Assembly (NCBI GenBank): GCA_035444565.1
Contig: DAOMOX010000001.1
Coordinates: 386,335-450,334, forward strand
Reading direction: 5' to 3'
Length of the DNA stretch: 64,000 nucleotides
Source of the DNA: Candidatus Dojkabacteria bacterium
GTDB lineage: Bacteria; Patescibacteriota; Dojkabacteria; B142; OLB20
Shown: positions 1 to 64,000 of the stretch, piece by piece
Position numbering within the stretch: the first letter of the stretch is position 1
Layout of the letters: every line of letters begins with the position of its first letter
Program-made: the position numbers and the translations under genes
The notes under the pieces: generated by a model
What the model was told of the DNA's origin: nothing
Database searches by the model: none
The model's input: only the letters and a program-made list of their open reading frames with translations

Positions 1-1281
1 ACAAAAGTTAATAAAATCTCTAATCTTAGTAACGACTTGGCACTCGCTCTTGCAACAAGTGCAAATTCTCTTCGTATTGAAGCACCAATTCCTGGGACAA
101 GCTATGTAGGAGTGGAGATTCCAAACGAAGACAGAGAGACAGTATACGCGAGAGAGATTTTAAGCGATGAGAAGTTATTAAATGGACAATATAGATTGCC
201 GTTAGGGATAGGAATTAACTTGAAAGGTGAGGATATTTACACAGATTTACAAAAAATGCCTCATATCCTAGTCGCTGGAGCTACTGGATCTGGAAAATCA
301 GTGTTGACTAACGGCTTCATCGTGAGTCTTTTGATGTCTCGAACACCTGATGAAGTTAAATTTATTATGATTGATCCTAAACAAGTAGAATTATCTGATT
401 ATAACGGAATCCCTCATCTATTGACCCCTGTAATAACAGAGATGGATAAGGTTATTAATGCATTGAAGTGGGCAATTGCGGAAATGGAACGCAGATACAC
501 GATTTTCAAAGATGCTAAAGTGAGAAATATTGAGGCATACAATAAACAAATGGGTTTTAGCGCTATTCCTTACATTGTACTTGTGGTGGACGAGATGGCT
601 GATATGATGATGTCGACCAACAGGGTTGAAACAGAAGCTGCAATCGTCAGATTGGCACAAAAAGCCAGAGCAACAGGACTTCATCTAATTTTAGCAACAC
701 AAAGACCCTCCGTTGATGTCATCACCGGATTAATCAAGGCAAATATTCCTTGCAGAATTGGAATGAGCGTTACTACACAAATCGACTCCAGAGTCATACT
801 CGATCACATTGGTGCTGAATCACTGCTTGGAATGGGCGACCTACTCTACAAAGATCCAACTTTTAGTAAAGCAGCAAGATTACAAGGTTTTTGGATTTCT
901 TCCGAAGAGATTCAGCGAGTTGTTAAGTACATCAAGGATCAAGTTTCTGAAGTTGAATACACCAAAGAAGTGGTCGAAGCACAGAAAGACCCCAATGCAC
1001 CAGTAAACGAAGCGGGAGATCTTTCTGATGATGACCAATTTGCAAACGCAGTTAGAGTAATTGTTAACTCACAGAAAGGATCTGCATCATTACTTCAGCG
1101 CAAGTTAAAACTTGGCTACAATCGTGCTGCAAGGCTTCTTGACGAACTAGAGGAATATGGAGTAGTTAGTGCACCCAATGGCTCCAAACCCAGAGACGTA
1201 CTTATCTCTGATGCTGAAGAATTCCTACGTTCAATGGGGAGCTCTGAAAGTATGGCTGGTGATGCTGATACACAGGTTTAA
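1..1281 (+). CDS. ftsK: DNA translocase FtsK/SpoIIIE, C-terminal motor and gamma domain (5' partial, runs off window start)
   Basis: Walker A 'VAGATGSGKSV' and Walker B 'LVVDEMADMM'. C-terminal winged-helix gamma domain 'LLQRKLKLGYNRAARLLDELEE'. Frame is open to position 1. Confidence 0.9.
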   Translation, partial: TKVNKISNLSNDLALALATSANSLRIEAPIPGTSYVGVEIPNEDRETVYAREILSDEKLLNGQYRLPLGIGINLKGEDIYTDLQKMPHILVAGATGSGKSVLTNGFIVSLLMSRTPDEVKFIMIDPKQVELSDYNGIPHLLTPVITEMDKVINALKWAIAEMERRYTIFKDAKVRNIEAYNKQMGFSAIPYIVLVVDEMADMMMSTNRVETEAAIVRLAQKARATGLHLILATQRPSVDVITGLIKANIPCRIGMSVTTQIDSRVILDHIGAESLLGMGDLLYKDPTFSKAARLQGFWISSEEIQRVVKYIKDQVSEVEYTKEVVEAQKDPNAPVNEAGDLSDDDQFANAVRVIVNSQKGSASLLQRKLKLGYNRAARLLDELEEYGVVSAPNGSKPRDVLISDAEEFLRSMGSSESMAGDADTQV

Positions 1282-1311
1282 ATATCCCAAAAAACCAATT
1301 TGATACTATTT

Positions 1312-2256
1312 TTATGATGCTTGTGGTAATGGAGAATTTGCCACTGGTTGAGGTGAGACTTCGCTAGGCTCTAGCTTAATTGGTTCTGGTAAAGTTGTTG
1401 CAGGCGATAACGGATCATAATTTGCAGGAAGTTCCTCTGGTGTAGCAAATTCGATTTTCTCGGTATTTTTTGGATTAGCTTCGGTGACTTGTTCTTTGTT
1501 TTGTGTTGGTTTTTCTGTAACTTTTATAGGTTTATCAAGTGGTGCTTTCTGCGGATTGGGAACTCTATCGTTAGACTTTTCTTTTGTATCTGGTTTTGTT
1601 GGTTCTGTATGGGATTTCTCTGATACTTTAAATAATTCAGCCGCGACTTGAAAAGTCTCTGAAGTTATTTTGGTTGTGAAATTCTCTGTTGAATTGCGTA
1701 AGGCTAAAAGCAATGTCTCTGCATTGGATTCAGAAATCTTATATTTTGTCTTTTTAATAAAATTGAAAATTGTTAGGGGTATGTTTTCGTCATTATTTTC
1801 ATCATACAAATATACACCTGTGCCTGAGAAAATTGTCGAATCACTATAGCCTGAAAGAGTCTCCAGTTCTCCTTTCTTCACTTGTACGAATATTCTGAGA
1901 TCGTAATTTTGGTTTGTATGGGTAATAGAGATATCGGGTGATCCAATTTCGCCGTTTTGGCTAGTTAACTTAATAGTTAGCTCCTCGTTTTCTTGCTCCC
2001 AATCCAGGTGAGTCACTGTGGACTTTATATTATCGAGTTTAACAATGAGTTCGTTTTTTGAGTTTGTATCGTTGATAATTTTCTCATCATCTTTGAAAAT
2101 ATCAATCGATTTACTAATTGTCTCGTCAATGTAATAACTTACAGTTTTTCCGTTTTCTGTAAGTGTTCTACCAAGTGCTAGTATAGCTAATACAACTGAA
2201 GGATCTGAAGTTTGTTTTGGAATTATAAGAATTGATTGCGCTTTAATTACATCCAT
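1312..2256 (-). CDS. hypothetical protein with Pro/Thr/Lys-rich C-terminal tail; N-terminus weakly resembles a degenerate DHH/NrnA-like fold lacking the DHH residues
   Basis: 314-aa ORF. N-terminus 'ILIIPKQTSDPSVVLAILALGRTLTENGKTV' resembles the NrnA N-terminal pattern but the catalytic Asp/His are absent. The last ~90 aa are low-complexity and P/E/K/T-rich. Confidence 0.5.
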   Translation of the reverse strand: MDVIKAQSILIIPKQTSDPSVVLAILALGRTLTENGKTVSYYIDETISKSIDIFKDDEKIINDTNSKNELIVKLDNIKSTVTHLDWEQENEELTIKLTSQNGEIGSPDISITHTNQNYDLRIFVQVKKGELETLSGYSDSTIFSGTGVYLYDENNDENIPLTIFNFIKKTKYKISESNAETLLLALRNSTENFTTKITSETFQVAAELFKVSEKSHTEPTKPDTKEKSNDRVPNPQKAPLDKPIKVTEKPTQNKEQVTEANPKNTEKIEFATPEELPANYDPLSPATTLPEPIKLEPSEVSPQPVANSPLPQAS

Positions 2257-2309
2257 AATTTTGAAGAATTACGTTCGTAAATATAAGTACTGGATATAAC
2301 TGATGGGCA

Positions 2310-4013
2310 ATGATATATTTTAGCAATATCGGTTTCTATAAAGCAAATATGAAATTATCTAAACTTCGAAAAGTATTTAAGAGAGCCAAGAAACAGCACA
2401 AAAGGTTCTTCTTCGCTATATCTGTGGGTACCTTTCTTTTACTGGTGTACCTGGCAGGTGTTATCTTTGGTGTTGATCAGTATTTAATAAAAACACTTCT
2501 TGAAGGAAGGGTGGTTTCAAACGATGGTGATGGTATTTCCGGTGCAGAAGTTATACTACAGGGGAAGAAAACAATAACTGACAAAAATGGTAGTTTTAGG
2601 TTTGAGGATGTGAAATTTGGCACATACGAAATTATAGTTGATACGGATGGTTATGTGAGGTATGTCGAAAAGGTAAAAATAAAGCGATTCTCAAACTATG
2701 TAGACATTTCGATGAGAGCTCAAGAATATGGCGAGGTTACGTTAACCTTCAAAACAGATCGTTCACAAGACAAAGTTCTCAACGTAAAAATTAATAACCA
2801 ACCATTCACTGTCCAAACTCTCACTGATAAATTTGTTGTCGAAACAGGAAGATTACTTGTGGGAAATTATTTATTAGAAATGAATTCTCCTGACTATGTG
2901 GACTTTAGTGAGAAATTCAATTTAGATTCTGGTAAATCAGAAATGGTGTATGACTTAGAACCTTCAGGTGATGTAGTTGCGGAATTTAGAAATTATTTAT
3001 CAGAAGACATAGTCGAACCAGGAGAAATCATCGTAACAATGGATGAGCAGATTGTTATTATACCAGAAATTGAAACCCCGGGGAAGTTAGAAATGAGAGA
3101 CATGGAAATAGGCAAAGAATATAAGATTCAATTAAAGTTATCAGGATATCTTGACAGAGAGGTAGAATTCGTTCCAACGCAAGGGTTAAATTCTCTTGGG
3201 AATGTTTTTATGTTCGTTGATGAAAGTGTAATTTATACTGATCGAGGTAAAATCGTTTCATCATTTATAGATGGTTCTAATAGGAAGGAGCTCTATGATT
3301 TTACAGATAAATGTAGAATAAGTCTCACAAAAGGCCAGTATTCAGTCTTCTCCTGTAGCTCAAGCTTCTTACTTTTTGAGAAGAAGGATAATGAATATAA
3401 TTTAATTCGAGAATATGTAATAACGGGTAGTAAATATGATCTTAATACTCAAAATTTACATATGTTAGCTCTAAGTGCGGATCTGAAATCTATACAACAA
3501 ATACATTCATCAATTAATACCACTGATTTGTATAAACATAATAAAGAGATTGATTCCGTTGTAGTAGATTCGAAAGGGATGGTTTATTTTTCGGATAACG
3601 AAGCAGTATACAAATTAATAGATTCAGAAGTTGAAAAGATAGTTGATGGTAATTATAGACTCGACAAAGTTTCTCCAGATAATACTACAATTTTGGCATT
3701 TGGAAATCGATCAGCAGGACAAAGCAATATTTGGGAACTAGAAACAACTACTAAGACTGTGACCAAGATAACTTTCTTGCCAAATGATTACAATTCATTG
3801 AATTTTGAAGGTAATGATAAAATTTATTATCAAGTGAAAAATGAGTTATTTTTAGGATCGATAAATCAAAATAACTTTACAAAAATTTCTGAAGGAATTG
3901 ATTATTATTGGTTAAACGAAGGTAGTGACTTCTTTATGGTAATGGCAGATAATTCAGTTCAATTTGTTTCCAAGACGAATTACAACAAAAAACCAATCTT
4001 CGCAAATGAATAG
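2310..4013 (+). CDS. membrane-anchored protein with carboxypeptidase-regulatory-like (CarboxypepD_reg) beta-sandwich domain and a putative beta-propeller region
   Basis: N-terminal TM 'FFFAISVGTFLLLVYLAGVIFGV'. 'GRVVSNDGDGISGAEVILQGKKTITDKNGSFRFEDVKFGTYEIIV' matches the CarboxypepD_reg motif. Alternative start at MKLSK (2349). Confidence 0.6.
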   Translation: MIYFSNIGFYKANMKLSKLRKVFKRAKKQHKRFFFAISVGTFLLLVYLAGVIFGVDQYLIKTLLEGRVVSNDGDGISGAEVILQGKKTITDKNGSFRFEDVKFGTYEIIVDTDGYVRYVEKVKIKRFSNYVDISMRAQEYGEVTLTFKTDRSQDKVLNVKINNQPFTVQTLTDKFVVETGRLLVGNYLLEMNSPDYVDFSEKFNLDSGKSEMVYDLEPSGDVVAEFRNYLSEDIVEPGEIIVTMDEQIVIIPEIETPGKLEMRDMEIGKEYKIQLKLSGYLDREVEFVPTQGLNSLGNVFMFVDESVIYTDRGKIVSSFIDGSNRKELYDFTDKCRISLTKGQYSVFSCSSSFLLFEKKDNEYNLIREYVITGSKYDLNTQNLHMLALSADLKSIQQIHSSINTTDLYKHNKEIDSVVVDSKGMVYFSDNEAVYKLIDSEVEKIVDGNYRLDKVSPDNTTILAFGNRSAGQSNIWELETTTKTVTKITFLPNDYNSLNFEGNDKIYYQVKNELFLGSINQNNFTKISEGIDYYWLNEGSDFFMVMADNSVQFVSKTNYNKKPIFANE

Positions 4014-4106
4014 CTAATGACTGTCAGGAGCAAATATACAATAATCTGACATCCGTTTGCTATCATAAAAATATGAGTATAGAATGTTGTTATATCAATT
4101 TTCACC

Positions 4107-4871
4107 ATGTTAACAAACCATCTTATTAAGCTTGGCTTCAGCCAAGGAGAAGCTAAAGTTTATATTGCATTATTAAACGGCGGGGATTTAACTGCTACCG
4201 AATTGGCATCAAAAACCAACCTTGGACGCACAAATATTTATAATTATGCAAAAAGCTTGCAAGAAAGAGGACTTATTGCAGACTATGAAAGAAATAATAA
4301 GGTCTTTTTTAAAGCTTCCGATCCCAGAGAACTATACACGTTGTTAGATGTTCAAAAAAAAGAACTAAACAATCTTTCTTTGGAACACCTAAATCTATTA
4401 CCAAGATTCAATAAAATCTATCGCCAACAAAGTAAATCTCCAATAATGCATCTATATCTAGGTAAGAAGGACTGGAAAAAACTTATGAAAGAAGTTTATT
4501 TAGATCAAGAATCGAGAGAGATTTTTGTTTTGGTTCCAGACTTGGATGATTATTCTCCTGTTCCTCCAGTCTACCAAAATGCACTTTTCAACAACAAGAT
4601 TTTGACAAATTTAATAACGAACAAGGTGTCTAACATCGAAAACTTTTATAAAAAGGATCCTAAGAAAAATAGAAAAACTATTCAAATTGATAAGAATATA
4701 TTACCGATTACAGTACATACTATTGTTGCCAAAAACAGCATTTATTATGGAGACTTCAGTCAAAATGACCTTCAAGTAAACTCAGTGGAGGATAAGTATA
4801 TAAGCAGGATATTCTACTCTTTTTTATCCTTTTTGACTAAGAGTCAGTACCAATCAAATCCGGCAAACTGA
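4107..4871 (+). CDS. TrmB-family HTH transcriptional regulator
   Basis: N-terminus 'LIKLGFSQGEAKVYIALLNGGDLTATELASKTNLGRTNIYNYAKSLQERGLI' is the characteristic TrmB winged-HTH. Confidence 0.6.
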   Translation: MLTNHLIKLGFSQGEAKVYIALLNGGDLTATELASKTNLGRTNIYNYAKSLQERGLIADYERNNKVFFKASDPRELYTLLDVQKKELNNLSLEHLNLLPRFNKIYRQQSKSPIMHLYLGKKDWKKLMKEVYLDQESREIFVLVPDLDDYSPVPPVYQNALFNNKILTNLITNKVSNIENFYKKDPKKNRKTIQIDKNILPITVHTIVAKNSIYYGDFSQNDLQVNSVEDKYISRIFYSFLSFLTKSQYQSNPAN

Positions 4872-4976
4872 GTAAATATTTGTTTCATCTTTGCTTTGTG
4901 ACGCAAATTCGAAAACAATGTCTTGACATATCCTAAAAATTTTCATAAAAACCCCAGAAAAATCTGATTTAATAGG

Positions 4977-6512
4977 GTGTACTTAAATACACCGATGTTT
5001 TATAAGATAAAAACTCTAGGATTAATAGGATTATCAGCTAATGAAATTACTGTCGAGGTAGATATTAATAGTGGTTTATTTGCTTTTAATATAGTAGGCC
5101 TTGCTGGAAAATCTGTTCAAGAGTCAAAGGAAAGAGTGTTTTCGGCTATAAGGAATTCTGGGTTTGAAATGCCCATGAAAAGAATCACAGTCAACCTTTC
5201 CCCCGCAGATATTACAAAGAACAGCTCCAGTTTTGATTTGCCAATAGCAGTTGCTATTCTGAAAGCTACTAATCAAATAAATATCGATATAAAGGATACT
5301 GTTATTTGGGGAGATCTATCCCTTGAAGGAAAAGCACTACATTCTCGCGGAGCATTAGCGATTACGGATGCAGCAAAAAAATTAGGTTATTACCGCATAA
5401 TATTACCGCAGATAAACGCAAAAGAAGCGGGAATAGTTTCGGGAATTGAAATCGTAGGCATCCCAAAATTGACAGATACCAATAATATTAGTGAGTTCTG
5501 TTATAGTGCGAGAATCGTCGATAATCACAGAGTAAATAATACCAAAGACCTTGATGAAGATTACGACTTCGCATACGTTAAAGGTCAACAGAATCTTAAA
5601 AGAGCATTTGAAATCGCTTCAGCTGGAGGACACAATATCCTCCTCAATGGGGTACCTGGTTCAGGCAAAACCTTTATAAGTAGATGTATGACTGGTATTC
5701 TTCCAGACATGGAGATGAACGAGATTATCGAAGTCACAAAAATATATAGCATTGCTGGTCTCTTAAATGAAAATAGTGTTATAACCAAAAGACCCTTTCG
5801 TAGCCCACATCATACGAGCTCCCATGTAGCTCTCATTGGAGGGGGGAGTATTCCAAAACCAGGTGAGATTACTTTGGCTCATAGAGGAGTACTATTTTTA
5901 GACGAGTTCAACGAATTCGAACCCAGAGCACTAGAAAGCCTAAGACAGCCACTCGAGGATAAGGTCGTACATATTTCCAGAGCTAGTGCAGTCATGGAGT
6001 ATCCGTCAAATTTTATGTTGATTGGAGCAATGAATCCTTGTAGGTGTGGATTTTTTGGAGACAGTAATAAAGAATGTATCTGTACTCCTTATGATCTTGA
6101 GAAATTTAAGCGAAAAATGAGCGGACCAATTTTAGACAGAATTGATTTACAAATTTTCGTAAAGAAAGTAACAAAAAATGACTTAATTAACGACTCCAAA
6201 GGTGAACCAAGCAAAATGATTAGAAAGAGGGTAATTAATGCACGGAAAATCCAGTTAGATAGGATAAGCGCTATAAAAAAACCAGACGTATTCAATAATT
6301 CCGACCTCAATCACTTACAAATAAAAGCATTTGTGAACTTGAGTCCAAAAGCCAAAACTCTGGTGTCAAAAGTTATCGACAGCTTGGATCTCTCGGCAAG
6401 AGGATATTTCAGGATCTTAAAATTGTCGCGGACAATCGCTGACCTTGAAGGATCAGACAGCGTTAAGGAAACCCATATAGCTGAAGCAGTTTCGTATAGA
6501 CTGTTGTCTTAG
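4977..6512 (+). CDS. comM: Mg-chelatase-like AAA+ ATPase YifB/ComM family
   Basis: Walker A 'LLNGVPGSGKTF' and 'LFLDEFNEF'. Zn-ribbon-like 'MNPCRCGFFGD' and C-terminal Mg-chelatase ChlI-like region. Possible sigma70-like TTGACA upstream near 4923. Confidence 0.85.
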   Translation: MYLNTPMFYKIKTLGLIGLSANEITVEVDINSGLFAFNIVGLAGKSVQESKERVFSAIRNSGFEMPMKRITVNLSPADITKNSSSFDLPIAVAILKATNQINIDIKDTVIWGDLSLEGKALHSRGALAITDAAKKLGYYRIILPQINAKEAGIVSGIEIVGIPKLTDTNNISEFCYSARIVDNHRVNNTKDLDEDYDFAYVKGQQNLKRAFEIASAGGHNILLNGVPGSGKTFISRCMTGILPDMEMNEIIEVTKIYSIAGLLNENSVITKRPFRSPHHTSSHVALIGGGSIPKPGEITLAHRGVLFLDEFNEFEPRALESLRQPLEDKVVHISRASAVMEYPSNFMLIGAMNPCRCGFFGDSNKECICTPYDLEKFKRKMSGPILDRIDLQIFVKKVTKNDLINDSKGEPSKMIRKRVINARKIQLDRISAIKKPDVFNNSDLNHLQIKAFVNLSPKAKTLVSKVIDSLDLSARGYFRILKLSRTIADLEGSDSVKETHIAEAVSYRLLS

Positions 6513-6513
6513 G

Positions 6514-7089
6514 TTATTGAATTTCGGGGTAACAATCGTTAAATTTTATATACGAATTCAGCTCTTCTAACCTCCAGATGTTTGCAGGATTACTGATATA
6601 GCTTACAAACAAGATTCCATTTAAATGATCAACTTCATGTTGAACTACATGTGAAAAATATCCGTTAGTCTTCAGTCTTTTTTTAGAGCCATCAGGAGAA
6701 ATGTATTCGACTGTTACTTTCTTGGATCTCTCAACTGGTCCCCAAAGGTTGTCTTTTCCCACTCCAATACTCAAACAAGCCTCCCATTCTGTTGAATAAT
6801 CAGAACTAGATTGCACAATTTTAGGATTTATGAGAACTTCCCATAGTTCTTCTCTCTCGAACTGTTTATCTGGGTGCTTTTCTTCTAGATCGACGCGTCT
6901 ACATACGCAAATGCTTTTACTCACGCCGATTTGAGGAGATGCTAGACCTGCAGAGATATCCGCATTTTCCTCACAAGTATCTAAAAGGTCTTGTATAAGA
7001 CTTTTTACTTCATCTGAGTGTACATCTATTACATCCGTTGTTTTAGTTGTTAGGATTGGGTTTCCAATCTGTAAGATATCTTTTACCAT
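6514..7089 (-). CDS. def: peptide deformylase
   Basis: The three PDF motifs 'GLASPQIG', 'EACLSIG' and 'HEVDHLNGILF'. Start chosen at internal MVKDILQIG (ATG complement at 7087-7089) rather than the ORF-track start 7155. Confidence 0.85.
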   Translation of the reverse strand: MVKDILQIGNPILTTKTTDVIDVHSDEVKSLIQDLLDTCEENADISAGLASPQIGVSKSICVCRRVDLEEKHPDKQFEREELWEVLINPKIVQSSSDYSTEWEACLSIGVGKDNLWGPVERSKKVTVEYISPDGSKKRLKTNGYFSHVVQHEVDHLNGILFVSYISNPANIWRLEELNSYIKFNDCYPEIQ

Positions 7090-7458
7090 GACCAATTTTA
7101 TCACAAATACCCTCCTACAAGGGATAATCAAAATAAAATATAAGAAAAAAATCACAATAAATTTGTATTGTCTTGTCTAGCATAAATATCGGTTTCTCGA
7201 ATGTTAAAAGTCTTGGTTATAGAGGTGTTATAGATATCTGTCATTGGAAACCTCTTTCAGGCAAGACTAGAGGTGGTTTGGATTATTCTGCTGAACTGGG
7301 GTATGTTAAAAATATAGGCGCAGTATACGAAGGGTGTAGGGTTACTATAACGCTTATTTGATAGGTCTTTACTTGACAAAACTCTAGAAATTTAGCACAC
7401 TCTAAACATATCCTAGTTTTCAAACCTGGGAAATCTCTAAGAAAGGAGGTAAATAAAA

Positions 7459-7731
7459 ATGAACAAAGCAGATTTAGTAGCTAAAGTTGCCAGCAAAACT
7501 GGTCTAACTAAAAAAGCCGCTCAAGACGCAATGGAAGCTTTAATGGAAGCAGTTATGGTAGCAGTTTCAAAAGGTGATTCTGTTACTTTGACAGGTTTCG
7601 GTACATACAAGGCCTCTAAAAGAGCAGCAAGAAATGGAAGAAATCCACAAAGTGGACAGGTGATTAAAATCCCTGCAAGAACAGTTCCTGTATTCAGACC
7701 TGGTAAAGAATTTAAAGAAATGGTCAAATAA
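7459..7731 (+). CDS. hup: DNA-binding protein HU
   Basis: 'MNKADLVAKVASKTGLTKKAAQDAMEAL...GFGTYKASKRAARNGRNPQSGQVIKIPARTVPVFRPGKEFKE'. Strong RBS 'aaggaggt' 8 nt upstream. Confidence 0.92.
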   Translation: MNKADLVAKVASKTGLTKKAAQDAMEALMEAVMVAVSKGDSVTLTGFGTYKASKRAARNGRNPQSGQVIKIPARTVPVFRPGKEFKEMVK

Positions 7732-7763
7732 TCTAAGAGTACAATTTTTTGAATTAAGTACAA

Positions 7764-7796
7764 CCGCCTTCGTTTTCGAGGGCGGATTGTTTTCTT
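7764..7796 (+). terminator. rho-independent terminator downstream of hup
   Basis: Hairpin CCGCCTTCG-TTTT-CGAGGGCGG followed by ATTGTTTTCTT. Confidence 0.6.
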
Positions 7797-7854
7797 GACA
7801 TCCCCACCCTAAGTGCTAATATCTCTTCTGGTATTTAATTATTAGATCACTATA

Positions 7855-9096
7855 TTGACTGATATTATTTCTCTTTCAGCCTTACTACTCGCTATTTTTA
7901 TTGGAATAATACGACCTAAGGTTAACATAGGGGTAGTCAGTATAGTTTTTGCATTAATTATTGGAATTTTGATTCTTGGTATAAAAGAGAAGGAAGTAAC
8001 AAGTCTTTTTCCTTCTAATTTGTTTTTGATGCTAGTTGGAATCACGCTATTTTTCGGTATCGCATCAACTAATGGTTCACTCTCAAAACTTACCGATTCT
8101 TTAATCTCCCGAGTAGGTGGTAAAACAAAATTACTACCAATTTCAATCTTTGTTCTAACCTTTGTATTATCTGCAATAGGACCCGGAAATATCGCAGCTA
8201 CTTTACTGATTGCACCAGTAGCAATGCAACTTTCTGCCAAGTCGAAAATAAGCCCATTGCTTATGGCTATAATGGTTGCCACTGGTGCCAACGCAGGTGC
8301 ATTTTCCCCTGTTGCTCCGACTGGTGTTGTTAGCACAGGGTTAATACAGAAGATCGGCGTCATGGATATTGACTTGCCACTCAAAATATTTATTGGAACT
8401 GCAATAATTCAGTCATTAAGCGCCATGTTGGCATATGTTGCCTTCAAAGGATATCTTTCTAGTAAAAGTATAGATATAGTCCATAAAGTTGAGAAATTTA
8501 CTAGAAAAGACAAAATTACAGTTTTTTCCATTTTATTGCTGGTCTTTTCTGTGATTGTACTAAAATTACCTATAACTGTGGTTGCATTCGGCTTGGCAAT
8601 AGTATTATTGATATTTAATGTTGGAGATTCAGAGAAAACAATAAAACAAATTCCTTGGGATGCAATACTTCTTGTTACTGGAGTCACTGTTTTAATCGGT
8701 GTGATGGAGAAAGGAGGAGGACTTGACCTTGCGACTGATTTGATAGCGAAAATTGCTTCGGTGGACAATATAAACGGGATTCTTTCTATAACCACTGGAG
8801 TTATTTCAGCTTATTCAAGTTCAAGTGGAGTTGTCATGCCGGCATTTATTCCACTAATTCCATCAATCATAGAAAAAATTGGAGGCGGAAATATTACTGA
8901 GATGTTAATTGCAGTTAATGTCGGTTCACACATGGTTGACGTATCACCTTTGTCTACACTTGGAGCTATTTGTATAGCTACGGCTCAAATTGATCAAGTT
9001 GAAAAAGGTAAACTCTTTCGAAACTTAATGATATGGGGATTAGCAATGGCTGTTTTTGGATCCTTGGTCATATATGTTCTCCTCGATTTACTATAA
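7855..9096 (+). CDS. polytopic membrane permease, ion-transporter superfamily (CitMHS/ArsB/NhaD-like) with internal two-fold repeat
   Basis: 413 aa and about 12 predicted TM segments. N- and C-halves are similar, with Gly/Ser/Ala-rich re-entrant-like segments 'ATGANAGAFSPVAPTG' and 'AVNVGSHMVDVSPLSTLGA'. Confidence 0.55.
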   Translation: MTDIISLSALLLAIFIGIIRPKVNIGVVSIVFALIIGILILGIKEKEVTSLFPSNLFLMLVGITLFFGIASTNGSLSKLTDSLISRVGGKTKLLPISIFVLTFVLSAIGPGNIAATLLIAPVAMQLSAKSKISPLLMAIMVATGANAGAFSPVAPTGVVSTGLIQKIGVMDIDLPLKIFIGTAIIQSLSAMLAYVAFKGYLSSKSIDIVHKVEKFTRKDKITVFSILLLVFSVIVLKLPITVVAFGLAIVLLIFNVGDSEKTIKQIPWDAILLVTGVTVLIGVMEKGGGLDLATDLIAKIASVDNINGILSITTGVISAYSSSSGVVMPAFIPLIPSIIEKIGGGNITEMLIAVNVGSHMVDVSPLSTLGAICIATAQIDQVEKGKLFRNLMIWGLAMAVFGSLVIYVLLDLL

Positions 9097-9158
9097 GAAT
9101 CTACTGGCTTAATATTTCGCTACTTGGATAGATAATTCTGCTGTATAATTACAGTGTT

Positions 9159-10223
9159 ATGAAGATATTAGAACTCAATGTAAAAAACAAAAAAAGTGTT
9201 ATCGATGAAGCGGTAGCAGTTTTTAAAAACGGTGGACTTGTTGTATATCCAACCGAAACCTGCTATGGCGCAGGAGTGATGGCTACGAATGAAAATGCGG
9301 TGAAAAAATTGTTGAAGTATAAGAAAAGACCTTCGGGAAAAGCAATTAGTATCGCTGTTGCTAATATTGAAATGGCAAAAAGTTATGTAATCATCAATAA
9401 AACAGCAGAAAGTGTTTACGAGAAATTTCTACCAGGACCTGTCACAGTTGTTTCGGAATCGAAAAATAATGTTGCTGATGGAATTGCATCAGAGTTTAAT
9501 ACTCTTGGAGTGAGAATTCCAAACTTTGAGTTCATGTTGGATGTTATCGAAGAACTCGGCTCGCCAATAACTGCAACATCAGCAAATTCTGCCGGTAAAA
9601 AAACGCCATACAATGTTGCAGATATTCTTGATAATTTGTCAGAAAATCAGAAAAGTTTAATTGATTTAATAATAGATGCAGGTCAACTACCTAAAAATCC
9701 CCCATCGACGGTAGTTGATACAACTCGAGAATCGATGCAAATCTTAAGAGAAGGGAGTCTTGATATTTCAAAGGATGGATTATTAGTAACAAGTGAAGAG
9801 GAAATGCGTGAACATGGTGAAAAATTTATGGAAAAGAACTTTTCAGCTTTAACAGAAAAAGGTTTGTTAATCTTTCTTAACGCAGAGTTGGGAGCGGGAA
9901 AGACACAATTTGTAAAAGGTATTGCAAAAAGTATGGGAATCGAAGAAGTAGTAAAGTCTCCCACCTATTCGATTATGGAAGAGTATGATGCACCAAGGGG
10001 AAAATTAATCCATATTGATACTTGGAGGTTGACAAATATCTCCGAATTGAAGCAACTTATGATTAGTAAATATTTGAAGAAGGGTTCTGTTATCGCTATA
10101 GAGTGGTCGGCAGGTGTTGAAGAGTATTTTAATGAAATGGCAAATGCGAAAGGAATAAAAACTGTAAAAATTGATATTAATTATATCGACGAGAACAAAA
10201 GGAGGTTGATGATATGGGATTGA
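9159..10223 (+). CDS. tsaC-tsaE: fused L-threonylcarbamoyladenylate synthase (TsaC/YrdC domain) and t6A ATPase TsaE (YjeE domain)
   Basis: N-terminal YrdC/Sua5 fold 'GGLVVYPTETCYGAGV...KKRPSGKAISIAV'. C-terminal TsaE motifs 'LGAGKTQFVKGIAKSMG', 'SPTYSIMEEY' and 'HIDTWRL'. Overlaps tsaD by 10 nt. Confidence 0.8.
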   Translation: MKILELNVKNKKSVIDEAVAVFKNGGLVVYPTETCYGAGVMATNENAVKKLLKYKKRPSGKAISIAVANIEMAKSYVIINKTAESVYEKFLPGPVTVVSESKNNVADGIASEFNTLGVRIPNFEFMLDVIEELGSPITATSANSAGKKTPYNVADILDNLSENQKSLIDLIIDAGQLPKNPPSTVVDTTRESMQILREGSLDISKDGLLVTSEEEMREHGEKFMEKNFSALTEKGLLIFLNAELGAGKTQFVKGIAKSMGIEEVVKSPTYSIMEEYDAPRGKLIHIDTWRLTNISELKQLMISKYLKKGSVIAIEWSAGVEEYFNEMANAKGIKTVKIDINYIDENKRRLMIWD

Positions 10224-11299
10224 AATCTACAAAACCAATAATCCTGGGGATAGATACTTCGTGTGATGAGACATCCGCTGGAGTTACTCATGGAGACGCT
10301 GTCCTCTCAAATGTCATCTCGTCACAAATTGATTTGCACAAAATATGGGGTGGGGTAGTCCCCGACATTGCGCGAAGGGCTCATCAAGAAAGAATTGATG
10401 AAGTCATCGAAAAATCTTTAATACTAGCTTCTAGAAATTTCAAAAAGAAAATTAATCTAGAAAATGTTGATGCTGTTGCGGTGACATATGGACCGGGCTT
10501 GGCAATTGCTTTGGAGGTTGGGATAGAAAAAGCGAAAGAAATCTCTAAAAAATATAATAAACCCTTAATAGCAGTAAATCACTTGGAGGGGCATCTTCTG
10601 TCTGCAATGGCAAAGGATAGTTTAGGGGAAAAAGGCCTAACATTATCAAAAAGAGATTTCCCTGCGCTTGGCCTTATTATTTCGGGTAAACATACTGAAA
10701 TTGTTTTGGTTAGAAATATTGGTGATTATGAAGTAGTTGGAGAAACTCTTGATGATGCCATTGGTGAAGCTTATGACAAGGTTGGTAGAATGTTAGAATT
10801 GGGTTATCCTGCCGGTCCCATTGTGACCAAATTTGCAAAACTTGGTGATTCTTCAAGGTTTTCACTTCCTATTCCCATGCGTAATAAAAAGGATAGCCTG
10901 GATTTCAGTTTCTCGGGGTTAAAAACAGCGGTATATTACATGATTAAAAAAGATCTTGGGGATATGTCTAAACAAGATGTTTACGATATGTGTGCGAGTT
11001 TCGAGAATTCTGCAATTCTACATTTACAAGACAAATTAGAATTGGCGATTAATAAATATAACCCCAAACTGATTTTAGTTGGTGGGGGTGTTGCCTCAAG
11101 TCCAAAAGTAAGAACCTCTATCAGAAAAACTACCCATAATTTCGGTCTCAAGGCATACTTCCCCAACTCAAACAAGCTTTACATGGACAACGGAGCAATG
11201 ATAGGGTTGGTCGCCTCAAATAAGTACGTTAACAAAGATTTTGTGGCAAACCTTATAGATCTCGAAAGAGAACCAAGAGCTAGTTTGAATAAACCGTAA
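10214..11299 (+). CDS. tsaD: tRNA N6-adenosine threonylcarbamoyltransferase TsaD (Kae1/Gcp family)
   Basis: 'ILGIDTSCDETSAGV' and metal-binding 'AVNHLEGHLLS'. ASKHA fold throughout. Confidence 0.9.
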   Translation: MGLKSTKPIILGIDTSCDETSAGVTHGDAVLSNVISSQIDLHKIWGGVVPDIARRAHQERIDEVIEKSLILASRNFKKKINLENVDAVAVTYGPGLAIALEVGIEKAKEISKKYNKPLIAVNHLEGHLLSAMAKDSLGEKGLTLSKRDFPALGLIISGKHTEIVLVRNIGDYEVVGETLDDAIGEAYDKVGRMLELGYPAGPIVTKFAKLGDSSRFSLPIPMRNKKDSLDFSFSGLKTAVYYMIKKDLGDMSKQDVYDMCASFENSAILHLQDKLELAINKYNPKLILVGGGVASSPKVRTSIRKTTHNFGLKAYFPNSNKLYMDNGAMIGLVASNKYVNKDFVANLIDLEREPRASLNKP

Positions 11300-11337
11300 T
11301 AACTATTTTTGTCAAAACAAAACTGCTTGTTATTCTA

Positions 11338-13239
11338 TTATAGACATTTATTCCTCATCTCAATGCTCATTGGTGAGCCATTTTCAACGAAATCGTTATA
11401 ATCGTCTAAACACACCTGACAGTCTGGCGAGTTGTTTGTACATAAATCACAGACTTTGTAAAAACTTAGATATTCGCAGACATTTGACTGAGTGTAATAA
11501 TCTTCTGAAGTATAGTCATCATAGTCGTAATCCTCATCATAATTATAGTCTGGGTCTTCAAGGGATGGTTCATCAAGATTAATTTGGTCTTCATAGGGTG
11601 GCTCGACAAGATTAAGTGCGTCTTCTTTCAATAATCCTTGTAAATCCATAAGGGTTAAGGTGGTGGGATTTTCAGGTGTTTCTATTGGAGCAACCATTTT
11701 CATCCCTGTCATCTTGAACTCAAAAAGACCTTTAACATTATTACCACTCTCTTCAATTTCGAAATCATATGCCACCTTTACTGGGTAACTTTCAAGCTTA
11801 GCGAAACATAATGTCAACTCAGATTTTTTCATTGGGAATTCCAAATCATTCATTTGGTCATATTCTTCTTCGTTGAAGTTCTCGTCATATAATTTCCCGG
11901 CTTCCTTGTAAATATTTATTATATTTTCTTTCGTCAACGACATCACATAGCATCTGGCATTTGTTTCGGAAACTTTCTCATCGAAACTGTTGGTAATTGA
12001 ATTTTGTACAGCAGGACTATTGATTAGTTGAATCACTTTATCGTAATCTTCTTTTTTTAGCTCTGTTTGGTCTTGACTACCAAATTCTTCTAGTAATTCT
12101 TCGGGGTTATATAGGTTTGCTTCTATACCTGCTTCTTTAGCCAATGTCTCTGGATCGAGCATAAACCATTTTCCTTCTATTTCCTCAACCTTTACGTAAT
12201 CATTTCGTGGGAAACGGTCAAGGTTGAAGTAAATAAGTTTATCAAGGATTCTAGTTTCAAAACCTGTATTAAGATTTACACCTGGAACTTCAAATTCCAC
12301 ATTAGTAATATTTCTAGCTCGGTCTTGATTGTTGAATTGTACTGAGTCTTGAGAGGTAAATGTGATTTTCCCTTCCCTAGAGGATAAAATTTTATTAATA
12401 CTATCTTCGTTAATTTCTCCTGGATCTTTCAATCCAAGTACAGGTTGTAGTGATTCTGCCAAAGTATATTGTAAAGATAATGATGTGTCATAATTAATTT
12501 GCTCTGCGGTTTCAACCTCTTCAATAATTTTATCCGCTCCGATTGGTTTTATGTCTTGTGGATCAAAGTCTGGTTTAAAAGGGGTATTATCCATGGTTAA
12601 AGCTTTATACATTCCAAGATCAAGCAAGTACTCCACCCTTGTGCTAAATTGTTCACCTTCTGACAATAAAACGGATTCCGTCAGTCCCGACACTAGTGGA
12701 ACATGATTCTCTTGTAGATATTTTGCTCCAAAAACAGCAACTGAAAGTGTCGCCAACACAACAAATACTAATACTACAATAATCAATATTTTCATAAATT
12801 TGGGTAGTCCTTTTTTAGGGATTACATCAGTATTGGGCATAGGTGTTTGTTGGTTTTCATTTAGAACAGGACTATTGATTGAGGTATTCATTGCTACGTT
12901 TGTATTTGCTTCCCGCGGTGTATTCTGCGGAGCATAGCTTGTTATGGGACTTGTCTGTTGAACACTATTTGTATTTTGAACAGGATTTTCTTGAGTTGCG
13001 GGTTGTTGCTCAATAAGCGGATTTTGAACAGGTTCGCTTTGCACAGTTTTTGTCATTTCCTCTGGTATAGCATCCGTGACTACATTTTGGTTTTGCATAG
13101 GACTCGTCAAACCAGGTGACGATGTGATTTGTGGGTTTGTAGGGTTAGGGGTGTTTGTGTTTCCAGAAAGTGTGGGGTCTAGTGATGAATCGGAATTATT
13201 TGTACCTTGTGTACCACCATAAGGATTGGATGTGTTCAT
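11338..13239 (-). CDS. hypothetical single-pass membrane protein with low-complexity N-terminus and acidic Tyr/Asp- and Cys-rich C-terminal tail
   Basis: 633 aa. N-terminal ~140 aa is Q/N/P/T/S-rich low complexity. TM 'ILIIVVLVFVVLATLSVAVFGA'. C-terminal 'DPDYNYDEDYDYDDYTSEDYY' is followed by 8 Cys in 45 aa. Confidence 0.6.
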   Translation of the reverse strand: MNTSNPYGGTQGTNNSDSSLDPTLSGNTNTPNPTNPQITSSPGLTSPMQNQNVVTDAIPEEMTKTVQSEPVQNPLIEQQPATQENPVQNTNSVQQTSPITSYAPQNTPREANTNVAMNTSINSPVLNENQQTPMPNTDVIPKKGLPKFMKILIIVVLVFVVLATLSVAVFGAKYLQENHVPLVSGLTESVLLSEGEQFSTRVEYLLDLGMYKALTMDNTPFKPDFDPQDIKPIGADKIIEEVETAEQINYDTSLSLQYTLAESLQPVLGLKDPGEINEDSINKILSSREGKITFTSQDSVQFNNQDRARNITNVEFEVPGVNLNTGFETRILDKLIYFNLDRFPRNDYVKVEEIEGKWFMLDPETLAKEAGIEANLYNPEELLEEFGSQDQTELKKEDYDKVIQLINSPAVQNSITNSFDEKVSETNARCYVMSLTKENIINIYKEAGKLYDENFNEEEYDQMNDLEFPMKKSELTLCFAKLESYPVKVAYDFEIEESGNNVKGLFEFKMTGMKMVAPIETPENPTTLTLMDLQGLLKEDALNLVEPPYEDQINLDEPSLEDPDYNYDEDYDYDDYTSEDYYTQSNVCEYLSFYKVCDLCTNNSPDCQVCLDDYNDFVENGSPMSIEMRNKCL

Positions 13240-13366
13240 AATATTGTATTAATTTAATACTTTATGATACATAGAAAAGATACCTATGACAAAAATTTCT
13301 TAAATTTTATATAGGCGTGACTATAATCAACTTTAAAAAAGACATTTTAACTCGTCGGAATTTAAG

Positions 13367-14623
13367 TTATTTGCCAATATACTCTTTTCCAAAATAAGGA
13401 ACGAGTGCTTTCGGAATCCTAATTGATCCGTCTTTTTGTTGGAAATTCTCCATGATTACAATTGGAATTCTTGATGTAACTAAGGCTGTTCCATTTAACA
13501 TGTGTACATATTCGTTTCCTTTTTCAGTTTTTACTCGGATGTTAAGGTTTCTAGCTTGAAAATCATCGGTATTCGATGTTGAGGTTATCTCTCCATAGTC
13601 ACCTCTGCCAGCCATCCATGCCTCAAGATCGTATTTTCTTGATGCAATTGCACCTAAATCACCACTACACATTTCTAATACTCTATATGGAATCTCAAGC
13701 GCTTGAGTTAGTTCTTCCTCTACTCTTAAGATTTCTTGGTGCATAGCTTCAGAATGTTCTGGCAGACTGTAAATGAACATTTCTAATTTAGTGAATTGAT
13801 GTACTCGATACAATCCTTTCGAGTATTTTCCATAAGCACCTGCTTCTTTTCTAAAGCAGTGGGAAACTGCAGCATACTTGAGTGGTAAATCTTCAGCTTT
13901 CAAAATCTCATCTGCGTGTAATCCCGCCATTGTGACTTCTGCAGTTGCGATTAAACCCAAATCTTCTCCGTCAATCTCGTATATTTGAGCTTCATCGCCT
14001 TTTGGTGCATAACCAGTCCCTAGATAAAAACGAGATTTTGCCATATCAGGGGTCATCACAAGTGTGAAGCCTTTTTGTTCTAAGAAGTTAATTCCAAATT
14101 GAAGTAATGCAAGCTCAAGTCGAACAGCATCATTTTTTAGAAAGTAGAACTGAGAACCACTAACTTTAGCTCCAGCTTCAAAATCTAACATATCGTGGAT
14201 TTTCCCTAATTCGATGTGGTCTTTAGTTTCGAAATCGAAATTTGGGATTTTTCCTACTTTACGAAGCTTTACATTATCATCCTCATTTTTTCCAATTGGA
14301 ACTTCGGGTCTGTGTATGTTCGGGATGTTGTTAATTAGCTGATTCCACTCGCGTTCAAGCTCAACTAAATCATCTTCGACTGATTTTATAGCATCTTTAA
14401 TTTTCTTCCCTTCTTCGCGCAGTGCTTCAAAGTCATTTGATTCCTTGCCTGTCTTTGCAAGTGTGTTTTTTTGTTGGTTTAAGTCTTCAAGTCTAGCTTG
14501 TGCCTCCATAAACTTCTTGTCGACATCCAACCATCTCTCTACAACCTGTGGATCCATTCCTCTTTCTGTTGTATTCTTCTTTACCAACTCCTGATTTTTT
14601 CGAATAAATTTTGGATTTAACAT
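13367..14623 (-). CDS. serS: seryl-tRNA synthetase
   Basis: N-terminal coiled-coil tRNA-binding arm and class II core motifs. Full length 418 aa. Confidence 0.95.
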   Translation of the reverse strand: MLNPKFIRKNQELVKKNTTERGMDPQVVERWLDVDKKFMEAQARLEDLNQQKNTLAKTGKESNDFEALREEGKKIKDAIKSVEDDLVELEREWNQLINNIPNIHRPEVPIGKNEDDNVKLRKVGKIPNFDFETKDHIELGKIHDMLDFEAGAKVSGSQFYFLKNDAVRLELALLQFGINFLEQKGFTLVMTPDMAKSRFYLGTGYAPKGDEAQIYEIDGEDLGLIATAEVTMAGLHADEILKAEDLPLKYAAVSHCFRKEAGAYGKYSKGLYRVHQFTKLEMFIYSLPEHSEAMHQEILRVEEELTQALEIPYRVLEMCSGDLGAIASRKYDLEAWMAGRGDYGEITSTSNTDDFQARNLNIRVKTEKGNEYVHMLNGTALVTSRIPIVIMENFQQKDGSIRIPKALVPYFGKEYIGK

Positions 14624-14639
14624 AATTAATTATTAATAA

Positions 14640-14900
14640 ATAAAAAAAAGTCCCTATGTATATTTACAGAGTAAACATACACAAGGACTCTTTCCGAAAT
14701 TGCGGAACAGCGGTGCCACCTATTTTCCCAATTATTTAGATTGGACTCTTTTAGAAATATTTAATTTTATGGAATCAGTCGATCGACTGTTTTTCCTTCA
14801 AAAAGCTATCTCATTAATGGTTCGCGTACAATACTGGGTAGCTTTTTTCTGTGTTGAAGAATTAGTTAAATGATATCAGTAGTAAGATTTACAGTCAATG
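14640..14900 (-). promoter_or_regulatory. T-box-like leader with sigma70-like promoter and intrinsic terminator upstream of serS
   Basis: Minus-strand promoter TTGACT-N17-TATCAT (plus 14870-14898). Minus-strand RNA contains 'AAUAGGUGGCACCGCUG' (plus 14704-14720), close to the T-box consensus AGGGUGGNACCGCG. Then a small hairpin UUCCG-CAAUUU-CGGAA. Then terminator hairpin GAGUCCUUGUGUAUGUUUAC/GUAAAUAUACAUAGGGACU plus U9 (plus 14642-14695), just before the serS ATG. Confidence 0.6.
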
Positions 14901-14947
14901 TATATTTAAGAAGAGACTGTTTAAATTTTAAGGAGAATTTTCAGAAT

Positions 14948-15736
14948 TTAGAAAGTTTGGTTACAATTGCTACATAAAACTTCGGATAAGATTTGCTTTT
15001 CCATCTTAAGAATTTCATATAGAGGATTGGTCCAGGATAAATGTAATTCATCAAGGAAATAATCAGCTTTTAATTTTTGGATTTTGGGAGTTTCTCGATA
15101 TCGTGGGTTCAATACAATCTCCTCACGAGCATTTTTCCTAATACAATAGTAGGCAAGACCACCTTCTTTTCGCAGTAGGTTGTAGTCGGCATGTGAATGC
15201 GTTTTATTAATTTTTAAAAAGATAACAGGGAAATCTTGCGTATTGATAAAGGTAAAGAAGTAACCTTTTGGAATCGCACACTTTTGTCCTTGGCTTACTT
15301 TTATAATGTAGGCTTTTTCTACATAAGTATCAAACTCGAATTCATCGGTTGGGGGCTTGTTCTTTTGCATTATTATTGTCAACTTACCATATAGTACTTC
15401 AACTATTGTTGTATAACTCCCGTTGGAACTCATCATTGGGGAGTAATATATATGCGACTTTATATACTCAATTCCAAGCAGACCAGCAGGGAGGTAAATA
15501 ATATCAAGATTAACCTCTGAATCTGCTAGATAATTATCGTCATGATGGTATACGGAATTGTACTCGTCATAAACATCCTTTGGGTAACTCAGGGACTTAT
15601 TTAATAGTGTTGGAAGGAGACTTGCGAGACTAACTGTTTGGGGTTGGTTGGTTACAATATCTTCTGACAGGAGCAGAGTATTATTCTTTGTATCCAGACT
15701 TATCGATAAATTACAATTATCTAGCAAAGTTACCAT
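14948..15736 (-). CDS. hypothetical protein (possible cupin-like fold)
   Basis: 262-aa ORF with no convincing motif. Minus-strand promoter TTGACA-N19-TATAAT upstream, at about 15766-15800. Confidence 0.45.
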   Translation of the reverse strand: MVTLLDNCNLSISLDTKNNTLLLSEDIVTNQPQTVSLASLLPTLLNKSLSYPKDVYDEYNSVYHHDDNYLADSEVNLDIIYLPAGLLGIEYIKSHIYYSPMMSSNGSYTTIVEVLYGKLTIIMQKNKPPTDEFEFDTYVEKAYIIKVSQGQKCAIPKGYFFTFINTQDFPVIFLKINKTHSHADYNLLRKEGGLAYYCIRKNAREEIVLNPRYRETPKIQKLKADYFLDELHLSWTNPLYEILKMEKQILSEVLCSNCNQTF

Positions 15737-15921
15737 CTGCGGTTATTATTTTCAAGTGAAGAACTTCATTATATGTATGAAAATGTAATTTTGTCAAATC
15801 TGTTTGACAAACATTAAACTATAGGCTTGACTAAGTGCTTGAAACACCATGCTATAAAAGGAAAGAACGTTTTAAAAGAAATCGTCGATTTGTGGATAAC
15901 TTCTTGACAATAATTCGTGGA

Positions 15922-17826
15922 TTAGTAGGTTTTTATGGATTTTATAATCTCGGAAACAACATTTGGGTCTACTAGCGTAGATGTGTCGCCCAAATCGCCT
16001 GTCTCCCCTTGTGCAATTTTTCTGAGTATTCTACGCATAATCTTTCCAGATCTCGTTTTTGGAAGTCCTTTGACAAGCAATATTTTGTCCGGTTTGGCAA
16101 TAGGTCCGATTATTTTTGAAACGACATTTTTAATCTCTTCTGTGAGTTTATCTAAGTCTGATATTTCCTCTGTTGAGATTATAAAGGCAAAGATACCTTG
16201 TCCTTTAATTGGATGTGGGTAAGCAACTACTGCGGATTCGATAATACTTTGGTGTTCGTTTATCGCACTTTCAATTTCTGCTGTTCCCAATCTGTGTCCC
16301 GAAACATTGATTACATCGTCAACACGCCCGATGATGCGGAAATTCCCATTAATGTCTTTTTTGCATGCATCGCCACTAAAGTATAATTTTGGAAATCTAC
16401 TAAAATAGTTCATCCTGCATCTTTCGTGATCTCCATATGTTGTTCTAATAATCCCCGGCCATGGGGATTTAAAACATAATAGACCTTCTTTTTCGTCTTC
16501 AAGAATTTCTTTCCCTTTTTCGTCAACAATTATTGGTTGAATACCAGGTAGGGGATGTCCTACCCAAGATGGTGTTTCTGGAGAAAGTCCTGCAAGGGAA
16601 GACAACATAATACCTCCAGTTTCTGTTTGCCACCAAGTATCTACTATGGGACAGCGTTTCTTTCCTACTTTCTCGTGATACCACTTCCAGGCTTCTTCGT
16701 TTATAGGTTCACCCACGCTTCCGAGGACTTTTAGCGAAGGCATATCATATTTATTAACAAATTGATCACCTTGGGCCATCAATGAACGAATTGCTGTAGG
16801 AGCCGTATAAAACTTCGTTACATTATGTTTTTCTATCACCTCCCAGAACCTACTTGCATCCGGCCAGGTAGGAACTCCTTCAAACATTATGACTGTAGCA
16901 CCATTTAGTAGTGGGCCATAAATCATGTAACTATGACCGGTAATCCATCCTACATCTGCAGTACACCAGAAAATATCATCATCATGGTATTGGAAAACAT
17001 TTAAGAATGTATAATAAGCATATATCATATATCCAGCTATTGTATGCACCACACCTTTTGGTTTCCCCGTAGAGCCCGATGTGTAAAGGATAAATAAGTT
17101 ATCTTCGCTATCCATGATTTCTGGTTCGCAACTGCTACTACTGTATTTAATCTCATCATGCCACCATGAGTCTCTGCCTTTCATCATATTAACTTCAATA
17201 CCGGTCCTTTTGAGTACAATAACATTTTTAATACTAGGGCTTTGTTCTAGTGCCTCGTCGGCGATTTCCTTCAGGTTGATTGTTTTTTCACCCCTGAATA
17301 ATCCGTCAGAAGTTATTAACAAAGTACAGTCCGAGTCATTAATTCTTTCTTTTAATGAATTTGCAGAGAAACCGGCAAAGACAACTGAATGAATAGCTCC
17401 AATTCGTGCACAGGCTAATACTGCAAAAGTAAGTTCGGGAACCATGGGCATGTAGATGCATACTCGATCACCCTTTTTTATGTTTTTTGACTTTAAAACG
17501 TTTGCGAATCTTCCGACCTCGTTTGTCAATTGATTATAACTAAACTTCCTGACACCCTCCCTAGGGTCATTGGGTTCCCAAATTAAGGCAATTTTTTCTG
17601 GATGAGTCTTCGTATTTCGATCAAGTAGGTTTTCGGTAATGTTCAATTTCCCCCCTTTGAACCATTCGACTTTGGGTGTCTCGAATTCCCATGACAGAGC
17701 TTCGTCCCACTTTTTATGCCAAGTGAATTCTTCTGCTATTTTTGACCAGAATTTTTCAGGACTTTCTATACTTTCTTTATAAATTTCTTCATACTCTTGC
17801 CAACTTGTAATTTGGTTTGTTTGCAT
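15922..17826 (-). CDS. acs: acetyl-CoA synthetase (AMP-forming)
   Basis: Canonical N-terminus 'YEEIYKESIESPEKFWSKIAEEF'. AMP-binding motifs 'YTSGSTGKPKGV' and 'TWWQTETGG', and C-terminal 'SGKIMRR'. Confidence 0.95.
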   Translation of the reverse strand: MQTNQITSWQEYEEIYKESIESPEKFWSKIAEEFTWHKKWDEALSWEFETPKVEWFKGGKLNITENLLDRNTKTHPEKIALIWEPNDPREGVRKFSYNQLTNEVGRFANVLKSKNIKKGDRVCIYMPMVPELTFAVLACARIGAIHSVVFAGFSANSLKERINDSDCTLLITSDGLFRGEKTINLKEIADEALEQSPSIKNVIVLKRTGIEVNMMKGRDSWWHDEIKYSSSSCEPEIMDSEDNLFILYTSGSTGKPKGVVHTIAGYMIYAYYTFLNVFQYHDDDIFWCTADVGWITGHSYMIYGPLLNGATVIMFEGVPTWPDASRFWEVIEKHNVTKFYTAPTAIRSLMAQGDQFVNKYDMPSLKVLGSVGEPINEEAWKWYHEKVGKKRCPIVDTWWQTETGGIMLSSLAGLSPETPSWVGHPLPGIQPIIVDEKGKEILEDEKEGLLCFKSPWPGIIRTTYGDHERCRMNYFSRFPKLYFSGDACKKDINGNFRIIGRVDDVINVSGHRLGTAEIESAINEHQSIIESAVVAYPHPIKGQGIFAFIISTEEISDLDKLTEEIKNVVSKIIGPIAKPDKILLVKGLPKTRSGKIMRRILRKIAQGETGDLGDTSTLVDPNVVSEIIKSIKTY

Positions 17827-17894
17827 ATGATTAGAAATAACGAGTATATCAAACGTGTTTGAGAAGTTTTAATTACAAAATACTTTTGAATGAT

Positions 17895-18989
17895 TTATTT
17901 GGTTTTACGTAGTTCTTCCCACAAACGACCTTGTTCCCTTGTGAGTTTGGTAGGGATTACTACCTCTACCTTCACGTATTGGTCTCCATTACCTTTTCCA
18001 CGGAACTTGGGTGCACCGAGTCCAGTCATTTTCAATACGGTTTCGGGTTGTGTACCTGCGGGGATTTTCAATTCCTTGTCACCATGGACTGTGGGGATTT
18101 TGGTAGTGACTCCAAGTGTCGCAACTGGTGCAGAAACTTCGATTTCAAGATAAATGTCGTCTCCCCGACGTTCGAATTTGTCGTGTGGTTTGACTTCTAT
18201 GTTCAAAAACAAATCACCGTTTGGACCTCCTTTTAATCCTGCACTTCCGCGATCTTTGAATCTGAGTGTAACTCCGTCTGGGATTCCTTGAGGAATCTTT
18301 ACTTTAAAAAGTGTGTTTTCATTAATAATACCGTCACCGGAACATTTGTTACATTTATCTTTGATGATTTTCCCTTCCCCACGGCATTCAGGGCAGGTAG
18401 TAACTGTTTGGAAATTCCCTAGGAAAGTTTGTTGCGTTCTCCTCACTTGTCCCTGTCCGTTACAGGTGGGGCAAGTTATTGGAGAAGTGCCTTTTTCTGC
18501 TCCAGTCCCATTACATTCTTTACATTTGGTTTTTCTCGAGTACTCGATCGTTTTTTCGGCACCGAAGACAGCATCCATAAAGTCGACCTTTAGTGTAGCT
18601 TCTATGTCTCGACCTCTTCTACTTCCATTGTCTGATCGTCTGGGTTGTCCTCCAAATCCTGAAAATCCTCCACCAAAGAATTGCTCAAAGATGTCTCCAA
18701 AACCTGAGAAGTCATTGAAATCATAAGTACCACCGCCGTAGCCATATGGCGATCCTCCACCAAATCCCTGGGTGGCTGCATGTCCGTACTGATCGTATGC
18801 TGTTTTCTTTTGGTCGTCTGAGAGGACTTCGTATGCTTCTTGGACTTCTTTGAATTTGGCTTCGGCGTCTTGTGCCTTATTACGATCGGGATGAAATTCT
18901 TTGGCTAATTTTCGATATGCGGATTTAATCTCTTGTTTAGAGGCACCTTTCTTAAGTCCTAGGACTTCATAATAATCTCTTTTTTCCAT
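17895..18989 (-). CDS. dnaJ: molecular chaperone DnaJ
   Basis: J-domain '[33 protein letters not shown]'. G/F-rich linker and four CxxCxGxG zinc-finger repeats. Confidence 0.95.
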
Positions 18990-19008
18990 CAGTTAGCAGT
19001 CGTATGAA

Positions 19009-20700
19009 TTGAATGCTAACTATTATAGCAGAAAATTTGTTCATATTTTTACGAAAATTATAAAAGTTTTATCAAGACTATTAATTATGTTAAAATGCTC
19101 AATTAGAAGTAACTTTCCAATATTGAAGAAGACTACAGAAAAAACAAAATCATTCGAAATTGGCAGAACACCTGTTATTGCTGTGATGGGTCACGTCAAC
19201 CACGGGAAGACATCTTTGCTTGATGTTATACGTAAAACTCATGTTCAGGAAAATGAAGCAGGTGGAATCACGCAAAACACTAGAGCACATCAAGTTGACT
19301 ACAAAGGATATAAGATGACTTTTATTGATACACCAGGTCATGAAGCTTTTTCAGAGATGCGTTCCAGAGGTGCAAAAGTAACAGATATAGTAATGTTGGT
19401 TGTTGCTGCGGATGATGGAGTACAACCTCAAACAAAGGAGTCAATAAAATTCGCTAAAATGGCTAAAGTACCTGTTGTTGTTGCGATAAACAAAATAGAT
19501 GTACCAGGAAAAAATCTCGATAAATTGAAACAAGAGCTTAGTAGTGCTGGTTTGGAACTTGAAGAATACGGAGGAGACGTGATTATTACTGAAGTTTCAG
19601 CAAAAAAAGAAACAAATATTGATGGTTTATTGGAGAATTTACTACTTGTAGCGGAATTAAGTAATCTCAAACCTCATGACAAACCTGAGAATGGCCTTGC
19701 ACAGGGTTTTGTGCTTGAGTCTAACTTAGATAAAAACGTTGGTCCAGTTGCCTTGATTCTAATTCAAGCAGGTACGGTGACATCGAATAATTATCTTGCT
19801 TATGAAGGAAATGTCGACAAAGTAAGATCTTTACTTGACGAAAAACAAAACAAACTAGAAACCGCTCAACAAGGAGATCCAGTATGGATAACTGGTCTTG
19901 ATAGGGTATTGCATACAGGAGAGACTGTGATATTTTGTGAAACCGAAAAACAGGCAAAAGCTATAGATAATAAAACTATTGAAGAACAGATTAAAATTGT
20001 TAATGAAGTTGAAGAAGTAACAGAAGCCGAGAAAAACGATAATGATGTAGATTTGTTAGCTTCTCTTATCAATTCTGCAAAAACCGAGGAAGAAATTAAA
20101 TATTTAAATGTAATTCTTAAGACATCTACTTCCGGGACTCTAGAAGCTGTCAAAGAACAGTTAGAGAATCTTGATAGTGATAAAGTTAAAATAAAAGTAA
20201 TATTGGCTGGAGTTGGAAAGATTAACGAGAAGGATATACAAGCTGCACAAGCCTCGTATGGTATCGTCATTGGTTTTCAAGTTGAACCAGACAAAAATAT
20301 CGTCGAAATTGCCGAGAAAGATAAAATCCTGCTTAAGAATTACGAAATTATCTATGAGATGCTAGACGAATTAGGAGAAGTTCTTGATTCAATGGAGGAT
20401 CCTGTCCACGAAGAAGTCGAAGTTGCAAAAGCATCTGTAAAGAAAGTCTTTGTGCTTTCAAATGGCAAATTTGTAGCCGGTTGCGTTGTCGAAAAAGGAA
20501 ATGTTGTAAAAGGTTATAAAGTTTATGTTATGCGCGATGAAATCAGACTAGAACAAGATGCAAAGATAGTATTATTAAAAAAGCAAAAAAATGAAGTAAA
20601 AGAAGTGAAGAAAGGCGAAGAATGTGGAATTATGCTCGATCCTAATTTCGAGATCAAAGAAGGTGACGTAATCGTATGTTACAAAATGGAAAGGGTTTGA
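19009..20700 (+). CDS. infB: translation initiation factor IF-2 (short form lacking long N-terminal domains)
   Basis: G domain 'VIAVMGHVNHGKTSLLDVIRKT...GGITQ...IDTPGHEAF...AINKID'. Domain II and C-terminal fMet-tRNA-binding domain follow. True start may be the internal ATG at 19087 (MLKCSIRS). Confidence 0.9.
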   Translation: MNANYYSRKFVHIFTKIIKVLSRLLIMLKCSIRSNFPILKKTTEKTKSFEIGRTPVIAVMGHVNHGKTSLLDVIRKTHVQENEAGGITQNTRAHQVDYKGYKMTFIDTPGHEAFSEMRSRGAKVTDIVMLVVAADDGVQPQTKESIKFAKMAKVPVVVAINKIDVPGKNLDKLKQELSSAGLELEEYGGDVIITEVSAKKETNIDGLLENLLLVAELSNLKPHDKPENGLAQGFVLESNLDKNVGPVALILIQAGTVTSNNYLAYEGNVDKVRSLLDEKQNKLETAQQGDPVWITGLDRVLHTGETVIFCETEKQAKAIDNKTIEEQIKIVNEVEEVTEAEKNDNDVDLLASLINSAKTEEEIKYLNVILKTSTSGTLEAVKEQLENLDSDKVKIKVILAGVGKINEKDIQAAQASYGIVIGFQVEPDKNIVEIAEKDKILLKNYEIIYEMLDELGEVLDSMEDPVHEEVEVAKASVKKVFVLSNGKFVAGCVVEKGNVVKGYKVYVMRDEIRLEQDAKIVLLKKQKNEVKEVKKGEECGIMLDPNFEIKEGDVIVCYKMERV

Positions 20701-20738
20701 TAGACAAAAACTATTTGCTCCGATAAAACATTAATTAA

Positions 20739-21509
20739 ATGAATCTAAGAGAATTATACCTCAAGTTGAAGTTAAGTTTTTCTGCAGTCACCTTACTGAT
20801 TGTAATAAATGTTTTGTTTTTTGTGCTTAGTACAATAATCGGCTCATTTATAGGTTCCACAAGTGCATTGAGACTCCTTGGTGCAGAATATGTACCTGAT
20901 ATTCTTAGTGGTGAATATTGGAGGCTTGTGATGCCTGCATTTTTACACGCAGGAATCTTCCACTTGATATTAAATATGTGGGCACTTTATCATCTAGGAG
21001 GTGCTATCGAGACATTTTATGGACATGGAAAAGTATTGGTGGTTTATGTAATTACTGGGTTTTTCGGTTCGTTGTTTAGTGTTATTGCTTCTCTTTCACA
21101 GATTTATTTCTCTCAAGGAAGTGATGGATTTTCAATCTCAGTCGGATCTTCAGCAGCTGTATTCGGTTTTGTTGGGTTATTAATTGGTAATAAATTCAAA
21201 AAAAACACTTTCTCGGTAAGTATTGATAATTATATTAATACCTCTCAACTCTGGTTTTTTGTGGGTGTAAACATACTTTTCGGTCTTGGCGTAAACTTCA
21301 TGGGAAGTGGTTTCGCGATTAACAACTTCGCGCATATTGGCGGATTTCTTTCTGGTTTGGTTTTGGGAGTTATTCTTGATTTAATAAATACAACCTATCA
21401 GAGCAAATCAAAGAGTTTTATTGAAAAATTTTTATTTGTATTCGCATCCGTTCTGATTATTTTGAGTTTAATAGGACAATCAGTGTATATTTTTACAAGT
21501 ATTTATTAG
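20739..21509 (+). CDS. rhomboid-family intramembrane serine protease
   Basis: Catalytic Ser motif 'GSSAAVFG' and His motif 'AHIGGFLSGL' in TM helices. 6-7 TM. Confidence 0.8.
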   Translation: MNLRELYLKLKLSFSAVTLLIVINVLFFVLSTIIGSFIGSTSALRLLGAEYVPDILSGEYWRLVMPAFLHAGIFHLILNMWALYHLGGAIETFYGHGKVLVVYVITGFFGSLFSVIASLSQIYFSQGSDGFSISVGSSAAVFGFVGLLIGNKFKKNTFSVSIDNYINTSQLWFFVGVNILFGLGVNFMGSGFAINNFAHIGGFLSGLVLGVILDLINTTYQSKSKSFIEKFLFVFASVLIILSLIGQSVYIFTSIY

Positions 21510-21526
21510 ATTATTAATTAAATAAC

Positions 21527-22111
21527 ATGGTAGCAGTAGTATTCGGAATCCCTGGCGTGGGTAAATCAACAATAGTTAATAGGGTAAAAGATGACCTCAG
21601 TTTAGTGTATATTCATCCAGGTAATATTATGTATGAAATCGCCTCAGAAAAGGGCATCGTCGAGAATGTTGATCAGATGAGAAAGCTGAAATTGTCAGTA
21701 CAACAACAATTACAGGAAGAAATGGCTGGAGTTGTAGCAGAGAAAATTAACTCTCAGAAAGAAAATAGTTTCATAATAGATACTCATGCAATAGTCAAAA
21801 CTCCCCAGGGGTTCTTCCCAGGCTTAAGAAATGCTTTCTTTGAAGTGGTACAACCTGACATCTATCTGGTCGTAGAGTCAAAACCCGAGATGATATTACA
21901 GAGGAGGACTGCCGACAAGGATAGAGTTAGACAAGATGATCATTCACTAGATGAGATTTTGCTCCATATCGACCTTACGAGAGATTTCGCTTCAGCGTAT
22001 TCGATATATAGCCAAGCAAATTTTGCTGTAATTGAAAACAAAGAAGGCGACATTGATTATGCAGTAAACGAAATGTCGGGAATAATTTCCAGATTTATGG
22101 AAATACAGTAA
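21527..22111 (+). CDS. adkA: archaeal-type adenylate kinase (AdkA family)
   Basis: P-loop 'GIPGVGKST'. 'DQMRKL', 'IDTHAIVKTPQGFFPGL', 'PDIYLVVE', 'QRRTADKDRVRQD' and 'DYAVNEM' are co-linear with the Methanocaldococcus AdkA motifs (recalled from memory). Confidence 0.8.
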   Translation: MVAVVFGIPGVGKSTIVNRVKDDLSLVYIHPGNIMYEIASEKGIVENVDQMRKLKLSVQQQLQEEMAGVVAEKINSQKENSFIIDTHAIVKTPQGFFPGLRNAFFEVVQPDIYLVVESKPEMILQRRTADKDRVRQDDHSLDEILLHIDLTRDFASAYSIYSQANFAVIENKEGDIDYAVNEMSGIISRFMEIQ

Positions 22112-22221
22112 TTTGTTTTGATATACTTGCTTTAGAAATTATGAAAAACTACACCTTAATACAAAAATTCATGATGATGTACTCTCCACCGGGTTCATAA
22201 TCTATGGATTTATTGATTATC

Positions 22222-22248
22222 AGACCCCTAAAAAGGGGTCTTTTTTTA
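22222..22248 (+). terminator. rho-independent terminator after adkA-like gene
   Basis: AGACCCCT-AAAA-AGGGGTCT followed by TTTTTTT. Confidence 0.65.
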
Positions 22249-22266
22249 TTTATTAATTTCTTAATT

Positions 22267-23064
22267 ATGTTTGTAACAATTATAAGCGACTGTAATGATG
22301 CAAATGAATCAGCAAGGCAGTTAACTCGAGCCAACGTTTTATTCAATTGTCCCGCAAATTCATTGCGTCTAGGTAATTACTCCGATATCCAGTCTTCGGG
22401 AAACTTAATAGACATTCTAGATGCGAGTGAGGGTAGGGAGGGGGTAATAATTTTAAATGTTGCTCCTCGATTTGGAACGGCTAAAAGATGGTCAAATGGT
22501 GTTCCTTTTGGATTCTTCCGTTATAAAGAGTCTATTGTGGTATTGACTGTAAACGATTTTGTATTAGCATTGTTAAAAAAGCTTGAGATAACAAATGAAG
22601 TAAATGTCACACAAATCCCAGAGGTAATTGATACATTGATTAATCATAAATTGATAGTAGAGGATAATAGAGACTACATAATCAACACACAATTCAGAAG
22701 CTATGAGTACGCACCAAAGCTCGCAAAACTTGTGTTGGATGGTGCAGATTTCCCATCTGAAGTGATTAAAATCAGTGACAACCCTGAATTAGAGAAAGGG
22801 AAAGTATGGTTTATTGACAGTTTTGGAAATTGCAAAACTACGCTATTGAGAGATGAGTTAGAATTTTCAACTGATGGCTTTGTTAAAACGAGATGGGGGC
22901 ATATTAAATTCTATGAAAGATTGAAGGACGTAGATAATGACAATCTGGGTATATATATTGGAAGTTCCGGAATAGGCCAAAAGCGATTTGCAGAGATTAC
23001 AATACAAGGAGGAAGTGCTTCTTCTGGAATTGGTATAAATATTGGTGACAATGTGCTTGTATAA
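22267..23064 (+). CDS. SAM hydroxide adenosyltransferase family protein (DUF62; fluorinase/chlorinase-like fold)
   Basis: Start moved to the ATG at 22267, which lies after the terminator. N-terminus 'MFVTIISDCNDANESA' fits the DUF62 'LLTDFGxxDxYVG' pattern. C-terminal 'KVWFIDSFGNCKTT' matches the DUF62 'IDHFGN' motif. Confidence 0.55.
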   Translation: MFVTIISDCNDANESARQLTRANVLFNCPANSLRLGNYSDIQSSGNLIDILDASEGREGVIILNVAPRFGTAKRWSNGVPFGFFRYKESIVVLTVNDFVLALLKKLEITNEVNVTQIPEVIDTLINHKLIVEDNRDYIINTQFRSYEYAPKLAKLVLDGADFPSEVIKISDNPELEKGKVWFIDSFGNCKTTLLRDELEFSTDGFVKTRWGHIKFYERLKDVDNDNLGIYIGSSGIGQKRFAEITIQGGSASSGIGINIGDNVLV

Positions 23065-23069
23065 ATAGC

Positions 23070-23735
23070 CTAAATAGTGGATTTCGATTTTCTCCAGGCT
23101 TCAATATTGCTATGATTTCCACTTAGTAAAACCTCAGGGACAGTCCACTCACTGCCCTCGTCTGTTATGAACTTTTCTGGTCTTGTATATTGAGGTGCTT
23201 CGGTTTTGTTTTCATCAGTGAATGATTCGTTTTCAATAGAAGTTTCGTTTCCTAAAACCCCTGGCAATAATCTCGTGACAGCATCTGTGATTACCATTGC
23301 AGGGATTTCTCCTCCGGTTAAAACATATTGTCCAATTGAGATTTCGAGGTCAGCAATATGTTCCTTAACTCTTTCGTCAATTCCTTCGTAATGACCACAA
23401 ATGAAGATTATTGCCTCATATTTTGAAAAATCTCGTGCATGTTTCTGTGTAAAAACTTGCCCCTTTGCGCTCGTGAGAAGCACTAAAGTTTTTTTGTCCC
23501 CGATGGATTCTTGAATTTCTTTTACTGCTTTGTAGATAGGCTCGACCATCATAACCATTCCTGCCCCTCCACCGTATGGTCTATGATCAATTGTTTTATG
23601 TTTGTCATTTGTCCATTTACGAATATTGTGTGTTTTTATTGTGATTAGTTTTTGCTCTTGTGCTCGTTTCAGGATGCTTTTACTGAATGGAGATTCAAAC
23701 ATTTCAGGAAAAGCTGTAATTATGTGAATTTGCAT
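23070..23735 (-). CDS. trmD: tRNA (guanine37-N1)-methyltransferase
   Basis: 'MQIHIITAFPEMFESPF' and SPOUT knot motifs 'LLTSAKGQVFTQ' and 'IFICGHYEGIDERV'. Start set at MQIHII. Confidence 0.9.
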   Translation of the reverse strand: MQIHIITAFPEMFESPFSKSILKRAQEQKLITIKTHNIRKWTNDKHKTIDHRPYGGGAGMVMMVEPIYKAVKEIQESIGDKKTLVLLTSAKGQVFTQKHARDFSKYEAIIFICGHYEGIDERVKEHIADLEISIGQYVLTGGEIPAMVITDAVTRLLPGVLGNETSIENESFTDENKTEAPQYTRPEKFITDEGSEWTVPEVLLSGNHSNIEAWRKSKSTI

Positions 23736-23852
23736 TTTATATATGATTATTTTAAATTGCATAGTTTTGTACTACTTAAAGAAAGCTTTGTTACTTTCCT
23801 TACTTTAATACCATCAAAAAATCAGGTATCATAGGTAAATACTACTTTCACA

Positions 23853-24599
23853 ATGCATCTTAATTATACAGCTAAAGGACAAGGCAAAAAAACGATAATT
23901 TTGCTTCATGGTTGGGGTGGTAGTTTGAAAAGTCTCACTCCGCTCCAGAACGAATTGATTAAATCCGGTAAATTCAGGGTTTTTAACATAGAATGGCCAG
24001 GATTTGGCGATAGTCCTGTAACAAACCACTCCGCTAATCTAGCAGATTATGTGAAATATCTAGAGGATTTTATTATTAATCAGAATTTAATAAGACCTAT
24101 CCTCGTTGGGCATTCATTTGGTGGTAAAGTTGCAATGTCTATGCTGATAAACAATTCTGGAATCGCGGAGAAGTTAATTTTAATTAACTCCTCTGGATTA
24201 AAGCCGAGAAATAGTCTGAAAAAGGCAGCTCTATTTTTACCAACAAAACTATTTGGAAGTGTCTTTTCTTTGCCTGGATTAAAAAAAGTTAAACCACTTA
24301 CCAGAAAGATTTATTATAAAATTGTGGTTCGTGAATCTGATTATTTAAAGTCTGAAGAATTGAGCGAGAGCTTGAAGTGCATATTGGATGAGAATTTGGA
24401 TGAAAAAGTTAAAGACATAGAGGTTGAAACATTATTATTATGGGGGGAGAAGGACACCAGAACACCTTTATGGATGGCGGAATATCTTAGAGATGAAATA
24501 CCTAACTCAAAACTCGAGGTAATAAAAGATGCACGACACAATCTGCCTCTTATACAACCTGAACTGGTATCAACCATGATATCGCTATTTATTAAATAA
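23853..24599 (+). CDS. alpha/beta-fold hydrolase
   Basis: 'ILLHGWGGS' oxyanion region and nucleophile elbow 'GHSFGG'. Catalytic His near the C-terminus. Confidence 0.8.
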   Translation: MHLNYTAKGQGKKTIILLHGWGGSLKSLTPLQNELIKSGKFRVFNIEWPGFGDSPVTNHSANLADYVKYLEDFIINQNLIRPILVGHSFGGKVAMSMLINNSGIAEKLILINSSGLKPRNSLKKAALFLPTKLFGSVFSLPGLKKVKPLTRKIYYKIVVRESDYLKSEELSESLKCILDENLDEKVKDIEVETLLLWGEKDTRTPLWMAEYLRDEIPNSKLEVIKDARHNLPLIQPELVSTMISLFIK

Positions 24600-24604
24600 T
24601 TTAA

Positions 24605-26407
24605 ATGGACAAGTTTCTTGTACTTTACCTTTTATTAATTTTTCCTGCATTTATAGGGATTATTAGATATTTCCTTCAGTTATTGCAATTATGGCAGGTC
24701 AAAGAATATCGAATCGATCGAGTATTATCATACCTTCGATATGAGAAGAAATACTCGCAACTTGGAACGGTATTATTGTTGCTTAAAATCTCCTTTCTAA
24801 TTAATGGAGTTCTTTATATTCTTTATCCAAATGCAGGTTATCTATCATTTACATATATACTTGCTTACGTACTTTACTTCATGCATTTGGAGTGGTTCAT
24901 AACTGATGTAATAAGCCGACGGTTGGTGCGACCAAGAATTAGGAGCATAAGAAACTTACTAATTTCGTCCGCTGTGCTGACGTTCATAGTTTCAATTTAT
25001 GCGAGGATTCTGGTATGGTTCCTACAGTTTGATCTGAATAATGTAAATTTTGTATCTCCAGAAGGACTTACCTTGAAGAATATTGCTGATACGTTTAACC
25101 CTGTCGTGGTTCAAAGTGAAGAGGTGATTCCTCTTTTAACACTGGTAGTCGGTCTAACAATTTGTGTATCCCTATTAATTGATCTGTTAATTCCTTTTTG
25201 GACATTCCTTATGGTGATTGCCACAGCACCACTTTCCTATATCTCAAGGAAGCGTAAGATTATGTCTGCAACGAAAATTATTAGAGAAAAAGGTAATACA
25301 ATGAAAGTAGTTGCGATAACCGGAAGTTATGGAAAAACTACAACAAAAGAATTAATATATGAAATTCTCAAAGATAAGTTCAATGTTGCGAAAACTCCTC
25401 TGAACAACAATACTGCCGTAGGTCTAGCACAAGCTGTAAAGACATATATTAAAGATGATACAGAAGTTTTTGTTGTTGAAATGGGAGCATATAGAAAAGG
25501 TGAAATAAAACAGTCTACAAAAATAGTCTCCCCTGACATAGCCGTCGTAACTGCGCTTTCTCAACAACATGTAAGTTTATTTGGATCTATTGAAAAGATA
25601 TATCAAGCAAAGTTTGAACTAATTGACGGTCTTAAAGACAATGGGGTCGCAATTTTTAACGGTGACGATGAAAAATGCCAAATGATGTCTAGAGAAACAA
25701 GTAAAGAAAAAGTATTTTTCTTCAAAAAGAACTCTGAAGGACTAAAATTCGATAAATTTAAAATGAACACAAGTCAATCGAGTTCAGATGATAAGAATCT
25801 GTACATTGTAAACGTTATCGACCTAGGAGATGTGTTAGATTTACAATTACGATACAAAGGAGAAATTTATCGATTTAAAGTTGGATTGAAAGAAGAAAGA
25901 TTTTCTATTAATCTTGCGGCAGCAGTCCTTGTCTCTTTGCAATTAGGCATGACAATGGACGAAATAATCACAAAAATATCATCATGGAACTATTCTGTAG
26001 AATATCTAAAGGTACACAATGGAATCAATGGCTCTACAGTAATTGATGACGGAAAAAGTTCTAACAAAGAGGGTTTCTTATTAGCCTTAGATTATTTAGA
26101 TAATAAGTTTGAGGGAAACAAATGGGTTATGACTCAAGGAATAATCGAACTTGGAAATGAGAGATATAATACATACAAGGAAATAGCAGAGAGAATCGTA
26201 GAGGTTTCTAATGGCATAATCTGTAATGACGAGGATTTAATCTCTGCCGTTCGGCGTGCTAACTCAAATTTTGTAATATTGAAAGTTAACAATATAAATG
26301 GTTTTGTAGATGCATACAAGTTTAACGTAAAGAAAGGAGAGAAAGTATTACTGGAGGGCACATTCCCCCAGACAATTTTAAATCAGATTATCGTCAATGG
26401 TTCATAA
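24605..26407 (+). CDS. Mur ligase family protein (MurF-like) with N-terminal ~230-aa polytopic membrane domain
   Basis: About 6 TM helices at the N-terminus. ATP-binding 'VVAITGSYGKTTTKE' and 'EMGAYRKGEIKQSTKIVSPDIAVVTALSQQHVSLFGSIEKIYQAKFEL' (MurF-like central domain), followed by a Mur ligase C-terminal domain. Confidence 0.7.
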   Translation: MDKFLVLYLLLIFPAFIGIIRYFLQLLQLWQVKEYRIDRVLSYLRYEKKYSQLGTVLLLLKISFLINGVLYILYPNAGYLSFTYILAYVLYFMHLEWFITDVISRRLVRPRIRSIRNLLISSAVLTFIVSIYARILVWFLQFDLNNVNFVSPEGLTLKNIADTFNPVVVQSEEVIPLLTLVVGLTICVSLLIDLLIPFWTFLMVIATAPLSYISRKRKIMSATKIIREKGNTMKVVAITGSYGKTTTKELIYEILKDKFNVAKTPLNNNTAVGLAQAVKTYIKDDTEVFVVEMGAYRKGEIKQSTKIVSPDIAVVTALSQQHVSLFGSIEKIYQAKFELIDGLKDNGVAIFNGDDEKCQMMSRETSKEKVFFFKKNSEGLKFDKFKMNTSQSSSDDKNLYIVNVIDLGDVLDLQLRYKGEIYRFKVGLKEERFSINLAAAVLVSLQLGMTMDEIITKISSWNYSVEYLKVHNGINGSTVIDDGKSSNKEGFLLALDYLDNKFEGNKWVMTQGIIELGNERYNTYKEIAERIVEVSNGIICNDEDLISAVRRANSNFVILKVNNINGFVDAYKFNVKKGEKVLLEGTFPQTILNQIIVNGS

Positions 26408-27416
26408 AGAAATAACAGACAAAACTTATTGGGAAGAATTCATTTCTAGTAGCGGTTTCAAAACAAGCTTTTTCCAATCATGGGCGTGGGGAGAATTTGA
26501 AAAGTCACTTGGAAAAAATGTAGTCAGAATGGGATTTTATATCGAGGAAAATATTGTCGCAATTGCACAGGTGGTAGAAGTAAATGCAAAAAGAGGAAGG
26601 TTTCTACATGTTCGGAACGGACCAGTAACGGACTGGGACAATGATGAAATTGTCGAGGAACTATTAAAACATCTGAGGATTATTGGGCAGGAGTTTAATG
26701 TCGATTTCTTAAGAATAAGCCCTCATGTTAAACATGAAAATTTTAATGCGAAGATCTGGAAGGAGAGAGGATTTGTTCAAAACCAAATGCATGATGTGGA
26801 TGCAGAGATAACATGGGTATTGGATTTAACGCAGGATATTGTAACCATACTTCAGAATATGCGAAAAAATACTCGATACTATATACGCAAAGCGGAGAAA
26901 GAAGGAGTTAAAATTCATAAAAGTAGAGATATTAATGATTTAGATAAATTTTATAGCGTTTATGACGATACTGTAAAAAGACAACAATGGAAAGCTTACA
27001 GCCATGATTATTTACGGAAAGAATTTGAAATTTTTTCGCGAGAAGGAGAGATTGCAATATATTTGGCCGAGTACCAAGGGAAGATTATTGCAGCATCATT
27101 ATTTATCTATTATCTCGGAGAGACTTTTTATCACCATTCAGGTTCCCTTACTGAATATCAAAAGATACCCGCCTCGTATCTTCTTCAATGGGAGTCAATC
27201 AAGGATTCAAAAGCGAAGGGGATTACCAAATACAATTTCTTTGGAATTGCCAGAGACGATAATTCTAAACATCCATGGGCTGGACTTACTTTCTTTAAGA
27301 AAGGTTTCGGTGGTGAAGAACAAAGATGGATGCATGCTCACGACCTACCAATAAAGCCAAAATACTGGTTTACATACTTCTACGAACTCTTCGAAAGAGT
27401 AAAAAGGGGGTATTAA
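26397..27416 (+). CDS. FemAB-family aminoacyl-tRNA-dependent peptidyltransferase (peptidoglycan bridge formation-like)
   Basis: 'FFQSWAWGEF' N-terminal signature. GNAT-like duplicated fold of the appropriate length (339 aa). 11-nt overlap with the upstream Mur ligase gene. Confidence 0.65.
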   Translation: MVHKEITDKTYWEEFISSSGFKTSFFQSWAWGEFEKSLGKNVVRMGFYIEENIVAIAQVVEVNAKRGRFLHVRNGPVTDWDNDEIVEELLKHLRIIGQEFNVDFLRISPHVKHENFNAKIWKERGFVQNQMHDVDAEITWVLDLTQDIVTILQNMRKNTRYYIRKAEKEGVKIHKSRDINDLDKFYSVYDDTVKRQQWKAYSHDYLRKEFEIFSREGEIAIYLAEYQGKIIAASLFIYYLGETFYHHSGSLTEYQKIPASYLLQWESIKDSKAKGITKYNFFGIARDDNSKHPWAGLTFFKKGFGGEEQRWMHAHDLPIKPKYWFTYFYELFERVKRGY

Positions 27417-28033
27417 TCCCTTTTGCTATGACTTTTATGTGGTTTCCCTGCTTGTAATACATGTCCTAATGTTGTGAATGTTGTACCGAATACAACTCCG
27501 CTTAGGAAAGCGATAAGAAGGAACATATATAAGTAAGCAGATGACTCAGTTTCGGTAGACTTAGGCTTTTCAGTTGTGGTTCCAAAAAGTAAAAATGCTT
27601 CCCCGCTATCTTCTTTGAAAACACCATCAGGACCCATGTATGAGTTTCCCTCTGTTTTGGTGATTCTTAATTGAGAAAGGTTATCTTCTCTTTCAACTGT
27701 GAAAACACCTAAAACATCTCCGTATTCGAACACATCAGTGGCATTAGCAATATCAACACAGACTTTGGTTTCAGTAAATTTATTGTTTTCTTCATCACAC
27801 ACACCAATTGATAGAAGTCCATCATCTCCAGCACTGAAACTTGTGATTGTTCCACCTTGAACTTCAAGTCTAAGCTGGACAGCAGTGCTATTCATATCGG
27901 GACTAGCAAGAACAATGAATGTTTGTAATTCACTCGTTTTTTCACTCTGGGATTCCACCGTAACAGCTTGTGAGCTTTGTGTAAAAAGTGTTAAAGATAC
28001 TACTGTAGCTAGGGCAAAGAAGAACTTTTTCAT
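27413..28033 (-). CDS. secreted protein with C-terminal membrane anchor, paralog family member A
   Basis: Signal peptide 'MKKFFFALATVVSLTLFTQSSQA'. Conserved core '...GGTI...IGVCD...C.DIA' shared with 28053-28670 and 39516-40154. C-terminal TM followed by 'KPHKSHSKRD'. Confidence 0.6.
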   Translation of the reverse strand: MKKFFFALATVVSLTLFTQSSQAVTVESQSEKTSELQTFIVLASPDMNSTAVQLRLEVQGGTITSFSAGDDGLLSIGVCDEENNKFTETKVCVDIANATDVFEYGDVLGVFTVEREDNLSQLRITKTEGNSYMGPDGVFKEDSGEAFLLFGTTTEKPKSTETESSAYLYMFLLIAFLSGVVFGTTFTTLGHVLQAGKPHKSHSKRD

Positions 28034-28052
28034 GGCAGTTTTTAAAAATAAA

Positions 28053-28670
28053 CTAATTAATTTGGTCTTTTGGTTCTTTACTTGAAAAGAAAATAATCAC
28101 AAGGAAAGCACCTACTAACACTACTAAGATACCAATAAGCAAAACAAATGGCAAGGAATTTGATTCGTTGACCACTTCTTCCTCGATAATCGGTTCTGGT
28201 AGTTCCTCTAGGGTATTGATTGAGTATGATTCAAGAACAACTCCACTCTCATTTATCAAATCTCCGTTAATTGTAAGATATGCATGATCAGGATTCGCGG
28301 AGAAAACTGGTTCAATCCCGGGTTGTGTTTCCACTGTGACTTTTAATAGAACTTGATCAGTTTGTATCAAATCTTTTTTTGCAGCAATTTCTATACAGAT
28401 GTTCTGCTCAAAATAGGATTCGTTATTGTCGCATACTGGGATATAACTAAGATTTACATCATCACTATAAGCTACGTCAATAATCGTTCCTCCATCTACT
28501 TTTACACGAAATTGCACAGCCGAACTATCTTGGGTAGGTTCTGCAAGGATGTTGTAGACTTTAGTGTTATCTTGTTCGCTGACTAATTCTGCAGTTAATG
28601 CATTCACTCCAACAGTGAAGAACAATACCGAGAATAGAATTGAGAGACTTAGTGAAAAAAGAAAACGCAT
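28053..28670 (-). CDS. secreted protein with C-terminal membrane anchor, paralog family member B
   Basis: Signal peptide. 'VKVDGGTIIDVAYSDDVNLSYIPVCDNNESYFEQNICIEIA' aligns with member A. C-terminal TM 'LLIGILVVLVGAFLVIIFF' followed by 'SSKEPKDQIN'. Confidence 0.6.
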   Translation of the reverse strand: MRFLFSLSLSILFSVLFFTVGVNALTAELVSEQDNTKVYNILAEPTQDSSAVQFRVKVDGGTIIDVAYSDDVNLSYIPVCDNNESYFEQNICIEIAAKKDLIQTDQVLLKVTVETQPGIEPVFSANPDHAYLTINGDLINESGVVLESYSINTLEELPEPIIEEEVVNESNSLPFVLLIGILVVLVGAFLVIIFFSSKEPKDQIN

Positions 28671-28725
28671 ATTAAATAGTTAAAATATATATAAATCAGT
28701 ATAAACAGAATATTTTATAAAGAAA

Positions 28726-28754
28726 AGACCCTTCTTTCTGAAGGGTCTTTTTTA
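28726..28754. terminator. bidirectional rho-independent terminator between the beta-helix giant gene and paralog B
   Basis: AGACCCTTC-TTTCT-GAAGGGTCT flanked by A-run and T-run on both sides. Lies immediately 3' of the minus-strand 1380-aa gene. Confidence 0.6.
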
Positions 28755-28771
28755 ATTCTATTTAACTTACT

Positions 28772-31700
28772 TTAAAGAGCACAAGAAGCTTTATTGTATC
28801 TTTGTGCAAAACTTTGGAAGTCAACTATGTCGACCTTTCCTAGTTTGTCTACATCTTTTCCTCCACACTCTCCATAGCTAATATGGTCAGTTTCCGTATC
28901 ATCACAAAGTTTCTGATAGTAGGAAGCAAAACCAACTTGGTATCCACCAAAATCGTATATGCTAAACCATCCATCTCCATTCACATCCGCTGGTCCACAA
29001 ATGAATCCTACTAATGGGTTTGTCGGTGTAACTGTTGGTTCCTCTGATACTATTGGAGTATCGCTAGGAACAGGAGTATCACTTGGGACAGGAGTATCAC
29101 TTGGTACAGGTGTATCGCTTGGTATAATTGTCCCTGTAGGTGTATCACTAGGTATAATTGTTCCTGTAGGTGTTAGTGTAGGTGTTGGTGTGTTAGAACT
29201 TGTGACATCAGGTCCGGTTACTGTGAAATCCGAGGTGCAGGTATTGATTTTTGTATTGGTACCTGTCTGCACTTCCGCTGTATTTGTGATTACATCACCT
29301 TTTTTACCCTTGATTTTCATAACATATGCAATTCTCTTAACTCCTTCAGGTACTTTACACTCTAGGTAGTTACCTGTTATCAAAGCTGGAGTATCACCTG
29401 GAGAGACATCCTCTTTGGTCATGAGGAAGTAGAAACCTCCGATTAATAATACTACACCTGCTATTACTAATCCCCCTAGATAAGGTTTTTCTTTTAGTGT
29501 TGAATTAGTAATACTATCTTTATTTTTGTAAAGAATGTAATAGGTTACTCCACCAGATAGTATTGAGAAGAGTATGAAACTAAACAGTACTGATCCGCGG
29601 GAAGTATAGACATCGGATATTCCTAGTACCGCTGATTGAACTTCTTGTGTCTTGAGTTCACAATATTTTGGTTTTGATACTAGTTCCATCTTTTCACTTA
29701 AGTCATCTCTTACGAGTACTGTTCCGTCAGGTCCAGGTGCTAGATCGTTCAAGACGACCTTGTATTTGACCTGTTCACCAGTCCATAGTTTGCTTGGTAA
29801 TTCCTGAACTTTTCTACATGTCAAAGCAGTAATGGTTGCAGGAGTGGGTGTTATTGATGGGCTAGGTGTTGTTGTTGGCTTCTGAATCACATTAAATGTG
29901 TATGTAGGACAGTCAGTGGTCATTCCACTACTGACGACTCTGGAATTAACTAAGATTGGAGTTCCAGGCGTTACATTGTCTTTAACTTTCAAATTAATTG
30001 TTAATGCGCCTCCAGTTAAGTTACATGTGTACTTATCTCCTGCCTCTGTCTTAGCAAAAGTACAAGCAGGGTTAGGGTTAGAGCCCATGTCTGTAGGTAC
30101 TTCTAGTTGAGTCGGTATGAAGAAATGTAGTGTGTGAGAGACTCCTTCATTGAAAGGTACTTTTGTATTTAGGTATGTCTGAACACCAATTCTGTTTCCG
30201 GGATAAGGATCATCATAATTGGTGTTTAATGTAATATTCCTACATTCAGCAGGTAAGTCTAACCTATCCAAATCGCTTACCGAAGTACTGGTTGATGCAG
30301 CTTCTTCTAAACTTGCTTCAGATCCATAAGAGACTGGAATCTGGAGGCTTTCAATGTCGGTGGATGCTTTTGTTGTAGTTGTATCTCTTTCGCATCTCTC
30401 AAAAGGAGTGGTTGAGTTAGGATTGAAATTACAAATGTAGTTCTCAATTACACCCAAGAACTGTGTTAAATATGACTGACTCATTTTCTTTTGGGTTCCT
30501 GAGTCAAAGACGTATGAATTTGATGAGAAATAATTATCTTTTGAAACATTTCTATCATCACTTTTCCATGGGGAACATGTGCTTACTCCTGGTTCCGTCG
30601 GGTAGGTGACACATTCGATTGACCAAAAGATATATGGTGGTGTTTTTGCATCCAAGACGTTTGTAAGGGTACGATATGCACCTTCTCTATAGTAAGTGGT
30701 GGTTTCAATCGATTGGATAGTGCTTACATTAGGTGCACCGACCTTACTCGCTTCCGTAAATGTCCAGTCTGTACAACTTGCAACATCTTGATTATCTAGA
30801 ATGTCACAACTCCTTGTATAGACTGTTTTCCCATCTTGAGAGAGGGCGGTATAGTAAAGGATGTTCCTTGTTAAATCATAATTTTCATACTTGCCGATTC
30901 TGTGGTCAATATCTAGTGATCGTAATTTTGAAATCACTAAATCGCCTGTTTGGATTTTTAGTGATTTTACTGAATGTTTTGTCCAAACTTCATCTTGGTA
31001 AGTGAAGTTGTTACACTTTGTAAAATCAACACCATCTGCTTTACTCTTGTCCATATTACAGCTTCTGTAGTAGAAGTTTTCTCCAGCACTATCGAGTACT
31101 ACTTGGGAGAAGTTGTCTGCTTGTGCTACAGGAGTTACAGGTGGCGTTACTACAACAGTAGGAGGTACAGTCGTTGTAGGAGGTATTGTGGTAGCAGGTG
31201 GAGCAACCGTAGTGGTAACAGCTTGAGCTAGTACCTCGGCCTGAATATTATCGTAATAATAACCCAGATTGTATGTATAATTCATTTCAGGCTTTAGAAC
31301 TATTCTAAAGCTTGTCGTATTTATATCTGTAGATGCAGGAATCTTAAGATCAAAAGTGTAAGTCTTCCAGCTTGCCGTCAAGGCTGTCTTTGGAATAGGA
31401 ATTTGTTGTAACCATCCAGACCCAACAGGGTGTTCTCTTTGTATGTATAGACCTTCTAGAGCTGGTGGTGGTTGATGATCACTGCTAGTGCTATGTGCTT
31501 TTGCGTTGAATTTTACTCGAATTGTTCTTCCACTTAAGTTTTGTCCTGTTTCAATCCAATGAGTAGAGAAATCAGTCTTGGTTTTATCACCATCTAGTTT
31601 TCTACCCAATGTAATATATTTCTTTCCATCGGAGCAAGGACCCCATTGATCGCAATCATGTACCTGAGTAAATGAAGTATCTACTCCTGCTCCATATGAC

Positions 31701-32914
31701 CAGCTCTTGTAGTCACCCCACTCAAAGGAAGAGTTCAAGATGATAGGTTTGAGTTCGGGAGAGCAATCACCTCCCGGACATGAGTTCGGTCCCCCATAAA
31801 CACCCAAATCAGATCGAGAGCCGTTCAAATCTTTAATGTTTGGGTCTCCGGCGTCGATGGCAGGGGAACCGGCTTGCAGTGCGAAGTTTGTTGCGCTTAC
31901 AAATTTAGGGTCTGCGTGGAGTGAGTCACAAAATTCATTAACACCGCAACTAGTGCCTTCCCCAGCATTCCCAAAGGTTAAATTGTACGCAAATTTGTCA
32001 TTTTCCTTAAAACCTGGAGTTAGTAAGTTGTATCCTCCGATCCCAAAGCCAAAAGAATTGTCAGTGTTTTTCTTATTATTGGTTAAGATGTTATTTAAAA
32101 CTGTAACACTTGGGTTATGAACGGCACCCTGATATATAGTAATACCTGATACTACATTAGAAGAAATAATATTATTTGTGATTAATGCATTTGAATTTTC
32201 AGACAAATAAATTCCATCATTTGGATTCGAAGTAATGATGTTATTAAAAATAGTTGTTTTGGAATTCTGATATGTTCGAATCGCAGCACCAATATTGTTA
32301 GAGAATGAGTTGTTTCTAATGGTGGCCTTGGCATTCATAGAAATTGAAATTCCATATCCAAGTCCACATGTATTCGTATTACTCTCAAAACAACTATCCT
32401 CATCTGTTTTCATTCCTATTATTTTTAAACCTTCAATATTAATGACTCCTCCATGTACGACAATACCTGAAAGTGTATGAGTACTATTAGTCCCATCAAG
32501 AACTACAGAACCTTCGCCTTTTAATGTTAATGTTCTGATAGAGGTTTCAGGAATGAAAATAAAAGCTTTGAACTTTTTTTCAATGGATTCCCCATACGGT
32601 GTATAATTATATGGTGTATATCCTGTTCTTTTGTATGTCCCAGCTTTCAATAATATAGTATCGCCACTTTTTGCTGCATCAACTGCTCTCTGGATATTAT
32701 CACCACCTACATATTGACAACCATTTTGTCCTGCTGTTCCTGTTGCACAAACAGTAATCAGGTTAACAGGCGTAGTCGCAGCTTCACTATCCTCCTGCTC
32801 TGTCCGCTCCGACAAATACCGAGCCAAAACTAGTGTGAAAATCATGAATAAGAAGAGGAACAAGACTAGCAATATAGTTACTATTTGCCTTCTTTGGAGA
32901 TTTGTCTTAAGCAC
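28772..32914 (-). CDS. giant surface protein with N-terminal signal anchor, right-handed parallel beta-helix (pectin-lyase-like), two internal TM helices, Pro/Thr-rich tandem linker and C-terminal dockerin-like domain
   Basis: 1380 aa. N-terminal TM 'IVTILLVLFLFLFMIFTLVLA'. Beta-helix repeats 'NNIITSNPNDGIYLSENSNALITNNIISSNVVSGITIYQG'. Mid-protein TMs 'VLFSFILFSILSGGVTYYILY' and 'LGGLVIAGVVLLIGGFYFLMT'. Repeats '(PSDTPV)n/(PTGTIIPSDT)n'. C-terminus 'DVNGDGWFSIYDF' plus 'DVDKLGKVDIVDFQSFAQRY' matches two dockerin Ca-binding repeats. Confidence 0.8.
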   Translation of the reverse strand: MLKTNLQRRQIVTILLVLFLFLFMIFTLVLARYLSERTEQEDSEAATTPVNLITVCATGTAGQNGCQYVGGDNIQRAVDAAKSGDTILLKAGTYKRTGYTPYNYTPYGESIEKKFKAFIFIPETSIRTLTLKGEGSVVLDGTNSTHTLSGIVVHGGVINIEGLKIIGMKTDEDSCFESNTNTCGLGYGISISMNAKATIRNNSFSNNIGAAIRTYQNSKTTIFNNIITSNPNDGIYLSENSNALITNNIISSNVVSGITIYQGAVHNPSVTVLNNILTNNKKNTDNSFGFGIGGYNLLTPGFKENDKFAYNLTFGNAGEGTSCGVNEFCDSLHADPKFVSATNFALQAGSPAIDAGDPNIKDLNGSRSDLGVYGGPNSCPGGDCSPELKPIILNSSFEWGDYKSWSYGAGVDTSFTQVHDCDQWGPCSDGKKYITLGRKLDGDKTKTDFSTHWIETGQNLSGRTIRVKFNAKAHSTSSDHQPPPALEGLYIQREHPVGSGWLQQIPIPKTALTASWKTYTFDLKIPASTDINTTSFRIVLKPEMNYTYNLGYYYDNIQAEVLAQAVTTTVAPPATTIPPTTTVPPTVVVTPPVTPVAQADNFSQVVLDSAGENFYYRSCNMDKSKADGVDFTKCNNFTYQDEVWTKHSVKSLKIQTGDLVISKLRSLDIDHRIGKYENYDLTRNILYYTALSQDGKTVYTRSCDILDNQDVASCTDWTFTEASKVGAPNVSTIQSIETTTYYREGAYRTLTNVLDAKTPPYIFWSIECVTYPTEPGVSTCSPWKSDDRNVSKDNYFSSNSYVFDSGTQKKMSQSYLTQFLGVIENYICNFNPNSTTPFERCERDTTTTKASTDIESLQIPVSYGSEASLEEAASTSTSVSDLDRLDLPAECRNITLNTNYDDPYPGNRIGVQTYLNTKVPFNEGVSHTLHFFIPTQLEVPTDMGSNPNPACTFAKTEAGDKYTCNLTGGALTINLKVKDNVTPGTPILVNSRVVSSGMTTDCPTYTFNVIQKPTTTPSPSITPTPATITALTCRKVQELPSKLWTGEQVKYKVVLNDLAPGPDGTVLVRDDLSEKMELVSKPKYCELKTQEVQSAVLGISDVYTSRGSVLFSFILFSILSGGVTYYILYKNKDSITNSTLKEKPYLGGLVIAGVVLLIGGFYFLMTKEDVSPGDTPALITGNYLECKVPEGVKRIAYVMKIKGKKGDVITNTAEVQTGTNTKINTCTSDFTVTGPDVTSSNTPTPTLTPTGTIIPSDTPTGTIIPSDTPVPSDTPVPSDTPVPSDTPIVSEEPTVTPTNPLVGFICGPADVNGDGWFSIYDFGGYQVGFASYYQKLCDDTETDHISYGECGGKDVDKLGKVDIVDFQSFAQRYNKASCAL
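29055..29168 (-). repeat. in-frame tandem nucleotide repeats (18-nt and 30-nt units) encoding Pro/Thr/Ser/Asp linker of the 1380-aa protein
   Basis: Plus strand 'ggagtatcgctaggaaca / ggagtatcacttgggaca / ggagtatcacttggtaca / ggtgtatcgcttggtataattgtccctgta / ggtgtatcactaggtataattgttcctgta'. Confidence 0.8.
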
Positions 32915-33064
32915 TTTAAAAAAATCTAATATGTAGAGATACCTATAAGTTAGAGGATTTACGGAGCAATGTAAAGTGTTTGTAAAATAATTCGATGGAA
33001 TTTATTGACTAGTTTATTAAAATCCTTGAATGAATTATAATTACTGCATATTGAAAGATTAAAT

Positions 33065-34537
33065 ATGGTAATAACTAGAATCGCACCAAGTCCTACTGGA
33101 AGTTTGCATATTGGCACACTAAGAACTGCATTGTTTAGCTATGCTTGGGCAAAAAAAAATAAAGGGAAATTCTTATTAAGAATTGAAGATACTGATCAAT
33201 CACGACTTGTTCCAGGGACAGAAGAAGAAATCGAAGAAATGCTAAAAATCTACGGCCTTGATTACGATGAGAAATCTAAACAAACCGAAAGAAAAGATAT
33301 TTATAAGAAATATGCAGAAGAATTAATACAGTTAGGACAGGCTTATTATTGTTTTGCATCAAAAGAAGAAATCCAAGAAGCTCGTGAAATAGCAGAAAGA
33401 TCCGGAGAACAGTTTAGATTTAGATCGCCTTATAGAGATTTTGATCTTGATAAAGCAAAGGAAAAGATAGAGTCTGGAGAGCCGTTTGTAATTCGTTTAA
33501 AAGTTGCGGAGGGCGAAGAATTTGAATTTGAAGATTTATTACAAGGGAAAATGCATTTCAAGAGCGAAGAAGTGGATGATACTGTCTTGCTTAAATCTGA
33601 TGGTTTACCCACATATCATTTAGCAGTTGTTATTGATGATCATTTGATGGGGATTACACATGTCATGCGGGGGGTTGATTGGGTGCCAAGTATCCCTAAA
33701 CACGTGTTGATTCACAGAGCTTTTAACTGGGAAATGCCAAAATATCTTCATTTGCCTCTCGTTCTTGATCCAGAAGGAGGGAAGCTCTCAAAACGCAAAG
33801 GAACTGTGGCTGCAAAAGATTTCCTAATACAAGGTTATTTGCCTGAGGCGATATTGAATTTCTTGATGTTATTAGGTTGGTCATCACCTATTAAACATGA
33901 GTTTGGAGAGAAAGAAAGGGAGATATTTAGTTTGGAGGAGTTTATAGAATTATTTGAATTGAAGGACTTGAATAAAAGCAGTGCAGTTTTCAATCGAGAA
34001 AAACTGCTTTGGTTTAGTCACCAGTACATGATGAACTTTAGTATCGATGAACTTCATAAAAGATACGGTGAATGGCATGCAAAATATAGCGAGGAAAAAG
34101 AACTCAGACTAAAAATTGCTGAGAAAGGGGAAAAATATTTAAAAGAGGTTCTGGAATTGGTACATGACAGAATCAAACTGTTAAGTGAAATAGACGAGTT
34201 AATAAAACTTTTCTATTTTGAACCAGAGAAAATAAAGTTTAGCGAATTTAAACAAATTAAGAATTTAAATGTTGATCAGACTTCGATAATTCTGAAATCT
34301 GTGGTGAGTGAATTAAAAGAAAAATCAGAAAATTTAAACGACTGGCCTCATGAAAAATGGGAAAAGTTTATGAGGAATCTTGCAGAAAAAAACGAACTTG
34401 GCGCGGGAAAAGTCTTTATGATATTAAGATTGGCGATTACCAGTTCACCTGCAACCCCACCATTATATGAAATCATGACAATTCTTGGTAAATCAGAAAT
34501 ATTGACCAGGCTCTCGAAGTATGTAGATAATATCTAA
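33065..34537 (+). CDS. gltX: glutamyl-tRNA synthetase
   Basis: HIGH motif 'PSPTGSLHIGTLRTAL' and KMSKS motif 'KLSKRKG'. C-terminal anticodon-binding domain. Confidence 0.92.
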   Translation: MVITRIAPSPTGSLHIGTLRTALFSYAWAKKNKGKFLLRIEDTDQSRLVPGTEEEIEEMLKIYGLDYDEKSKQTERKDIYKKYAEELIQLGQAYYCFASKEEIQEAREIAERSGEQFRFRSPYRDFDLDKAKEKIESGEPFVIRLKVAEGEEFEFEDLLQGKMHFKSEEVDDTVLLKSDGLPTYHLAVVIDDHLMGITHVMRGVDWVPSIPKHVLIHRAFNWEMPKYLHLPLVLDPEGGKLSKRKGTVAAKDFLIQGYLPEAILNFLMLLGWSSPIKHEFGEKEREIFSLEEFIELFELKDLNKSSAVFNREKLLWFSHQYMMNFSIDELHKRYGEWHAKYSEEKELRLKIAEKGEKYLKEVLELVHDRIKLLSEIDELIKLFYFEPEKIKFSEFKQIKNLNVDQTSIILKSVVSELKEKSENLNDWPHEKWEKFMRNLAEKNELGAGKVFMILRLAITSSPATPPLYEIMTILGKSEILTRLSKYVDNI

Positions 34538-34554
34538 TAATACTTCTTCCTTTA

Positions 34555-36072
34555 ATGATAAAACTGCTTAAACTCCTGATATTTATTTACTTTTTGTCTT
34601 TGTCATGGATGGTTTCTGTGAATAAAGTTCAGGCATTAAGTTACGATCTCAAAATGGAGTTTGAGGTTAACCTGCAAGAGAGCAATGCTGCAGGTGTGAC
34701 ACAGAAGGTGAAAATCAGAAACAACTCTGCTGATTTTCTTTCCACTTCAATGAGTTTGGATTTCCCTTTTTCTACTGTAGATTCCTTGAAAGTGGTATCA
34801 GAAGGAACACCTCTCCCGGCATCAATTGAAAACGGAAGATTATGGGTTGAGTTCGAAGACCAAGCGCTTAAATATGGAGAAAACAAAGAAATTGATATAT
34901 CCTACCAGATTGTAAATTTTGTTAAACCTTATGGCGACATTCGAGGTATTGTTTGGCCTAAATTTACAATAGAAGATCAAGAGGCTATTTATCCCTTAAA
35001 AATAAGCTATCCAGTAAGTTGGGATGATATTTACTACAGTTCCGAAGGTGTTGACATGAATGTTGTATTCGATACAAAGCGTGCAGTAGCGTTTAATGAT
35101 GTAAAAAGACCTGTAGGAATTTACTTAGGGAACTACACATTGAAACAATTTAATATTCAACTTGATAAATCAAGATTGTTAAAAGGAGAAACTTCGATTA
35201 GGGTTCCTTTTAATAGTGATTTTTATATTACTGGAATCAAAGAATCCACTTCGATTAATCGAGATAATGACACTTCGTCTGCAACAATAGATATTGAAAA
35301 ATATCTTGGGGAAATCCCGATGGGTATAATTTCTACTCAGGAAAATAATTTTGTTGAAAATATTTCACCAAGCACATTCTCGAAAGGAATTGAAAAGATT
35401 GATGGGATAGAAAGTGATGACCCTTCTAAACTTTATAAAGTTCTTTCGGCAAAACTCAAACCACGTATAGAAATAACAGAGTGGAGCAGAAATAATATCT
35501 CTGAGATTCTTGAGGCAGATAAGCAATCGGATGTAGATTATGCTACTGTTTTTTCTGAAGTGTTCAAATCAAAAAAAATCCCTTCTCAAATATTGTATGG
35601 AATTGTACTTTTTCCGGATGGTAACTACCACTGGCATTTTTGGGTTTCTTATCTTGATAAAAATGATCAGAAAAGTGAGTGGAAACAAATTGATCCATAT
35701 ATGGATGCAATAAGTGGTTATGAAAGTTTCGACAGAATTACCCCTGTTCGAATCGTATGGGGTCAGCTAAACGAAAATAGTGATTTGTCAGATATTAATT
35801 TGGATCTCTTTCTAATTACCCCGGAAAATTTCCAATTAAGAAACTTTACGAATCCATCTGCTCAATCTGGCTATATAACTAGCCAATTGAATGAAAGGGG
35901 ACATACTGGAGATGTTTCAGTACTAGGTGAGTCTACAAACAACTTAAACATTGATAATAACTTGAAATATAGTGTTTTATACGTTCTTACGGGTATAGGG
36001 TTACTTTTTATCTCTGCATTAATCTTCAAGAGAGAATATCAGCTTAATTTGAAAATAAAATCAAACAGTTAA
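34555..36072 (+). CDS. secreted, C-terminally anchored protein with transglutaminase-like domain in which the catalytic Cys appears substituted
   Basis: Signal 'MIKLLKLLIFIYFLSLSWMVSVNKVQA'. 'DYATVFSEVFKSKKIPSQILYG...HWHFWVSYLD...WKQIDP' fits the TGase core (Cys...His...Asp) pattern with Tyr/Ala at the Cys position. C-terminal TM 'VLYVLTGIGLLFISALIF' followed by 'KREY'. Confidence 0.5.
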   Translation: MIKLLKLLIFIYFLSLSWMVSVNKVQALSYDLKMEFEVNLQESNAAGVTQKVKIRNNSADFLSTSMSLDFPFSTVDSLKVVSEGTPLPASIENGRLWVEFEDQALKYGENKEIDISYQIVNFVKPYGDIRGIVWPKFTIEDQEAIYPLKISYPVSWDDIYYSSEGVDMNVVFDTKRAVAFNDVKRPVGIYLGNYTLKQFNIQLDKSRLLKGETSIRVPFNSDFYITGIKESTSINRDNDTSSATIDIEKYLGEIPMGIISTQENNFVENISPSTFSKGIEKIDGIESDDPSKLYKVLSAKLKPRIEITEWSRNNISEILEADKQSDVDYATVFSEVFKSKKIPSQILYGIVLFPDGNYHWHFWVSYLDKNDQKSEWKQIDPYMDAISGYESFDRITPVRIVWGQLNENSDLSDINLDLFLITPENFQLRNFTNPSAQSGYITSQLNERGHTGDVSVLGESTNNLNIDNNLKYSVLYVLTGIGLLFISALIFKREYQLNLKIKSNS

Positions 36073-36143
36073 ATTCTCACTTTGACAGCGCCCTCGAAAT
36101 TTCCGATAATAAGCTAGAATTCAATTTTACATAATCTGTCCAC

Positions 36144-38630
36144 ATGTTTGTATCCACGCCTACCTATTCGAAAAATTACATATTAAATATCTCTCAAGTA
36201 AGTGAGTATGAATTACCCTACGCGGGTGAAAAAGCACTAAATCTCTCTAACCTAAGTAGAATCGGTGCACCAATCCCTACGGGTTTTGTTATTGCAAGTA
36301 AAACTTTCGATGATTTACTTTTTGCAAATAACCTAATAACAAAAATTAATGAGGTAAATAAACATATCTATCAACATACCTTGACCACCAAGAGAGCAGA
36401 ACCAATGATTAAAAGGATGATGATGGGAGCGAAATTTCCAAGACTGATGCAGGAGAGCCTATTACGTGCTTACAACCTATTAACCAATGGCAGTAGGATA
36501 CCAATTAGAATGGAGGTCTCTTCTATTAATCCTGAATTGAAGGAGTCCATAAAAGATAATCCTGAAAATATCATATTGTCGGATAGTTTTGAAGAATTTT
36601 TGGAGAAATTGAAGATTACATGGATGGAGCTATTTACTCAGGAATCTTTGGATTTTAGATTAAACTCAAAATACAAAGGAGTTCTTTCGATGGCAGTTTT
36701 AGTTACAAAATTTATACAACCTGAGATTTCAGGACGTTCGTATACTATGTCTATTGATAATGCTAATCCAGACTTTGTGGAGAGTAGGGTGGTCTATGGG
36801 CTATCTCCGGAAGCATTTTTCAATCACAAATTCCCTGATAGGTATTTAGTTGATAGAAAATCCGAACAAATAGTATTAAGAAATCTAATGAAACAAGATT
36901 GGTTGTATGTTAGAAAAAGTGGGAAGATCGTAAAAGTACAAATAGAATCCGAAAGACAAAATAAACCAAAACTTGGGGATGTAGAGATATTGAAGCTTGC
37001 CAGAACTGTAGATAAGCTCAAAGAGAGCTTTAAAAATGAATTAAAAATTGATTGGATGTACAATTCGGGGAAAGTTGTCTTTACCGATATGTCACGTCTT
37101 AGAGAAGCTGATATAGTCGAGGCTAGAAAACTTTTAACAGGTAAGAATTCCGCTGAAACTGTAAAACAATCGATTCCGATGTCTCTCGAAAGATTTGATT
37201 TACATCCAATTGATCAGCTTACTAAGCTAACGCAAGGCGAGGGAAACGATAGAGGATTGGTTTATGGGAGGGTAAAACTAATCAGAAATAGCGAAGATCT
37301 TGAAAATGCGAAAGCAGTAAATATTCTGGTGATGAACAAATTTCCAAAGAGATTTGACTTGAGCAATATTCAATACAGAGGTCTGGTTTTCCAGGATAAA
37401 ATAAAACATGATGTCTCGCATATTCCAACGTTGTTTGCTGCAAAAGATGTCACCGAATTAGTTCTGGACAATGAAGTTGTGACAATAGACACGGACTCTG
37501 GAATCATGTATTTAGGTGCAGGCTTTCGTCCAGTAGTGAAAAAGGAAAGTACGATTATTAAAGATTCGATTAGACCAAATACCGTTAATACAAAACAGAT
37601 AAATGTTACCATGCAAAGCCCAGTAACTCATGGATTGTTCAAAACTAACCTACTTGGTAATACGACTGCAGAGTCTTGGCTTCCAGAAGAAAGGCAAGTA
37701 AATCACCCCAATAATGATGTTCAAAATCCAATTCAACAACCAAATATTGCAAATATTAACATGACGGAGGAGTGGTTCCTCAAGCCTCCAGTATTTGTCG
37801 ACGAGGATATTGCCGAGTCGGGCTGCGAATATCTTCAGATTGTGAATGTTGAAAATCCGAAAATTTTAACTAATGCAAATGGGGTCTATTTTAGGATGAG
37901 TTCTATATTGAAATCTCTAGACATAGATAAGTATGAGCTTGTCAGAAATCCACATATGAAAAGAAAATTTATCGATTTTCTAGAGGGATACTTCACTCAA
38001 TATTCAAATAATGAAAAGGTAGTTATCTTGTTAGATGTAGTAGAGAATTCAAAACAACTTCTTGCGGAGACTGAGGTGCTTGAATTTCAATTGGAATTGA
38101 TAAAAAGACTTAAATATAAAACAGAGTTAAAGAATGTTTCAATAAATTTCCCAGATGTGCGCTTAAGTGACGAATTGACAGTATTGAAAAAGAACGCAAT
38201 ATCCTCGGGTATTCGCAGGTCATCCACGTTTAAGATGTTTGTTGAAATAGCTTCTCCATTGGCAGGAATCTCTGTAAACAAGATTGCAGATGAAGGTGTA
38301 GACTCCATAGTAATAGATTTAGAAAAATTAAATACAAATTTGGGCTGTGAAAATTCACGAAAACTATCAGAGGAGGTTCTTGATTTTGTAGTAGAGATTA
38401 TTAAGAAAGTTAAGAAGACAACTGTTCCTACTTATATTTCTGCGGACAACATTTCTCTGACTGACGATGATATTGAGACATTTATCGATTCAGGAGTAGT
38501 AAACTTCATTTTCCCGGAAGCTAAAATCACTCAATTGAGTCCAATACTCGAGAATATTGAAATAAAATCCTTAAAATCTAATAAGATCAAGAGGGGCAGG
38601 AAGAAGAAAGACATTAATTATGGTTTTTGA
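36144..38630 (+). CDS. large protein with PEP synthase/pyruvate phosphate dikinase-type N-terminal ATP-grasp domain (PPDK_N)
   Basis: 'YAGEKALNLSNLSRIGAPIPTGFVIASKTFDDLL' matches the PPDK_N nucleotide-binding domain start 'GGKxxNLxEL...G.PVPxGF'. The remaining ~500 aa have no recognised motif and a basic C-terminus. Confidence 0.6.
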   Translation: MFVSTPTYSKNYILNISQVSEYELPYAGEKALNLSNLSRIGAPIPTGFVIASKTFDDLLFANNLITKINEVNKHIYQHTLTTKRAEPMIKRMMMGAKFPRLMQESLLRAYNLLTNGSRIPIRMEVSSINPELKESIKDNPENIILSDSFEEFLEKLKITWMELFTQESLDFRLNSKYKGVLSMAVLVTKFIQPEISGRSYTMSIDNANPDFVESRVVYGLSPEAFFNHKFPDRYLVDRKSEQIVLRNLMKQDWLYVRKSGKIVKVQIESERQNKPKLGDVEILKLARTVDKLKESFKNELKIDWMYNSGKVVFTDMSRLREADIVEARKLLTGKNSAETVKQSIPMSLERFDLHPIDQLTKLTQGEGNDRGLVYGRVKLIRNSEDLENAKAVNILVMNKFPKRFDLSNIQYRGLVFQDKIKHDVSHIPTLFAAKDVTELVLDNEVVTIDTDSGIMYLGAGFRPVVKKESTIIKDSIRPNTVNTKQINVTMQSPVTHGLFKTNLLGNTTAESWLPEERQVNHPNNDVQNPIQQPNIANINMTEEWFLKPPVFVDEDIAESGCEYLQIVNVENPKILTNANGVYFRMSSILKSLDIDKYELVRNPHMKRKFIDFLEGYFTQYSNNEKVVILLDVVENSKQLLAETEVLEFQLELIKRLKYKTELKNVSINFPDVRLSDELTVLKKNAISSGIRRSSTFKMFVEIASPLAGISVNKIADEGVDSIVIDLEKLNTNLGCENSRKLSEEVLDFVVEIIKKVKKTTVPTYISADNISLTDDDIETFIDSGVVNFIFPEAKITQLSPILENIEIKSLKSNKIKRGRKKKDINYGF

Positions 38631-38635
38631 GGTAG

Positions 38636-39499
38636 TTAAATTGGGGCTTGGATGTTATTGTTCTCACCAAATCCAAAGAAATATCCTTTCTCAAGCGAGA
38701 CCTTTTCGATATCGATAGTATAGTCAACAACTTCAAGTCGATTATTAACTGTTATCGTGGCTTTCTTTGTAACTTGTTGGCTAAGTTCATTAATGGTTTT
38801 ACTACTGGTTACAATCTGTTTGTAGTCAGTACCTCTAGTCGATTCTTGAATAGATTTCTCTTGTTGAGATTTTACTTCATCTACCACCCTAATCAGTTTT
38901 GATTGGCCAAATCTTGGTTTACTATCTAGGTTCCAGTTTCCAGAAGAATTCAAAACATAAAGGTTGTCGGCAATATGGATTGTGGTAGCAGGAGGTTTAG
39001 AAATGAATGAGCTTTCACAAATTTCGGCATAATAACTATTATATTCCTTGTCAGGGTTATCGCTTTCTAGATAATTTCCATAGCAATTACGGTCTTTGTA
39101 AGAAGTAAAAACTGAATTAGATTTAAAATTGTTCTTTTCAAGAGCTACAGTTCTTGCAGTATCTATCATTTCGTCTACATCGCAATTTCGGAAACAGTCT
39201 AATCTTGCATTATCTGTTTCTTCTGGAGACTGAGTTGGTTTCAGTGATGGCTTAATGGTCGCTACTGGAGAAGTATTTGCGCTCCTAGTTGGTAATACAA
39301 GAGGAGTTGTAGGCTTGTCGTTTCCGGCTGATGCTAGAGCAACAATGAGTAGTAAAACATTTAACACGATGCTTATTACAAGCATTATCGCTAAATTTCG
39401 TGGCTTCAGGATAGTAGTTTTTAAGCTGGGCAATTCTGTTCCAGAATGATTTTCGTCAGTAGCAATATTGTTTAGTTCAATTTTTGAGGAAATTGACAT
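38636..39499 (-). CDS. hypothetical N-terminally anchored extracellular protein
   Basis: TM 'LAIMLVISIVLNVLLLIVALASAG' followed by a P/T/S-rich linker and a Cys-containing globular region. Immediately downstream of paralog C. Confidence 0.5.
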   Translation of the reverse strand: MSISSKIELNNIATDENHSGTELPSLKTTILKPRNLAIMLVISIVLNVLLLIVALASAGNDKPTTPLVLPTRSANTSPVATIKPSLKPTQSPEETDNARLDCFRNCDVDEMIDTARTVALEKNNFKSNSVFTSYKDRNCYGNYLESDNPDKEYNSYYAEICESSFISKPPATTIHIADNLYVLNSSGNWNLDSKPRFGQSKLIRVVDEVKSQQEKSIQESTRGTDYKQIVTSSKTINELSQQVTKKATITVNNRLEVVDYTIDIEKVSLEKGYFFGFGENNNIQAPI

Positions 39500-39515
39500 T
39501 TTTCTAATACTGGAT

Positions 39516-40154
39516 TTATAAAAGTTCTCGTCTTTTATCTAGTAAGAAAATTTTAATTGCAACAGCTAAGCTCACTATTCCGGAGATAAGAATGGCACCA
39601 CCTAGTATGCCTCTGCTTGGCATATAATCTGATAGTGCTGTATTTGGAAGAACTGTAACATTACTACTTGTTCCGAAAACATATGATCCTAATACGCCAC
39701 TCTTGGGTTCTGTGAGGACACTTCCGGTTACATAACCATTTTCTTCACCACCTTCTATTGTGAATGTACCACCTGATGAGCTCAGGCTTGCAACAGTGAT
39801 TGAGCCTAGTGCTGTTCCGTTTGTGATGGGGCTGCTTGTACTTGCAAGGTCTACACATACTTCGTATTTAGTAGTGCTTATAGATCTTGAGGTAGATCCG
39901 TTTGAGTCACAGACTCCTATTGACAGTAGATTCCCACCTGATCCGCTAAAACTAACTACTTTTGCATTATTAACGATAAGTCGAATTTGTATAGTAGTTG
40001 TTGGCGTGTTTGAGTTTGAAGTGATATTTATTGTTTTGTTCCCTGAGACTGGAAATGTTCCGCTACCAGGGGACAGAGTCAATGCTGACAAACTTACAGG
40101 GTTCAGAACCAAAGCTGAAAGTGTCAATATTATGGTGATTAATAATTTTTTCAT
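39516..40154 (-). CDS. secreted protein with C-terminal membrane anchor, paralog family member C
   Basis: Signal 'MKKLLITIILTLSALVLNPVSLSA'. 'VVSFSGSGGNLLSIGVCDSNG...YEVCVDLA' aligns with members A and B. C-terminal TM 'ILGGAILISGIVSLAVAIKIFLL' followed by 'DKRRELL'. Confidence 0.6.
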   Translation of the reverse strand: MKKLLITIILTLSALVLNPVSLSALTLSPGSGTFPVSGNKTINITSNSNTPTTTIQIRLIVNNAKVVSFSGSGGNLLSIGVCDSNGSTSRSISTTKYEVCVDLASTSSPITNGTALGSITVASLSSSGGTFTIEGGEENGYVTGSVLTEPKSGVLGSYVFGTSSNVTVLPNTALSDYMPSRGILGGAILISGIVSLAVAIKIFLLDKRRELL

Positions 40155-40218
40155 GGCAGAAATTTTATGGATAATATATATAGAATAAGTAATTCCTGAA
40201 AATTTGTAAAGGAATACT

Positions 40219-40437
40219 TTAAGAAAAAAAGGGGATTGAGTTGAGTATATTTATTAGTAATGTTGAAATCCTAGATATTATCAAAACAAACTCGTATTGC
40301 ACAATAAATATTGTGATTAAAGTTACATAAACTAGTAGTAGAACAGTCGTGAAAATAAATTTAAAAACTGAACTTATCAATCCAAAAATTGAGACAGAGT
40401 TCAGTAAGATTTTAATATTTTCTAATAGGTTATGCAT
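40219..40437 (-). CDS. possible small 2-TM membrane protein
   Basis: 72-aa hydrophobic ORF in an AT-rich intergenic region. Could be spurious. Confidence 0.25.
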   Translation of the reverse strand: MHNLLENIKILLNSVSIFGLISSVFKFIFTTVLLLVYVTLITIFIVQYEFVLIISRISTLLINILNSIPFFS

Positions 40438-40526
40438 ATTGTCTCTATTATGAATAATATTTCTAAGCTTATCAAGTAAGATTGTCCAGTGTATAATAAA
40501 AAATACCTAAAATCTCATAAATTGAT

Positions 40527-41174
40527 ATGCCTTTTATAAAACATCAAATCTTTGGAAAATTGATCTTCACCAAAACGTTCTGGTTGCTAACGTTCTCGGA
40601 CTTATTTACCTGGGGATTTTATTTGATTATTGCAACATTGTCAGGAATATATCTAGAACACAAGCTGGGTGAGGATGTAATCAAAATTGTCGGAATTGGT
40701 GGTGCGATTTACTATGTGATTAGAGGAGTACTACAAATACCTATAAGTAAGGTTCTTGATCGAATCAAAAATGATAAAGATGAGATTTTTGTTCTAACCT
40801 TTGGCTGTGTTTTGATGGGCTTACCATTCCTCTTCTATCCCACATTAACTTCTGCCAATCAATACTATGTCCTTCAAATAATATTTAGTCTTGGAGTTGC
40901 TATGAACTTGAATCCCTGGAGGAAATTGTTTGCTACCAATCTCGAAGCAGGTAGAGAAGCGAGAGAGTATGCTGTATATGACATGGTGAACAGTTTGTTT
41001 ATTGCACTGTCCATATTCTTCGTAGGTCAAATTGCAAATATCAATCAATTTTATTTTGATGTAGTAATGGTAAGTCTGGGACTGCTTGTGATGACTGGTG
41101 GACTTTGGGCTGCACTAATTACTACAGATACAACAAGAAAAAGTGCAAATGATCACGAAAAAAAGAAACCCTAA
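40527..41174 (+). CDS. hypothetical polytopic membrane protein
   Basis: 215 aa with about 6 hydrophobic segments. No motif recognised. Confidence 0.5.
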   Translation: MPFIKHQIFGKLIFTKTFWLLTFSDLFTWGFYLIIATLSGIYLEHKLGEDVIKIVGIGGAIYYVIRGVLQIPISKVLDRIKNDKDEIFVLTFGCVLMGLPFLFYPTLTSANQYYVLQIIFSLGVAMNLNPWRKLFATNLEAGREAREYAVYDMVNSLFIALSIFFVGQIANINQFYFDVVMVSLGLLVMTGGLWAALITTDTTRKSANDHEKKKP

Positions 41175-42166
41175 CCCCCATAAACATTAATGATTATTCC
41201 TGCTGGGATCTGTCTGTATGCAGCTTGTGGATGTTGACCTACACCATCAGCCATTTGAACTAAGTTATTTCCAACTCTATAAATCCCTCGCACAAAATGT
41301 GATTTGTACTCGTCCGATAACGCATAGGGGACTAATAAACCATGTTTAGTATGCCCTCCGTGCGTATGCCCACATAAAAACCTAACATTATTAACAAATT
41401 CGCCAAGTCTAGCAATATCTACAATACTCGCATTATGAGTTGCAACAATTTGTGGTCCATCGTATAAACATAGGGCTGTAGCGATTTCCTGTATTTGTGT
41501 TGGTGAATAATAATCACTGAATTGGGTAAAATCCGGCAAACCAAGAATGGGGATTGGGAAATCTCCATTGTAAAATTCACTATTTATATCTAAAAGTTGA
41601 ATTCCTGAATGCGTTAAATATTTCATTAATTCTATTCTTTGCGCATGCTTATGATCATGGTTCCCAAGAACGCCGACACGATGTTTTGCTTTCAAATCTT
41701 GCAGGATTTCTAACATAAGTGGGACATCTTTTATATCCGTTTCTCCATTGTTGGGTGCTTGAATGTGGAATCTGGGTTTCTCTTCTTTTGACAACCAATC
41801 ACCCGTCATAATAAAAGCAGTTGTATCTGGGGTTGCTCCTAATTGGTGTGTGGTCTGATTAATTTTTCCAATAATAGTATCTAATACCTGAGCATTTACA
41901 TATGCTTCTGCTCCTCCAAAATGAAGGTCAGTTAAATGAATCACAAAGGCACGCTGAGTCATACCTGGAACTTTATGGTATATTACGTCAATAATTGGAT
42001 TAGAGGGGTCGTACTCAGAAAATCCTTTAATTTCTCTACCAACAAAAAAAGTGGCGAATCCTGCAAGTGATAATCCAAAGACTTTTATTGCCTCTCGTCG
42101 AGATATTCCTATTTTTTTATCTTCCTTATCCACAATTGATTTATTGATTATACGAACGAGGGACAA
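41171..42166 (-). CDS. calcineurin-like metallophosphoesterase with Tat-type signal peptide
   Basis: 'ISRREAIKVFGLSLAGFATFFVG' has a twin-Arg motif. MPE motifs 'VIHLTDLHFG', 'GDWL', 'GNHDH' and 'GHTHGGH'. Confidence 0.8.
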   Translation of the reverse strand: MSLVRIINKSIVDKEDKKIGISRREAIKVFGLSLAGFATFFVGREIKGFSEYDPSNPIIDVIYHKVPGMTQRAFVIHLTDLHFGGAEAYVNAQVLDTIIGKINQTTHQLGATPDTTAFIMTGDWLSKEEKPRFHIQAPNNGETDIKDVPLMLEILQDLKAKHRVGVLGNHDHKHAQRIELMKYLTHSGIQLLDINSEFYNGDFPIPILGLPDFTQFSDYYSPTQIQEIATALCLYDGPQIVATHNASIVDIARLGEFVNNVRFLCGHTHGGHTKHGLLVPYALSDEYKSHFVRGIYRVGNNLVQMADGVGQHPQAAYRQIPAGIIINVYGG

Positions 42167-43106
42167 ATCCTATTGAATATATATCAGGCCTGACTCTCCT
42201 CGGTGGATGAAGTGGATGAGCACCTAAGCCGGATGAGTTAATAACTGTTTTGTTTCCTCTGAGACTTAAAGACGATTTTACAAATTCGACATTCTTAATT
42301 TTCGCGCCAAACAATGCGATTCGACCTAATTTATTAGCGATCCAGTTGTAGTCCATATCATAACCTGATAAGTGAGAATGTCCTGTTAATATTAATGACT
42401 GAATATCAGGCGGAATCATTTGTGAAAGATGAACAATCGAGTCAGGATGATGGGCAACAAAAACAAGTTGCTTAGCGTCCTGAGGAATCAAACTTCTCAT
42501 GAATGGTAATGATAACTTGTGCCAGGTTTGATATTGGGGCTGAGTGTAGTCTGGGATTCCTATTATTGGTATCTCCCCAATATATGATGTTTCAAACGGT
42601 GTCAGAAATTTCACACCTAGATCCTGTAGTCTTGGTTTATATTGTGAATTCCAATAAGGATGTTCGAGGTCGTGATTCCCTTCTACGGATATGATTGGAA
42701 TACCTAGATTCGATATTCTACTAAGTAATTCTAATAATTTTGGAAATATTGGGACTGAACTTCCGAAGTCCACAGGTGTAAATATTTTATTTATATAATC
42801 ACCACCTATAAGAAGCCCGGAGTTCTGAACACCTGTTAATTCTTGAACAATTTTTCCAAAAATAAATTCTAGGGCTTCTGGTCCTGAATATTTACCATTC
42901 CTTATGTGGAGGTCAGACATAAATACCATTTTGTGTGGCTCCGATACGTCGGTAATTAAATCATGTCTTCTAATTTCTAGTTGTTGATAATCATATTCTG
43001 GGCTGCTTAGTACTGAGGCTAGTAGAAATAATGGTCTGAGAAACAGCTTTGCGGCATCATTTTTATCTATGAATGGGATTCCCTGTTCTTCCATTTTCAA
43101 TACCAA
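42141..43106 (-). CDS. calcineurin-like metallophosphoesterase (paralog of the downstream gene)
   Basis: 'MVFMSDLHIRNG', 'GGDYIN', 'GNHDLEH' and 'GHSHL'. Overlaps the neighbour by 26 nt. Confidence 0.8.
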   Translation of the reverse strand: MVLKMEEQGIPFIDKNDAAKLFLRPLFLLASVLSSPEYDYQQLEIRRHDLITDVSEPHKMVFMSDLHIRNGKYSGPEALEFIFGKIVQELTGVQNSGLLIGGDYINKIFTPVDFGSSVPIFPKLLELLSRISNLGIPIISVEGNHDLEHPYWNSQYKPRLQDLGVKFLTPFETSYIGEIPIIGIPDYTQPQYQTWHKLSLPFMRSLIPQDAKQLVFVAHHPDSIVHLSQMIPPDIQSLILTGHSHLSGYDMDYNWIANKLGRIALFGAKIKNVEFVKSSLSLRGNKTVINSSGLGAHPLHPPRRVRPDIYSIGFVPRSYNQ

Positions 43107-43163
43107 TATTTAGTAAGCAAATCCGACTTTATCAAAATTGACTATTGATAGTAAAGAGAAAAA

Positions 43164-43724
43164 TTAATTTAGGAAGAGGGTTTTGAGTTTAATAAATTTT
43201 TCGGGGTCACTTTTGGCTTGCATTACTTCAAACTTACACTCCACGTCCCTAAAAGTATCTTCCATAACATATGTGTTAATAAAGTCATCAAAAGAAACGT
43301 ACATGAGTTCAATTTTTTCACCAACCTCTAATTTTTGATCACTAACTTTTTTTACACCTTTGGCAATGTAGACATAAATATCCCATTGTATTTTCTCGAA
43401 GGGGGATTCTTTGTACCATAGGGTAAAGTCTTCGGCAGTATATCCTGATTCTTCAAGTAGTTCTCGTTTAATTGCCTCAAGTGGTGTCTCTCCTGGGTCA
43501 ACTCTTCCTCCTATGAGACCGACTTTGGGCTCACCCCCGGGTTGTTGTTCTCTGGAGATTATCAAATTCCCATTTTCGTCAATAGGTATGACTTCTACAG
43601 TATCAGGTCTGTCAATCATCTCGAAAGTCTTGAAACTGCCGTCAAACATCTCCTGTTCCCATTGGTAGACGTCAAAAACTTCCCCAGAAAACACTTTTTT
43701 TGCTTCTTTTGGGATTTTACCCAT
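43164..43724 (-). CDS. NUDIX hydrolase
   Basis: Nudix box 'GGRVDPGETPLEAIKRELLEESG'. Confidence 0.85.
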   Translation of the reverse strand: MGKIPKEAKKVFSGEVFDVYQWEQEMFDGSFKTFEMIDRPDTVEVIPIDENGNLIISREQQPGGEPKVGLIGGRVDPGETPLEAIKRELLEESGYTAEDFTLWYKESPFEKIQWDIYVYIAKGVKKVSDQKLEVGEKIELMYVSFDDFINTYVMEDTFRDVECKFEVMQAKSDPEKFIKLKTLFLN

Positions 43725-44710
43725 TATAAATAAGTGTAAAATTCGTTTAATATTTCATCTTCAATTTCAATCTCGTCATCAATAAGGTTTTCGTCTCTCT
43801 GTGCTAATGTATGCATACCCGGTAGACGGACTTTCTCCCCATCTTTCGTTTTTGCATTCTTGACACGATTAATAAACTCATCCATTCTGGATTTAAAGTT
43901 GTCAATAGACATAAACAATTCTGGAGATATGGCGATAAATAGGTTTCCCCAATCTTTCTCCTGATGTAAATCAATAAAACTCGAGCCAGCTAATACTCCA
44001 GCCAAAATCTCAACTATCATAGCTAAGCCCGAACCTTTGTATGAATTGTCAAAACTATGCACAGAACCTTCAAGTGCGTCGTCGGGATTTGTCGTTGGGT
44101 TACCAGATTTATCCAAGGCGATGTGTTCAGGGAGTTGTTTACCAGTGGTTGATGCTATTAAAACATCGCCATATGTAATAGCAGAAGTTGCCATATCAAA
44201 CAGTAATGGCTTGCCGTTCGTTGGGAATCCATAGCCCATAGGGTTTGTTCCAAAGAGTGCCTCCTTGCTGTTGAAAGGTGCAATGAATGGAGCCGACTGC
44301 GACATAACTATCCCAATCAAATTATTCCTAGCGATTTGTTCGAGATAGTAAGTTAAACAACCAGATGTTGAGTGAGTGCCAATTGTACTGACGAGAGCGA
44401 CTTTATTCTTTTTTGCCAATTCGATAACTTTGTTCATTGCTATGTGTCCTATCAAGATTCCCGGTTGATGATGCGCAATTATTTGTGCGGAATTCTGTGT
44501 TTTCTCTATAATCTCGTAGGGCTCATCTCCGATATTTTCTAATAAGTTTAAATCACCTTTGAAAAGTCTTACAATGCCGTGGCTTAGCTTTCCAGACATT
44601 TGGCCAAACATTACAACGTTGGTAATCATGTTAGCATCGTCGATGTTGTAACCAGCTTTAATTAAGGCCTGAAGAACTTGAGATTTTAATTCGGATACTT
44701 TTACTTTCAT
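43724..44710 (-). CDS. Ldh_2 family malate/L-lactate/sulfolactate-type NAD(P)H-dependent dehydrogenase
   Basis: N-terminus 'VKVSELKSQVLQALIKAGYNIDDANMITNVVMFGQMSGKLSHGIVRL' with the family His-Gly-x-x-Arg motif. 328 aa. Confidence 0.7.
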   Translation of the reverse strand: MKVKVSELKSQVLQALIKAGYNIDDANMITNVVMFGQMSGKLSHGIVRLFKGDLNLLENIGDEPYEIIEKTQNSAQIIAHHQPGILIGHIAMNKVIELAKKNKVALVSTIGTHSTSGCLTYYLEQIARNNLIGIVMSQSAPFIAPFNSKEALFGTNPMGYGFPTNGKPLLFDMATSAITYGDVLIASTTGKQLPEHIALDKSGNPTTNPDDALEGSVHSFDNSYKGSGLAMIVEILAGVLAGSSFIDLHQEKDWGNLFIAISPELFMSIDNFKSRMDEFINRVKNAKTKDGEKVRLPGMHTLAQRDENLIDDEIEIEDEILNEFYTYL

Positions 44711-44716
44711 AATTTT

Positions 44717-45637
44717 TTAAGTTATTAAACTAATCCAAAATATACTCACAATAAAGAATAGCATACTGTTTAGTAGTATCGAAGCGATCGTTATATCCTT
44801 GTTTGTGTCGTAATTATCAGCAATTACTAAATTGAAGAATGCAGAAGGCATGCAAGCAATCACAACAGAAGCCTGAGCCGCAATTTCAGGAAGTGGAAAT
44901 ATGTAATAGACAACGAGATATGTTGCCAAAGGTAATAGAATTAATTTATTAAATGCGACGACTAAGGGAAGTCGTATATTGCCGAGTATAGCTTTGTAAG
45001 AAAAACTCATTCCAAACGAAATGAAAATAAGCGGGCCAATTATACTCCCAAATGACTGGGTGATATCTAAGACTATTTGAGGTAATGCAACATTAGTTAG
45101 CATGAAAATAAAACCAATAAAGCTGGCTATTAAAAGTGGAGTTTTAATGAACTTCTGCAATTGCTTTTTCGCATCAAAGCTTTTCCCTGTAAGCTTACTT
45201 GTTAAAAACATACCTAAAAAATCAACAGTTGTAACGAAGGAGACGTAGATTACCCCGTATGGTATGTATTCACTGCCCAGGACGGTAGTCAGAACCGGAA
45301 ATCCAAAATAAATAGAGTTTCCAACAAATGACGGAGTGATCGTACTAGCTACATCTTTTTTGTCGAGCTTTGTTCGGTTAATCACGACATAATACGTGAC
45401 ATATAGTACGGAAATTATGAGGATATTAACCAAAATATAGGGGATTAAGTCCTTTACATCACTACGATTAAAATCCGAAAACGAACCTAAGAGGAAGATA
45501 GGTAGTGCAACATAAAAAAGGAATTTATTAACTTCTTTAGGGAATTCTTTGGGCAGGATTTTAGTCTGACCTACAATGAAACCTATTATTGCGATAATTA
45601 TTAATGGGAGAAGTGATTCAAGAACATTCATAATCAA
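44717..45637 (-). CDS. AEC-family (auxin efflux carrier-like) membrane transporter
   Basis: 'MIMNVLESLLPLIIIAIIGFIVGQTKILPKEFPKEVNKFLFYVALPIFLLGSF' is the typical AEC N-terminus. 10 TM. Confidence 0.7.
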   Translation of the reverse strand: MIMNVLESLLPLIIIAIIGFIVGQTKILPKEFPKEVNKFLFYVALPIFLLGSFSDFNRSDVKDLIPYILVNILIISVLYVTYYVVINRTKLDKKDVASTITPSFVGNSIYFGFPVLTTVLGSEYIPYGVIYVSFVTTVDFLGMFLTSKLTGKSFDAKKQLQKFIKTPLLIASFIGFIFMLTNVALPQIVLDITQSFGSIIGPLIFISFGMSFSYKAILGNIRLPLVVAFNKLILLPLATYLVVYYIFPLPEIAAQASVVIACMPSAFFNLVIADNYDTNKDITIASILLNSMLFFIVSIFWISLIT

Positions 45638-46236
45638 TTTTGTGAATTTTTAATAAAATTACTAACGTCCAGATACATCAAGACATCGTCAATATAACTC
45701 TCTTTATACAAGATTCCTCCTGGAATTCGACCAACTTCTTCGAATCCTAGTTTTTCATAGAGATGAATTGCTTGTTCGTTTTCTCCAAAAACATTTAAGC
45801 GGACGATTCTGATTCCTGGGATATTGGCAACTCCCTCTTTGATTACAGTCCTTGCCAACATAAAACCGATTCCAGCATTGCGATATTCACTCTTTACGCT
45901 TATTCCAAATTCGGCGACATGATCATCTCTATTGCCAGAAAGCATAGATCTTTTCAAGCCTGATACAGCAACGAGTTCATCATCCACAAAACATAACAAG
46001 GTTACACCGTCTTTTGATTCCATTTCTTTGAAAACTCTGGTCAGAAATTCCTTTTCTTCTTCAAGGGTTATCTCTTGATTAAAAACGGTTATATACGTAT
46101 CTTCTTTTGATAATTCGTTAATATATTCGGTGAGAGCAGTCAAATCATCCCACTTGGGATAGCGAATTAATGCCTTCTTTCCGGTTTTAGTTTTAAATTC
46201 GTGTGTTTGTTCGTCTAAGATTAATGTAGAAGTCAT
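45634..46236 (-). CDS. GNAT-family N-acetyltransferase
   Basis: Motif A 'RNAGIGFMLARTVI' and 'AIHLYEKLGFEEVGR'. Confidence 0.8.
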   Translation of the reverse strand: MTSTLILDEQTHEFKTKTGKKALIRYPKWDDLTALTEYINELSKEDTYITVFNQEITLEEEKEFLTRVFKEMESKDGVTLLCFVDDELVAVSGLKRSMLSGNRDDHVAEFGISVKSEYRNAGIGFMLARTVIKEGVANIPGIRIVRLNVFGENEQAIHLYEKLGFEEVGRIPGGILYKESYIDDVLMYLDVSNFIKNSQN

Positions 46237-46240
46237 TTTA

Positions 46241-47095
46241 TTAATTTAAAGCTAACAGAATAATTCCTGAAATCACCACAACAACACCAAATAATTGCTG
46301 TTTAGAAATTTTTTCTTTCAATATCAAGAATGATAAGACTATTGTCAAAGCAGGGGACGCACTTGTTATGACAGATACCACTCCTGGCTCTGCTGTGGTG
46401 TAGCCTATGTTCATCATTAGAAATGAGGTCACATCAACAAAAATTGCAAAGAAAAGTAGTAACGGGAGATTCTTAAAGTAGGTAAGGATAGGCTTATGAG
46501 TTGTTCCAGCCATAACAAAATAAGTGATAATAGTCCAAAATCTTGTGAATAAACTTACAGAGTACCAGTGATTGTCAGCGGCAAAGTAAGTCATCGTAAA
46601 AAATGAAATTCCTAGGTTTAGTGCAGCAAGGACAGACCATTTAACACCTGCAATTAATTTAAAACTCTTCGATTTCAATAATGTTTTAATATCAATTGAA
46701 GAAAGGAATATTCCTAATACAATGAGCAAGATGCTGATACCTTTTGATAAATAGAAATCTTCGTTCAAAAAGATAAATCCAAAAACCGCTGTAATCATAC
46801 CCCATGTACTGATTATGGGTGAGTTGATGCTTGCTTTTCCTTCTTTGAATGCTTTGTTAATGAATACGAAAGCTAATGCCCCCGTAATTCCTGCAATAGT
46901 TAACAAGAAAAAGACTGTAATTCCAGGGTTTTCTTTATACAAAAACGGGAATAATGCTAAAGTTGCGAGTGCGTTGCCTAATTGGATAAGAAATCCAATT
47001 TTAAAAGAGTCCTCATTTCTATTAAGTAGGGAAACTAGGATGTTTAGTACTCCGATACCAACCATTCCTGAAAGACCGTATATAATTGGGGACAT
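46241..47095 (-). CDS. EamA/DMT-superfamily transporter
   Basis: 10 TM and duplicated EamA-like halves. Confidence 0.7.
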   Translation of the reverse strand: MSPIIYGLSGMVGIGVLNILVSLLNRNEDSFKIGFLIQLGNALATLALFPFLYKENPGITVFFLLTIAGITGALAFVFINKAFKEGKASINSPIISTWGMITAVFGFIFLNEDFYLSKGISILLIVLGIFLSSIDIKTLLKSKSFKLIAGVKWSVLAALNLGISFFTMTYFAADNHWYSVSLFTRFWTIITYFVMAGTTHKPILTYFKNLPLLLFFAIFVDVTSFLMMNIGYTTAEPGVVSVITSASPALTIVLSFLILKEKISKQQLFGVVVVISGIILLALN

Positions 47096-47211
47096 AGAAT
47101 AAATTGTTAATTAATAGCGATTTTAGTATAAATGGCTCCATATCTTAATGGCAAACTTTCACTACAAATGATTTTGTAGTATATTTTAATATTAAGTTTT
47201 AATAAATAATT

Positions 47212-47562
47212 ATGCCTATTAAAAAAATTAAAAACGCATATAAAAACCGCAGAAAATTAACATACAAAGAATTAGAGTGGGATTACTTACCTATGATTGT
47301 GCTTTTTGCAGTAGTTGCAGGTATTTTGACACTTCTTTTCATATTATTGGCAATTTACCAAGATGTTCGCGGAGTCGAGGAATCAAATAGGCTAGAGAGA
47401 TTTAGGAGAATTGAGAATTTCCTTCGACGTGAACCAGAAGAAGAGACAGATAATTACTATATCGAGGAGTCAGAGCTTGACGAGCCCAATACCGAAGAAT
47501 CAGAAACGGTAGACCCAGAAAATCCAGATATGACAGAACCAGATTCATCTGTCACAGAATAA
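47212..47562 (+). CDS. small single-pass membrane protein with highly acidic C-terminal tail
   Basis: TM 'MIVLFAVVAGILTLLFILLAIY' then an E/D/T-rich tail. Confidence 0.4.
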   Translation: MPIKKIKNAYKNRRKLTYKELEWDYLPMIVLFAVVAGILTLLFILLAIYQDVRGVEESNRLERFRRIENFLRREPEEETDNYYIEESELDEPNTEESETVDPENPDMTEPDSSVTE

Positions 47563-47580
47563 TATTTCATCAATATCACG

Positions 47581-48195
47581 ATGCCTTCAACCAACAAAGA
47601 AATGGTCGAAGACCTAAAGAAACAAGGAGTGTTGAAAACCTCTGAGATTATTAATGCGTTTTTGCAAATTGATAGAAAAAAATTCCTAAAAGTTGAGCAA
47701 TATGGTCATGCTTATGACGACAGCCCATTACCTACATTAAGTGGTCAAACGATTTCACAACCATATACTGTAGCGTTCATGTTTGAATTATTAAAACCGA
47801 AAAATGGGCATAAGATTTTAGATGTCGGATCTGGTTCTGGTTGGACAACTGCTCTCTTGGCTGAAATCGTTGGAGACGAGGGTGAAGTAACGGGTACTGA
47901 GATTGTTCCGTCTTTAGTGGAATTAGGCAGAGAGAATCTAAAAAAATTTAAACACAAAAATGTAAAGATTGAACAAGCCGTTGAAGAAGAACTTGGTAGG
48001 AAAGGGGAGGTATTTGACAGAATCCTCGTGAGTGCATCTGCACAAAAACTCCCTGAAGAATTAATTACACAACTAAAACCTGGTGGAATCATGGTTATCC
48101 CTGTTGGTGAAAATATTGTAAAACTAGAAAAGTCACTCGATGAAAAAATCACAACTAAAGATTACCCAGGATTTGTTTTCGTCCCACTAGTTTAA
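47581..48195 (+). CDS. pcm: protein-L-isoaspartate O-methyltransferase
   Basis: 'TISQPYTVAFMFELL' and SAM motif I 'ILDVGSGSGWTTALLA'. Post-I and motif II are present. Confidence 0.9.
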   Translation: MPSTNKEMVEDLKKQGVLKTSEIINAFLQIDRKKFLKVEQYGHAYDDSPLPTLSGQTISQPYTVAFMFELLKPKNGHKILDVGSGSGWTTALLAEIVGDEGEVTGTEIVPSLVELGRENLKKFKHKNVKIEQAVEEELGRKGEVFDRILVSASAQKLPEELITQLKPGGIMVIPVGENIVKLEKSLDEKITTKDYPGFVFVPLV

Positions 48196-48209
48196 CTTTA
48201 AATTATTAA

Positions 48210-49100
48210 ATGCCCATAATGAGAGAAATGGACCCATCAATGCACATATCTGTCGACGATAAAATGACGGACAAAGATAAGCGTAAATCTGGTAGGTCAC
48301 AAAGATTAACCTTAGTGATGTTACTATCGATTATTTATATGCTTGGTTTAATCTATTATCGGGATTTCTATAATAAAGGTGTTGAGTTTAATGGGGAGGA
48401 TTATGGAGTTGTCCAACCTGAAGATAATATGCCAATTGTAAACAATGCTCAGAAATTTGAAGAAGCAAAGACTTTGATCGAGGAGGGAATGGCAAAATGG
48501 GATGATTTGGAATATGTCGAATATGGCGCAAAGGGAAGTGACGGAGATGAAATAGCATACTTCAACGAACAATACTTAATTGATAACGTAAATGATGAGT
48601 ATAGATATGGTGTTTCTTATGATGCTGAATTGTGTTCAGGAGTTATAGAAGGCTCTAATTGTGATACTTTCTCAGGACTAATAAAAAAAGAAGGTAAATT
48701 TTATAAATATGACGAAGGGAAAAAACAGGAGGTAGACTCTGATGATATGAGTCCTTCTGCGAAACTTCCAGAAGTAAAGGATTTTATACTTAATTACCTC
48801 AATAGCGATATGAGTGAGTATGATTTGGATGTAAATATTTACGATGGATTATACCAACCAGACAATCAAGCAGTTAAGTTTGTCGAGATAAATTATTTTA
48901 GAAAGCAAAATAATAATGCGCTTTCAAAAATCTTTAAAGCTTACGCTGATGTAATCTATGATAAATTATCAATAGAAATGATAATCGATAGTGAAGGAAG
49001 AATATTGGAGGCAACAATTCCTCATGTTTATTCTGAAATGAAGCTGTACTTCTATAGTTATAACGAACCATTAGAAATAACGCTTCCTGAGGAAGAGTAA
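48210..49100 (+). CDS. hypothetical N-terminally anchored acidic extracellular protein
   Basis: TM 'LTLVMLLSIIYMLGLIYY'. Acidic, Tyr-rich. Confidence 0.45.
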   Translation: MPIMREMDPSMHISVDDKMTDKDKRKSGRSQRLTLVMLLSIIYMLGLIYYRDFYNKGVEFNGEDYGVVQPEDNMPIVNNAQKFEEAKTLIEEGMAKWDDLEYVEYGAKGSDGDEIAYFNEQYLIDNVNDEYRYGVSYDAELCSGVIEGSNCDTFSGLIKKEGKFYKYDEGKKQEVDSDDMSPSAKLPEVKDFILNYLNSDMSEYDLDVNIYDGLYQPDNQAVKFVEINYFRKQNNNALSKIFKAYADVIYDKLSIEMIIDSEGRILEATIPHVYSEMKLYFYSYNEPLEITLPEEE

Positions 49101-49114
49101 TTTGGTTTAGGTAG

Positions 49115-50332
49115 TTAGTTCTTACTGACCTTTCTGACTTGCCACCATGTTAATGGGAATTGTAACAAGAGGAATATCGCAATTATTGGTGTTATCCCAA
49201 TCCCGACAAAGGTGTAAATCAATCCTGCAATTGTTGGTGCAAAAGCAGAACTAATAGAAAATATTGACTCATCAATCCCGTTTATTAAGCCTTGCTTGCG
49301 TTTCTCAACTGCTGAAGTAATTATTGATTTGAAAGTAGGAATACTTAGCGAAATCCCCAAGTTGGTTAAGTAAGAACAGGCGAAGAAAATTAGTAAAGAA
49401 TCTGCAAGGTACAGCAGAATTAATCCTGAAAATAAAAGGAATTGACCAATGAGGTATGTTCTGTCTTCTCCAAATCTCTCTGCGAATCTTCTCGAGAATA
49501 ATCCCTGATTGATTACCAAGAAGCTCCCAATGACTAAAAAGATAAGCCCTACTTGCTTAACATCTAGTTCGTAACGGTTCTGTACATAAAGAGTGAGTAG
49601 AGAAGTATATGCACTAAAGCTTAACGTGAAAAATATCCTGCGTGCGAAAAGATTTGAGAGATATTTGTCATCTAGTGACTTTATCTTCGCAAATATATTT
49701 AATTCTTTAATTAATTTGATTTCTAATTCTTTGTCTTGCTCGTCATGGGATTCGGGAACTTTGAAAATTATTAATAATAATGTTGCAAGGGAGATACTAA
49801 ACGCAAGAATAGCCGTTCCTAGGTAACCAATACTAAAAGAACTAGCGTATCCTCCTAAAACAGGTCCCACCACAAACGCTAAACCAAAGATTGCTCCAGA
49901 AATTCCGTAAATTTTTGTTCTTTCTTTTGTTTCTGTTTTATCTGCGATATAAGCATTTGCAACAGAGACATTTCCTCCAGTGATTCCATCAATAATTCTT
50001 CCGAAAATAATCACTAGAATTGGAAGTGAAATCCCAATCACTGGAACGTCTGGGATGAAATATGATATTCCAAATATTATCCAACTTACCATCGTTCCTG
50101 CTTGGCTTATAATCAAAATAGGGCGTCGACCGTACTTATCACTTAAGCTTCCTAAAATTGGAGCGCCAATAAACTGAAAAAATGCATATGCTGAAACCAA
50201 AAATCCATACATTAGTGGAGTTTCGTTGTATTGCTTGATTACAAACGGTAGAATAGGCAATACCACAGAGAAACCGAGTGCATTTACAAATGTAAGCAAC
50301 AAAATTGGATAGATTTCTTTTTTAATTTTCAT
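49115..50332 (-). CDS. MFS transporter
   Basis: MFS signature 'GSLSDKYGRRPILI' between TM2 and TM3. 12 TM. Confidence 0.85.
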   Translation of the reverse strand: MKIKKEIYPILLLTFVNALGFSVVLPILPFVIKQYNETPLMYGFLVSAYAFFQFIGAPILGSLSDKYGRRPILIISQAGTMVSWIIFGISYFIPDVPVIGISLPILVIIFGRIIDGITGGNVSVANAYIADKTETKERTKIYGISGAIFGLAFVVGPVLGGYASSFSIGYLGTAILAFSISLATLLLIIFKVPESHDEQDKELEIKLIKELNIFAKIKSLDDKYLSNLFARRIFFTLSFSAYTSLLTLYVQNRYELDVKQVGLIFLVIGSFLVINQGLFSRRFAERFGEDRTYLIGQFLLFSGLILLYLADSLLIFFACSYLTNLGISLSIPTFKSIITSAVEKRKQGLINGIDESIFSISSAFAPTIAGLIYTFVGIGITPIIAIFLLLQFPLTWWQVRKVSKN

Positions 50333-50494
50333 CAGTAATTGTTATTCAAGGATGTTGATTATATAACAAAAAGGAGTAGTGGGCGATTGTTAATCGTTCG
50401 TTAAACAATTCATCAAATTTCATTATTTCTCCTTTGTTATTAACATCACTCAAGCTTTTAGTTAATATGTTATTAAATTTAAAATTGCCCTAGA

Positions 50495-51067
50495 TTGGAT
50501 CATTTATTGCCCAATGAAAAAGAGTTCGTAGAAAAAGCGCTTGTAAGTCTTGATGAATTTGTTCCTCTATATAAGTTTTATCAGAAAAAGATTTTCAATT
50601 ATTGTCTGCACAGACTTCCTACCGAAGTGGATGCCGAAGATACAACCTCTCAAGTATTTGTTAATGCACTTAATTCTTTCGCCAACAAACAATATGTGAG
50701 CTCAGATGAATATACTTTCAAAGCGTGGCTTTTTCGTATTGCCCATAATTTGATTGTTGATTTTTATCGAGGAAAATCTCGCTATAAAATAATTGAGATT
50801 GATGAAAACATTGTTGAAGATGAAGCTACTTGTCAAGAGATTGAAGAAACGCTGGACTTGGAAAGGAGTTCGAACAAGATTTTGGCAATCCTGAAAAGAT
50901 TTGATGACTCTACACAGAGTATTTTCGTACTTAGATTTAGAGAAGATATGAATTTTGAAGAAATTGCACAGGTGATAAGTCTAGACCTTTCTACAACAAA
51001 GATGAAATATTACCGGGCATTAAATCTGATAAAAAAAATAATTGAAAAAGAAAAATTTATTAATTAA
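50495..51067 (+). CDS. ECF-type RNA polymerase sigma factor (sigma-70 family, group 4)
   Basis: Region 2 'FKAWLFRIAHNLIVDFYRGKSR' and region 4 HTH 'NFEEIAQVISLDLSTTKMKYYRALNLIKK'. 190 aa. Confidence 0.8.
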   Translation: MDHLLPNEKEFVEKALVSLDEFVPLYKFYQKKIFNYCLHRLPTEVDAEDTTSQVFVNALNSFANKQYVSSDEYTFKAWLFRIAHNLIVDFYRGKSRYKIIEIDENIVEDEATCQEIEETLDLERSSNKILAILKRFDDSTQSIFVLRFREDMNFEEIAQVISLDLSTTKMKYYRALNLIKKIIEKEKFIN

Positions 51068-51069
51068 TT

Positions 51070-54000
51070 GTGACTAAAATCATGCCAAATGAGTATAAAG
51101 AAGTAGAAGAAGTTCTCTCAAAAGCGCTAAAGTCTGATCAGGATTTGAGACCTGATGCCAAAAGTGCAATGGATGAGAGAGTTAATAATACTATTCATAC
51201 TTTAAAAAACATGAAAAACGAAAACGTTCCAGAGAAAATTAGTTTTTTCTCAAAAGTTAAACTTGGTTTTTTTGCTACAAAAAAAAGAAGATTTGCCACA
51301 TTTTCTGTTGTCTCTCTTTTGTTACTCCCACTTATCATCATTACGCTTTTTGTTTTGACGAATGGGAATATTCCGATTTTCAGAAGGCAAGAAAATCTTA
51401 AAGCGGCAAGTGTCGATTTTGCGGCATCTAAAATTTCTGGAGATGGTGTGTCTCAAGATTCAGAATTTATCCTAAGAACTAAAGCGATTTATACAAATGT
51501 TGAATTGCAGGAAAAATTGAAGATTAGTCCTGCAATTAACTATGAGGTTAAAAAAATTTCCGAGGGATATAAGATATCACCGTTATCAAATCTTCAAAAA
51601 AATGTGCTTTATGAAGTCAAATTAGAGGATAGTGATGTGGATTTGGATTGGAACTTCCGTGTAGAACCCGGGTTTACAGTATTAGGTCACTCTCCAGCAG
51701 AAAACGCCCCAATCAATTCAGTGATTGAACTTAACTTTAATTATTCGGATATAGATTTAGATAGTATTCGTTCTGCATTCAAATCTAACCCTGTTATAAA
51801 TATTAAAGAAATTAAACAAGAAGGAAGAACTGTGATATTGATACCAGATAACCCTCTAACACTGAATTCTTCGTATTCATTGTATTTAAATAATACTGTG
51901 AAGAGAGAAAACGGTGAAAGTTTAAGTGTTCCGTATCAAGCTTATCTTTCTACCTATGACTCATCACAAGTGGATAACTACTCTCCTTCGATTTATTTCG
52001 GATCAACGGAAGGAAGAGAGAAATTGTTAGGATCGGAAAGAAAGGTTGCATTCAGCGTTTCTAATTATGTGTCGAATGTAAAAGGCAACGTGAAGATGTA
52101 TAAAGTTAAAAATGATATGTTCCTTGAGGCCACTAAAGAGTACTTTTCAGTAAATAGTTGGTATTCAACTTACCGTTTGGAAAGTAAGTACTTAGAAGAA
52201 ATAAAATCTGAAGAATTCACTCCTTCTCCCGATGTAGTTGTTACAGTTCCTGAAATTAATATGGGCGAAATCATTTACGTAGAAGCAAGTTACATGGGGG
52301 TTGTAAGAGGTGGTTATTATTTAACTACTGACTTATTAAGTCATATGACTTATATGCAAAATGAATTGGTATTAAATGTCTTTGATTCTCAAGGCAAAAT
52401 AATAAATGAAGGGACTGCAGATATTATTTACAAAGATAATAATAATCAAGTTCAATCAAAGTCTTTTCCAATTACAGGGATAGTTAGAATTCCTAAATCC
52501 GACTTGCCAGATCAGGATTCCATTTTGGGAGCACTGATTAATGCCAAGGGTGATAGGTTAATGTTAAGTATGACATCAAACTACCCACCAGGAACATATT
52601 GGTTTGGAGGTGATTACGAAGGTGATTCAGAATATAACAAAAACATCTTTAGTTACTTTATGATGGATAAACCTGTGTACACTGAAGGAGATAAGGTCAG
52701 ATTCAAGACCCAGTTTAGGTATTCAGAAGATTTTACTAGCTTCCAACCGTATGATGTTTCTGGACTTGAGTACGTGATTTACTATGGTGGGTCAGTTGTG
52801 GGTAAAGCGAAGCCCGAATATAACAAAGAATTAGGGTATATTACAGGAGAGTTCAACATACCAGGTGTGGGTGATAGCTATATGTCTGGGTCAATTCAGG
52901 TTGTGAGGGGTAATAACGTCATAGCTACAAAAAATTTCCCTATTCGGGAATATGTTAAACCCCAATATACGGTTTCTATTAGTGTTGATGATTCTAATAA
53001 AATATATCACCCAGGTGATGAAGTTGAATTTGCCGTAAAGGTGAATGATCTTGCAGGGAACCCATGGTCGGGGGGTGAAATCCAGGCAGACTTCGGATAT
53101 ACGGAGATGTATCGTTACTCTGGAATGAATATGACCAATTTGACTGCAAATAGCTATTTGACCAAATCAGTTGACAAAAAAACAGTTAAACTAGACTCAG
53201 GCGGCCATGTAAATCTTGTCTACAAAATAACAAACCCTGAAGTATCAGATACAAGCGACTTCTTCTCATCTGTCTTGCAGGTCAACATTGACAAACATGC
53301 AACAAAATCATATGGCGTTAAGTCAACCTTAGGAGACATTACTGTAATCGCAGAAACAACTGACAATAATGTGAGAAAGAAGTTGGGTGAAGAGGTTAAA
53401 ATCCAAGTCAAGACAGTAGATGTGCAAACTTTGACAGGTGTACCAAGTACTATAGACAAGATTGAGGTGGTTCGCCATTGGTCCGAGAAAATTCCAAGGA
53501 CATATTACAATTCAACTACACGCACCAACGAAACTACCTATGACTATGTTCAACATGAGGACCTGATAGAAACTCAGTACAATCTTAAAACTGATGATAA
53601 CGGTAATTTGGAATTGGTGAAGAAATATGACCAAGATGGTTCATACTTCTTTAGGTTTGAATTCAAAGATAGGAACAATAGACTGGTAAAATTCTATTCT
53701 TCGCTTTTCTACCTAAATGGTGATGACGATGATAGCAGTATACAGGACAATTCTCCAATAATTTACACAGATAAAAGTGTTTATGAAATTGGTGATAAGG
53801 TCAACGTTAGAGTTGAATTCCCAGATAATTTCTTGGATGGACGAGAAGCTTACATCTTCGTTTATAAAGATAAGATATACATGGAAGAGAAAATCTCGAT
53901 TACAGAGAATGTTTATAACTATTCCTATGATTTAACAAAAGAGCTTAGTCCGCAGGCAGGGATTCGGTTAGTTTATACTTTGCCAGTGAGCGACTTTGGT

Positions 54001-56391
54001 ACTGAATTTGCAAATGAAAAATATAGAGTTGTTGACTCCGTGGAGCAACATCTTGTGGTGAGAAGAGATGAAGATTTGTTAAATGTAGAAATTTCTAGTG
54101 AGAAGAAGGAATATTTCCCAGGAGAAGAAGTGAAAATGAAAATCAAAGTGACCGACGAAAACGGTAGATCGGTCTCCGGTGCAAATTTGAATACCCGAGT
54201 ATTTGATAAGTCATTGCTGGCAGTCCTCGACCAGGATAAATATCAGAAAGATATATACGATAAAGTTTTTGGGGTTTATAAAAGAATTGGAAGTCTCTTC
54301 ACTTTTCCAAAATCGCCTTATAGAGGTGATGGTGGAGATGGAGGTAGAGGTCCTGACGGAATCAGAAGAAATTTTGACGATGTTGCGACTTTCCAATCAA
54401 ATTTGATTACTGATGATTCCGGAAATGCCGAACTTAACTTTACTATTCCTGATTCTATAACTACATGGATTGTGGATGTTGATGCTTTTACAAAGATGTT
54501 GAATGTAGGCAATACTTTTGTTGAGATTTCAACGAATAAAGAGGTTATCGTGAATGGAACTTTCCCAGAAACAGTTAGAGTGGGTGATAAATTCTCTCCA
54601 AAGGTCGTTGTATACAATCACACGGACACTTCAGTAACAGGTAAATTGGTGATTACTGCCGGGGAAGGATTGGTTCTTTCAAATAGTGAGCAAAATATCG
54701 TCATTGAACCCAGAACAGGGGGAATATTTAATTTTGATGCTGAGGTAAAACAGGCAAAATCTGCGGGTACAATATTAACAATCAAGTTACTAGGAGAAGA
54801 TGGTAGTGTAATCGATGGAATTGAAAAAACCATTGAAATTAGGGTACCTGGTTTTCCAACAACATCTGTTGAATCAAAAAAACTTAGCTCAGGTGAAAAC
54901 GAATTGAAATTTAACATTGAAGGTGATCTTGAAAGAACATCAGCAAATTTGATGATTTCACCAAACTCATACAGATATGCATTCTTTACAAGAGATTTAA
55001 TAGTAAATTCTTCGGAAGAAAGAGCTTCATCAGTAGTCCATAACCTTGCAATATATGAAAATTATGACAAAGGTCAAAGTGTGATTCCGATGAGCAAAGA
55101 TTCAATATTAGACCAGTCCATTTTAAGCATTGCTGCTTTACTAGAAACGAGAAATGAAGATGGGGGTTATGGAATGTTTGGATATAGCACTTCTGACATT
55201 AAAAACACCTCCTATGTGGCATATGCCCTTGGAAAGGGAAATCAGTCCGGAGCAGGGAATAGTTATGATGAGAAGGAATTGCTCACTCAATATCTAGTTG
55301 AACAAGTTGTCACAACCGAAGGCAAGGTGAACAAATCTACGACTCCTTATGATAAGACCATGGCAGTATGGGCTCTAAGTTACATTGATCCATCAAAGGC
55401 AATCAACTATGCACAAATGATCAAAAGTCAGTTGAATGGAGACGAGACTATGGCAGAACTATCACTTCTGGCAGACGCTCTGTATACGTCGGGAAGCACT
55501 GGGGATGCTCGAGCTGTCACACAAGAGATGCTTTCAAAATTACAAACAAATAATTTGAATCAGATGTTTATTGAAGAATATCAACCTTACTCAGAGAATA
55601 AATATTTCGCAAATATCTTTCTTTGGAAGATGCTAAATGTATTAGACCTAGATGATAATTCCGAAGAAAAAGTCGGGAATTGGATAATGGCTAATACAGA
55701 AACAGATTCGGCTTTTGAATCAGCACTAATTAACGAGATGTTATTGAATTATAGAGTGCAAGAACAGTCTGTAGATGCTGAAATTGAGCTTTATGTAAAC
55801 GAGACAGAAGTATTTAAAGGTAATATCTCAGAATTTGGTGAAAGCTTCCTTCTAACTAATCTAAAAGGAGGAGAGAATGTTGTTAGAATAACCTCCAACA
55901 AAGATGGGCTGAGATATCTTCTGAAACTCAGTGAGGTGACTCAAAGTCAAATTACATCGACAGACGATTTTACGGTTAAAACTGAGTACATGCCTTTAGA
56001 AACAATGATTAGTTCTTCTACAATCCCCTCAAGCGAGTACACATTGGTGAGACTTACCGTTACTGCCAAAAAAGAACACAAAGGATATCATGTTAAGACT
56101 TATCTTCCTGCTGGTGTTACTGTTGGTAGTGCTATCCCTAGACTGGATTCCTCAGAAGCATATCGTGATTGGGTCTACAGTAAGAACTATTCAAATAAAT
56201 GGCCACAGGTATCAAGAGGATCGCTAACTTTTGATGCGTATTATAGTGAAAATAGTAATACTCAGGTATTTGAATATCTCCTTGTAACGGACCACAAAGG
56301 GGTCTATGGAACTGATGGAACTTATGTTTACTACGACGATGGTTCAGGTTTTAAGGGTTATGATGCAGGGAAAACGATTACAATAAACTAA
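51070..56391 (+). CDS. giant single-pass membrane protein with anti-sigma-like cytoplasmic N-terminus and alpha-2-macroglobulin-like extracytoplasmic region (multiple MG domains, thioester-less)
   Basis: About 85-aa N-terminal segment then TM 'FATFSVVSLLLLPLIIITLFVLT'. Repeated MG-domain starts 'KPVYTEGDKVRFK', 'KIYHPGDEVEFAVKV', 'KSVYEIGDKVNVRVEF' and 'KEYFPGEEVKMKIKV'. A2M signature 'RRNFDDVATFQSNLITDDSGNAELNFTIPDSITTWIVDVDAF'. No Cys anywhere in the 1773 aa. Starts 3 nt after the sigma factor stop. Confidence 0.8.
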   Translation: MTKIMPNEYKEVEEVLSKALKSDQDLRPDAKSAMDERVNNTIHTLKNMKNENVPEKISFFSKVKLGFFATKKRRFATFSVVSLLLLPLIIITLFVLTNGNIPIFRRQENLKAASVDFAASKISGDGVSQDSEFILRTKAIYTNVELQEKLKISPAINYEVKKISEGYKISPLSNLQKNVLYEVKLEDSDVDLDWNFRVEPGFTVLGHSPAENAPINSVIELNFNYSDIDLDSIRSAFKSNPVINIKEIKQEGRTVILIPDNPLTLNSSYSLYLNNTVKRENGESLSVPYQAYLSTYDSSQVDNYSPSIYFGSTEGREKLLGSERKVAFSVSNYVSNVKGNVKMYKVKNDMFLEATKEYFSVNSWYSTYRLESKYLEEIKSEEFTPSPDVVVTVPEINMGEIIYVEASYMGVVRGGYYLTTDLLSHMTYMQNELVLNVFDSQGKIINEGTADIIYKDNNNQVQSKSFPITGIVRIPKSDLPDQDSILGALINAKGDRLMLSMTSNYPPGTYWFGGDYEGDSEYNKNIFSYFMMDKPVYTEGDKVRFKTQFRYSEDFTSFQPYDVSGLEYVIYYGGSVVGKAKPEYNKELGYITGEFNIPGVGDSYMSGSIQVVRGNNVIATKNFPIREYVKPQYTVSISVDDSNKIYHPGDEVEFAVKVNDLAGNPWSGGEIQADFGYTEMYRYSGMNMTNLTANSYLTKSVDKKTVKLDSGGHVNLVYKITNPEVSDTSDFFSSVLQVNIDKHATKSYGVKSTLGDITVIAETTDNNVRKKLGEEVKIQVKTVDVQTLTGVPSTIDKIEVVRHWSEKIPRTYYNSTTRTNETTYDYVQHEDLIETQYNLKTDDNGNLELVKKYDQDGSYFFRFEFKDRNNRLVKFYSSLFYLNGDDDDSSIQDNSPIIYTDKSVYEIGDKVNVRVEFPDNFLDGREAYIFVYKDKIYMEEKISITENVYNYSYDLTKELSPQAGIRLVYTLPVSDFGTEFANEKYRVVDSVEQHLVVRRDEDLLNVEISSEKKEYFPGEEVKMKIKVTDENGRSVSGANLNTRVFDKSLLAVLDQDKYQKDIYDKVFGVYKRIGSLFTFPKSPYRGDGGDGGRGPDGIRRNFDDVATFQSNLITDDSGNAELNFTIPDSITTWIVDVDAFTKMLNVGNTFVEISTNKEVIVNGTFPETVRVGDKFSPKVVVYNHTDTSVTGKLVITAGEGLVLSNSEQNIVIEPRTGGIFNFDAEVKQAKSAGTILTIKLLGEDGSVIDGIEKTIEIRVPGFPTTSVESKKLSSGENELKFNIEGDLERTSANLMISPNSYRYAFFTRDLIVNSSEERASSVVHNLAIYENYDKGQSVIPMSKDSILDQSILSIAALLETRNEDGGYGMFGYSTSDIKNTSYVAYALGKGNQSGAGNSYDEKELLTQYLVEQVVTTEGKVNKSTTPYDKTMAVWALSYIDPSKAINYAQMIKSQLNGDETMAELSLLADALYTSGSTGDARAVTQEMLSKLQTNNLNQMFIEEYQPYSENKYFANIFLWKMLNVLDLDDNSEEKVGNWIMANTETDSAFESALINEMLLNYRVQEQSVDAEIELYVNETEVFKGNISEFGESFLLTNLKGGENVVRITSNKDGLRYLLKLSEVTQSQITSTDDFTVKTEYMPLETMISSSTIPSSEYTLVRLTVTAKKEHKGYHVKTYLPAGVTVGSAIPRLDSSEAYRDWVYSKNYSNKWPQVSRGSLTFDAYYSENSNTQVFEYLLVTDHKGVYGTDGTYVYYDDGSGFKGYDAGKTITIN

Positions 56392-56394
56392 CCG

Positions 56395-56433
56395 ATGGGG
56401 GTGTAAATCGCACCCCCATTATATATTTCTTCT
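56395..56433 (+). terminator. rho-independent terminator after the A2M-like gene
   Basis: ATGGGGGTG-TAAATCG-CACCCCCAT followed by TATATATTTCTTCT. Confidence 0.65.
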
Positions 56434-56742
56434 CATACTCATCTTTGTTTACCATAAATTGAGATTAAACAAAACTTGAGTTATGCTACAATTCCTTAGT
56501 AAGGAAGGGTGTCCAGCCTTCGTCAAGACTTCGGCTGGTAAACTGAGATTGTCCCTCCCTTCGATGAAGGGTGGGGTGAAGCCGAAAGAGTTCAAATAAT
56601 GGAAGGGTCGCATCCCTCTACCCCCTGATAAAGTTAGGGGTTCGAGGGACAAGTAGACTCAAGATAATAAGTAAAACCATTTTGGAAGGGTGTCTGAGTT
56701 TGCCCCGCCTTGGCGGGGTGAAGTCGAAAGAGTTTAAATATT

Positions 56743-56829
56743 GGAAGGGTCGCATAGTGGTCTAGTGCCCCGCTCTCGAAAAGCGGTATCGGGGAAACCT
56801 GATCGTGGGTTCAAATCCCACCCCTTCCG
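56743..56829 (+). tRNA. tRNA-Ser (anticodon CGA), class II with long variable arm
   Basis: Hand-folded cloverleaf. Acceptor GGAAGGG/CCCTTCC, discriminator G73, 3-bp D-stem GCA/TGC. Anticodon stem CCGCT/AGCGG with loop CU-CGA-AA. About 18-nt variable arm. T-arm GTGGG-TTCAAAT-CCCAC. No encoded CCA. Confidence 0.85.
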
Positions 56830-57070
56830 AGACTGTTGATGAATCGAACTAAGCGATGATGAAGCATACAGTCGTTGGGAACGGCCTTGCGCTGTTTCGC
56901 CACGATTAGATTCCGCAGAGCAAAACAAAACGTGGGCGGGAACAACCTGGCGCTGTTCCGTTCTACTTCGCTGAAGCTTCGTAGAGCATAGCTATTCTCT
57001 ATAAGTACAAGTTATATAATCCCCCTAGAAGTAATTTGAAAAATAAGATAAAGTTATCGAGAGGTGCTAT

Positions 57071-57388
57071 GTGAATAATTATTTGCTTTTTGATTTTACC
57101 AATATGAGTGTCATCAATCATTTCAAACCTAACAAAACCAGGATTAAAATTTTCTTAATAGTTTTTTTACTGTTTATTTTTCTCAATATCCTAATAATTT
57201 ATAGATTTGGTCCTTTCTGGGATAGGCCTTTATCTATCGGTTATCCGGTAGATATTTATAAGTTGGGTTGTGGGATGTCTCCATTGTTAACAGGTGCGGT
57301 ATGTCTAACTGGTTTCAGTGCTCTAGGCTTACTAATCAACGTGATTTTTTGGTATCTAGTCTCTACATTTATTAAGAGAAGCAAATAA
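57071..57388 (+). CDS. small hypothetical membrane protein
   Basis: 105 aa with 2-3 hydrophobic helices. First gene after the tRNA island. Confidence 0.4.
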   Translation: MNNYLLFDFTNMSVINHFKPNKTRIKIFLIVFLLFIFLNILIIYRFGPFWDRPLSIGYPVDIYKLGCGMSPLLTGAVCLTGFSALGLLINVIFWYLVSTFIKRSK

Positions 57389-57437
57389 ACGCTAAAAAAA
57401 TTGTATAGTTAACTAAATAGTTATTTTTTGGAATATT

Positions 57438-58088
57438 ATGATAAAACTACTATTTTTCACCACAAAACTGCTTATATTAGTATTTTTTATATATATAATT
57501 TCACATATTACTTCCTGGTTCTCTCCACGCAGGTACCTGGGTGATCCTACATGGTGGATCCTCATCTATCGTATTATTTCTTCTTTCTATTGTTTAAATA
57601 TAGGTTTAATTATCTTGAAAAAACTGAGCCCAGATCTGAGGAAACAGAAGATCATAATCATGATAATCATATTCTTACTTACAATCTTCATATTTGATTG
57701 GCAAAGACTTGTTGACCGAACCATAAATGACAGAACCGAAATTGTTGAAGAAACAAGTACTCAGATTCTTTGCTCTAAAGAAAAATTAGGCAACAGAAGG
57801 ATATGTGATAGCAAAACAGATATAGAGACAGTATTTTTAGAGGATTCTGATACTTTAGTAATTAGATATTTTTTCCTAAACGATATTATGCCCGAACTTG
57901 AATCAATATGGGGTAGAAAACCCATGGAAATCAGACTAAAAGAGATTACTGTTTCTGGGAGTATTGGTTCTCCACCATGGCAATTGGTCGAAATAAAAAT
58001 TGATTTTAAAGAAGATGTCGTCTTGGATGAAACTGAAATCTATGTTGAGCATATATTAATGGGGGGATATGAGATTCCAATTGAGTAA
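57438..58088 (+). CDS. hypothetical membrane protein
   Basis: 216 aa. Three N-terminal TM segments, then a soluble domain. Confidence 0.45.
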   Translation: MIKLLFFTTKLLILVFFIYIISHITSWFSPRRYLGDPTWWILIYRIISSFYCLNIGLIILKKLSPDLRKQKIIIMIIIFLLTIFIFDWQRLVDRTINDRTEIVEETSTQILCSKEKLGNRRICDSKTDIETVFLEDSDTLVIRYFFLNDIMPELESIWGRKPMEIRLKEITVSGSIGSPPWQLVEIKIDFKEDVVLDETEIYVEHILMGGYEIPIE

Positions 58089-58152
58089 TTGGTTATCCTT
58101 TTTCTAAAATTGTTGTTATAATTTTCATAAGTGACTTGTTATTCACAAAACC

Positions 58153-59298
58153 TTGAATAAACTCAAGACAATCTTTAAATCCATTCATATACCATATCTA
58201 TCAAGTATTATACTTAACCTCATTATTAGTTATTCTTTATATATTGTTATCTCGGTATCGTCATCTGCTGGAACAAGTCCATTTCCTCGAGCAGTCGAAT
58301 CCCAATATCTCCCTATTTACGGGTTGATTCTCTCATTTATTAATCCGATGTATATAGTTACTTACATTTACATGATTAAGAATCATAAGAATTTAGAGAA
58401 TAGTGCATTTTATGGATTAAATATTGTTCAGATTAGTATTTATTTCTCAACATTAATTACGATTGCAATTCAGTTGCTTATTTATCTTGAAACATATTGG
58501 AATCAATATTTTCCTATTAATATGTTGACTAATCTGACAACTCTGGCAACCATTAACTTGGATTTGGCTTTGAGATCCTCTGCCTATGTCTATTCATTAA
58601 TGAATATTCAAGATGGCCCTATTATTATGTCTTCTTTGGGACTCGCTCTAATCACAATTTTTGCACCCATTTTCTTTATTTTCTATGGTTTGGTATTTTA
58701 CCTTAGACATAGGAAATATAAAGTTCAATCTGAATCGCAGCAAAGGTTATTCAAGATAATTTCTATCCTTGTTTCGTTAAATTTGATTATTATATTCGGA
58801 ATTATTCTGTTTAATAGCATTAATAAAAACGGACAGTTCCATAAGGCCATTGACAAAGGGGATGTTTCTGCTTGTGAGAAATTATTCAATCAAGACTTGA
58901 GAGAGAAATGTGTTAGCGAGTATGTATTGGATAAACCATACTTCCATGAATGCAATTCCATATCGGACACTATGAGTTTGTATGATTATTGTATAGAGGA
59001 GGTATCAAAGATAAGTAATGATTGGAAAGGGTGTTATGAATTAAACGAGAATCAAAGAGTGAAAGAATGTATTAATGATATTGCTATAAGAAATAACTAT
59101 TTTCTCGATACTGAAGTCTGTGATGCGATGGCTCCAGACGAAGATGACATATATTTTAGGATGGGAGAAACAATAGCTTGTTATGCCAAGATTGCTTATA
59201 TTAAGAAAGATCATTCATTATGCAATGAGCTGAAGGGGTACGATGCTAGGGCATGTTATGATGAATACTTGTCATTATGGGAGGAGGATAATCTTTAG
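58153..59298 (+). CDS. polytopic membrane protein with C-terminal Cys-rich extracytoplasmic domain (paralog 1)
   Basis: N-terminal ~220 aa with about 6 TM. C-terminal ~160 aa has 13 Cys. 'CYAKIAYIKKDHSLCNELKGYDARACYDEY' is conserved in paralog 2. Confidence 0.6.
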   Translation: MNKLKTIFKSIHIPYLSSIILNLIISYSLYIVISVSSSAGTSPFPRAVESQYLPIYGLILSFINPMYIVTYIYMIKNHKNLENSAFYGLNIVQISIYFSTLITIAIQLLIYLETYWNQYFPINMLTNLTTLATINLDLALRSSAYVYSLMNIQDGPIIMSSLGLALITIFAPIFFIFYGLVFYLRHRKYKVQSESQQRLFKIISILVSLNLIIIFGIILFNSINKNGQFHKAIDKGDVSACEKLFNQDLREKCVSEYVLDKPYFHECNSISDTMSLYDYCIEEVSKISNDWKGCYELNENQRVKECINDIAIRNNYFLDTEVCDAMAPDEDDIYFRMGETIACYAKIAYIKKDHSLCNELKGYDARACYDEYLSLWEEDNL

Positions 59299-59385
59299 TG
59301 GGCGATTCCTAAATATTTCAATATAATTAAGACATTATGATAGATAATTGTTAGAATTTCTTATAACTAATACAACTTCTACGTA

Positions 59386-60528
59386 GTGAACAGACTAAAA
59401 AGAATCCTCTCATCAATCAAAACCCCATATATTTTAAGTGTTCTCCCAAATTTATTAATAACTATCTTTTTCTGGTTTATGGTTAGTTTCTTCGGAGATA
59501 CTGCCACTACAACTATTTCTGACTTCTTGTTATTACCCTTATTCCTACTGGGAGGTACAATTCTCACAATTATAAATCCAATGTACTTAGTAACATATTT
59601 ATATATGAGAAGAAATCACAAAAGATTTGATAATAGTGTGTACTATGGATTTAATATAGTTTTACTGAGTTTGTTTTTTTCTGCCCTTATTACTGTATTT
59701 GTTGAGTTAATTCAGGTCACTAAATTATTCCTCGACTATACAATAATTGAGAATTTCCTTAATAATCCCACTAGTTGGTTTCTTCTGGGAACGGATCTGA
59801 CTGTTAGGAATATGCTCTACACCAATTTTATGCTAGATATGTTTTCCGGAATAGCTGATTCTGAATGGCTCCTCGGTCTTATGGCACTAACATATTTATT
59901 ACCACTGTTCTTTATACTTTACGGATTTGTATATATTGTAAGACATTTCAAATTTCGAGTCTTTAATCAAGGGCAAAAGAGATTATCAATTGCATTGGTA
60001 ATTCTACTTTCTTTGACTTCCGTTTTATTAATAATGACTCCTATAATACATTCAAAATATTTAGATGGCATGGTTTCAAAGGCTATAAATATGAACGATA
60101 TAAAGTTTTGTAGAGATATGAATGATTATGAGATGACCAGAGAATGCATAGTAAAATATTCTTCAGAGAACAAAAGTTTTGTAGCATGTAATGCATTGTC
60201 TGATAATTACATTGAAATGAGGGCTTGTATTGATGAGGTTTCAATACACTCCAAGGACTGGAGGGAATGTTATTCATTAAAAGAAGATGTGCAAAAGTGT
60301 ATATACGATGTTGCTCGCAGAAATGATTACTTCTTGGATATAGAAATTTGTAATGTATTAACATTAGACGAAGAGAACCCAAATTCGGGGGGATATTATT
60401 CAGCGATGTGTTATGCGAAAATCGGATATGAAACGAAAGACTTCGGATTATGTAGTAGATTACAAACAGAAGCAGATTACGAAACTTGCATTCGAGAGTT
60501 GGATTCGTTGAGACGATATAATTACTAA
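59386..60528 (+). CDS. polytopic membrane protein with C-terminal Cys-rich extracytoplasmic domain (paralog 2)
   Basis: Co-linear with 58153-59298 ('MNRLKRILSSIKTPYILSVLPNLLIT' vs 'MNKLKTIFKSIHIPYLSSIILNLIIS'). Conserved Cys spacing, including 'CYAKIGYETKDFGLCSRLQTEADYETCIRE'. Confidence 0.6.
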   Translation: MNRLKRILSSIKTPYILSVLPNLLITIFFWFMVSFFGDTATTTISDFLLLPLFLLGGTILTIINPMYLVTYLYMRRNHKRFDNSVYYGFNIVLLSLFFSALITVFVELIQVTKLFLDYTIIENFLNNPTSWFLLGTDLTVRNMLYTNFMLDMFSGIADSEWLLGLMALTYLLPLFFILYGFVYIVRHFKFRVFNQGQKRLSIALVILLSLTSVLLIMTPIIHSKYLDGMVSKAINMNDIKFCRDMNDYEMTRECIVKYSSENKSFVACNALSDNYIEMRACIDEVSIHSKDWRECYSLKEDVQKCIYDVARRNDYFLDIEICNVLTLDEENPNSGGYYSAMCYAKIGYETKDFGLCSRLQTEADYETCIRELDSLRRYNY

Positions 60529-60582
60529 GTTAGGGAATATATAAGGTTCGTATTTCTTTCAAAAGAAACTATAATTAAACAA

Positions 60583-61038
60583 ATGAAATTCCAGACTCTC
60601 ACTCAAAACTACTATGAAGAATCAGTACAGCTACTGTTAGACTTGGAATTAGATACGCGAGAGGAAATTGAACACCACCTTGTTGATATGGATGCACATC
60701 TGATTTGTCTGGATGGCGATACGGTTGTGGGGATAGTTGGGTGGTACAAGGATAACGTGAATTATGCAAACGAAGCCATGGGAGATTTGTTTCCTGGAGA
60801 AGAAGCATTTTGGGTCGGATTCTTCGGTGTTAAATGTGAATATCAAAATAAAGGAATTGGAACTCAACTCCTCTCAAGGATGGAAGAAAATATAAGAGAA
60901 AGAGGTGCTAATGAATGGTGGGTTTCTTCGGTCCCCGAAGCGAAAGAATTCTATGAAAAGAAAGGGTTTCCCGTTGTTTGTATTGGGGAGATTAGTGGAA
61001 ATAAGAAGTTTTTTATGAGGAAGAAGTTATCTGATTAA
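60583..61038 (+). CDS. GNAT-family N-acetyltransferase
   Basis: 'FGVKCEYQNKGIGTQLLSRMEENIRE' and '...AKEFYEKKGF'. Confidence 0.7.
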   Translation: MKFQTLTQNYYEESVQLLLDLELDTREEIEHHLVDMDAHLICLDGDTVVGIVGWYKDNVNYANEAMGDLFPGEEAFWVGFFGVKCEYQNKGIGTQLLSRMEENIRERGANEWWVSSVPEAKEFYEKKGFPVVCIGEISGNKKFFMRKKLSD

Positions 61039-61094
61039 TTTATTCAAAATCACTCAGAATATACACATAAATTATTAGTATATTAATTATTGTT

Positions 61095-61763
61095 ATGATT
61101 ACTTTTGATCACCTATTTATAATCCTTAAACCGACTATCATTGTAGTGTGCCTTTTTCTAATTTTTTCAGTTGTATTCTATCTGATTAAGAAATGGGTTA
61201 GGGTTTTGATTCTAGGAAGAAAATTTAAATTCCAAAATCAATATTCAACGGATAGACAAATGCTAGATAGACTTACAGATTTATCACCAAGTGAGTTTGA
61301 GGGTTATATTGGAAATCTGTACAGGAAACTTGGTTATGATATAAAAGTAGTTGGAGGTAGAAGTGATGGAGGTATAGATGTTATTGCAGATAAAGATGGG
61401 GTTCGATCCTATATACAATGTAAGCGTTATAAAACTAGCACGGTCTCAGTTCACGATGTGAGAGATTTCTACGGTGCTTTGGTAAACAAATTAACTAATA
61501 GCAAAGGTGTTTTCGTAACCACAAATATCTTTTCAAAAGAAGCAGAACTATTTTCTGAAGGGAAGCCGATTGAATTGCTAGATGGTTTCAAATTAATAAA
61601 ACTGATCAAGTTAACGGAAAGTAATAAAAAGGTAGTTATTCCTAAAGTAACACAATCTGTATGTCCAAAATGTGGTAGTAGTTTAATATTAAAAAGTGGT
61701 AAATACGGGGAATTCTATGGGTGTACAAAATATCCAGAATGTAAGTTTACAAAATCTACTTAG
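61095..61763 (+). CDS. membrane-anchored Mrr-cat-type restriction endonuclease-fold protein with C-terminal topoisomerase-type C4 zinc ribbon
   Basis: N-terminal TM. 'SPSEFEGYIGNLYRKLGYDIKVVGGRSDGGIDVIADKDGVRSYIQCKRYK' is the Mrr_cat (PD-(D/E)xK) pattern. C-terminus 'CPKCGSSLILKSGKYGEFYGCTKYPECKF'. Confidence 0.7.
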   Translation: MITFDHLFIILKPTIIVVCLFLIFSVVFYLIKKWVRVLILGRKFKFQNQYSTDRQMLDRLTDLSPSEFEGYIGNLYRKLGYDIKVVGGRSDGGIDVIADKDGVRSYIQCKRYKTSTVSVHDVRDFYGALVNKLTNSKGVFVTTNIFSKEAELFSEGKPIELLDGFKLIKLIKLTESNKKVVIPKVTQSVCPKCGSSLILKSGKYGEFYGCTKYPECKFTKST

Positions 61764-61766
61764 TAA

Positions 61767-62123
61767 CTAGCTTATAGTGCTACCCACCATAACTGCATCA
61801 GTAACATTTTCATTTTCATCAAAACTAACCTCCCAAGTTCCAGAATCCCCCGCAGTGGGGTCAGGAAAACAACCGAAGAAAATTTTAAATTTGAATTTAT
61901 CTAGCTTTGTCACGTTTATCACATAGGGATCGGGGTTTCCGAATGAAATTACCGACGTATCTGTTTGTTCACCTTCCAAAATCTCATCAATCGTTTTTCC
62001 TTCCTCGACTTCCTCCAAGAAACATTGGACAGCTAATATCCCATCATCTTCTGTGACAAATTTCAAAAAGTTTAGAAATTGTTTCTCTGTGAGAGGGAAG
62101 ATGGTTTTTCTTCTATTTGTCAT
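61767..62123 (-). CDS. hypothetical protein
   Basis: 118-aa ORF filling the gap between flanking genes. No motif. Confidence 0.4.
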   Translation of the reverse strand: MTNRRKTIFPLTEKQFLNFLKFVTEDDGILAVQCFLEEVEEGKTIDEILEGEQTDTSVISFGNPDPYVINVTKLDKFKFKIFFGCFPDPTAGDSGTWEVSFDENENVTDAVMVGSTIS

Positions 62124-62189
62124 GAAAAGTGATTAGTATAATTATTAACGAAGTTTGTTATACAATAATATATCTTTGAGAAATAAGGA

Positions 62190-62822
62190 ATGAAAGACAG
62201 GAAATTTACACACATTTTCTTCGATGTTGGAGGAGTAGTGATACTAGATTTCTCCGGAAACAACAAATGGGAAGAAATGCTGCAATCTATGGGCGTTGAT
62301 GATGAGAACAAGGAGAGATTTCTTGAAGTTTGGAACAAACATAAACCCAGAAGATGCATCGACTTTGATGTGGATTCGATGATTGATGAGTTCCGCAATC
62401 ATGTGGGATTAGAATTATCTGAAGATTTCTCTTTTCTTGACGAGTTTGTAAATCGCTTTGACCCCAATCCATCAATTTGGCCAGTTCTAGATTACACTCA
62501 ACAACACTATAAGGTTGGACTAATTACCAATATGTATCCGCGAATGTTAGATAAAATATTCCAACGAAGTGATTTGGTGCCAGATATTTCTTGGGAATGT
62601 ATTATTGATAGCTCGGTCGTTAAATTGCAAAAGCCAAATAGGGAAATATATGAATTTGCTTATAAAAAGATTGGTACAGACAAGGATGATAAGGTCCTTT
62701 TTATAGATAATTCAGAGGAACATTTGGTAGTACCCGAAAAACTAAGATGGGATACATTTCTATATGATCCAACAAATCCAAAAAGTTCAAGTGAAGTGTT
62801 ATTAAATTTAGTTAAACTATAA
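62190..62822 (+). CDS. HAD-superfamily hydrolase
   Basis: Motif I 'HIFFDVGGVV'. Later 'GLITNMY' and 'LFIDNSEEH' correspond to the HAD motifs II-IV region. Confidence 0.65.
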   Translation: MKDRKFTHIFFDVGGVVILDFSGNNKWEEMLQSMGVDDENKERFLEVWNKHKPRRCIDFDVDSMIDEFRNHVGLELSEDFSFLDEFVNRFDPNPSIWPVLDYTQQHYKVGLITNMYPRMLDKIFQRSDLVPDISWECIIDSSVVKLQKPNREIYEFAYKKIGTDKDDKVLFIDNSEEHLVVPEKLRWDTFLYDPTNPKSSSEVLLNLVKL

Positions 62823-62920
62823 TTAATATGTCAGACGCACAAATTGGGTTTCTCATTGCACTTTTTGCATGTATTGTCGGAGGAGCGTGGGTAGTCAAAA
62901 AGAAGAATTAACAATTTTAA

Positions 62921-63583
62921 TCAAAGAACTTTTTTTATCTCATTCCAATTCTTGAGCTGGATAGGGAATTCTTCTTTCAATTCTTCCGAAGTCTCCTCTG
63001 CTATAAACAAAATCGGCAATCCAACTGCTCCAAAAATTGGTACATCCGAGTCACCATCTCCAATAGCAGCACATTCTGTCGGTTTGATTCCTGTTTTATC
63101 ACAAAACTCCATCAAGAAGTCCAATTTTTCTTCGCCCCGACTAAGTTTGTAATCGAAATCTATTAAATAACCCGAATCATCAAACCTAAATTTAGTGGAT
63201 GAGTAAAAATTATTAATCTCTAGTTTTTTAGCGGAAACTTCAACGAAAATATCAATCGCCCCAGAAATTATGCATAAAGTGTACTTTCCCCTCAAATAAC
63301 AAACTGCATCAACTGCTCCATTCCTAAATTTCACATTATTGAATATTTCCCTGATGTCATTGATATGTGTTCTTCCCGTCTTCATCCAAAGTTGAATCAA
63401 AGCTTTTTTTGCTTCTTCGTATTCTAATTTCTCGCTTTTATAATTTTCGTAAATCTGTGTATGTGTATGTTTGTCTGCCCCAATCAGCTCAGTGAACTGA
63501 AGCCATGAAGCTTCGTCCGTCGTTAAAGTTTGATCTAAATCTAGAATTATTACTTTAATATTTTCCATCTTGTGAATAAACAT
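62921..63583 (-). CDS. HAD-superfamily phosphatase (phosphoserine phosphatase-like)
   Basis: Motif I 'ILDLDQTLT' and motif IV 'AIGDGDSDVPIFGAVG'. Alternative start at MENIK (63568). Confidence 0.75.
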   Translation of the reverse strand: MFIHKMENIKVIILDLDQTLTTDEASWLQFTELIGADKHTHTQIYENYKSEKLEYEEAKKALIQLWMKTGRTHINDIREIFNNVKFRNGAVDAVCYLRGKYTLCIISGAIDIFVEVSAKKLEINNFYSSTKFRFDDSGYLIDFDYKLSRGEEKLDFLMEFCDKTGIKPTECAAIGDGDSDVPIFGAVGLPILFIAEETSEELKEEFPIQLKNWNEIKKVL

Positions 63584-63719
63584 TGGATTATTATCTCATG
63601 TACTATGCAAAAAAATCGTATTCAACTATTTTATTAATATACCCAAATCGCATTTCCGCAATACATTTACCCTCGAATAAGGTATACTCTATTTACTTTT
63701 ACAATTTAATTCAATTAAA

Positions 63720-64000
63720 TGCCAGATTTTAGACAAAAAAATTATTCAGGTGGAAATAGAAACTTCAGAGGTGATAGAGGAAATTTCCGTGACCGAGACA
63801 GAGGTAACCGCAACTACAACGATCGTGACGGAAACAAAGAAATGTTTGATGCAGTTTGTGATAATTGTGGAAGAAATTGCCAAGTGCCTTTTCAGCCTAC
63901 AAGCGGAAAACCAATTTTCTGCAGTGATTGTTTCAGAGATAAACGAGATGGTGATGAAAGACCTTCAAGAGGGAATTTCAATGCTCCTCAATCTTCATCC
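63720..64000 (+). CDS. small protein with Arg/Gly/Asn/Asp-rich N-terminus and C4 zinc-ribbon (3' partial, runs off window end)
   Basis: 'MPDFRQKNYSGGNRNFRGDRGNFRDRDRGNRNYNDRDGN' then 'CDNCGRNCQVPFQPTSGKPIFCSDCF'. Not in the ORF track because no stop occurs before position 64000. Confidence 0.55.

What the first reader, a model, noticed from the sequence alone, without database searches (positions are those of the whole stretch)
50495..56391. ECF sigma factor translationally coupled to a giant anti-sigma-like / alpha-2-macroglobulin-like membrane protein
The sigma gene stops 3 nt before a 1773-aa ORF. That ORF begins with ~85 cytoplasmic residues and one TM helix, the architecture of ECF anti-sigma factors. 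Everything beyond the membrane is a full-length alpha-2-macroglobulin-type protein with repeated MG-domain starts and the 'F..ETW-type' segment 'RRNFDDVATFQSNLITDDSGNAELNFTIPDSITTWIVDVDAF'. Bacterial A2Ms are normally stand-alone periplasmic lipoproteins, often paired with a PBP1C-like partner (from memory). Fusion of an A2M-like body to an anti-sigma module would make protease or target capture by the A2M body a direct input to an ECF transcriptional response. This is an architecture I do not recognise as described.
Basis: partly seen in the sequence, partly recalled or inferred. Interest (0 to 1): 0.8.

Follow-up and report, generated by a model that had tools for sequence, protein, structure and literature searches.

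The report
Sigma factor paired with membrane-anchored macroglobulin
A small alternative sigma-factor gene shares a two-gene operon with a 1,769-residue, membrane-anchored alpha-2-macroglobulin-like surface protein whose conserved cytoplasmic tail probably holds the sigma factor in check. The pairing recurs in several unrelated bacteria and was not found in the literature searched, but the regulatory link is inferred, not shown.

Summary
Window 50495-51067 encodes an ECF sigma factor. The next gene is a full bacterial alpha-2-macroglobulin (A2M); its real start is probably ATG 51082, giving 1769 aa and a 14-nt spacer. Predicted structures of both halves best match E. coli ECAM and Salmonella A2M. 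The thioester is lost (CxEQ is SSEE here). ECAM has a lipoprotein signal; this protein has a 68-residue helical cytoplasmic segment and one TM helix.

NCBI already names the gene 'alpha-2-macroglobulin family protein' in a Candidatus Dojkabacteria (CPR) MAG.

What is new is the linkage:
- The sigma-A2M pair is kept in every relative found (45-74% identity) while the flanks change.
- Three distant A2Ms (about 20% identity) with a long hydrophilic N-terminus plus a TM helix each sit directly behind a different ECF sigma. One of them has an intact thioester.
- None of about 70 control A2M loci has a sigma gene upstream.
- Two of the TM-anchored A2Ms with low-complexity tails sit beside PBP genes.

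The anti-sigma role is therefore well supported by comparison. It is unproven: no anti-sigma domain homology was found, and a complex prediction could not be run. I found no published description. Verdict: a new variant of a known kind (ECF sigma/anti-sigma), of moderately high interest.

The parts
50440..50468 (+). sigma-70-like promoter candidate upstream of the sigma gene (TTAACA-17-TAATAT). The block aligns with a conserved TTTAC(A/T)-17-TATTAT-like block in related loci.
   Evidence: This is a consensus match only. Whether it is a housekeeping or an ECF-type (GAAC) promoter was not resolved.
50495..51067 (+). ECF (group 4) sigma factor gene, 190 aa, TTG start conserved in relatives; NCBI HRN85743.1
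   Evidence: Pfam r2 and r4; TIGR02937 above its cut-off. Closest solved relatives are SigW (5wuq) and BldN (6dxo).
51069..51078 (+). conserved 10-mer TGTGACTAAA in the sigma-A2M spacer; function unknown
   Evidence: Identical in the window, L001, L002, L004 and L007, although the sigma factors are only 49-69% identical. It is not a Shine-Dalgarno site; the genome hardly uses SD motifs (1 of 50 genes).
51082..56391 (+). membrane-anchored, thioester-less alpha-2-macroglobulin family protein and putative anti-sigma factor (1769 aa from the ATG; NCBI HRN85742.1)
51082..51285 (+). cytoplasmic N-terminal domain, residues 1-68: three predicted helices (2-15, 24-46, 55-65), no Cys, one His; candidate sigma-binding module
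   Evidence: Hydropathy and KKRR before the TM helix. AF2 secondary structure, at low pLDDT. It is as conserved as the whole protein (74/72/62/38% against 74/61/59/45%), whereas the TM helix is less conserved. No homologue outside the family among 1.84 billion proteins.
51286..51363 (+). the single transmembrane helix (about residues 69-94)
   Evidence: It is the only Kyte-Doolittle segment above 1.6 in the whole protein. AF2 predicts a helix at 69-94.
51394..52653 (+). N-terminal extracytoplasmic beta domains (MG0/NIE/MG1-like, including Big_5 at residues 202-286)
   Evidence: Pfam Big_5. Foldseek of the N-terminal model hits ECAM 5a42 (6e-13) and the ECAM MG0-NIE-MG1 fragment 4zjg (8e-11).
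52654..54222 (+). MG domain array, from the Pfam MG2 match (residues 525-594) to A2M_BRD (residues 895-1047)
   Evidence: AF2 beta-sandwich repeats
54271..54399 (+). bait-equivalent flexible loop (residues about 1064-1106; ...FPKSPYRGDGGDGGRGPDGIRRNF)
   Evidence: pLDDT below 50 at fragment residues 445-487. It aligns with the Gly-rich linker of other bacterial A2Ms. It is the most conserved region in the family (91/79/86/56%).
54388..54648 (+). Pfam A2M domain, including PDSITTW
   Evidence: 7.6e-15; PDB profile hits to C5 and A2M
55009..55020 (+). thioester-site equivalent: SSEE in place of CxEQ
   Evidence: In alignment A4 the family has (V/I)NS-(S/T)EE where homologues have YGC-xEQ. No family member has a CxEQ motif.
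55012..55752 (+). TED-like all-helical domain (residues about 1311-1557)
   Evidence: AF2 helices at fragment residues 692-938; Foldseek co-linearity with ECAM and SaA2M
56038..56316 (+). bacterial MG10-like C-terminal domain
   Evidence: Pfam bMG10 at 5e-4, below its cut-off; beta-sandwich in the model
56394..56420 (+). intrinsic-terminator-like hairpin directly after the stop codon; it closes the two-gene operon
   Evidence: 11-bp stem, 6 GC pairs, T-rich tail; sequence seen

Best explanation
[quoted passage not shown] The anti-sigma factor's extracytoplasmic sensor is a complete, thioester-less bacterial alpha-2-macroglobulin.

Shown:
- The upstream gene is an ECF sigma factor.
- The downstream protein has one TM helix with a 68-residue hydrophilic, helical N-terminal segment on the positive (cytoplasmic) side.
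- The remaining roughly 1675 residues are co-linear with ECAM and Salmonella A2M, but lack the thioester Cys and Gln.
- The pair is a compact unit ending in a terminator-like hairpin.
- The pairing is conserved, and it recurs with unrelated ECF sigmas in distant lineages.

Inferred:
1. The cytoplasmic helices bind sigma regions 2 and 4 and hold the sigma factor at the membrane (probability about 0.65).
2. The signal is proteolytic attack on, or a forced conformational change of, the surface A2M body. A2Ms rearrange when the bait region is cut (probability about 0.55, given step 1).
3. This rearrangement destabilises the juxtamembrane region. Regulated proteolysis of the anti-sigma factor then releases the sigma factor, as for RsiW and RsiV. 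This step is speculative: no site-2 protease was seen in the 64-kb window, and the regulon is unknown.
For: Sigma identity.

A2M identity and full co-linearity:
- Pfam.
- AF2 models: pLDDT 78 for the C-terminal 1150 aa and 66 for the N-terminal 630 aa.
- Foldseek: 5a42 at 3e-54 and 4u48 at 2e-53; 5a42, 4u48 and 4zjg for the N-terminal model.

Topology: there is a single hydrophobic segment at residues 69-94, after KKRR.

Conserved pairing while the flanks change: L001, L002 and L003-L005 (A2M 59-74% identical) and L007 (sigma 49%, A2M 45%).

Recurrence with non-orthologous sigmas (16-24% identical to each other):
- P0017/L011: 4-nt overlap, thioester CFEQ present, 56% GC.
- P0047/L012: 33% GC.
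- P0048/L013: 26% GC, spore-former-like.
All three were picked only for having a long N-terminus plus a TM helix, and all three follow an ECF sigma.

Controls:
- None of about 70 5'-complete A2M loci has a sigma gene within 2.5 kb upstream. Nearly all have signal-peptide-like N-termini and a CxEQ motif.
- Only 3-4 sigma ORFs occur in 1.09 Mb of those loci, and none is adjacent to the A2M gene.
- TM-anchored A2Ms with low-complexity Pro/Thr/Glu tails lack an upstream sigma gene. L014 and L017 sit beside PBP genes instead.

Constraint on the cytoplasmic domain: it is as conserved as the folded ectodomains and more conserved than the TM helix.

Sigma homologues at about 30% identity are followed by overlapping single-pass TM proteins, the ordinary anti-sigma layout.
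Against: - The N-terminal domain matches no anti-sigma family in Pfam or NCBIfam and no PDB chain.
- It matches no protein outside its own family among 1.84 billion representatives.
- It has no HxxxCxxC zinc motif.
- AF2 gives it low confidence on its own.
- The bait-equivalent loop is short and is the most conserved part of the protein. This argues against a promiscuous protease bait.
- With no thioester there is no covalent capture.
- The bait loop lies about 1000 residues from the membrane, so cutting it cannot by itself give the short stub that site-2 proteases usually need.
- The upstream promoter looks at least as much housekeeping as ECF-type, so autoregulation is not shown.
- The family is tiny: about 6 clusters in 5.8 billion.
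Confidence: 0.6

Rival explanations
1. The A2M is a target of the sigma factor, not its regulator. It is simply a membrane-anchored surface protease trap or shield. A monoderm CPR cell has no periplasm or outer membrane to hold a lipoprotein. The sigma factor transcribes or co-regulates the gene, the N-terminal 68 residues are a long signal anchor, and the sigma factor is controlled by something else.
For: - No anti-sigma homology was found.
- Other CPR-like A2Ms are also TM-anchored, with 38-50-residue cytoplasmic tails and no upstream sigma gene.
- The promoter upstream of the operon resembles a housekeeping promoter.
- The cytoplasmic domain has low pLDDT.
Against: - The tails of sigma-less TM-anchored A2Ms are low-complexity and differ from this helical, conserved domain.
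- The long structured N-terminus and the ECF neighbour co-occur in 3 of 3 independent distant cases and in none of about 70 controls.
- A sigma factor co-transcribed with its own target, with no inhibitor, would be an uncontrolled positive loop.
- The position directly downstream of an ECF sigma, with N-in single-pass topology, is the canonical anti-sigma layout (established knowledge of ECF systems).
Confidence: 0.22
2. It is an anti-sigma factor, but the input is not protease attack. The thioester-less A2M scaffold would act as a giant adhesin or contact sensor for the host cell surface (CPR bacteria are mostly epibionts), or as a sensor of envelope integrity. This overlaps with the core claim of the best explanation and differs only in the signal.
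For: - The thioester is lost.
- The bait-equivalent loop is conserved rather than hypervariable.
- Very large surface proteins of Patescibacteria are thought to mediate host recognition (PMC13059738).
- Classical A2Ms pair with peptidoglycan synthases, which hints at a link to the cell wall.
Against: - The entire protease-trap architecture is retained: BRD, flexible loop, A2M domain, TED and MG10.
- The planctomycete-like sigma-linked member keeps an intact CFEQ thioester and TED_complement, as expected for a real protease- or nucleophile-reactive A2M.
- From memory, not checked here: the thioester-less MagD of Pseudomonas still interacts with proteases.
Confidence: 0.25
3. The adjacency is coincidental or an annotation artefact, with no functional link.
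For: The family is small and known only from metagenomes.
Against: - The pair is conserved down to 45-49% identity while the flanking genes are replaced.
- It recurs in three distant lineages with different sigmas.
- No sigma gene lies upstream of the A2M gene in the controls.
- The ORF is intact, with high-confidence folds.
Confidence: 0.02

Closest known systems
Type-1 bacterial alpha-2-macroglobulins (E. coli ECAM/YfhM, Salmonella SaA2M; PDB 5a42, 4u48, 4zjg)
   Same: Same co-linear domain train from MG0/NIE through the MG array, BRD, Gly-rich bait linker, A2M domain and TED to MG10. They are the best structural matches for both halves.
   Different: - Sequence identity is only 12-14% in the Foldseek alignments to these solved structures (21-23% to the nearest metagenomic A2Ms).
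- The thioester CxEQ is replaced by SSEE.
- A lipoprotein or signal-peptide N-terminus is replaced by a 68-residue cytoplasmic domain plus a TM helix.
- The neighbour is an ECF sigma gene, not a PBP1C-type gene.
Type-2 bacterial A2Ms (YfaS / Pseudomonas MagD); from memory, not tested here
   Same: Thioester-less A2M associated with the cytoplasmic membrane.
   Different: MagD lies in a six-gene mag operon and is held at the membrane by partner proteins. Here the protein has its own TM helix and sits in a two-gene operon with a sigma factor. No mag-like neighbours were seen.
Single-pass ECF anti-sigma factors inactivated by regulated proteolysis (B. subtilis RsiW/SigW, RsiV/SigV)
   Same: The gene lies directly downstream of the ECF sigma. 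The topology is N-in and single-pass, with a cytoplasmic domain of about 70 residues. The sigma factor's closest solved relative is SigW.
   Different: There is no sequence match to any anti-sigma domain and no zinc motif. The ectodomain is about 1675 residues instead of about 100-200.
Myxococcus DdvS/DdvA (PMC6061681)
   Same: An ECF sigma with a translationally coupled single-pass anti-sigma factor that has a cytoplasmic domain of about 70 residues and a very large (about 900-residue) extracytoplasmic domain proposed to sense the signal.
   Different: The DdvA ectodomain is TPR plus a CHAT protease, and its N-terminus is a ZAS domain. Here the ectodomain is an A2M and there is no zinc motif.
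Clostridial SigI/RsgI systems (anti-sigma factors with carbohydrate-binding sensor modules); from memory
   Same: The same concept: a known extracellular binding module fused to an anti-sigma factor, so that an external macromolecule drives a dedicated sigma factor.
   Different: A different sigma class (SigI, not ECF), a different N-terminal domain (RsgI_N), and a different sensor.

Membership tests
ECF (group 4) sigma-70 factors | Sigma regions 2 and 4 present; regions 1 and 3 absent; about 170-220 aa | tested here: met
   Pfam Sigma70_r2 at residues 25-96 and Sigma70_r4 at 133-180, with nothing else; 190 aa.
ECF (group 4) sigma-70 factors | Scores above the curated cut-off of the ECF superfamily model | tested here: met
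   TIGR02937 sigma70-ECF: 70.4 bits against a cut-off of 42.9. No equivalog or subfamily cut-off was reached (best is the BldN family at 95.9 against 206).
ECF (group 4) sigma-70 factors | Autoregulated ECF-type promoter (AAC at -35, CGT-like at -10) upstream of its own operon | tested here: inconclusive
   The conserved upstream block can be read either as TTTACA-17-TATTAT (housekeeping-like) or as containing GAAC. No CGT at -10.
Alpha-2-macroglobulin / thioester-containing protein superfamily | MG-domain array with a bait-region domain and the A2M domain | tested here: met
   Pfam A2M 7.6e-15, A2M_BRD 2.3e-13 and MG2 above cut-off. Foldseek 3e-54 to ECAM over about 1240 columns.
Alpha-2-macroglobulin / thioester-containing protein superfamily | Helical thioester domain (TED) followed by a C-terminal MG/RBD domain | tested here: met
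   AF2 helical bundle at residues 1311-1557, then a beta-sandwich; bMG10 at 5e-4.
Alpha-2-macroglobulin / thioester-containing protein superfamily | Reactive thioester motif CxEQ | tested here: not met
   SSEE (family: S(S/T)EE) aligns with CxEQ. No member of the close family has a CxEQ motif.
Type-1 bacterial A2M (ECAM/YfhM) | Signal peptide or lipobox, periplasmic lipoprotein | tested here: not met
   A 68-residue hydrophilic segment precedes the only hydrophobic helix. Control A2Ms have the hydrophobic segment within about 25 residues of the start.
Type-1 bacterial A2M (ECAM/YfhM) | Genomic pairing with a PBP1C-type peptidoglycan synthase | tested here: not met
   The neighbours within about 4 kb are MFS, PCMT and hypothetical genes, a sigma factor and tRNA-Ser. 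The pairing was seen in the control loci L014 and L017.
Type-2 bacterial A2M (YfaS/MagD) | Thioester-less A2M inside the conserved multi-gene mag/yfa operon | tested here: not met
   It is thioester-less, but it sits in a two-gene operon with a sigma factor. Flanking ORFs were scanned against Pfam only: no hit, or PCMT, MFS, GNAT and Mrr. The operon's composition is recalled from memory.
ECF anti-sigma factors (class I ASD / ZAS and others) | Encoded next to, and co-oriented with, the cognate ECF sigma | tested here: met
   14-nt spacer in the window. The pairing is conserved in L001-L005 and L007, with analogous pairs in L011-L013.
ECF anti-sigma factors (class I ASD / ZAS and others) | Single-pass membrane protein with an N-terminal cytoplasmic domain of about 50-90 residues | tested here: met
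   Hydropathy, the positive-inside rule (KKRR) and the AF2 TM helix at 69-94. No dedicated topology predictor was available.
ECF anti-sigma factors (class I ASD / ZAS and others) | Recognisable anti-sigma domain (sequence match to zf-HC2, RskA, RsiV-type and similar families, or an HxxxCxxC motif) | tested here: not met
   No Pfam, NCBIfam or PDB hit even at E up to 10. Zero Cys and one His in residues 1-68. Anti-sigma domains are notoriously divergent, so this weakens membership of a named class, not the functional analogy.
ECF anti-sigma factors (class I ASD / ZAS and others) | Physical binding and inhibition of the cognate sigma factor | not testable with these tools
No multimer predictor was available.

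The most novel reading that the evidence does not exclude
A whole class of bacterial alpha-2-macroglobulins, in at least CPR bacteria, a Firmicute-like lineage and a planctomycete-like lineage, has been recruited as the extracellular sensor of ECF anti-sigma factors. The classic A2M event, bait cleavage followed by a large conformational change, would then be read out as release of a dedicated sigma factor. That would be a protease-sensing transcriptional switch built from an innate-immunity-type trap, and a third genomic class of bacterial A2M beside the PBP1C-linked and Mag-operon types.
Probability: 0.3. Interest if true: 0.85.

Novelty: new variant of a known kind. Interest (0 to 1): 0.64.

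Why it matters
Two well-studied fields meet here.

- For ECF signalling, this would add a large, mechanistically understood sensor module (A2M) to the small list of anti-sigma inputs whose stimulus can be guessed from the fold. It would also give a testable model for how bacteria sense foreign proteases.
- For bacterial A2Ms, the physiological role is still debated ('periplasmic shield working with PBP1C'). The sigma-linked form would show that the scaffold can be used for signalling as well as trapping, and that it works on the surface of monoderm, ultra-small CPR cells.
- In a genome of about 0.6 Mb (the longest contig carrying the gene is 620,866 bp), spending 5.3 kb on this gene plus a dedicated sigma factor implies an important function. 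That function may relate to survival on or near a host.
- The planctomycete-like member, which has an intact thioester, offers a natural comparison.

Tried and rejected
The key test could therefore not be run.
2. HMM profile of the cytoplasmic domain against 1.84 billion representative proteins: only family members were found, plus one spurious 37-bit hit. The domain is not a detectable member of any wider anti-sigma family.
3. Pfam at E up to 10, NCBIfam, and a PDB profile search of the N-terminus (window family and P0017/P0047/P0048): nothing relevant.
4. Promoter analysis of five aligned upstream regions: a conserved block exists, but its reading is ambiguous (housekeeping or ECF type). No regulon search was attempted on that basis.
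5. I considered that the conserved spacer 10-mer TGTGACTAAA is a ribosome-binding site. I rejected it as an SD site because the genome essentially lacks SD motifs (1 of 50 genes). It remains unexplained.
6. I looked for a site-2 protease (HExxH with multiple TM helices) in the window: none. This is uninformative, because the window is about 10% of the genome.
7. Taxonomy: one related contig is labelled Saccharibacteria, but NCBI names identical proteins as Candidatus Dojkabacteria. I adopted the latter.
8. Literature searches for A2M with anti-sigma or ECF, and the ECF re-classification paper (main text only; its supplements are not held): no mention.
9. dN/dS was not attempted, because synonymous sites are saturated at 45-74% amino-acid identity. 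Per-region identity was used instead.

Full report
**1. What is there**

The window has about 35% GC and carries ordinary chromosomal genes: IF-2, GluRS, a Mur ligase and acetyl-CoA synthetase. Proteins identical to those of the finding are deposited at NCBI from Candidatus Dojkabacteria MAGs, with a longest contig of 620,866 bp. The sigma factor is HRN85743.1, 'RNA polymerase sigma factor'. The large protein is HRN85742.1, 'alpha-2-macroglobulin family protein', 1769 aa.

- 50495-51067 is a 190-aa ECF sigma factor. It has Pfam regions 2 and 4 only, and TIGR02937 scores above its cut-off. Its closest solved relatives are SigW and BldN.
- The next ORF has Pfam A2M, A2M_BRD, MG2, Big_5 and a sub-threshold bMG10.

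**2. Corrections to the observation**

- All homologues, and NCBI's gene call, begin at MPNEYK, which is ATG 51082 and not GTG 51070. The protein is therefore 1769 aa. The spacer after the sigma stop is 14 nt, and 17-27 nt in close relatives. This is a compact operon, not an overlap.
- A terminator-like hairpin follows the stop codon at 56394-56420, so the unit is two genes.
- The organism hardly uses Shine-Dalgarno sites (1 of 50 genes).

**3. Anatomy of the large protein**

- *Hydrophobic segment.* Only one exists, at about residues 69-94. It follows KKRR and a 68-residue charged segment. That is far too long for a signal-peptide n-region.
- *N-terminal part.* AF2 on the first 630 residues predicts three helices (2-15, 24-46, 55-65), a TM helix (69-94), and then beta domains. 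The cytoplasmic part has low confidence. The beta domains match ECAM and its MG0-NIE-MG1 fragment 4zjg.
- *C-terminal part.* AF2 on the last 1150 residues has mean pLDDT 78. It shows MG-type sandwiches, a disordered Gly/Asp-rich loop (residues about 1064-1106), the A2M domain, an all-helical TED-like domain (1311-1557) and a C-terminal MG10-like sandwich. Foldseek ranks E. coli ECAM (5a42, 3e-54) and Salmonella A2M (4u48, 2e-53) first, followed by A2ML1, C5, CD109 and TEP1.
- *Overall.* The ectodomain is a complete bacterial A2M. The cytoplasmic domain plus TM helix takes the place of the usual secretion or lipoprotein signal.
- *Thioester.* Where homologues have YGC-xEQ, the family has (V/I)NS-(S/T)EE. 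There is no thioester.

**4. Is the sigma-A2M linkage real?**

*Close family.* It is very small. Four clusters came from the first search, plus P0041 and the window's own cluster, out of 5.8 billion. In every locus recovered, an ECF sigma lies directly upstream: L001, L002, L003-L005, and L007 where the sigma factor is only 49% and the A2M 45% identical. Meanwhile the downstream genes differ. They are prophage-like genes in L003/L005, DUF6624/Imm5 in L002, and APH/FAA hydrolase in L007.

*Distant A2Ms with long N-termini.* Among the distant A2M hits (about 20-25% identity) I picked out those with a long hydrophilic N-terminus before a TM helix.
- P0017, P0047 and P0048 were the three with charged, non-low-complexity N-termini. 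All three lie immediately downstream of an ECF sigma.
- The four sigmas are only 16-24% identical to one another, and the loci have 56%, 33% and 26% GC. These are different ECF groups in different lineages. One is planctomycete-like with an upstream Ser/Thr kinase. One is spore-former-like with a SigE/K-like gene nearby.
- P0017 keeps a CFEQ thioester and has a classic-looking anti-sigma N-terminus (LALDYLYGLHDG...).
- P0047 and P0048 are homologous to the window protein along its whole length, including the first post-membrane domain. They also lack the thioester.

*Controls.*
- I fetched 80 further A2M loci from metagenomes. None of the roughly 70 with a complete 5' end has a sigma ORF within 2.5 kb upstream. 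Nearly all have a hydrophobic segment within about 25 residues of the start, and a CxEQ motif.
- The sigma HMM does find 3-4 unrelated sigma ORFs elsewhere in those 1.09 Mb, so it is sensitive enough.
- TM-anchored A2Ms whose tails are low-complexity (Pro/Thr/Glu/Asn-rich) have no upstream sigma gene. L014 and L017 lie by class A PBP or transpeptidase genes, the classical pairing.

The association between a structured cytoplasmic N-domain and an upstream ECF sigma is therefore specific.

**5. Is the N-terminal domain an anti-sigma domain?**

*For:* It has the canonical position and topology. It is as conserved as the folded ectodomains (74/72/62/38% against 74/61/59/45%), whereas the TM helix is less conserved. 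It co-occurs with ECF sigmas as described above. Sigma relatives at about 30% identity are followed by ordinary overlapping single-pass proteins.

*Against:* It has no homology to any Pfam or NCBIfam anti-sigma family or any PDB chain. It has no relative outside the family among 1.84 billion proteins. It has no zinc motif.

Anti-sigma domains are known to be very divergent, so I put sigma binding at about 0.65.

**6. Mechanism**

The best-supported model has three steps.
1. The cytoplasmic helices sequester the sigma factor.
2. The surface A2M body senses an extracellular event.
3. That event leads to destruction of the anti-sigma factor and release of the sigma factor.

Retention of the full protease-trap architecture, and of an intact thioester in the planctomycete-like member, favours proteolytic attack as the signal.

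Several points count against a promiscuous bait in the window family:
- The thioester is lost.
- The bait-equivalent loop is short and is the most conserved segment (91/79/86/56%).
- The loop lies about 1000 residues from the membrane, so its cleavage cannot itself be a classical site-1 cut.

A specific protease, a host-contact signal or an envelope signal all remain open. Large surface proteins of Patescibacteria are generally thought to mediate host interaction (PMC13059738). The regulon is unknown, and the promoter type upstream of the operon is ambiguous.

**7. Comparison with what is known, and novelty**

- As an A2M, it is closest to ECAM and SaA2M in fold. It fails three features of that type: the thioester, the lipoprotein signal and the PBP1C neighbour. 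It is not in a Mag-type operon either.
- As a regulator, it resembles single-pass ECF anti-sigma factors. The best precedent for a giant ectodomain is Myxococcus DdvA, which has a cytoplasmic ZAS domain of about 70 residues and a TPR-CHAT ectodomain of about 900 residues (PMC6061681).
- No paper in the searchable library links A2M or MG domains to anti-sigma factors. The main text of the 2021 ECF re-classification does not mention them. Its supplements were not available.
- The A2M annotation itself is already in GenBank.

I therefore rate this a new variant of a known kind. The part that is new and reasonably well supported is a recurrent ECF-sigma/A2M architecture across phyla. Its function is still inferred.

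Noticed in passing
window 51069-51078; L001, L002, L004 and L007 sigma-A2M spacers: An identical 10-mer, TGTGACTAAA, sits in the short spacer between the sigma and A2M genes in all five loci, although the proteins have diverged to 45-49% identity. It contains a (T/A)TG-TGA 'start-stop' and is not SD-like. Its function is unknown.
   Followed up: partly
window, whole: Only 1 of 50 ORFs of at least 150 aa has a Shine-Dalgarno-like motif upstream. The sigma gene uses a TTG start that is conserved in relatives. The 204-aa sigma calls in L001 and L002 probably start too far upstream (MVLLLAYYYLYYCP... translates the promoter/leader block).
   Followed up: partly
window 56440-56830: tRNA-Ser(CGA) lies at 56742-56830. 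A 44-nt direct repeat (91% identical), comprising the tRNA's first 14 nt plus the 30 nt upstream of it, occurs 142 nt upstream (56570-56613 and 56712-56755). It lies within a GC-rich, apparently structured intergenic stretch. This may be an integration scar or a decayed tRNA copy.
   Followed up: partly
L012 4001-9439 (P0047): This sigma-linked A2M homologue carries an intein (Pfam PT-HINT / Intein_splicing), inserted exactly in the Gly-rich bait-equivalent loop just before the A2M domain.
   Followed up: no
L011 1845-4004: In the planctomycete-like locus, a Ser/Thr protein kinase gene lies directly upstream of the ECF sigma, whose stop overlaps the start of the thioester-containing A2M gene by 4 nt. 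This may add a second regulatory layer (kinase-linked ECF groups are known).
   Followed up: no
L013 8945-9646: Directly downstream of the A2M gene in the 26%-GC locus lies a second, longer sigma factor (233 aa, regions 2 and 4, with an N-terminal extension resembling sporulation pro-sigma factors).
   Followed up: no
window 61095-61763; L003/L005 7740-8408: An Mrr-type restriction endonuclease fused to a topoisomerase-type zinc ribbon lies a few kb downstream of the A2M gene in the window. The same combination lies next to resolvase and terminase (prophage-like) genes in L003/L005, which suggests a variable or mobile region downstream of the operon.
   Followed up: no
window 28772-32914 (-): Another very large ORF (1380 aa) with a right-handed beta-helix / NosD-like region, probably another surface protein. 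A 567-aa protein at 2310-4013 has CarboxypepD_reg and PEGA domains.
   Followed up: no
L006: Taxonomic labels disagree. A 60%-identical A2M fragment is deposited as 'uncultured Candidatus Saccharibacteria', while proteins identical to those of the window are labelled Candidatus Dojkabacteria.
   Followed up: partly

What the first reader, a model, noticed from the sequence alone, without database searches (positions are those of the whole stretch)
51070..56391. 1773-residue protein with no cysteine at all; A2M-like but necessarily thioester-less
Reading the translation, I find no Cys codon in the entire 5.3-kb ORF. The position where the A2M thioester motif (CGEQ) would sit reads 'DLIVNSSEERASS'. 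A Cys-free extracellular protein of this size is unusual. It may reflect an oxidising or episymbiotic surface lifestyle. It also implies a non-covalent (trap-only or binding) mechanism if the A2M homology is real. Complete Cys avoidance suggests selection rather than chance.
Basis: seen in the sequence. Interest (0 to 1): 0.55.

Follow-up and report, generated by a model that had tools for sequence, protein, structure and literature searches.

The report
Cysteine-free macroglobulin paired with sigma factor
A 1,769-residue membrane-anchored surface protein of a probable Saccharibacteria genome really has no cysteine and is a thioester-less relative of the protease trap alpha-2-macroglobulin; in every relative examined it sits directly behind an ECF sigma factor gene, so it is probably that sigma factor's membrane-bound anti-sigma sensor.

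Summary
ORF 51070-56391 (+) is intact and has 0 Cys. The real start is probably ATG 51082, giving 1,769 aa. The other 52 window ORFs have 0.90% Cys, so about 16 would be expected.

The A2M homology is real, from Pfam hits and from two AlphaFold models whose best PDB matches are native E. coli ECAM and Salmonella A2M. A TED domain is present. The CxEQ thioester site reads SSEE (Cys to Ser, Gln to Glu).

The zero-Cys state holds in ten sequences down to 26% identity (17,876 residues), so it is maintained. It is not a proteome-wide exclusion: all ten predicted exported proteins in the window carry even, paired Cys counts. Bacterial A2Ms are Cys-poor anyway (0.32%), and thioester-less "Type II" A2Ms are already known. 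Taken alone, the flagged feature is modest.

The new point lies outside it. An ECF sigma gene sits immediately upstream (gap -17 to +20 nt) in 11 of 11 distinct loci, although flanking genes differ. The protein has a conserved roughly 70-aa cytoplasmic N-terminus followed by one TM helix. This is the standard sigma/anti-sigma arrangement, so it is most likely an A2M-fold anti-sigma sensor, widespread in Patescibacteria and not described in the literature searched. The anti-sigma role is inferred from context and was not demonstrated.

The parts
50495..51067 (+). ECF-type sigma-70 factor gene (190 aa, sigma2 + sigma4 only), 14 nt upstream of the A2M-like gene
   Evidence: Pfam Sigma70_r2 and Sigma70_r4. 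NCBIfam TIGR02937 sigma70-ECF scores 70.4 bits against a cut-off of 42.9; the best specific models (BldN, SigX) fall below their cut-offs. An orthologous sigma sits immediately upstream of the A2M-like gene in 11/11 loci.
51082..56391 (+). A2M-like gene (1,769 aa + stop; the mechanical ORF begins at GTG 51070); zero Cys
51082..51291 (+). Cytoplasmic N-terminal domain, aa 1-70: three predicted helices (2-15, 24-46, 55-64), ending in the positively charged KKRR; candidate sigma-binding (anti-sigma) module
   Evidence: AlphaFold secondary structure, low pLDDT 46-65. 62-74% identical in close homologues, the same as the ectodomain. No match to a known anti-sigma family.
51292..51360 (+). Single transmembrane helix FATFSVVSLLLLPLIIITLFVLT (aa 71-93), N-in / C-out signal anchor
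   Evidence: Hydropathy scan, model helix 67-92, translation.
51412..54222 (+). Extracytoplasmic stack of beta-sandwich MG-like domains (Big_5 at ORF residues 206-290, MG2 at 529-598, A2M_BRD at 899-1051; ORF numbering is 4 higher than ATG numbering)
   Evidence: Pfam. Model m7f0135d6f9f1 has pLDDT 81. Foldseek best hits are ECAM 5a42 at 5e-27 and Sa-A2M 4u48.
54223..54357 (+). Bait-region-equivalent linker (aa 1048-1092, ...FPKSPYRGDGGDGGRGPD), predicted disordered, just before the RRNF...TTW start of the Pfam A2M (MG7) domain
   Evidence: pLDDT below 50 for model residues 169-210. Sequence confirmed. It is the best conserved segment among relatives.
54358..54981 (+). A2M (MG7) domain and CUB-like beta domain
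   Evidence: Pfam PF00207, 7.6e-15; model strands.
54982..55761 (+). Thioester-domain (TED) homologue: an all-helical domain of about a dozen helices that keeps the NEDGGYGMF motif
   Evidence: Model helices 423-678, i.e. aa 1302-1557. Aligned with the TEDs of thioester-bearing relatives. Foldseek gives TMq 0.60 to native ECAM and Sa-A2M.
55009..55020 (+). Degenerate thioester site SSEE, aligned with C-x-E-Q (Cys to Ser1310, Gln to Glu1313)
55762..56388 (+). C-terminal beta domains (CUB return and MG8/bMG10-like)
   Evidence: Pfam bMG10 is weak: 20.6 bits, below the 26.2 cut-off. Model strands 688-889.

Best explanation
The locus is a two-gene operon. It encodes an ECF sigma factor and a single-pass membrane protein whose ~70-residue cytoplasmic N-terminus most likely binds and sequesters that sigma, acting as an anti-sigma factor. 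The ~1,670-residue extracytoplasmic part is a complete but thioester-less alpha-2-macroglobulin: an MG stack, a bait-like linker, MG7, CUB, TED and a C-terminal MG domain.

Shown: the architecture, the membrane topology prediction, the A2M fold, the loss of the thioester (SSEE for CxEQ), the strict and ancient sigma/A2M gene pairing, and the clade-wide absence of Cys.

Inferred: the N-terminus holds the sigma at the membrane. An event at the ectodomain then leads to degradation or a conformational change of the anti-sigma, releasing the sigma. The most natural such event for this fold is cleavage of the bait-like linker by a foreign protease, followed by the A2M-type conformational change and non-covalent trapping as in Type II A2M MagD. 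The released sigma would then induce the operon and other envelope genes.

The lack of cysteine follows from the biology of the family. The lipobox Cys is replaced by a TM anchor. The thioester Cys has been lost. Bacterial MG domains carry no disulfides. In an organism that oxidises exported cysteines into pairs, any further, unpaired Cys would be harmful and is removed by selection.
For: (1) An ECF sigma gene lies immediately upstream on the same strand in the window and in 10 further distinct loci: L001, L002 (L003 and L004 carry the same protein), L005, L008, L009, L010, L011, L012, L015 and L016. The gap runs from -17 to +20 nt and the genes often overlap. Their A2M-like proteins are only 19-74% identical to the window protein. 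Flanking genes differ among the loci. Sigma identity to the window sigma falls in step (69% down to 24%), so the pair is inherited as a unit.
(2) Controls: relative P0041, which lacks the cytoplasmic N-terminus, has no sigma upstream. The thioester-bearing relative P0006 sits next to penicillin-binding proteins instead.
(3) The sigma is a minimal ECF sigma (sigma2 + sigma4, 190 aa, TIGR02937 passed) with no regulatory extension. No other candidate partner gene lies in the operon: an MFS transporter on the opposite strand is upstream and tRNA-Ser is downstream.
(4) Topology: aa 1-70 are cytoplasmic, with three predicted helices and KKRR before the TM helix at aa 71-93. 76 of 139 full-length relatives share a cytoplasmic N-terminus of at least 35 aa followed by a TM helix.
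(5) The cytoplasmic segment is as conserved as the ectodomain in close homologues.
(6) The ectodomain is a genuine A2M with a disordered bait-like linker.
(7) A thioester-less A2M can still be cleaved at its bait region and trap a protease non-covalently (MagD, PMC5764988).
(8) Large sensory ectodomains on single-pass anti-sigma factors have precedent: RsiV PMC4183432, DdvA PMC11506125 and Tt-TolB PMC3397946.
Against: The N-terminal domain matches no known anti-sigma family. Pfam found nothing for the window protein or for 63 relatives' N-termini, and a profile search of PDB gave only noise. Its AlphaFold confidence is low. Gene adjacency shows co-inheritance and probably co-expression, not binding. 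The bait-like linker is the most conserved segment, unlike the variable baits of broad-spectrum A2Ms. Cleavage there would also leave about 1,000 ectodomain residues on the membrane, so how the signal would reach the cytoplasmic side is unexplained. No site-2 protease or regulon was identified. Only 11 loci were inspected, and they were chosen from the best-scoring relatives.
Confidence: 0.6

Rival explanations
1. It is an ordinary thioester-less (Type II-like) bacterial A2M. It acts only as a membrane-tethered protease trap or shield on the cell surface. It is co-transcribed with the ECF sigma because it is that sigma's main regulon member. The N-terminal segment is merely a signal anchor, and the sigma is controlled by some other factor.
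For: The A2M fold and bait-like linker. Type II A2Ms trap without a thioester. The N-terminus has no detectable anti-sigma domain. Databases name relatives only as 'alpha-2-macroglobulin family protein' or 'Ig-like domain-containing protein'.
Against: A signal anchor does not need about 70 conserved, helical cytoplasmic residues. The relative without this extension also lacks the sigma. Overlapping stop and start codons and 11/11 pairing across 24-69% sigma identity are typical of sigma/anti-sigma pairs. No alternative anti-sigma gene is present in any of the operons.
Confidence: 0.25
2. It is a surface adhesin or host-interaction protein of an episymbiont. It has kept the A2M scaffold but lost all protease-related function. 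Cys loss and thioester loss are both side-effects of that change of function.
For: The organism is probably a Saccharibacterium. Very large surface proteins with adhesion-type domains are noted in Patescibacteria, in a paper that cites the bacterial A2M structure (PMC13059738). The bait-like linker is conserved rather than variable.
Against: The full A2M domain order, including TED and the bait-like linker, is retained, and the C-terminal half superposes best on the native conformation of ECAM. The sigma pairing is not explained. This reading does not exclude an anti-sigma role.
Confidence: 0.1
3. The Cys-free state is simply the organism's general exclusion of cysteine from exported proteins, as in aerobic Firmicutes.
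For: Cys exclusion from exported proteins is documented in Gram-positive Firmicutes (PMC2823432). The window's overall Cys content is low at 0.90%.
Against: The ten predicted exported proteins of the window contain 52 Cys in 4,407 aa (1.18%), always in even numbers. One 1,380-aa surface protein has 30 Cys, mostly in near-neighbour pairs. Relatives with Cys also show an even bias: 51 of 76, p = 0.004. In a related genome, DsbA-like genes flank the pair.
Confidence: 0.04
4. It is a decaying pseudogene or a translation artefact.
For: None beyond the unusual composition.
Against: The reading frame is intact over 5.3 kb and colinear with homologues of 1,770-1,827 aa at 26-74% identity from independent samples. 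Both structural models are confident.
Confidence: 0.01

Closest known systems
Type II bacterial alpha-2-macroglobulins (P. aeruginosa MagD / E. coli YfaS type)
   Same: The A2M domain order with a TED but no CxEQ thioester, and a bait region retained. MagD traps a protease non-covalently after bait cleavage (PMC5764988).
   Different: MagD is a periplasmic protein of Gram-negatives, encoded in the six-gene magABCDEF operon and held at the membrane through MagB. The window protein carries its own N-terminal cytoplasmic domain and TM helix. It has no mag-like neighbours and is paired with an ECF sigma. Sequence similarity to any non-Patescibacteria-type A2M is only about 20%.
Type I bacterial A2Ms (E. 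coli ECAM/YfhM, Salmonella Sa-A2M)
   Same: They are the best structural matches: 5a42 and 4u48, E about 1e-44, TMq 0.60 for the C-terminal half, and E 5e-27 for the N-terminal half. The domain order is the same.
   Different: Type I proteins have a CLEQ thioester and a lipobox Cys, and are encoded next to PBP1c. That arrangement is seen for the distant relative P0006. None of these three features is present here.
Single-pass anti-sigma factors with large sensory ectodomains (RsiV, DdvA, T. tengcongensis TolB-like anti-sigma, RsbN)
   Same: The gene lies directly downstream of, and is co-oriented with, a minimal ECF sigma. The topology is N-in, with a short helical cytoplasmic domain, one TM helix and a large extracytoplasmic sensor (papers listed). 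RsbN shows that an anti-sigma domain can lack any sequence similarity to the known classes (PMC6101532).
   Different: No anti-sigma factor with an A2M-fold ectodomain was found in the literature searched. The N-terminal domain here matches no known anti-sigma family. Binding has not been tested.
Cysteine exclusion or even-number Cys bias in exported bacterial proteins (Daniels et al. 2010)
   Same: Zero Cys in a long exported protein fits the general rule that unpaired exported cysteines are selected against.
   Different: This organism's exported proteins follow the even-biased (disulfide-forming) pattern, not the exclusion pattern. The zero count is therefore a property of this protein family and not of the proteome.

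Membership tests
Alpha-2-macroglobulin / thioester-containing protein superfamily | MG-domain stack with the A2M (MG7) and bait-region domains | tested here: met
   Pfam A2M 55 bits (cut-off 21), A2M_BRD 51.1 (22.7), MG2 34.8 (32.8). Foldseek best hits for both halves are ECAM and Sa-A2M.
Alpha-2-macroglobulin / thioester-containing protein superfamily | Helical thioester domain (TED) inserted in a CUB domain | tested here: met
   The model has about a dozen helices at aa 1302-1557, flanked by beta domains. The DGGxG(W/M)F motif is kept. Pfam's TED model itself gave no hit.
Alpha-2-macroglobulin / thioester-containing protein superfamily | Intramolecular Cys-Gln thioester (CxEQ) | tested here: not met
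   SSEE aligns with CxEQ and the protein contains no Cys.
Type II bacterial A2M (MagD/YfaS) | Lacks CxEQ but retains a bait region | tested here: met
   CxEQ is absent. A disordered linker at aa 1048-1092 occupies the bait position. Actual cleavage is untested.
Type II bacterial A2M (MagD/YfaS) | Encoded in a six-gene mag-type operon with the MagA, B, C, E and F partners | tested here: not met
   The neighbours are an ECF sigma, an MFS transporter on the opposite strand and tRNA-Ser. The same sigma pairing, with no mag-type operon around it, is seen in 10 related loci.
Type I bacterial A2M (ECAM/YfhM) | Lipoprotein signal peptide with a lipobox Cys, and adjacency to PBP1c | tested here: not met
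   The N-terminus is a 70-aa cytoplasmic segment plus a TM helix with no Cys. There is no PBP gene nearby.
Membrane-bound anti-sigma factors of ECF sigma factors | Gene adjacent to and co-oriented with the cognate ECF sigma gene, conserved across taxa | tested here: met
   11/11 loci, gap -17 to +20 nt. A relative lacking the N-terminal extension also lacks the sigma.
Membrane-bound anti-sigma factors of ECF sigma factors | N-in topology: a cytoplasmic N-terminal helical domain followed by one TM helix | tested here: met
   Helices at aa 2-15, 24-46 and 55-64, KKRR, then a TM helix at aa 71-93. These are predictions only.
Membrane-bound anti-sigma factors of ECF sigma factors | Recognisable anti-sigma domain (class I ZAS / zf-HC2, RskA, class II and so on) | tested here: not met
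   No Pfam or NCBIfam hit for the window N-terminus. No anti-sigma family was found among 63 relatives' N-termini. A profile search of PDB gave only noise.
Membrane-bound anti-sigma factors of ECF sigma factors | Physical binding to and inhibition of the cognate sigma | not testable with these tools
This needs AlphaFold-Multimer, a two-hybrid test or a pull-down.

The most novel reading that the evidence does not exclude
A complete alpha-2-macroglobulin protease-bait machine has been adopted as the extracellular sensor of a transmembrane anti-sigma factor. Proteolytic attack on the cell surface (by a host, a competitor or a predator) is sensed by bait cleavage and the A2M conformational change, and is converted directly into ECF-sigma-dependent transcription. 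This would be a decoy-type surveillance circuit, widespread in Patescibacteria, with a new sequence class of anti-sigma domain.
Probability: 0.3. Interest if true: 0.8.

Novelty: new variant of a known kind. Interest (0 to 1): 0.55.

Why it matters
The Cys-free, thioester-less state adds little on its own, because thioester-less bacterial A2Ms and selection against unpaired exported cysteines are both known. The conserved ECF sigma/A2M-like pair matters more, for three reasons.

1. It gives a testable function to one of the very large, unannotated surface proteins of the ultrasmall episymbiotic Patescibacteria.
2. It would be a third genomic and functional context for bacterial A2Ms, after the PBP1c-linked Type I and the mag-operon Type II.
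3. It would add a new type of sensory input, proteolytic attack read by an A2M fold, and probably a new anti-sigma domain class to ECF signalling.

These genomes have very few regulators, so a conserved sigma/sensor pair is likely to control an important envelope or host-interaction response.

Tried and rejected
(1) Sequence search of the full protein against PDB: no hit at E <= 0.01. Fold comparison was needed instead.
(2) Pfam and NCBIfam on the N-terminal 198 aa: nothing relevant.
(3) Profile of nine N-termini against PDB: only coiled-coil, BAG and designed-protein noise.
(4) Pfam scan of 63 relatives' N-termini: only single weak hits and no anti-sigma family.
(6) First representative search failed because the profile exceeded 1,200 positions. 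It was repeated with aa 1-1150.
(7) Metagenome scan: alignment A8 was too divergent for patterns. A9 returned only two loci, one truncated at its 5' end and one a distant high-GC A2M, so it gave no systematic synteny count.
(8) Genome scan: a single short Saccharibacteria contig. It is useful for taxonomy only.
(9) Promoter comparison upstream of the sigma genes: an AAC-containing block is shared by the four closest loci only and nothing by the distant ones, so no ECF promoter can be claimed.
(10) PADLOC: no defence-system match.
(11) Literature: no paper links A2M with anti-sigma or ECF factors, or anti-sigma factors with Patescibacteria. The supplements of the ECF classification paper are not held.
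(12) Proteome-wide Cys exclusion: rejected.
(13) A Ser-Gln or Ser-Glu oxyester replacing the thioester: considered. Ser/Thr is conserved at the Cys position, but the partner residue is mostly Asp or Glu, which cannot form an ester spontaneously. A helix N-cap role is the simpler reading. Not tested.
Full report
OBSERVATION. The ORF 51070-56391 (+) is real and uninterrupted, with 1,773 codons from a GTG and not one Cys codon. The two other frames of the same DNA contain 31 and 96 TGT/TGC triplets. 352 of the 1,769 codons are a single substitution away from Cys. Base composition therefore does not explain the absence. All close homologues begin MPNEYKE or MSDEYKK, so the real start is almost certainly ATG 51082, giving 1,769 aa. 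The 52 other ORFs of at least 100 aa in the window contain 0.90% Cys, which predicts about 16 Cys and P(0) of about 1e-7.

IS IT A2M, AND IS THE THIOESTER GONE? Pfam finds A2M, A2M_BRD, MG2 and Big_5 above their cut-offs and bMG10 just below. No PDB chain is detectable by sequence. Two AlphaFold models were made. The model of aa 880-1769 has pLDDT 77.5 and the model of aa 1-900 has pLDDT 81.1. Both find native E. coli ECAM (5a42) and Salmonella A2M (4u48) as their best PDB matches, with E 8e-45 and TMq 0.60 for the C-terminal half and E 5e-27 for the N-terminal half.

The C-terminal model shows the canonical order. First comes the bait-region domain. Next is a disordered linker at aa 1048-1092. 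After that come MG7, CUB, an all-helical TED at aa 1302-1557, and the C-terminal beta domains. In two independent alignments SSEE (aa 1310-1313; window 55009-55020) falls on the C-x-E-Q of thioester-bearing relatives, and the downstream TED motif NEDGGYGMF is kept. The protein is an A2M with a TED but without any possible thioester.

IS THE CYS ABSENCE MORE THAN CHANCE, AND WHY? An exhaustive profile search found 4,001 relatives. Among the best 139 full-length ones the Cys frequency is only 0.32%, so the family is intrinsically Cys-poor. On that background about 6 Cys are expected here, giving P(0) of about 0.002. The zero state is also shared by the nine closest homologues aligned with the window protein, down to 26% identity. 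Together these ten sequences hold 17,876 residues and no Cys, where about 63 are expected at the family rate. Selection against Cys in this clade is therefore real.

It is not a property of the organism's exported proteome. The ten predicted exported or membrane-anchored proteins of the window hold 52 Cys in 4,407 aa (1.18%), always in even numbers. A 1,380-aa beta-helix surface protein has 30 Cys, mostly in near-neighbour pairs. By the criterion of Daniels et al. (PMC2823432) this is the even-biased pattern of a disulfide-forming organism, not the exclusion pattern of Firmicutes. Relatives that do contain Cys also favour even numbers (51 of 76, p = 0.004).

The simplest account has four parts. 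Bacterial MG domains have no disulfides. The two functional cysteines of classical bacterial A2Ms, the lipobox and the thioester, are both dispensable here. An unpaired exported Cys is harmful in an oxidising compartment. Zero is therefore the stable state.

The gene ending 14 nt upstream (50495-51067) encodes a minimal ECF sigma factor. It has sigma2 and sigma4 only and passes TIGR02937, with BldN and SigX as the nearest models, both below their cut-offs. The A2M-like protein does not start with a signal peptide or lipobox. It starts with about 70 cytoplasmic residues, predicted as three helices and ending in KKRR, followed by one TM helix at aa 71-93. This is the textbook layout of an ECF sigma and its membrane-bound anti-sigma factor.

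I tested the pairing in every related locus I could fetch. The loci were L001, L002 (with L003 and L004), L005, L008, L009, L010 (a 1.2-Mb contig), L011, L012, L015 (a complete 1.09-Mb genome) and L016. All carry an ECF sigma immediately upstream on the same strand, with gaps from -17 to +20 nt, although the surrounding genes differ. The sigma proteins diverge in step with their partners, from 69% down to 24% identity.

Two contrasts support specificity. Relative P0041 lacks the cytoplasmic extension and has no sigma upstream. The thioester-bearing relative P0006 sits next to penicillin-binding proteins, which is the classical Type I context. Of 139 full-length relatives, 76 have the cytoplasmic extension plus TM helix and only 10 have CxEQ. 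The arrangement therefore defines a large subfamily. Its named members come from Saccharibacteria, Kerfeldbacteria and unclassified small genomes.

LIMITS OF THE ANTI-SIGMA INFERENCE. The N-terminal domain matches no known anti-sigma family in Pfam, in NCBIfam or by profile against PDB. Its model confidence is low, as might be expected for a domain that folds on its partner. Binding is therefore inferred from context and topology only.

The signal is unknown. The A2M fold suggests cleavage of the bait-like linker by a foreign protease, followed by a conformational change and non-covalent trapping, as shown for the thioester-less MagD (PMC5764988). Two facts sit awkwardly with that. The linker is the most conserved segment of the protein, which is unlike a broad-spectrum bait. 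Cleavage there would also leave about 1,000 residues on the membrane stub. I give 0.6 to the statement that it is the cognate anti-sigma or sensor of the upstream ECF sigma, and about 0.3 to the full protease-sensing circuit.

COMPARISON WITH WHAT IS KNOWN. Thioester-less bacterial A2Ms (Type II, MagD/YfaS) are established. The window protein shares their loss of CxEQ and their retention of a bait position. It fails their defining genomic feature, the mag operon, and it differs in how it is anchored. It fails the Type I features of thioester, lipobox and PBP1c adjacency. Anti-sigma factors with large ectodomains are known (RsiV, DdvA, a TolB-like anti-sigma). I found no paper connecting an A2M fold with an anti-sigma or ECF system, or describing anti-sigma factors in Patescibacteria. 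Databases call the relatives 'alpha-2-macroglobulin family protein', 'Ig-like domain-containing protein' or 'hypothetical protein'.

VERDICT. Its interpretation is partly right: thioester-less and selected, but not a lifestyle-wide Cys avoidance and not unprecedented. The locus is best described as a new variant of known kinds, namely a thioester-less A2M fused to an anti-sigma-like membrane module and locked to an ECF sigma factor. Interest is moderate for the flagged feature and higher for the operon architecture. Overall interest is 0.55.

Noticed in passing
window 56570-56613 and 56712-56755; tRNA-Ser(cga) at 56742-56830: A 44-nt direct repeat (91% identical) whose second copy overlaps the 5' end of the tRNA-Ser gene. 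About 30 nt of upstream sequence and the first 14 nt of the tRNA are therefore duplicated 142 nt upstream. This may be a remnant of an integration or duplication event.
   Followed up: partly
window 57071-61038, compared with L003/L004 7208-7740: About 4 kb of genes lies between tRNA-Ser and the Mrr-type restriction endonuclease gene (61095-61763). They encode small membrane proteins, two paralogous 380-aa multi-TM proteins (58153-59298 and 59386-60528, 36% identical, each with 10 Cys in the C-terminal third) and a GNAT. In L003 and L004 the Mrr gene follows the A2M-like gene directly and is followed by a serine recombinase and a terminase. This looks like a variable island next to the tRNA.
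   Followed up: partly
window 27413-28033 (-), 28053-28670 (-), 39516-40154 (-): Three similar small proteins of about 205-212 aa with no Pfam match. Each has a signal peptide, a C-terminal hydrophobic segment and two Cys at about positions 80 and 92-100.
   Followed up: no
window 28772-32914 (-): A 1,380-aa membrane-anchored beta-helix (NosD-like) surface protein with 30 Cys, mostly in near-neighbour pairs (56/66, 175/183, 323/329, 379/384, 421/427 and so on). It is the opposite extreme to the Cys-free A2M-like protein in the same genome.
   Followed up: partly
window 20739-21509 (+): A rhomboid-family intramembrane protease gene. It is not linked to the operon, but it shows that the genome has at least one intramembrane protease.
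   Followed up: no
L015 (CP129477.1) 1-578 and 8481-9419: In this complete 1.09-Mb related genome, DsbA/Thioredoxin_4-like genes lie about 1.8 kb upstream of, and immediately downstream of, the sigma/A2M-like pair. That A2M-like protein (P0040) has 8 Cys.
   Followed up: no
window 55009-55020 and the aligned column in relatives (alignment A8): The residue aligned with the thioester Cys is Ser or Thr in nearly all of the N-terminally extended relatives. The residue aligned with Gln is mostly Asp or Glu, occasionally Gln. This is probably a helix N-cap, and an ester is unlikely, but it was not tested.
   Followed up: partly
window 54223-54357 (aa 1048-1092): The disordered bait-position linker (…PYRGDGGDGGRGPD) is the most conserved region of the protein among relatives: 27-80% identity against 22-72% for the TED. 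This is the reverse of what is expected for a promiscuous bait.
   Followed up: partly
window about 50435-50470; L001, L002 and L005 upstream of their sigma genes: A block containing (G)AAC(T/A)T(T/C)AC, followed about 17 nt later by TTA(G/A/T), is shared upstream of the sigma gene in the four closest loci. It may be an ECF-type -35 element. It is not recognisable in more distant loci.
   Followed up: partly

What the first reader, a model, noticed from the sequence alone, without database searches (positions are those of the whole stretch)
56440..56742. GC-rich structured island with duplicated 5' tRNA-Ser fragments upstream of the intact tRNA-Ser
In an otherwise AT-rich genome this ~300-nt stretch is GC-rich. 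It contains the motif GGAAGGGT (the first 8 nt of the tRNA-Ser) four times, at 56503, 56601, 56684 and 56743. It also contains a ~43-nt direct repeat 'GGGGTGAAG(C/T)CGAAAGAGTT(C/T)AAATA(A/T)TGGAAGGGTCGCAT' at 56570-56613 and 56715-56757. Each repeat is preceded by a stable hairpin (CCCTTC-GAT-GAAGGG at 56556-56570 and CCCCGC-CTTG-GCGGGG near 56703-56718). The copy at 56601 starts exactly like the tRNA (GGAAGGGTCGCAT) but continues into a long hairpin (CCCTCTACCCCCT...AGGGGTTCGAGGG) instead of a cloverleaf. Three readings are possible: a tandem duplication of the tRNA locus with one copy decayed into a tRNA pseudogene; scars of a tRNA-targeted integration; or an unrecognised structured ncRNA using tRNA-like 5' ends.
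Basis: seen in the sequence. Interest (0 to 1): 0.55.

Follow-up and report, generated by a model that had tools for sequence, protein, structure and literature searches.

The report
Scars of tRNA-nesting GIY-YIG elements
The GC-rich stretch is not a new RNA gene: it is left-over, hairpin-studded 5' pieces of the tRNA-Ser gene, apparently from small GIY-YIG nuclease elements that insert into tRNA genes and rebuild them, an element type I found described in no paper.

Summary
GGAAGGGT occurs four times within 250 nt, there is a 44-nt repeat at 91% identity, and the region is 50% GC against 30-40% nearby. Two independent assemblies match the window exactly.

The organism is a Candidatus Dojkabacteria (CPR) bacterium. 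A relative (L007) has one canonical tRNA-Ser(CGA) at this spot, directly after the same promoter. In the window, that ancestral 5' half (acceptor strand plus D arm) survives twice as fragments with GC hairpins in the D arm. A 13-nt copy of the replacement 5' half also survives. The working tRNA (56743-56830) uses the replacement 5' half.

Strains of the same species differ in unit number and hairpin content. One strain carries an 87-aa GIY-YIG gene right after the tRNA.

In other bacteria, related GIY-YIG genes lie between hairpin-bearing tRNA 5' fragments and the intact tRNA. They often form tandem arrays of 2-3 units, and two hairpin stems match the window's.

Best reading (0.7): ORF-less relics of tRNA-nesting GIY-YIG elements, plus one unit duplication. 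A structured ncRNA is not supported. Integrase scars are not supported. No paper describing such elements was found.

The parts
56484..56492 (+). Extended -10 promoter element TGCTACAAT of the tRNA transcription unit. The transcript should start a few nt before 56503.
   Evidence: The same TATGCTACAATTCCT precedes the tRNA 5' end in relatives L007, L138 and L005. Window 56478-56513 is 92% identical to L007. The promoter scan finds a site at 56459-56487.
56503..56590 (+). A1: first displaced copy of the ancestral tRNA-Ser 5' half. It reads GGAAGGGTGTC | hp1 | TAAA CTGAGATTG | hp2' | TGAAGCCGAAAGAG.
   Evidence: It starts at the same distance from the promoter as the canonical tRNA of L007, GGAAGGGTGTCTGAGCGGTCGAAAGAG. 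It is 91-94% identical to the equivalent pieces in L138 and L005.
56513..56538 (+). hp1: GC hairpin CCAGCC-14 nt-GGCTGG, inserted in the D stem of A1.
   Evidence: It is one of only 6 GC-rich perfect hairpins in the 64 kb. The stem core CAGCC/GGCTG matches the first hairpin of the GIY-YIG elements in L143, L144 and L146, and the second hairpin in L156.
56552..56576 (+). hp2': hairpin TCCCTCCCTTC-GAT-GAAGGGTGGGG in the D loop of A1.
   Evidence: Same-species alleles carry GAAGGGAGGGA (L131-134) or GAAGGGCGGGA (L135) as the 3' arm.
56591..56600 (+). Linker 1, TTCAAATAAT.
   Evidence: It sits where the RBS and GIY-YIG ORF sit in the 5'-type elements of other taxa. That it marks a lost ORF is inferred.
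56601..56613 (+). B1: 13-nt fragment of the replacement 5' half, GGAAGGGTCGCAT, cut at the start of the D loop.
   Evidence: It is identical to the first 13 nt of the working tRNA.
56614..56648 (+). hp3: bipartite hairpin CCCTCTACCCCCT-GATAAAGTT-AGGGGTTCGAGGG, inserted where the D loop of B1 would begin.
   Evidence: It is unique to this allele; only L129 and L130 also have it.
56649..56683 (+). AT-rich spacer between unit 1 and unit 2. It may be what remains of an element body.
   Evidence: No GIY-YIG remnant is detectable by tblastn.
56684..56732 (+). A2: second displaced copy of the ancestral 5' half. It reads GGAAGGGTGTCTGAG TTTG | hp2 CCCCGCCTTGGCGGGG (56703-56718) | TGAAGTCGAAAGAG.
   Evidence: Removing the inserted TTTG-hp2-TGAA, linker 2 and the B half (restoring the CG of L007) and joining A2 to the rest of the tRNA gives a tRNA-Ser(CGA) by ARAGORN. 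The hp2 stem core CCGCC/GGCGG matches the second hairpin of L143 and L146. The L005 version TCCGCCTTGGCGGGA is nearly identical to L146's TCCGCCTTTGGCGGA.
56733..56742 (+). Linker 2, TTTAAATATT.
   Evidence: The equivalent 9-10-nt linker is present in L005, L138 and L131-135.
56743..56830 (+). Working tRNA-Ser(CGA). A new 5' half (B: GGAAGGGTCGCATAGTGGTCTAGTGC, with a 4-bp D stem) is joined to the ancestral anticodon arm, long variable arm, T arm and acceptor 3' strand. CCA is not encoded.
   Evidence: ARAGORN. Rfam RF00005 at 54.8 bits. Window 56773-56888 is 89% identical to the L007 tRNA 3' part plus its downstream sequence.
56832..56898 (+). Native downstream hairpin (56832-56872) and terminator-like hairpin 1 (56877-56898).
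   Evidence: Homologous to L007 6259-6316.
56900..56959 (+). Segment from a second tRNA-Ser(CGA) lineage: hairpin CCACG...CGTGG plus terminator-like hairpin 2. This produces the 38-nt, 71% direct repeat found downstream.
   Evidence: In L005 and L131 this segment follows a displaced tRNA 3' fragment, TCTCGCCCCTTCC(G/T)CCA. The repeat is family D2.
56961..56987 (+). Solo left-end hairpin of the 3'-type GIY-YIG element, TTCTACTTCGCTGAAGCTTCGTAGAGC.
   Evidence: The same motif directly follows the tRNA and precedes the GIY-YIG ORF in L131 and L138; L139 and L146 carry close variants of it. In L131 it occurs twice, at 196-225 and again at the position that matches the window.

Best explanation
The stretch 56503-56742 is the roughly 240-nt 5' leader of the tRNA-Ser(CGA) gene. 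It is made of displaced 5' portions of that gene and is not an RNA gene of its own.

The ancestral gene began at 56503, right after the promoter, as it still does in the relative L007.

Small GIY-YIG nuclease elements nest in tRNA genes. They put GC-rich hairpins into a tRNA loop (D or T). They also bring a fresh copy of the tRNA 5' portion at their far end. The tRNA is therefore rebuilt downstream, and the old 5' portion stays behind as a hairpin-bearing fragment.

One such event left A (the old acceptor strand plus D arm, with hairpins), then a linker, then B (the new 5' half). The ORF was later lost, leaving 10 nt.

A second event, or a recombinational amplification, in the D loop of the rebuilt tRNA duplicated the whole 5' portion. 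This gave unit 1 (A1-linker-B1-hp3-spacer), unit 2 (A2-linker-tRNA) and the 44-nt repeat.

On the 3' side there are relics of a second kind of GIY-YIG element, which sits after the tRNA and duplicates its 3' end.

Today RNase P presumably cuts at 56743 and the leader is discarded.

Shown: the homology of the fragments, the empty and occupied alleles, the GIY-YIG gene in a same-species allele, and the same architecture with ORFs elsewhere.

Inferred: that an ORF once lay between A and B, that the nuclease cuts tRNA genes, and that spread and tandem growth happen by break repair.
For: 1. L007 (neighbouring A2M-like protein 72% identical) has a canonical tRNA-Ser(CGA) directly after the same promoter. 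Its first 15 nt and its AGAG-ending D arm match the window's A copies. Its anticodon, variable and T arms match the window's tRNA.

2. A2 without its hairpin, joined to the rest of the tRNA, is called tRNA-Ser(CGA) by ARAGORN.

3. Same-species alleles differ in unit number and hairpins. L135 looks like a one-unit recombinant, L131-134 have a third hairpin pair, and L128 has point changes. L131 carries an 87-aa GIY-YIG ORF 158 nt after the tRNA, followed by a displaced tRNA 3' fragment.

4. L138 is the occupied counterpart of empty L007, with flanks 86% and 97.6% identical. It has A+hairpins, B-tRNA, the left-end motif, a GIY-YIG ORF, a displaced 3' fragment, and then native downstream sequence.

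5. Homologues of that GIY-YIG protein down to 56% identity, from four distinct protein clusters, lie 88-197 nt after a tRNA-Ser(CGA) and are followed by a copy of its last 14-17 nt.

6. A related GIY-YIG branch (37-44% identity) lies between a hairpin-bearing tRNA fragment and the intact tRNA:
- L143 and L146: tRNA-Ser(GGA), two hairpins in the D loop.
- L156: tRNA-Ser(CGA), two hairpins in the T loop.
- L163: tRNA-Arg(TCG), a 20-nt palindrome in the D loop.
The ORF runs into or ends within 4 nt of the intact tRNA's 5' end.

7. Tandem arrays occur: 2 units in L144 against 1 in L143, at least 2 in L153, and 3 in L163.

8. The hairpin stem cores CAGCC/GGCTG and CCGCC/GGCGG occur in that order in both the window and L143/L146. 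Such hairpins are not dispersed in the window.

9. Family-wide evidence: 49 of 120 homologues end in an RRGAGVV-like peptide, which is a translated tRNA-Ser 5' end. Three read on through hairpin fragments. Twenty of 118 top representatives carry T-loop-derived peptides in their extensions, against 1 hit in 9168 core residues.

10. The catalytic GIY-YIG residues are invariant across the family.
Against: - The window has no GIY-YIG ORF or detectable remnant.
- No allele with an ORF between A and B was found in Dojkabacteria; all have a 9-10-nt linker. The 5'-side link therefore rests on shared architecture and hairpin similarity.
- The B half has a different D arm from the A half. In the other taxa the rebuilt 5' portion is identical to the fragment.
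- In L143, L146, L156 and L163 the rebuilt tRNA keeps the uninterrupted loop. A simple 'insertion destroys the target' homing model therefore does not explain self-immunity.
- These proteins are a bare catalytic domain of about 86 aa with no evident DNA-binding domain. No cleavage activity or specificity is known.
- The A half is 91-94% identical between species whose flanking coding DNA is 66-73% identical. That could mean selection on the leader rather than recent transfer.
Confidence: 0.7

Rival explanations
1. The leader is a functional structured RNA. For example, it could be a regulatory or decoy leader whose GGAAGGG copies compete for the tRNA's 3' acceptor strand and tune RNase P processing. 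It would be kept by selection, whatever its origin.
For: The A half plus hairpins is 91-94% identical between species whose neighbouring coding DNA is only 66-73% identical. The precursor folds better than shuffled sequence (z -2.3 for the leader, -3.65 with the tRNA). In the predicted fold, the 3' acceptor strand pairs with the first GGAAGGG rather than with the tRNA's own 5' end.
Against: There is no Rfam match at any threshold. Strains of one species differ in unit number, hairpin number and hairpin sequence. The hairpin differences weaken pairing rather than compensate. The close relative L007 manages with no leader at all. High identity is equally explained by spread of the element between lineages, and the locus is a mosaic of two tRNA lineages.
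Confidence: 0.12
2. Plain tandem duplication of the 5' part of the tRNA gene by slippage or unequal crossing-over, followed by decay. No mobile element would be involved on the 5' side.
For: The 44-nt repeat spans the idiosyncratic A-linker-B junction, so units 1 and 2 do descend from one unit by duplication. L135 looks like the product or the substrate of unequal recombination between the units.
Against: This does not explain several things. A and B are different 5' halves. GC hairpins sit exactly in tRNA loops. The same hairpin stems occur in GIY-YIG elements of other bacteria. The arrangement co-occurs with GIY-YIG genes or their end motifs in L131, L138, L005 and the window.
Confidence: 0.12
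3. Scars (att sites) of an integrase-borne island or prophage that targeted the tRNA-Ser gene. The membrane-protein cluster at 57071-61038 would be its cargo.
For: The region after the tRNA differs in every relative. The 4-kb cluster is absent from L003, L005, L007 and L138. L003 and L004 have a large serine recombinase and a terminase about 1 kb beyond the Mrr gene.
Against: The ORFs scanned between 47.6 and 63.6 kb include no integrase or recombinase. No second copy of the tRNA 3' end exists anywhere in the 64 kb. The repeats are of the 5' end and lie upstream, within 240 nt, with no cargo between them.
Confidence: 0.04
4. Assembly artefact: collapsed or chimeric repeats from mixed strains.
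For: Many short-read contigs break inside this locus: L001, L128 and L131-L135.
Against: Two assemblies from different projects are 100% identical to the window across the whole locus.
Confidence: 0.02

Closest known systems
Free-standing GIY-YIG homing endonucleases in phage tRNA clusters (T-even SegB)
   Same: A GIY-YIG nuclease gene sits next to tRNA genes. SegB drives tandem segmental amplification of a tRNA-plus-segB unit by homologous recombination, and microhomology was noted between a tRNA 5' end and the segB 3' end (PMC13096335). Presence/absence polymorphism and mosaic flanks are typical of free-standing homing genes (PMC2988022 and PMC2790892 abstracts).
   Different: SegB is phage-borne. 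From my own knowledge, it also has a DNA-binding region. The proteins here are about 86 aa of catalytic domain only, are chromosomal in CPR and other bacteria, and were not found in phage collections. SegB loci are not reported to have hairpin-bearing partial tRNA copies or an ORF that ends inside the tRNA.
Mobile endonuclease ORFs that carry a replacement piece of their target gene (Allomyces mitochondrial atp6-ORF element), and GC-rich double-hairpin elements of fungal mitochondria. Both are cited from memory (Paquin, Laforest and Lang) and were not checked here.
   Same: The element inserts into a conserved gene, brings a copy of part of that gene so function is kept, and leaves the displaced native part beside it. 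GC-rich paired hairpins occur in an AT-rich genome near such elements.
   Different: Those cases are mitochondrial protein genes in which the 3' end is duplicated. Here the targets are bacterial tRNA genes, and either the 5' portion or the last 14-17 nt is duplicated. No paper in the library links double hairpin elements with GIY-YIG.
Insertion sequences in CPR rRNA genes, some with GIY-YIG ORFs (PMC11270868)
   Same: The same bacterial radiation is involved. Structural RNA genes are interrupted by non-intron insertions. All GIY-YIG ORFs lay in insertions that resembled neither intron type. There were many short ORF-less insertions, mostly at the tips or bases of stem-loops.
   Different: That paper covers rRNA genes only; the word tRNA does not occur in its text. 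The insertions lie within the mature RNA region and do not come with a rebuilt gene copy.
tRNA-targeting integrative elements (integrase, attL/attR)
   Same: A tRNA gene is the target. The element supplies the part of the tRNA it displaces. A partial tRNA copy is left as a scar.
   Different: There is no integrase. The 5' portion is duplicated and lies upstream with no cargo. No 3'-end repeat exists in the window.
Group I introns in bacterial tRNA genes
   Same: These are selfish insertions in tRNA genes, sometimes with GIY-YIG homing genes. The proteins here weakly match the N-terminus of TIGR01453, group I intron endonuclease.
   Different: There is no Intron_gpI match. The insertions are in the D or T loop, not the anticodon loop, and are too short for a ribozyme. 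The gene is rebuilt by duplication, not by splicing.

Membership tests
tRNA (Rfam RF00005), long-variable-arm tRNA-Ser | Cloverleaf scoring above the family threshold | tested here: met
   56743-56829 scores 54.8 bits against a gathering score of 29. ARAGORN calls tRNA-Ser at 56742-56830.
tRNA (Rfam RF00005), long-variable-arm tRNA-Ser | Serine identity: long variable arm, G73 discriminator, Ser anticodon | tested here: met
   Anticodon CGA, an 18-nt variable region, and G after CCCTTCC. Charging by SerRS cannot be tested. The 4-bp D stem is unusual for bacterial tRNA-Ser (from my own knowledge).
Truncated tRNA gene fragments (pseudo-tRNA pieces) | Sequence homology to part of a real tRNA of relatives | tested here: met
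   A1 and A2 match the acceptor strand plus D arm of the L007 and L003 tRNAs. B1 matches the first 13 nt of the window's tRNA.
Truncated tRNA gene fragments (pseudo-tRNA pieces) | Cannot form a cloverleaf on their own | tested here: met
   No tRNA call or sub-threshold tRNA match on 56503-56742. No extra copy of the 3' acceptor strand plus T arm exists.
Free-standing GIY-YIG homing-endonuclease element | GIY-YIG nuclease ORF at the locus | tested here: not met
   None in the window; best tblastn E-values are 0.26-1.2, which is noise. It is met in the same-species allele L131 and in L138. The window therefore holds relics at most.
Free-standing GIY-YIG homing-endonuclease element | Presence/absence polymorphism between close relatives, with conserved flanks | tested here: met
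   L131 against L132-134 within the species. L138 against L007, with flanks 86% and 97.6% identical.
Free-standing GIY-YIG homing-endonuclease element | The nuclease cleaves the element-free allele near the insertion point | not testable with these tools
   Needs an enzyme assay. Only conservation of catalytic residues is shown.
Free-standing GIY-YIG homing-endonuclease element | Co-conversion, that is, mosaic flanking sequence | tested here: inconclusive
   Alleles mix two T-arm types, two anticodon-stem types and two downstream segments. This fits co-conversion but there are too few sequences for a formal test.
Integrase-borne island at a tRNA gene | Integrase or recombinase gene next to the tRNA | tested here: not met
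   None among the ORFs scanned between 47.6 and 63.6 kb.
Integrase-borne island at a tRNA gene | Direct repeat of the tRNA 3' end at the far border | tested here: not met
   There is only one copy of the 3' end in 64 kb, even allowing 3 mismatches.
Group I intron in a tRNA gene | Ribozyme core (Rfam Intron_gpI) and anticodon-loop insertion | tested here: not met
   No match down to E = 10. The insertions lie in or next to the D arm.
Any curated structured RNA family (Rfam 15) | Covariance-model match | tested here: not met
   Only chance-level matches far below the gathering scores.

The most novel reading that the evidence does not exclude
A large, undescribed class of selfish elements nests in bacterial tRNA genes. 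Each element consists of an 80-90-aa GIY-YIG nuclease gene, one or two GC hairpins placed in the D or T loop of the displaced tRNA piece, and a replacement tRNA portion. The ORF often ends inside the rebuilt tRNA. The elements grow into tandem arrays by break repair. The hairpin-bearing 5' fragments, as in this window, would be working parts (for example target-site blockers, or the 5' UTR of the nuclease mRNA) and not just debris. That would explain why they stay 91-94% identical across species.
Probability: 0.35. Interest if true: 0.75.

Novelty: new variant of a known kind. Interest (0 to 1): 0.58.

Why it matters
For this window, the odd GC-rich 'island' is explained. The only functional gene in it is the tRNA, and annotators should not call an ncRNA or a second tRNA here.

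More broadly, the locus led to a recurrent architecture that six literature searches did not find described. Tiny GIY-YIG genes are wedged against tRNA-Ser and tRNA-Arg genes in CPR bacteria, Ignavibacteria and others. They come with hairpin-marked partial tRNA copies and tandem arrays.

The protein family is large: 7063 clusters at E <= 1e-10. Many members show translated tRNA sequence in their termini.

If these are true homing elements, they would:
- show how a domain-only nuclease can target conserved RNA genes without killing them;
- explain tRNA-locus assembly breaks in metagenomes;
- explain missed or miscalled tRNAs in CPR genomes;
- give a chromosomal parallel to SegB-driven tRNA amplification in phages.

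Tried and rejected
- Rfam at gathering and at E <= 10 gave only the tRNA.
- Phage DNA and protein searches, and two viral-contig scans, gave nothing relevant. The 16-nt (15 specified bases) leader motif gave only chance hits, none next to GGAAGGG apart from one coincidental hit in L090.
- The genome-contig scan with the A2M alignment returned only one 1.5-kb contig, labelled Saccharibacteria.
- The metagenome scan with the tRNA 3' part returned only one near-identical contig.
- I first read the hp2 difference between the window and L005 as compensatory. On checking the pairing register, it gives a wobble plus a mismatch, so I dropped the claim.
- tblastn for GIY-YIG remnants in the window gave noise only.
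- Hammerhead or other small ribozyme motifs were considered from the CTGAG...GAAA strings. They were rejected because those strings are simply the tRNA-Ser D arm.
- A nested or split functional 'outer tRNA' was considered for L005 and L131. It was rejected because the outer pieces have no anticodon arm of their own.
- NCBIfam, PHROGs, PADLOC and PDB searches gave no informative name for the GIY-YIG proteins or the 57-60 kb cluster.

Full report
OBSERVATION. GGAAGGGT occurs at 56503, 56601, 56684 and 56743, with one other copy in the 64 kb and 1.4 expected for the whole window. A 44-nt direct repeat at 91% identity lies at 56570-56613 and 56712-56755, and its core is unique to these two places. 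GC reaches 0.50-0.52 over 56500-57000 against 0.28-0.40 around it. ARAGORN and Rfam find a single tRNA, tRNA-Ser(CGA) at 56743-56830 with 54.8 bits, and no other family at any threshold. Two assemblies from other projects (ENA ERZ773355, and NCBI GCA_035445885.1) are 100% identical across the locus, so it is not an artefact. Window proteins are identical to proteins of Candidatus Dojkabacteria MAGs, a CPR lineage.

WHAT THE PIECES ARE. The upstream gene is a rare 1773-aa alpha-2-macroglobulin-like protein. Its few homologues gave syntenic loci.

- L007 (A2M-like protein 72% identical) has one canonical tRNA-Ser(CGA) directly after the same TGCTACAAT promoter. Its sequence is GGAAGGGTGTCTGAGCGGTCGAAAGAG-CCACTCTCGAAAAGTGG-TATCGGGGAAACCTGATC-GTGGGTTCAAATCCCAC-CCCTTCCG.
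- The window's two GGAAGGGTGTC copies (A1 at 56503, A2 at 56684) are therefore this ancestral acceptor strand plus D arm, ending in GAAAGAG, with GC hairpins inserted.
- The working tRNA keeps the ancestral anticodon, variable and T arms but has a different 5' half (B: GGAAGGGTCGCATAGTGGTCTAGTGC).
- The copy at 56601 is the first 13 nt of B, cut off by a hairpin.
- Deleting the hairpin, the linker and B from unit 2 restores a sequence that ARAGORN calls tRNA-Ser(CGA).
- L005 and L138 have one A-linker-B unit.
- L003 has an unsplit tRNA with a 57-nt variable region. ARAGORN misses it; Rfam scores it at 49.9 bits.

VARIATION WITHIN THE SPECIES. Contigs that carry the identical downstream 216-aa protein show several alleles.

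- L135 looks like a one-unit recombinant of units 1 and 2.
- L132-134 have a different hp2 and an extra hairpin pair in the D loop.
- L128 has point changes.
- L131 has, right after the tRNA, the motif TTCTACTTCGCTGAAGCTTCGTAGA, then an 87-aa GIY-YIG ORF, then a displaced tRNA 3' fragment.

Many short-read contigs end inside the locus.

THE GIY-YIG LINK.

3'-type elements. Homologues of the L131 protein down to 56% identity, from four distinct protein clusters, lie 88-197 nt after a tRNA-Ser(CGA). The ORF ends in GCCTTGGCGAAGTAG in the three intact clusters (the L138 ORF stops a few codons early), and a copy of the last 14-17 nt of that same tRNA follows directly. The element's left end is the inverted repeat of the ORF's end. 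L138 is the occupied counterpart of L007, with flanks 86% and 97.6% identical.

5'-type elements. A sister branch (37-44% identity) has the design that matters for this finding. A partial tRNA copy carrying GC hairpins in a loop comes first, then the ORF, then the intact tRNA.

- L143 and L146: tRNA-Ser(GGA). The fragment is GGAGAGGTGCAGGAGTGGTTT[TCAGCC..GGCTGA][TCCGCC..GGCGGA]AACTGGCAC. The ORF stops at the TAA in the D loop of the intact tRNA.
- L156 (Ignavibacteriaceae): two hairpins in the T loop of a near-complete tRNA-Ser(CGA) copy.
- L163: three tandem units, each with a 20-nt palindrome in the D loop of a tRNA-Arg(TCG) fragment.
- Arrays: L144 has two units where L143 has one, and L153 has at least two.

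The window's hp1 and hp2 have the same stem cores, in the same order, as the L143/L146 hairpins (CAGCC/GGCTG, then CCGCC/GGCGG). Such hairpins are not dispersed in the window.

Family-wide evidence. The family has 7063 clusters at E <= 1e-10. The catalytic residues are invariant. Forty-nine of 120 homologues end in an RRGAGVV-like peptide, which is a translated tRNA-Ser 5' end. Some read on through hairpin fragments or through whole tRNAs.

MODEL FOR THE WINDOW. The ancestral gene started at 56503.

1. A 5'-type event left A(+hairpins)-linker-B, and the ORF was lost. This step is inferred, because every Dojkabacteria allele seen has only a 9-10-nt linker.
2. A second event or an array expansion in the D loop of B duplicated the whole 5' portion. 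This gave unit 1 (A1, linker, B1, hp3, spacer), unit 2 and the 44-nt repeat.
3. Downstream, 56832-56898 is native sequence shared with L007. 56900-56959 comes from a second tRNA lineage, which in L005 and L131 follows a displaced 3' fragment. 56961-56987 is a solo left end of the 3'-type element.

The leader is probably removed by RNase P. The predicted fold lets any GGAAGGG copy pair with the 3' acceptor strand, so some interference with processing is possible but untested.

RIVALS. A selected functional leader is the main one. The A half is 91-94% identical across species whose flanking coding DNA is 66-73% identical. Against it stand the within-species variability, the non-compensatory hairpin changes, and the leaderless L007. 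Plain duplication explains the 44-nt repeat but not the A/B difference or the shared hairpins. Integrase scars fail on both defining features.

LITERATURE. SegB, a GIY-YIG homing endonuclease in T-even tRNA clusters, drives tandem tRNA-segB amplification (PMC13096335). CPR rRNA genes carry non-intron insertions with GIY-YIG ORFs and many short ORF-less insertions (PMC11270868). No paper in the library describes GIY-YIG elements nested at bacterial tRNA genes with hairpin-marked fragments. Absence from this library does not prove novelty.

LIMITS. Only about ten independent loci were examined. No activity or expression data exist. How a domain-only nuclease finds its target, what the hairpins do, and why rebuilt tRNAs with intact loops are tolerated all remain open.

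Noticed in passing
L003 7331-7456 (also L002, L004): A tRNA-Ser(CGA) with a 57-nt variable region (a 17-bp GC-rich stem plus a 21-nt loop) and encoded CCA. ARAGORN misses it; Rfam's tRNA model scores it at 49.9 bits. It may be another hairpin insertion or the stump of an element in the variable arm.
   Followed up: partly
window 57071-61038: A 4-kb run of five ORFs (105, 216, 381, 380 and 151 aa). The first four have no Pfam or PADLOC match; the last is a GNAT acetyltransferase. It lies between the tRNA region and the Mrr gene and is absent from relatives L003, L005, L007 and L138. The DNA after this tRNA is different in every relative.
   Followed up: partly
window 61095-61763; L132 and L133 3962-4459: The Mrr-type restriction endonuclease with a Top1 zinc ribbon is missing in the same-species alleles L132 and L133. 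There, a different GNAT variant (141 aa) abuts the 118-aa gene directly.
   Followed up: no
L003 and L004 8804-11698: A large serine recombinase and a terminase large subunit (a likely prophage) lie about 1 kb beyond the Mrr gene in the 59% relative. The window has HAD hydrolases there instead.
   Followed up: no
L163 1426-2431 (GCA_947489505.1): Three near-identical tandem units, each made of a tRNA-Arg(TCG) 5' fragment (with the palindrome CCTGCCTGCCGGCAGGCAGG in the D loop) and an 81-aa GIY-YIG ORF. They precede the intact tRNA-Arg, and each ORF ends at TAG inside the tRNA's first 10 nt.
   Followed up: partly
L146-L150 (for example L146 1636-1725): A truncated 29-aa stump of a second, 3'-type GIY-YIG ORF follows the same tRNA-Ser(GGA) that has an intact 5'-type element upstream. 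A further 30-aa stump lies elsewhere in these loci. This shows that ORF decay happens in these elements.
   Followed up: no
window 51070-56391 and 50495-51067: A 1773-aa alpha-2-macroglobulin-like protein is paired with an ECF-type sigma factor in all relatives found. Only four homologues below E 1e-30 turned up among 5.8 billion clusters. One further partial homologue sits on a 1.5-kb contig binned as Saccharibacteria (L006), which may be misbinned.
   Followed up: no
window 56499-56834: In the predicted minimum-energy and centroid folds of the whole precursor, the tRNA's 3' acceptor strand pairs with the first GGAAGGG (56503) and not with its own 5' end (56743).
   Followed up: no
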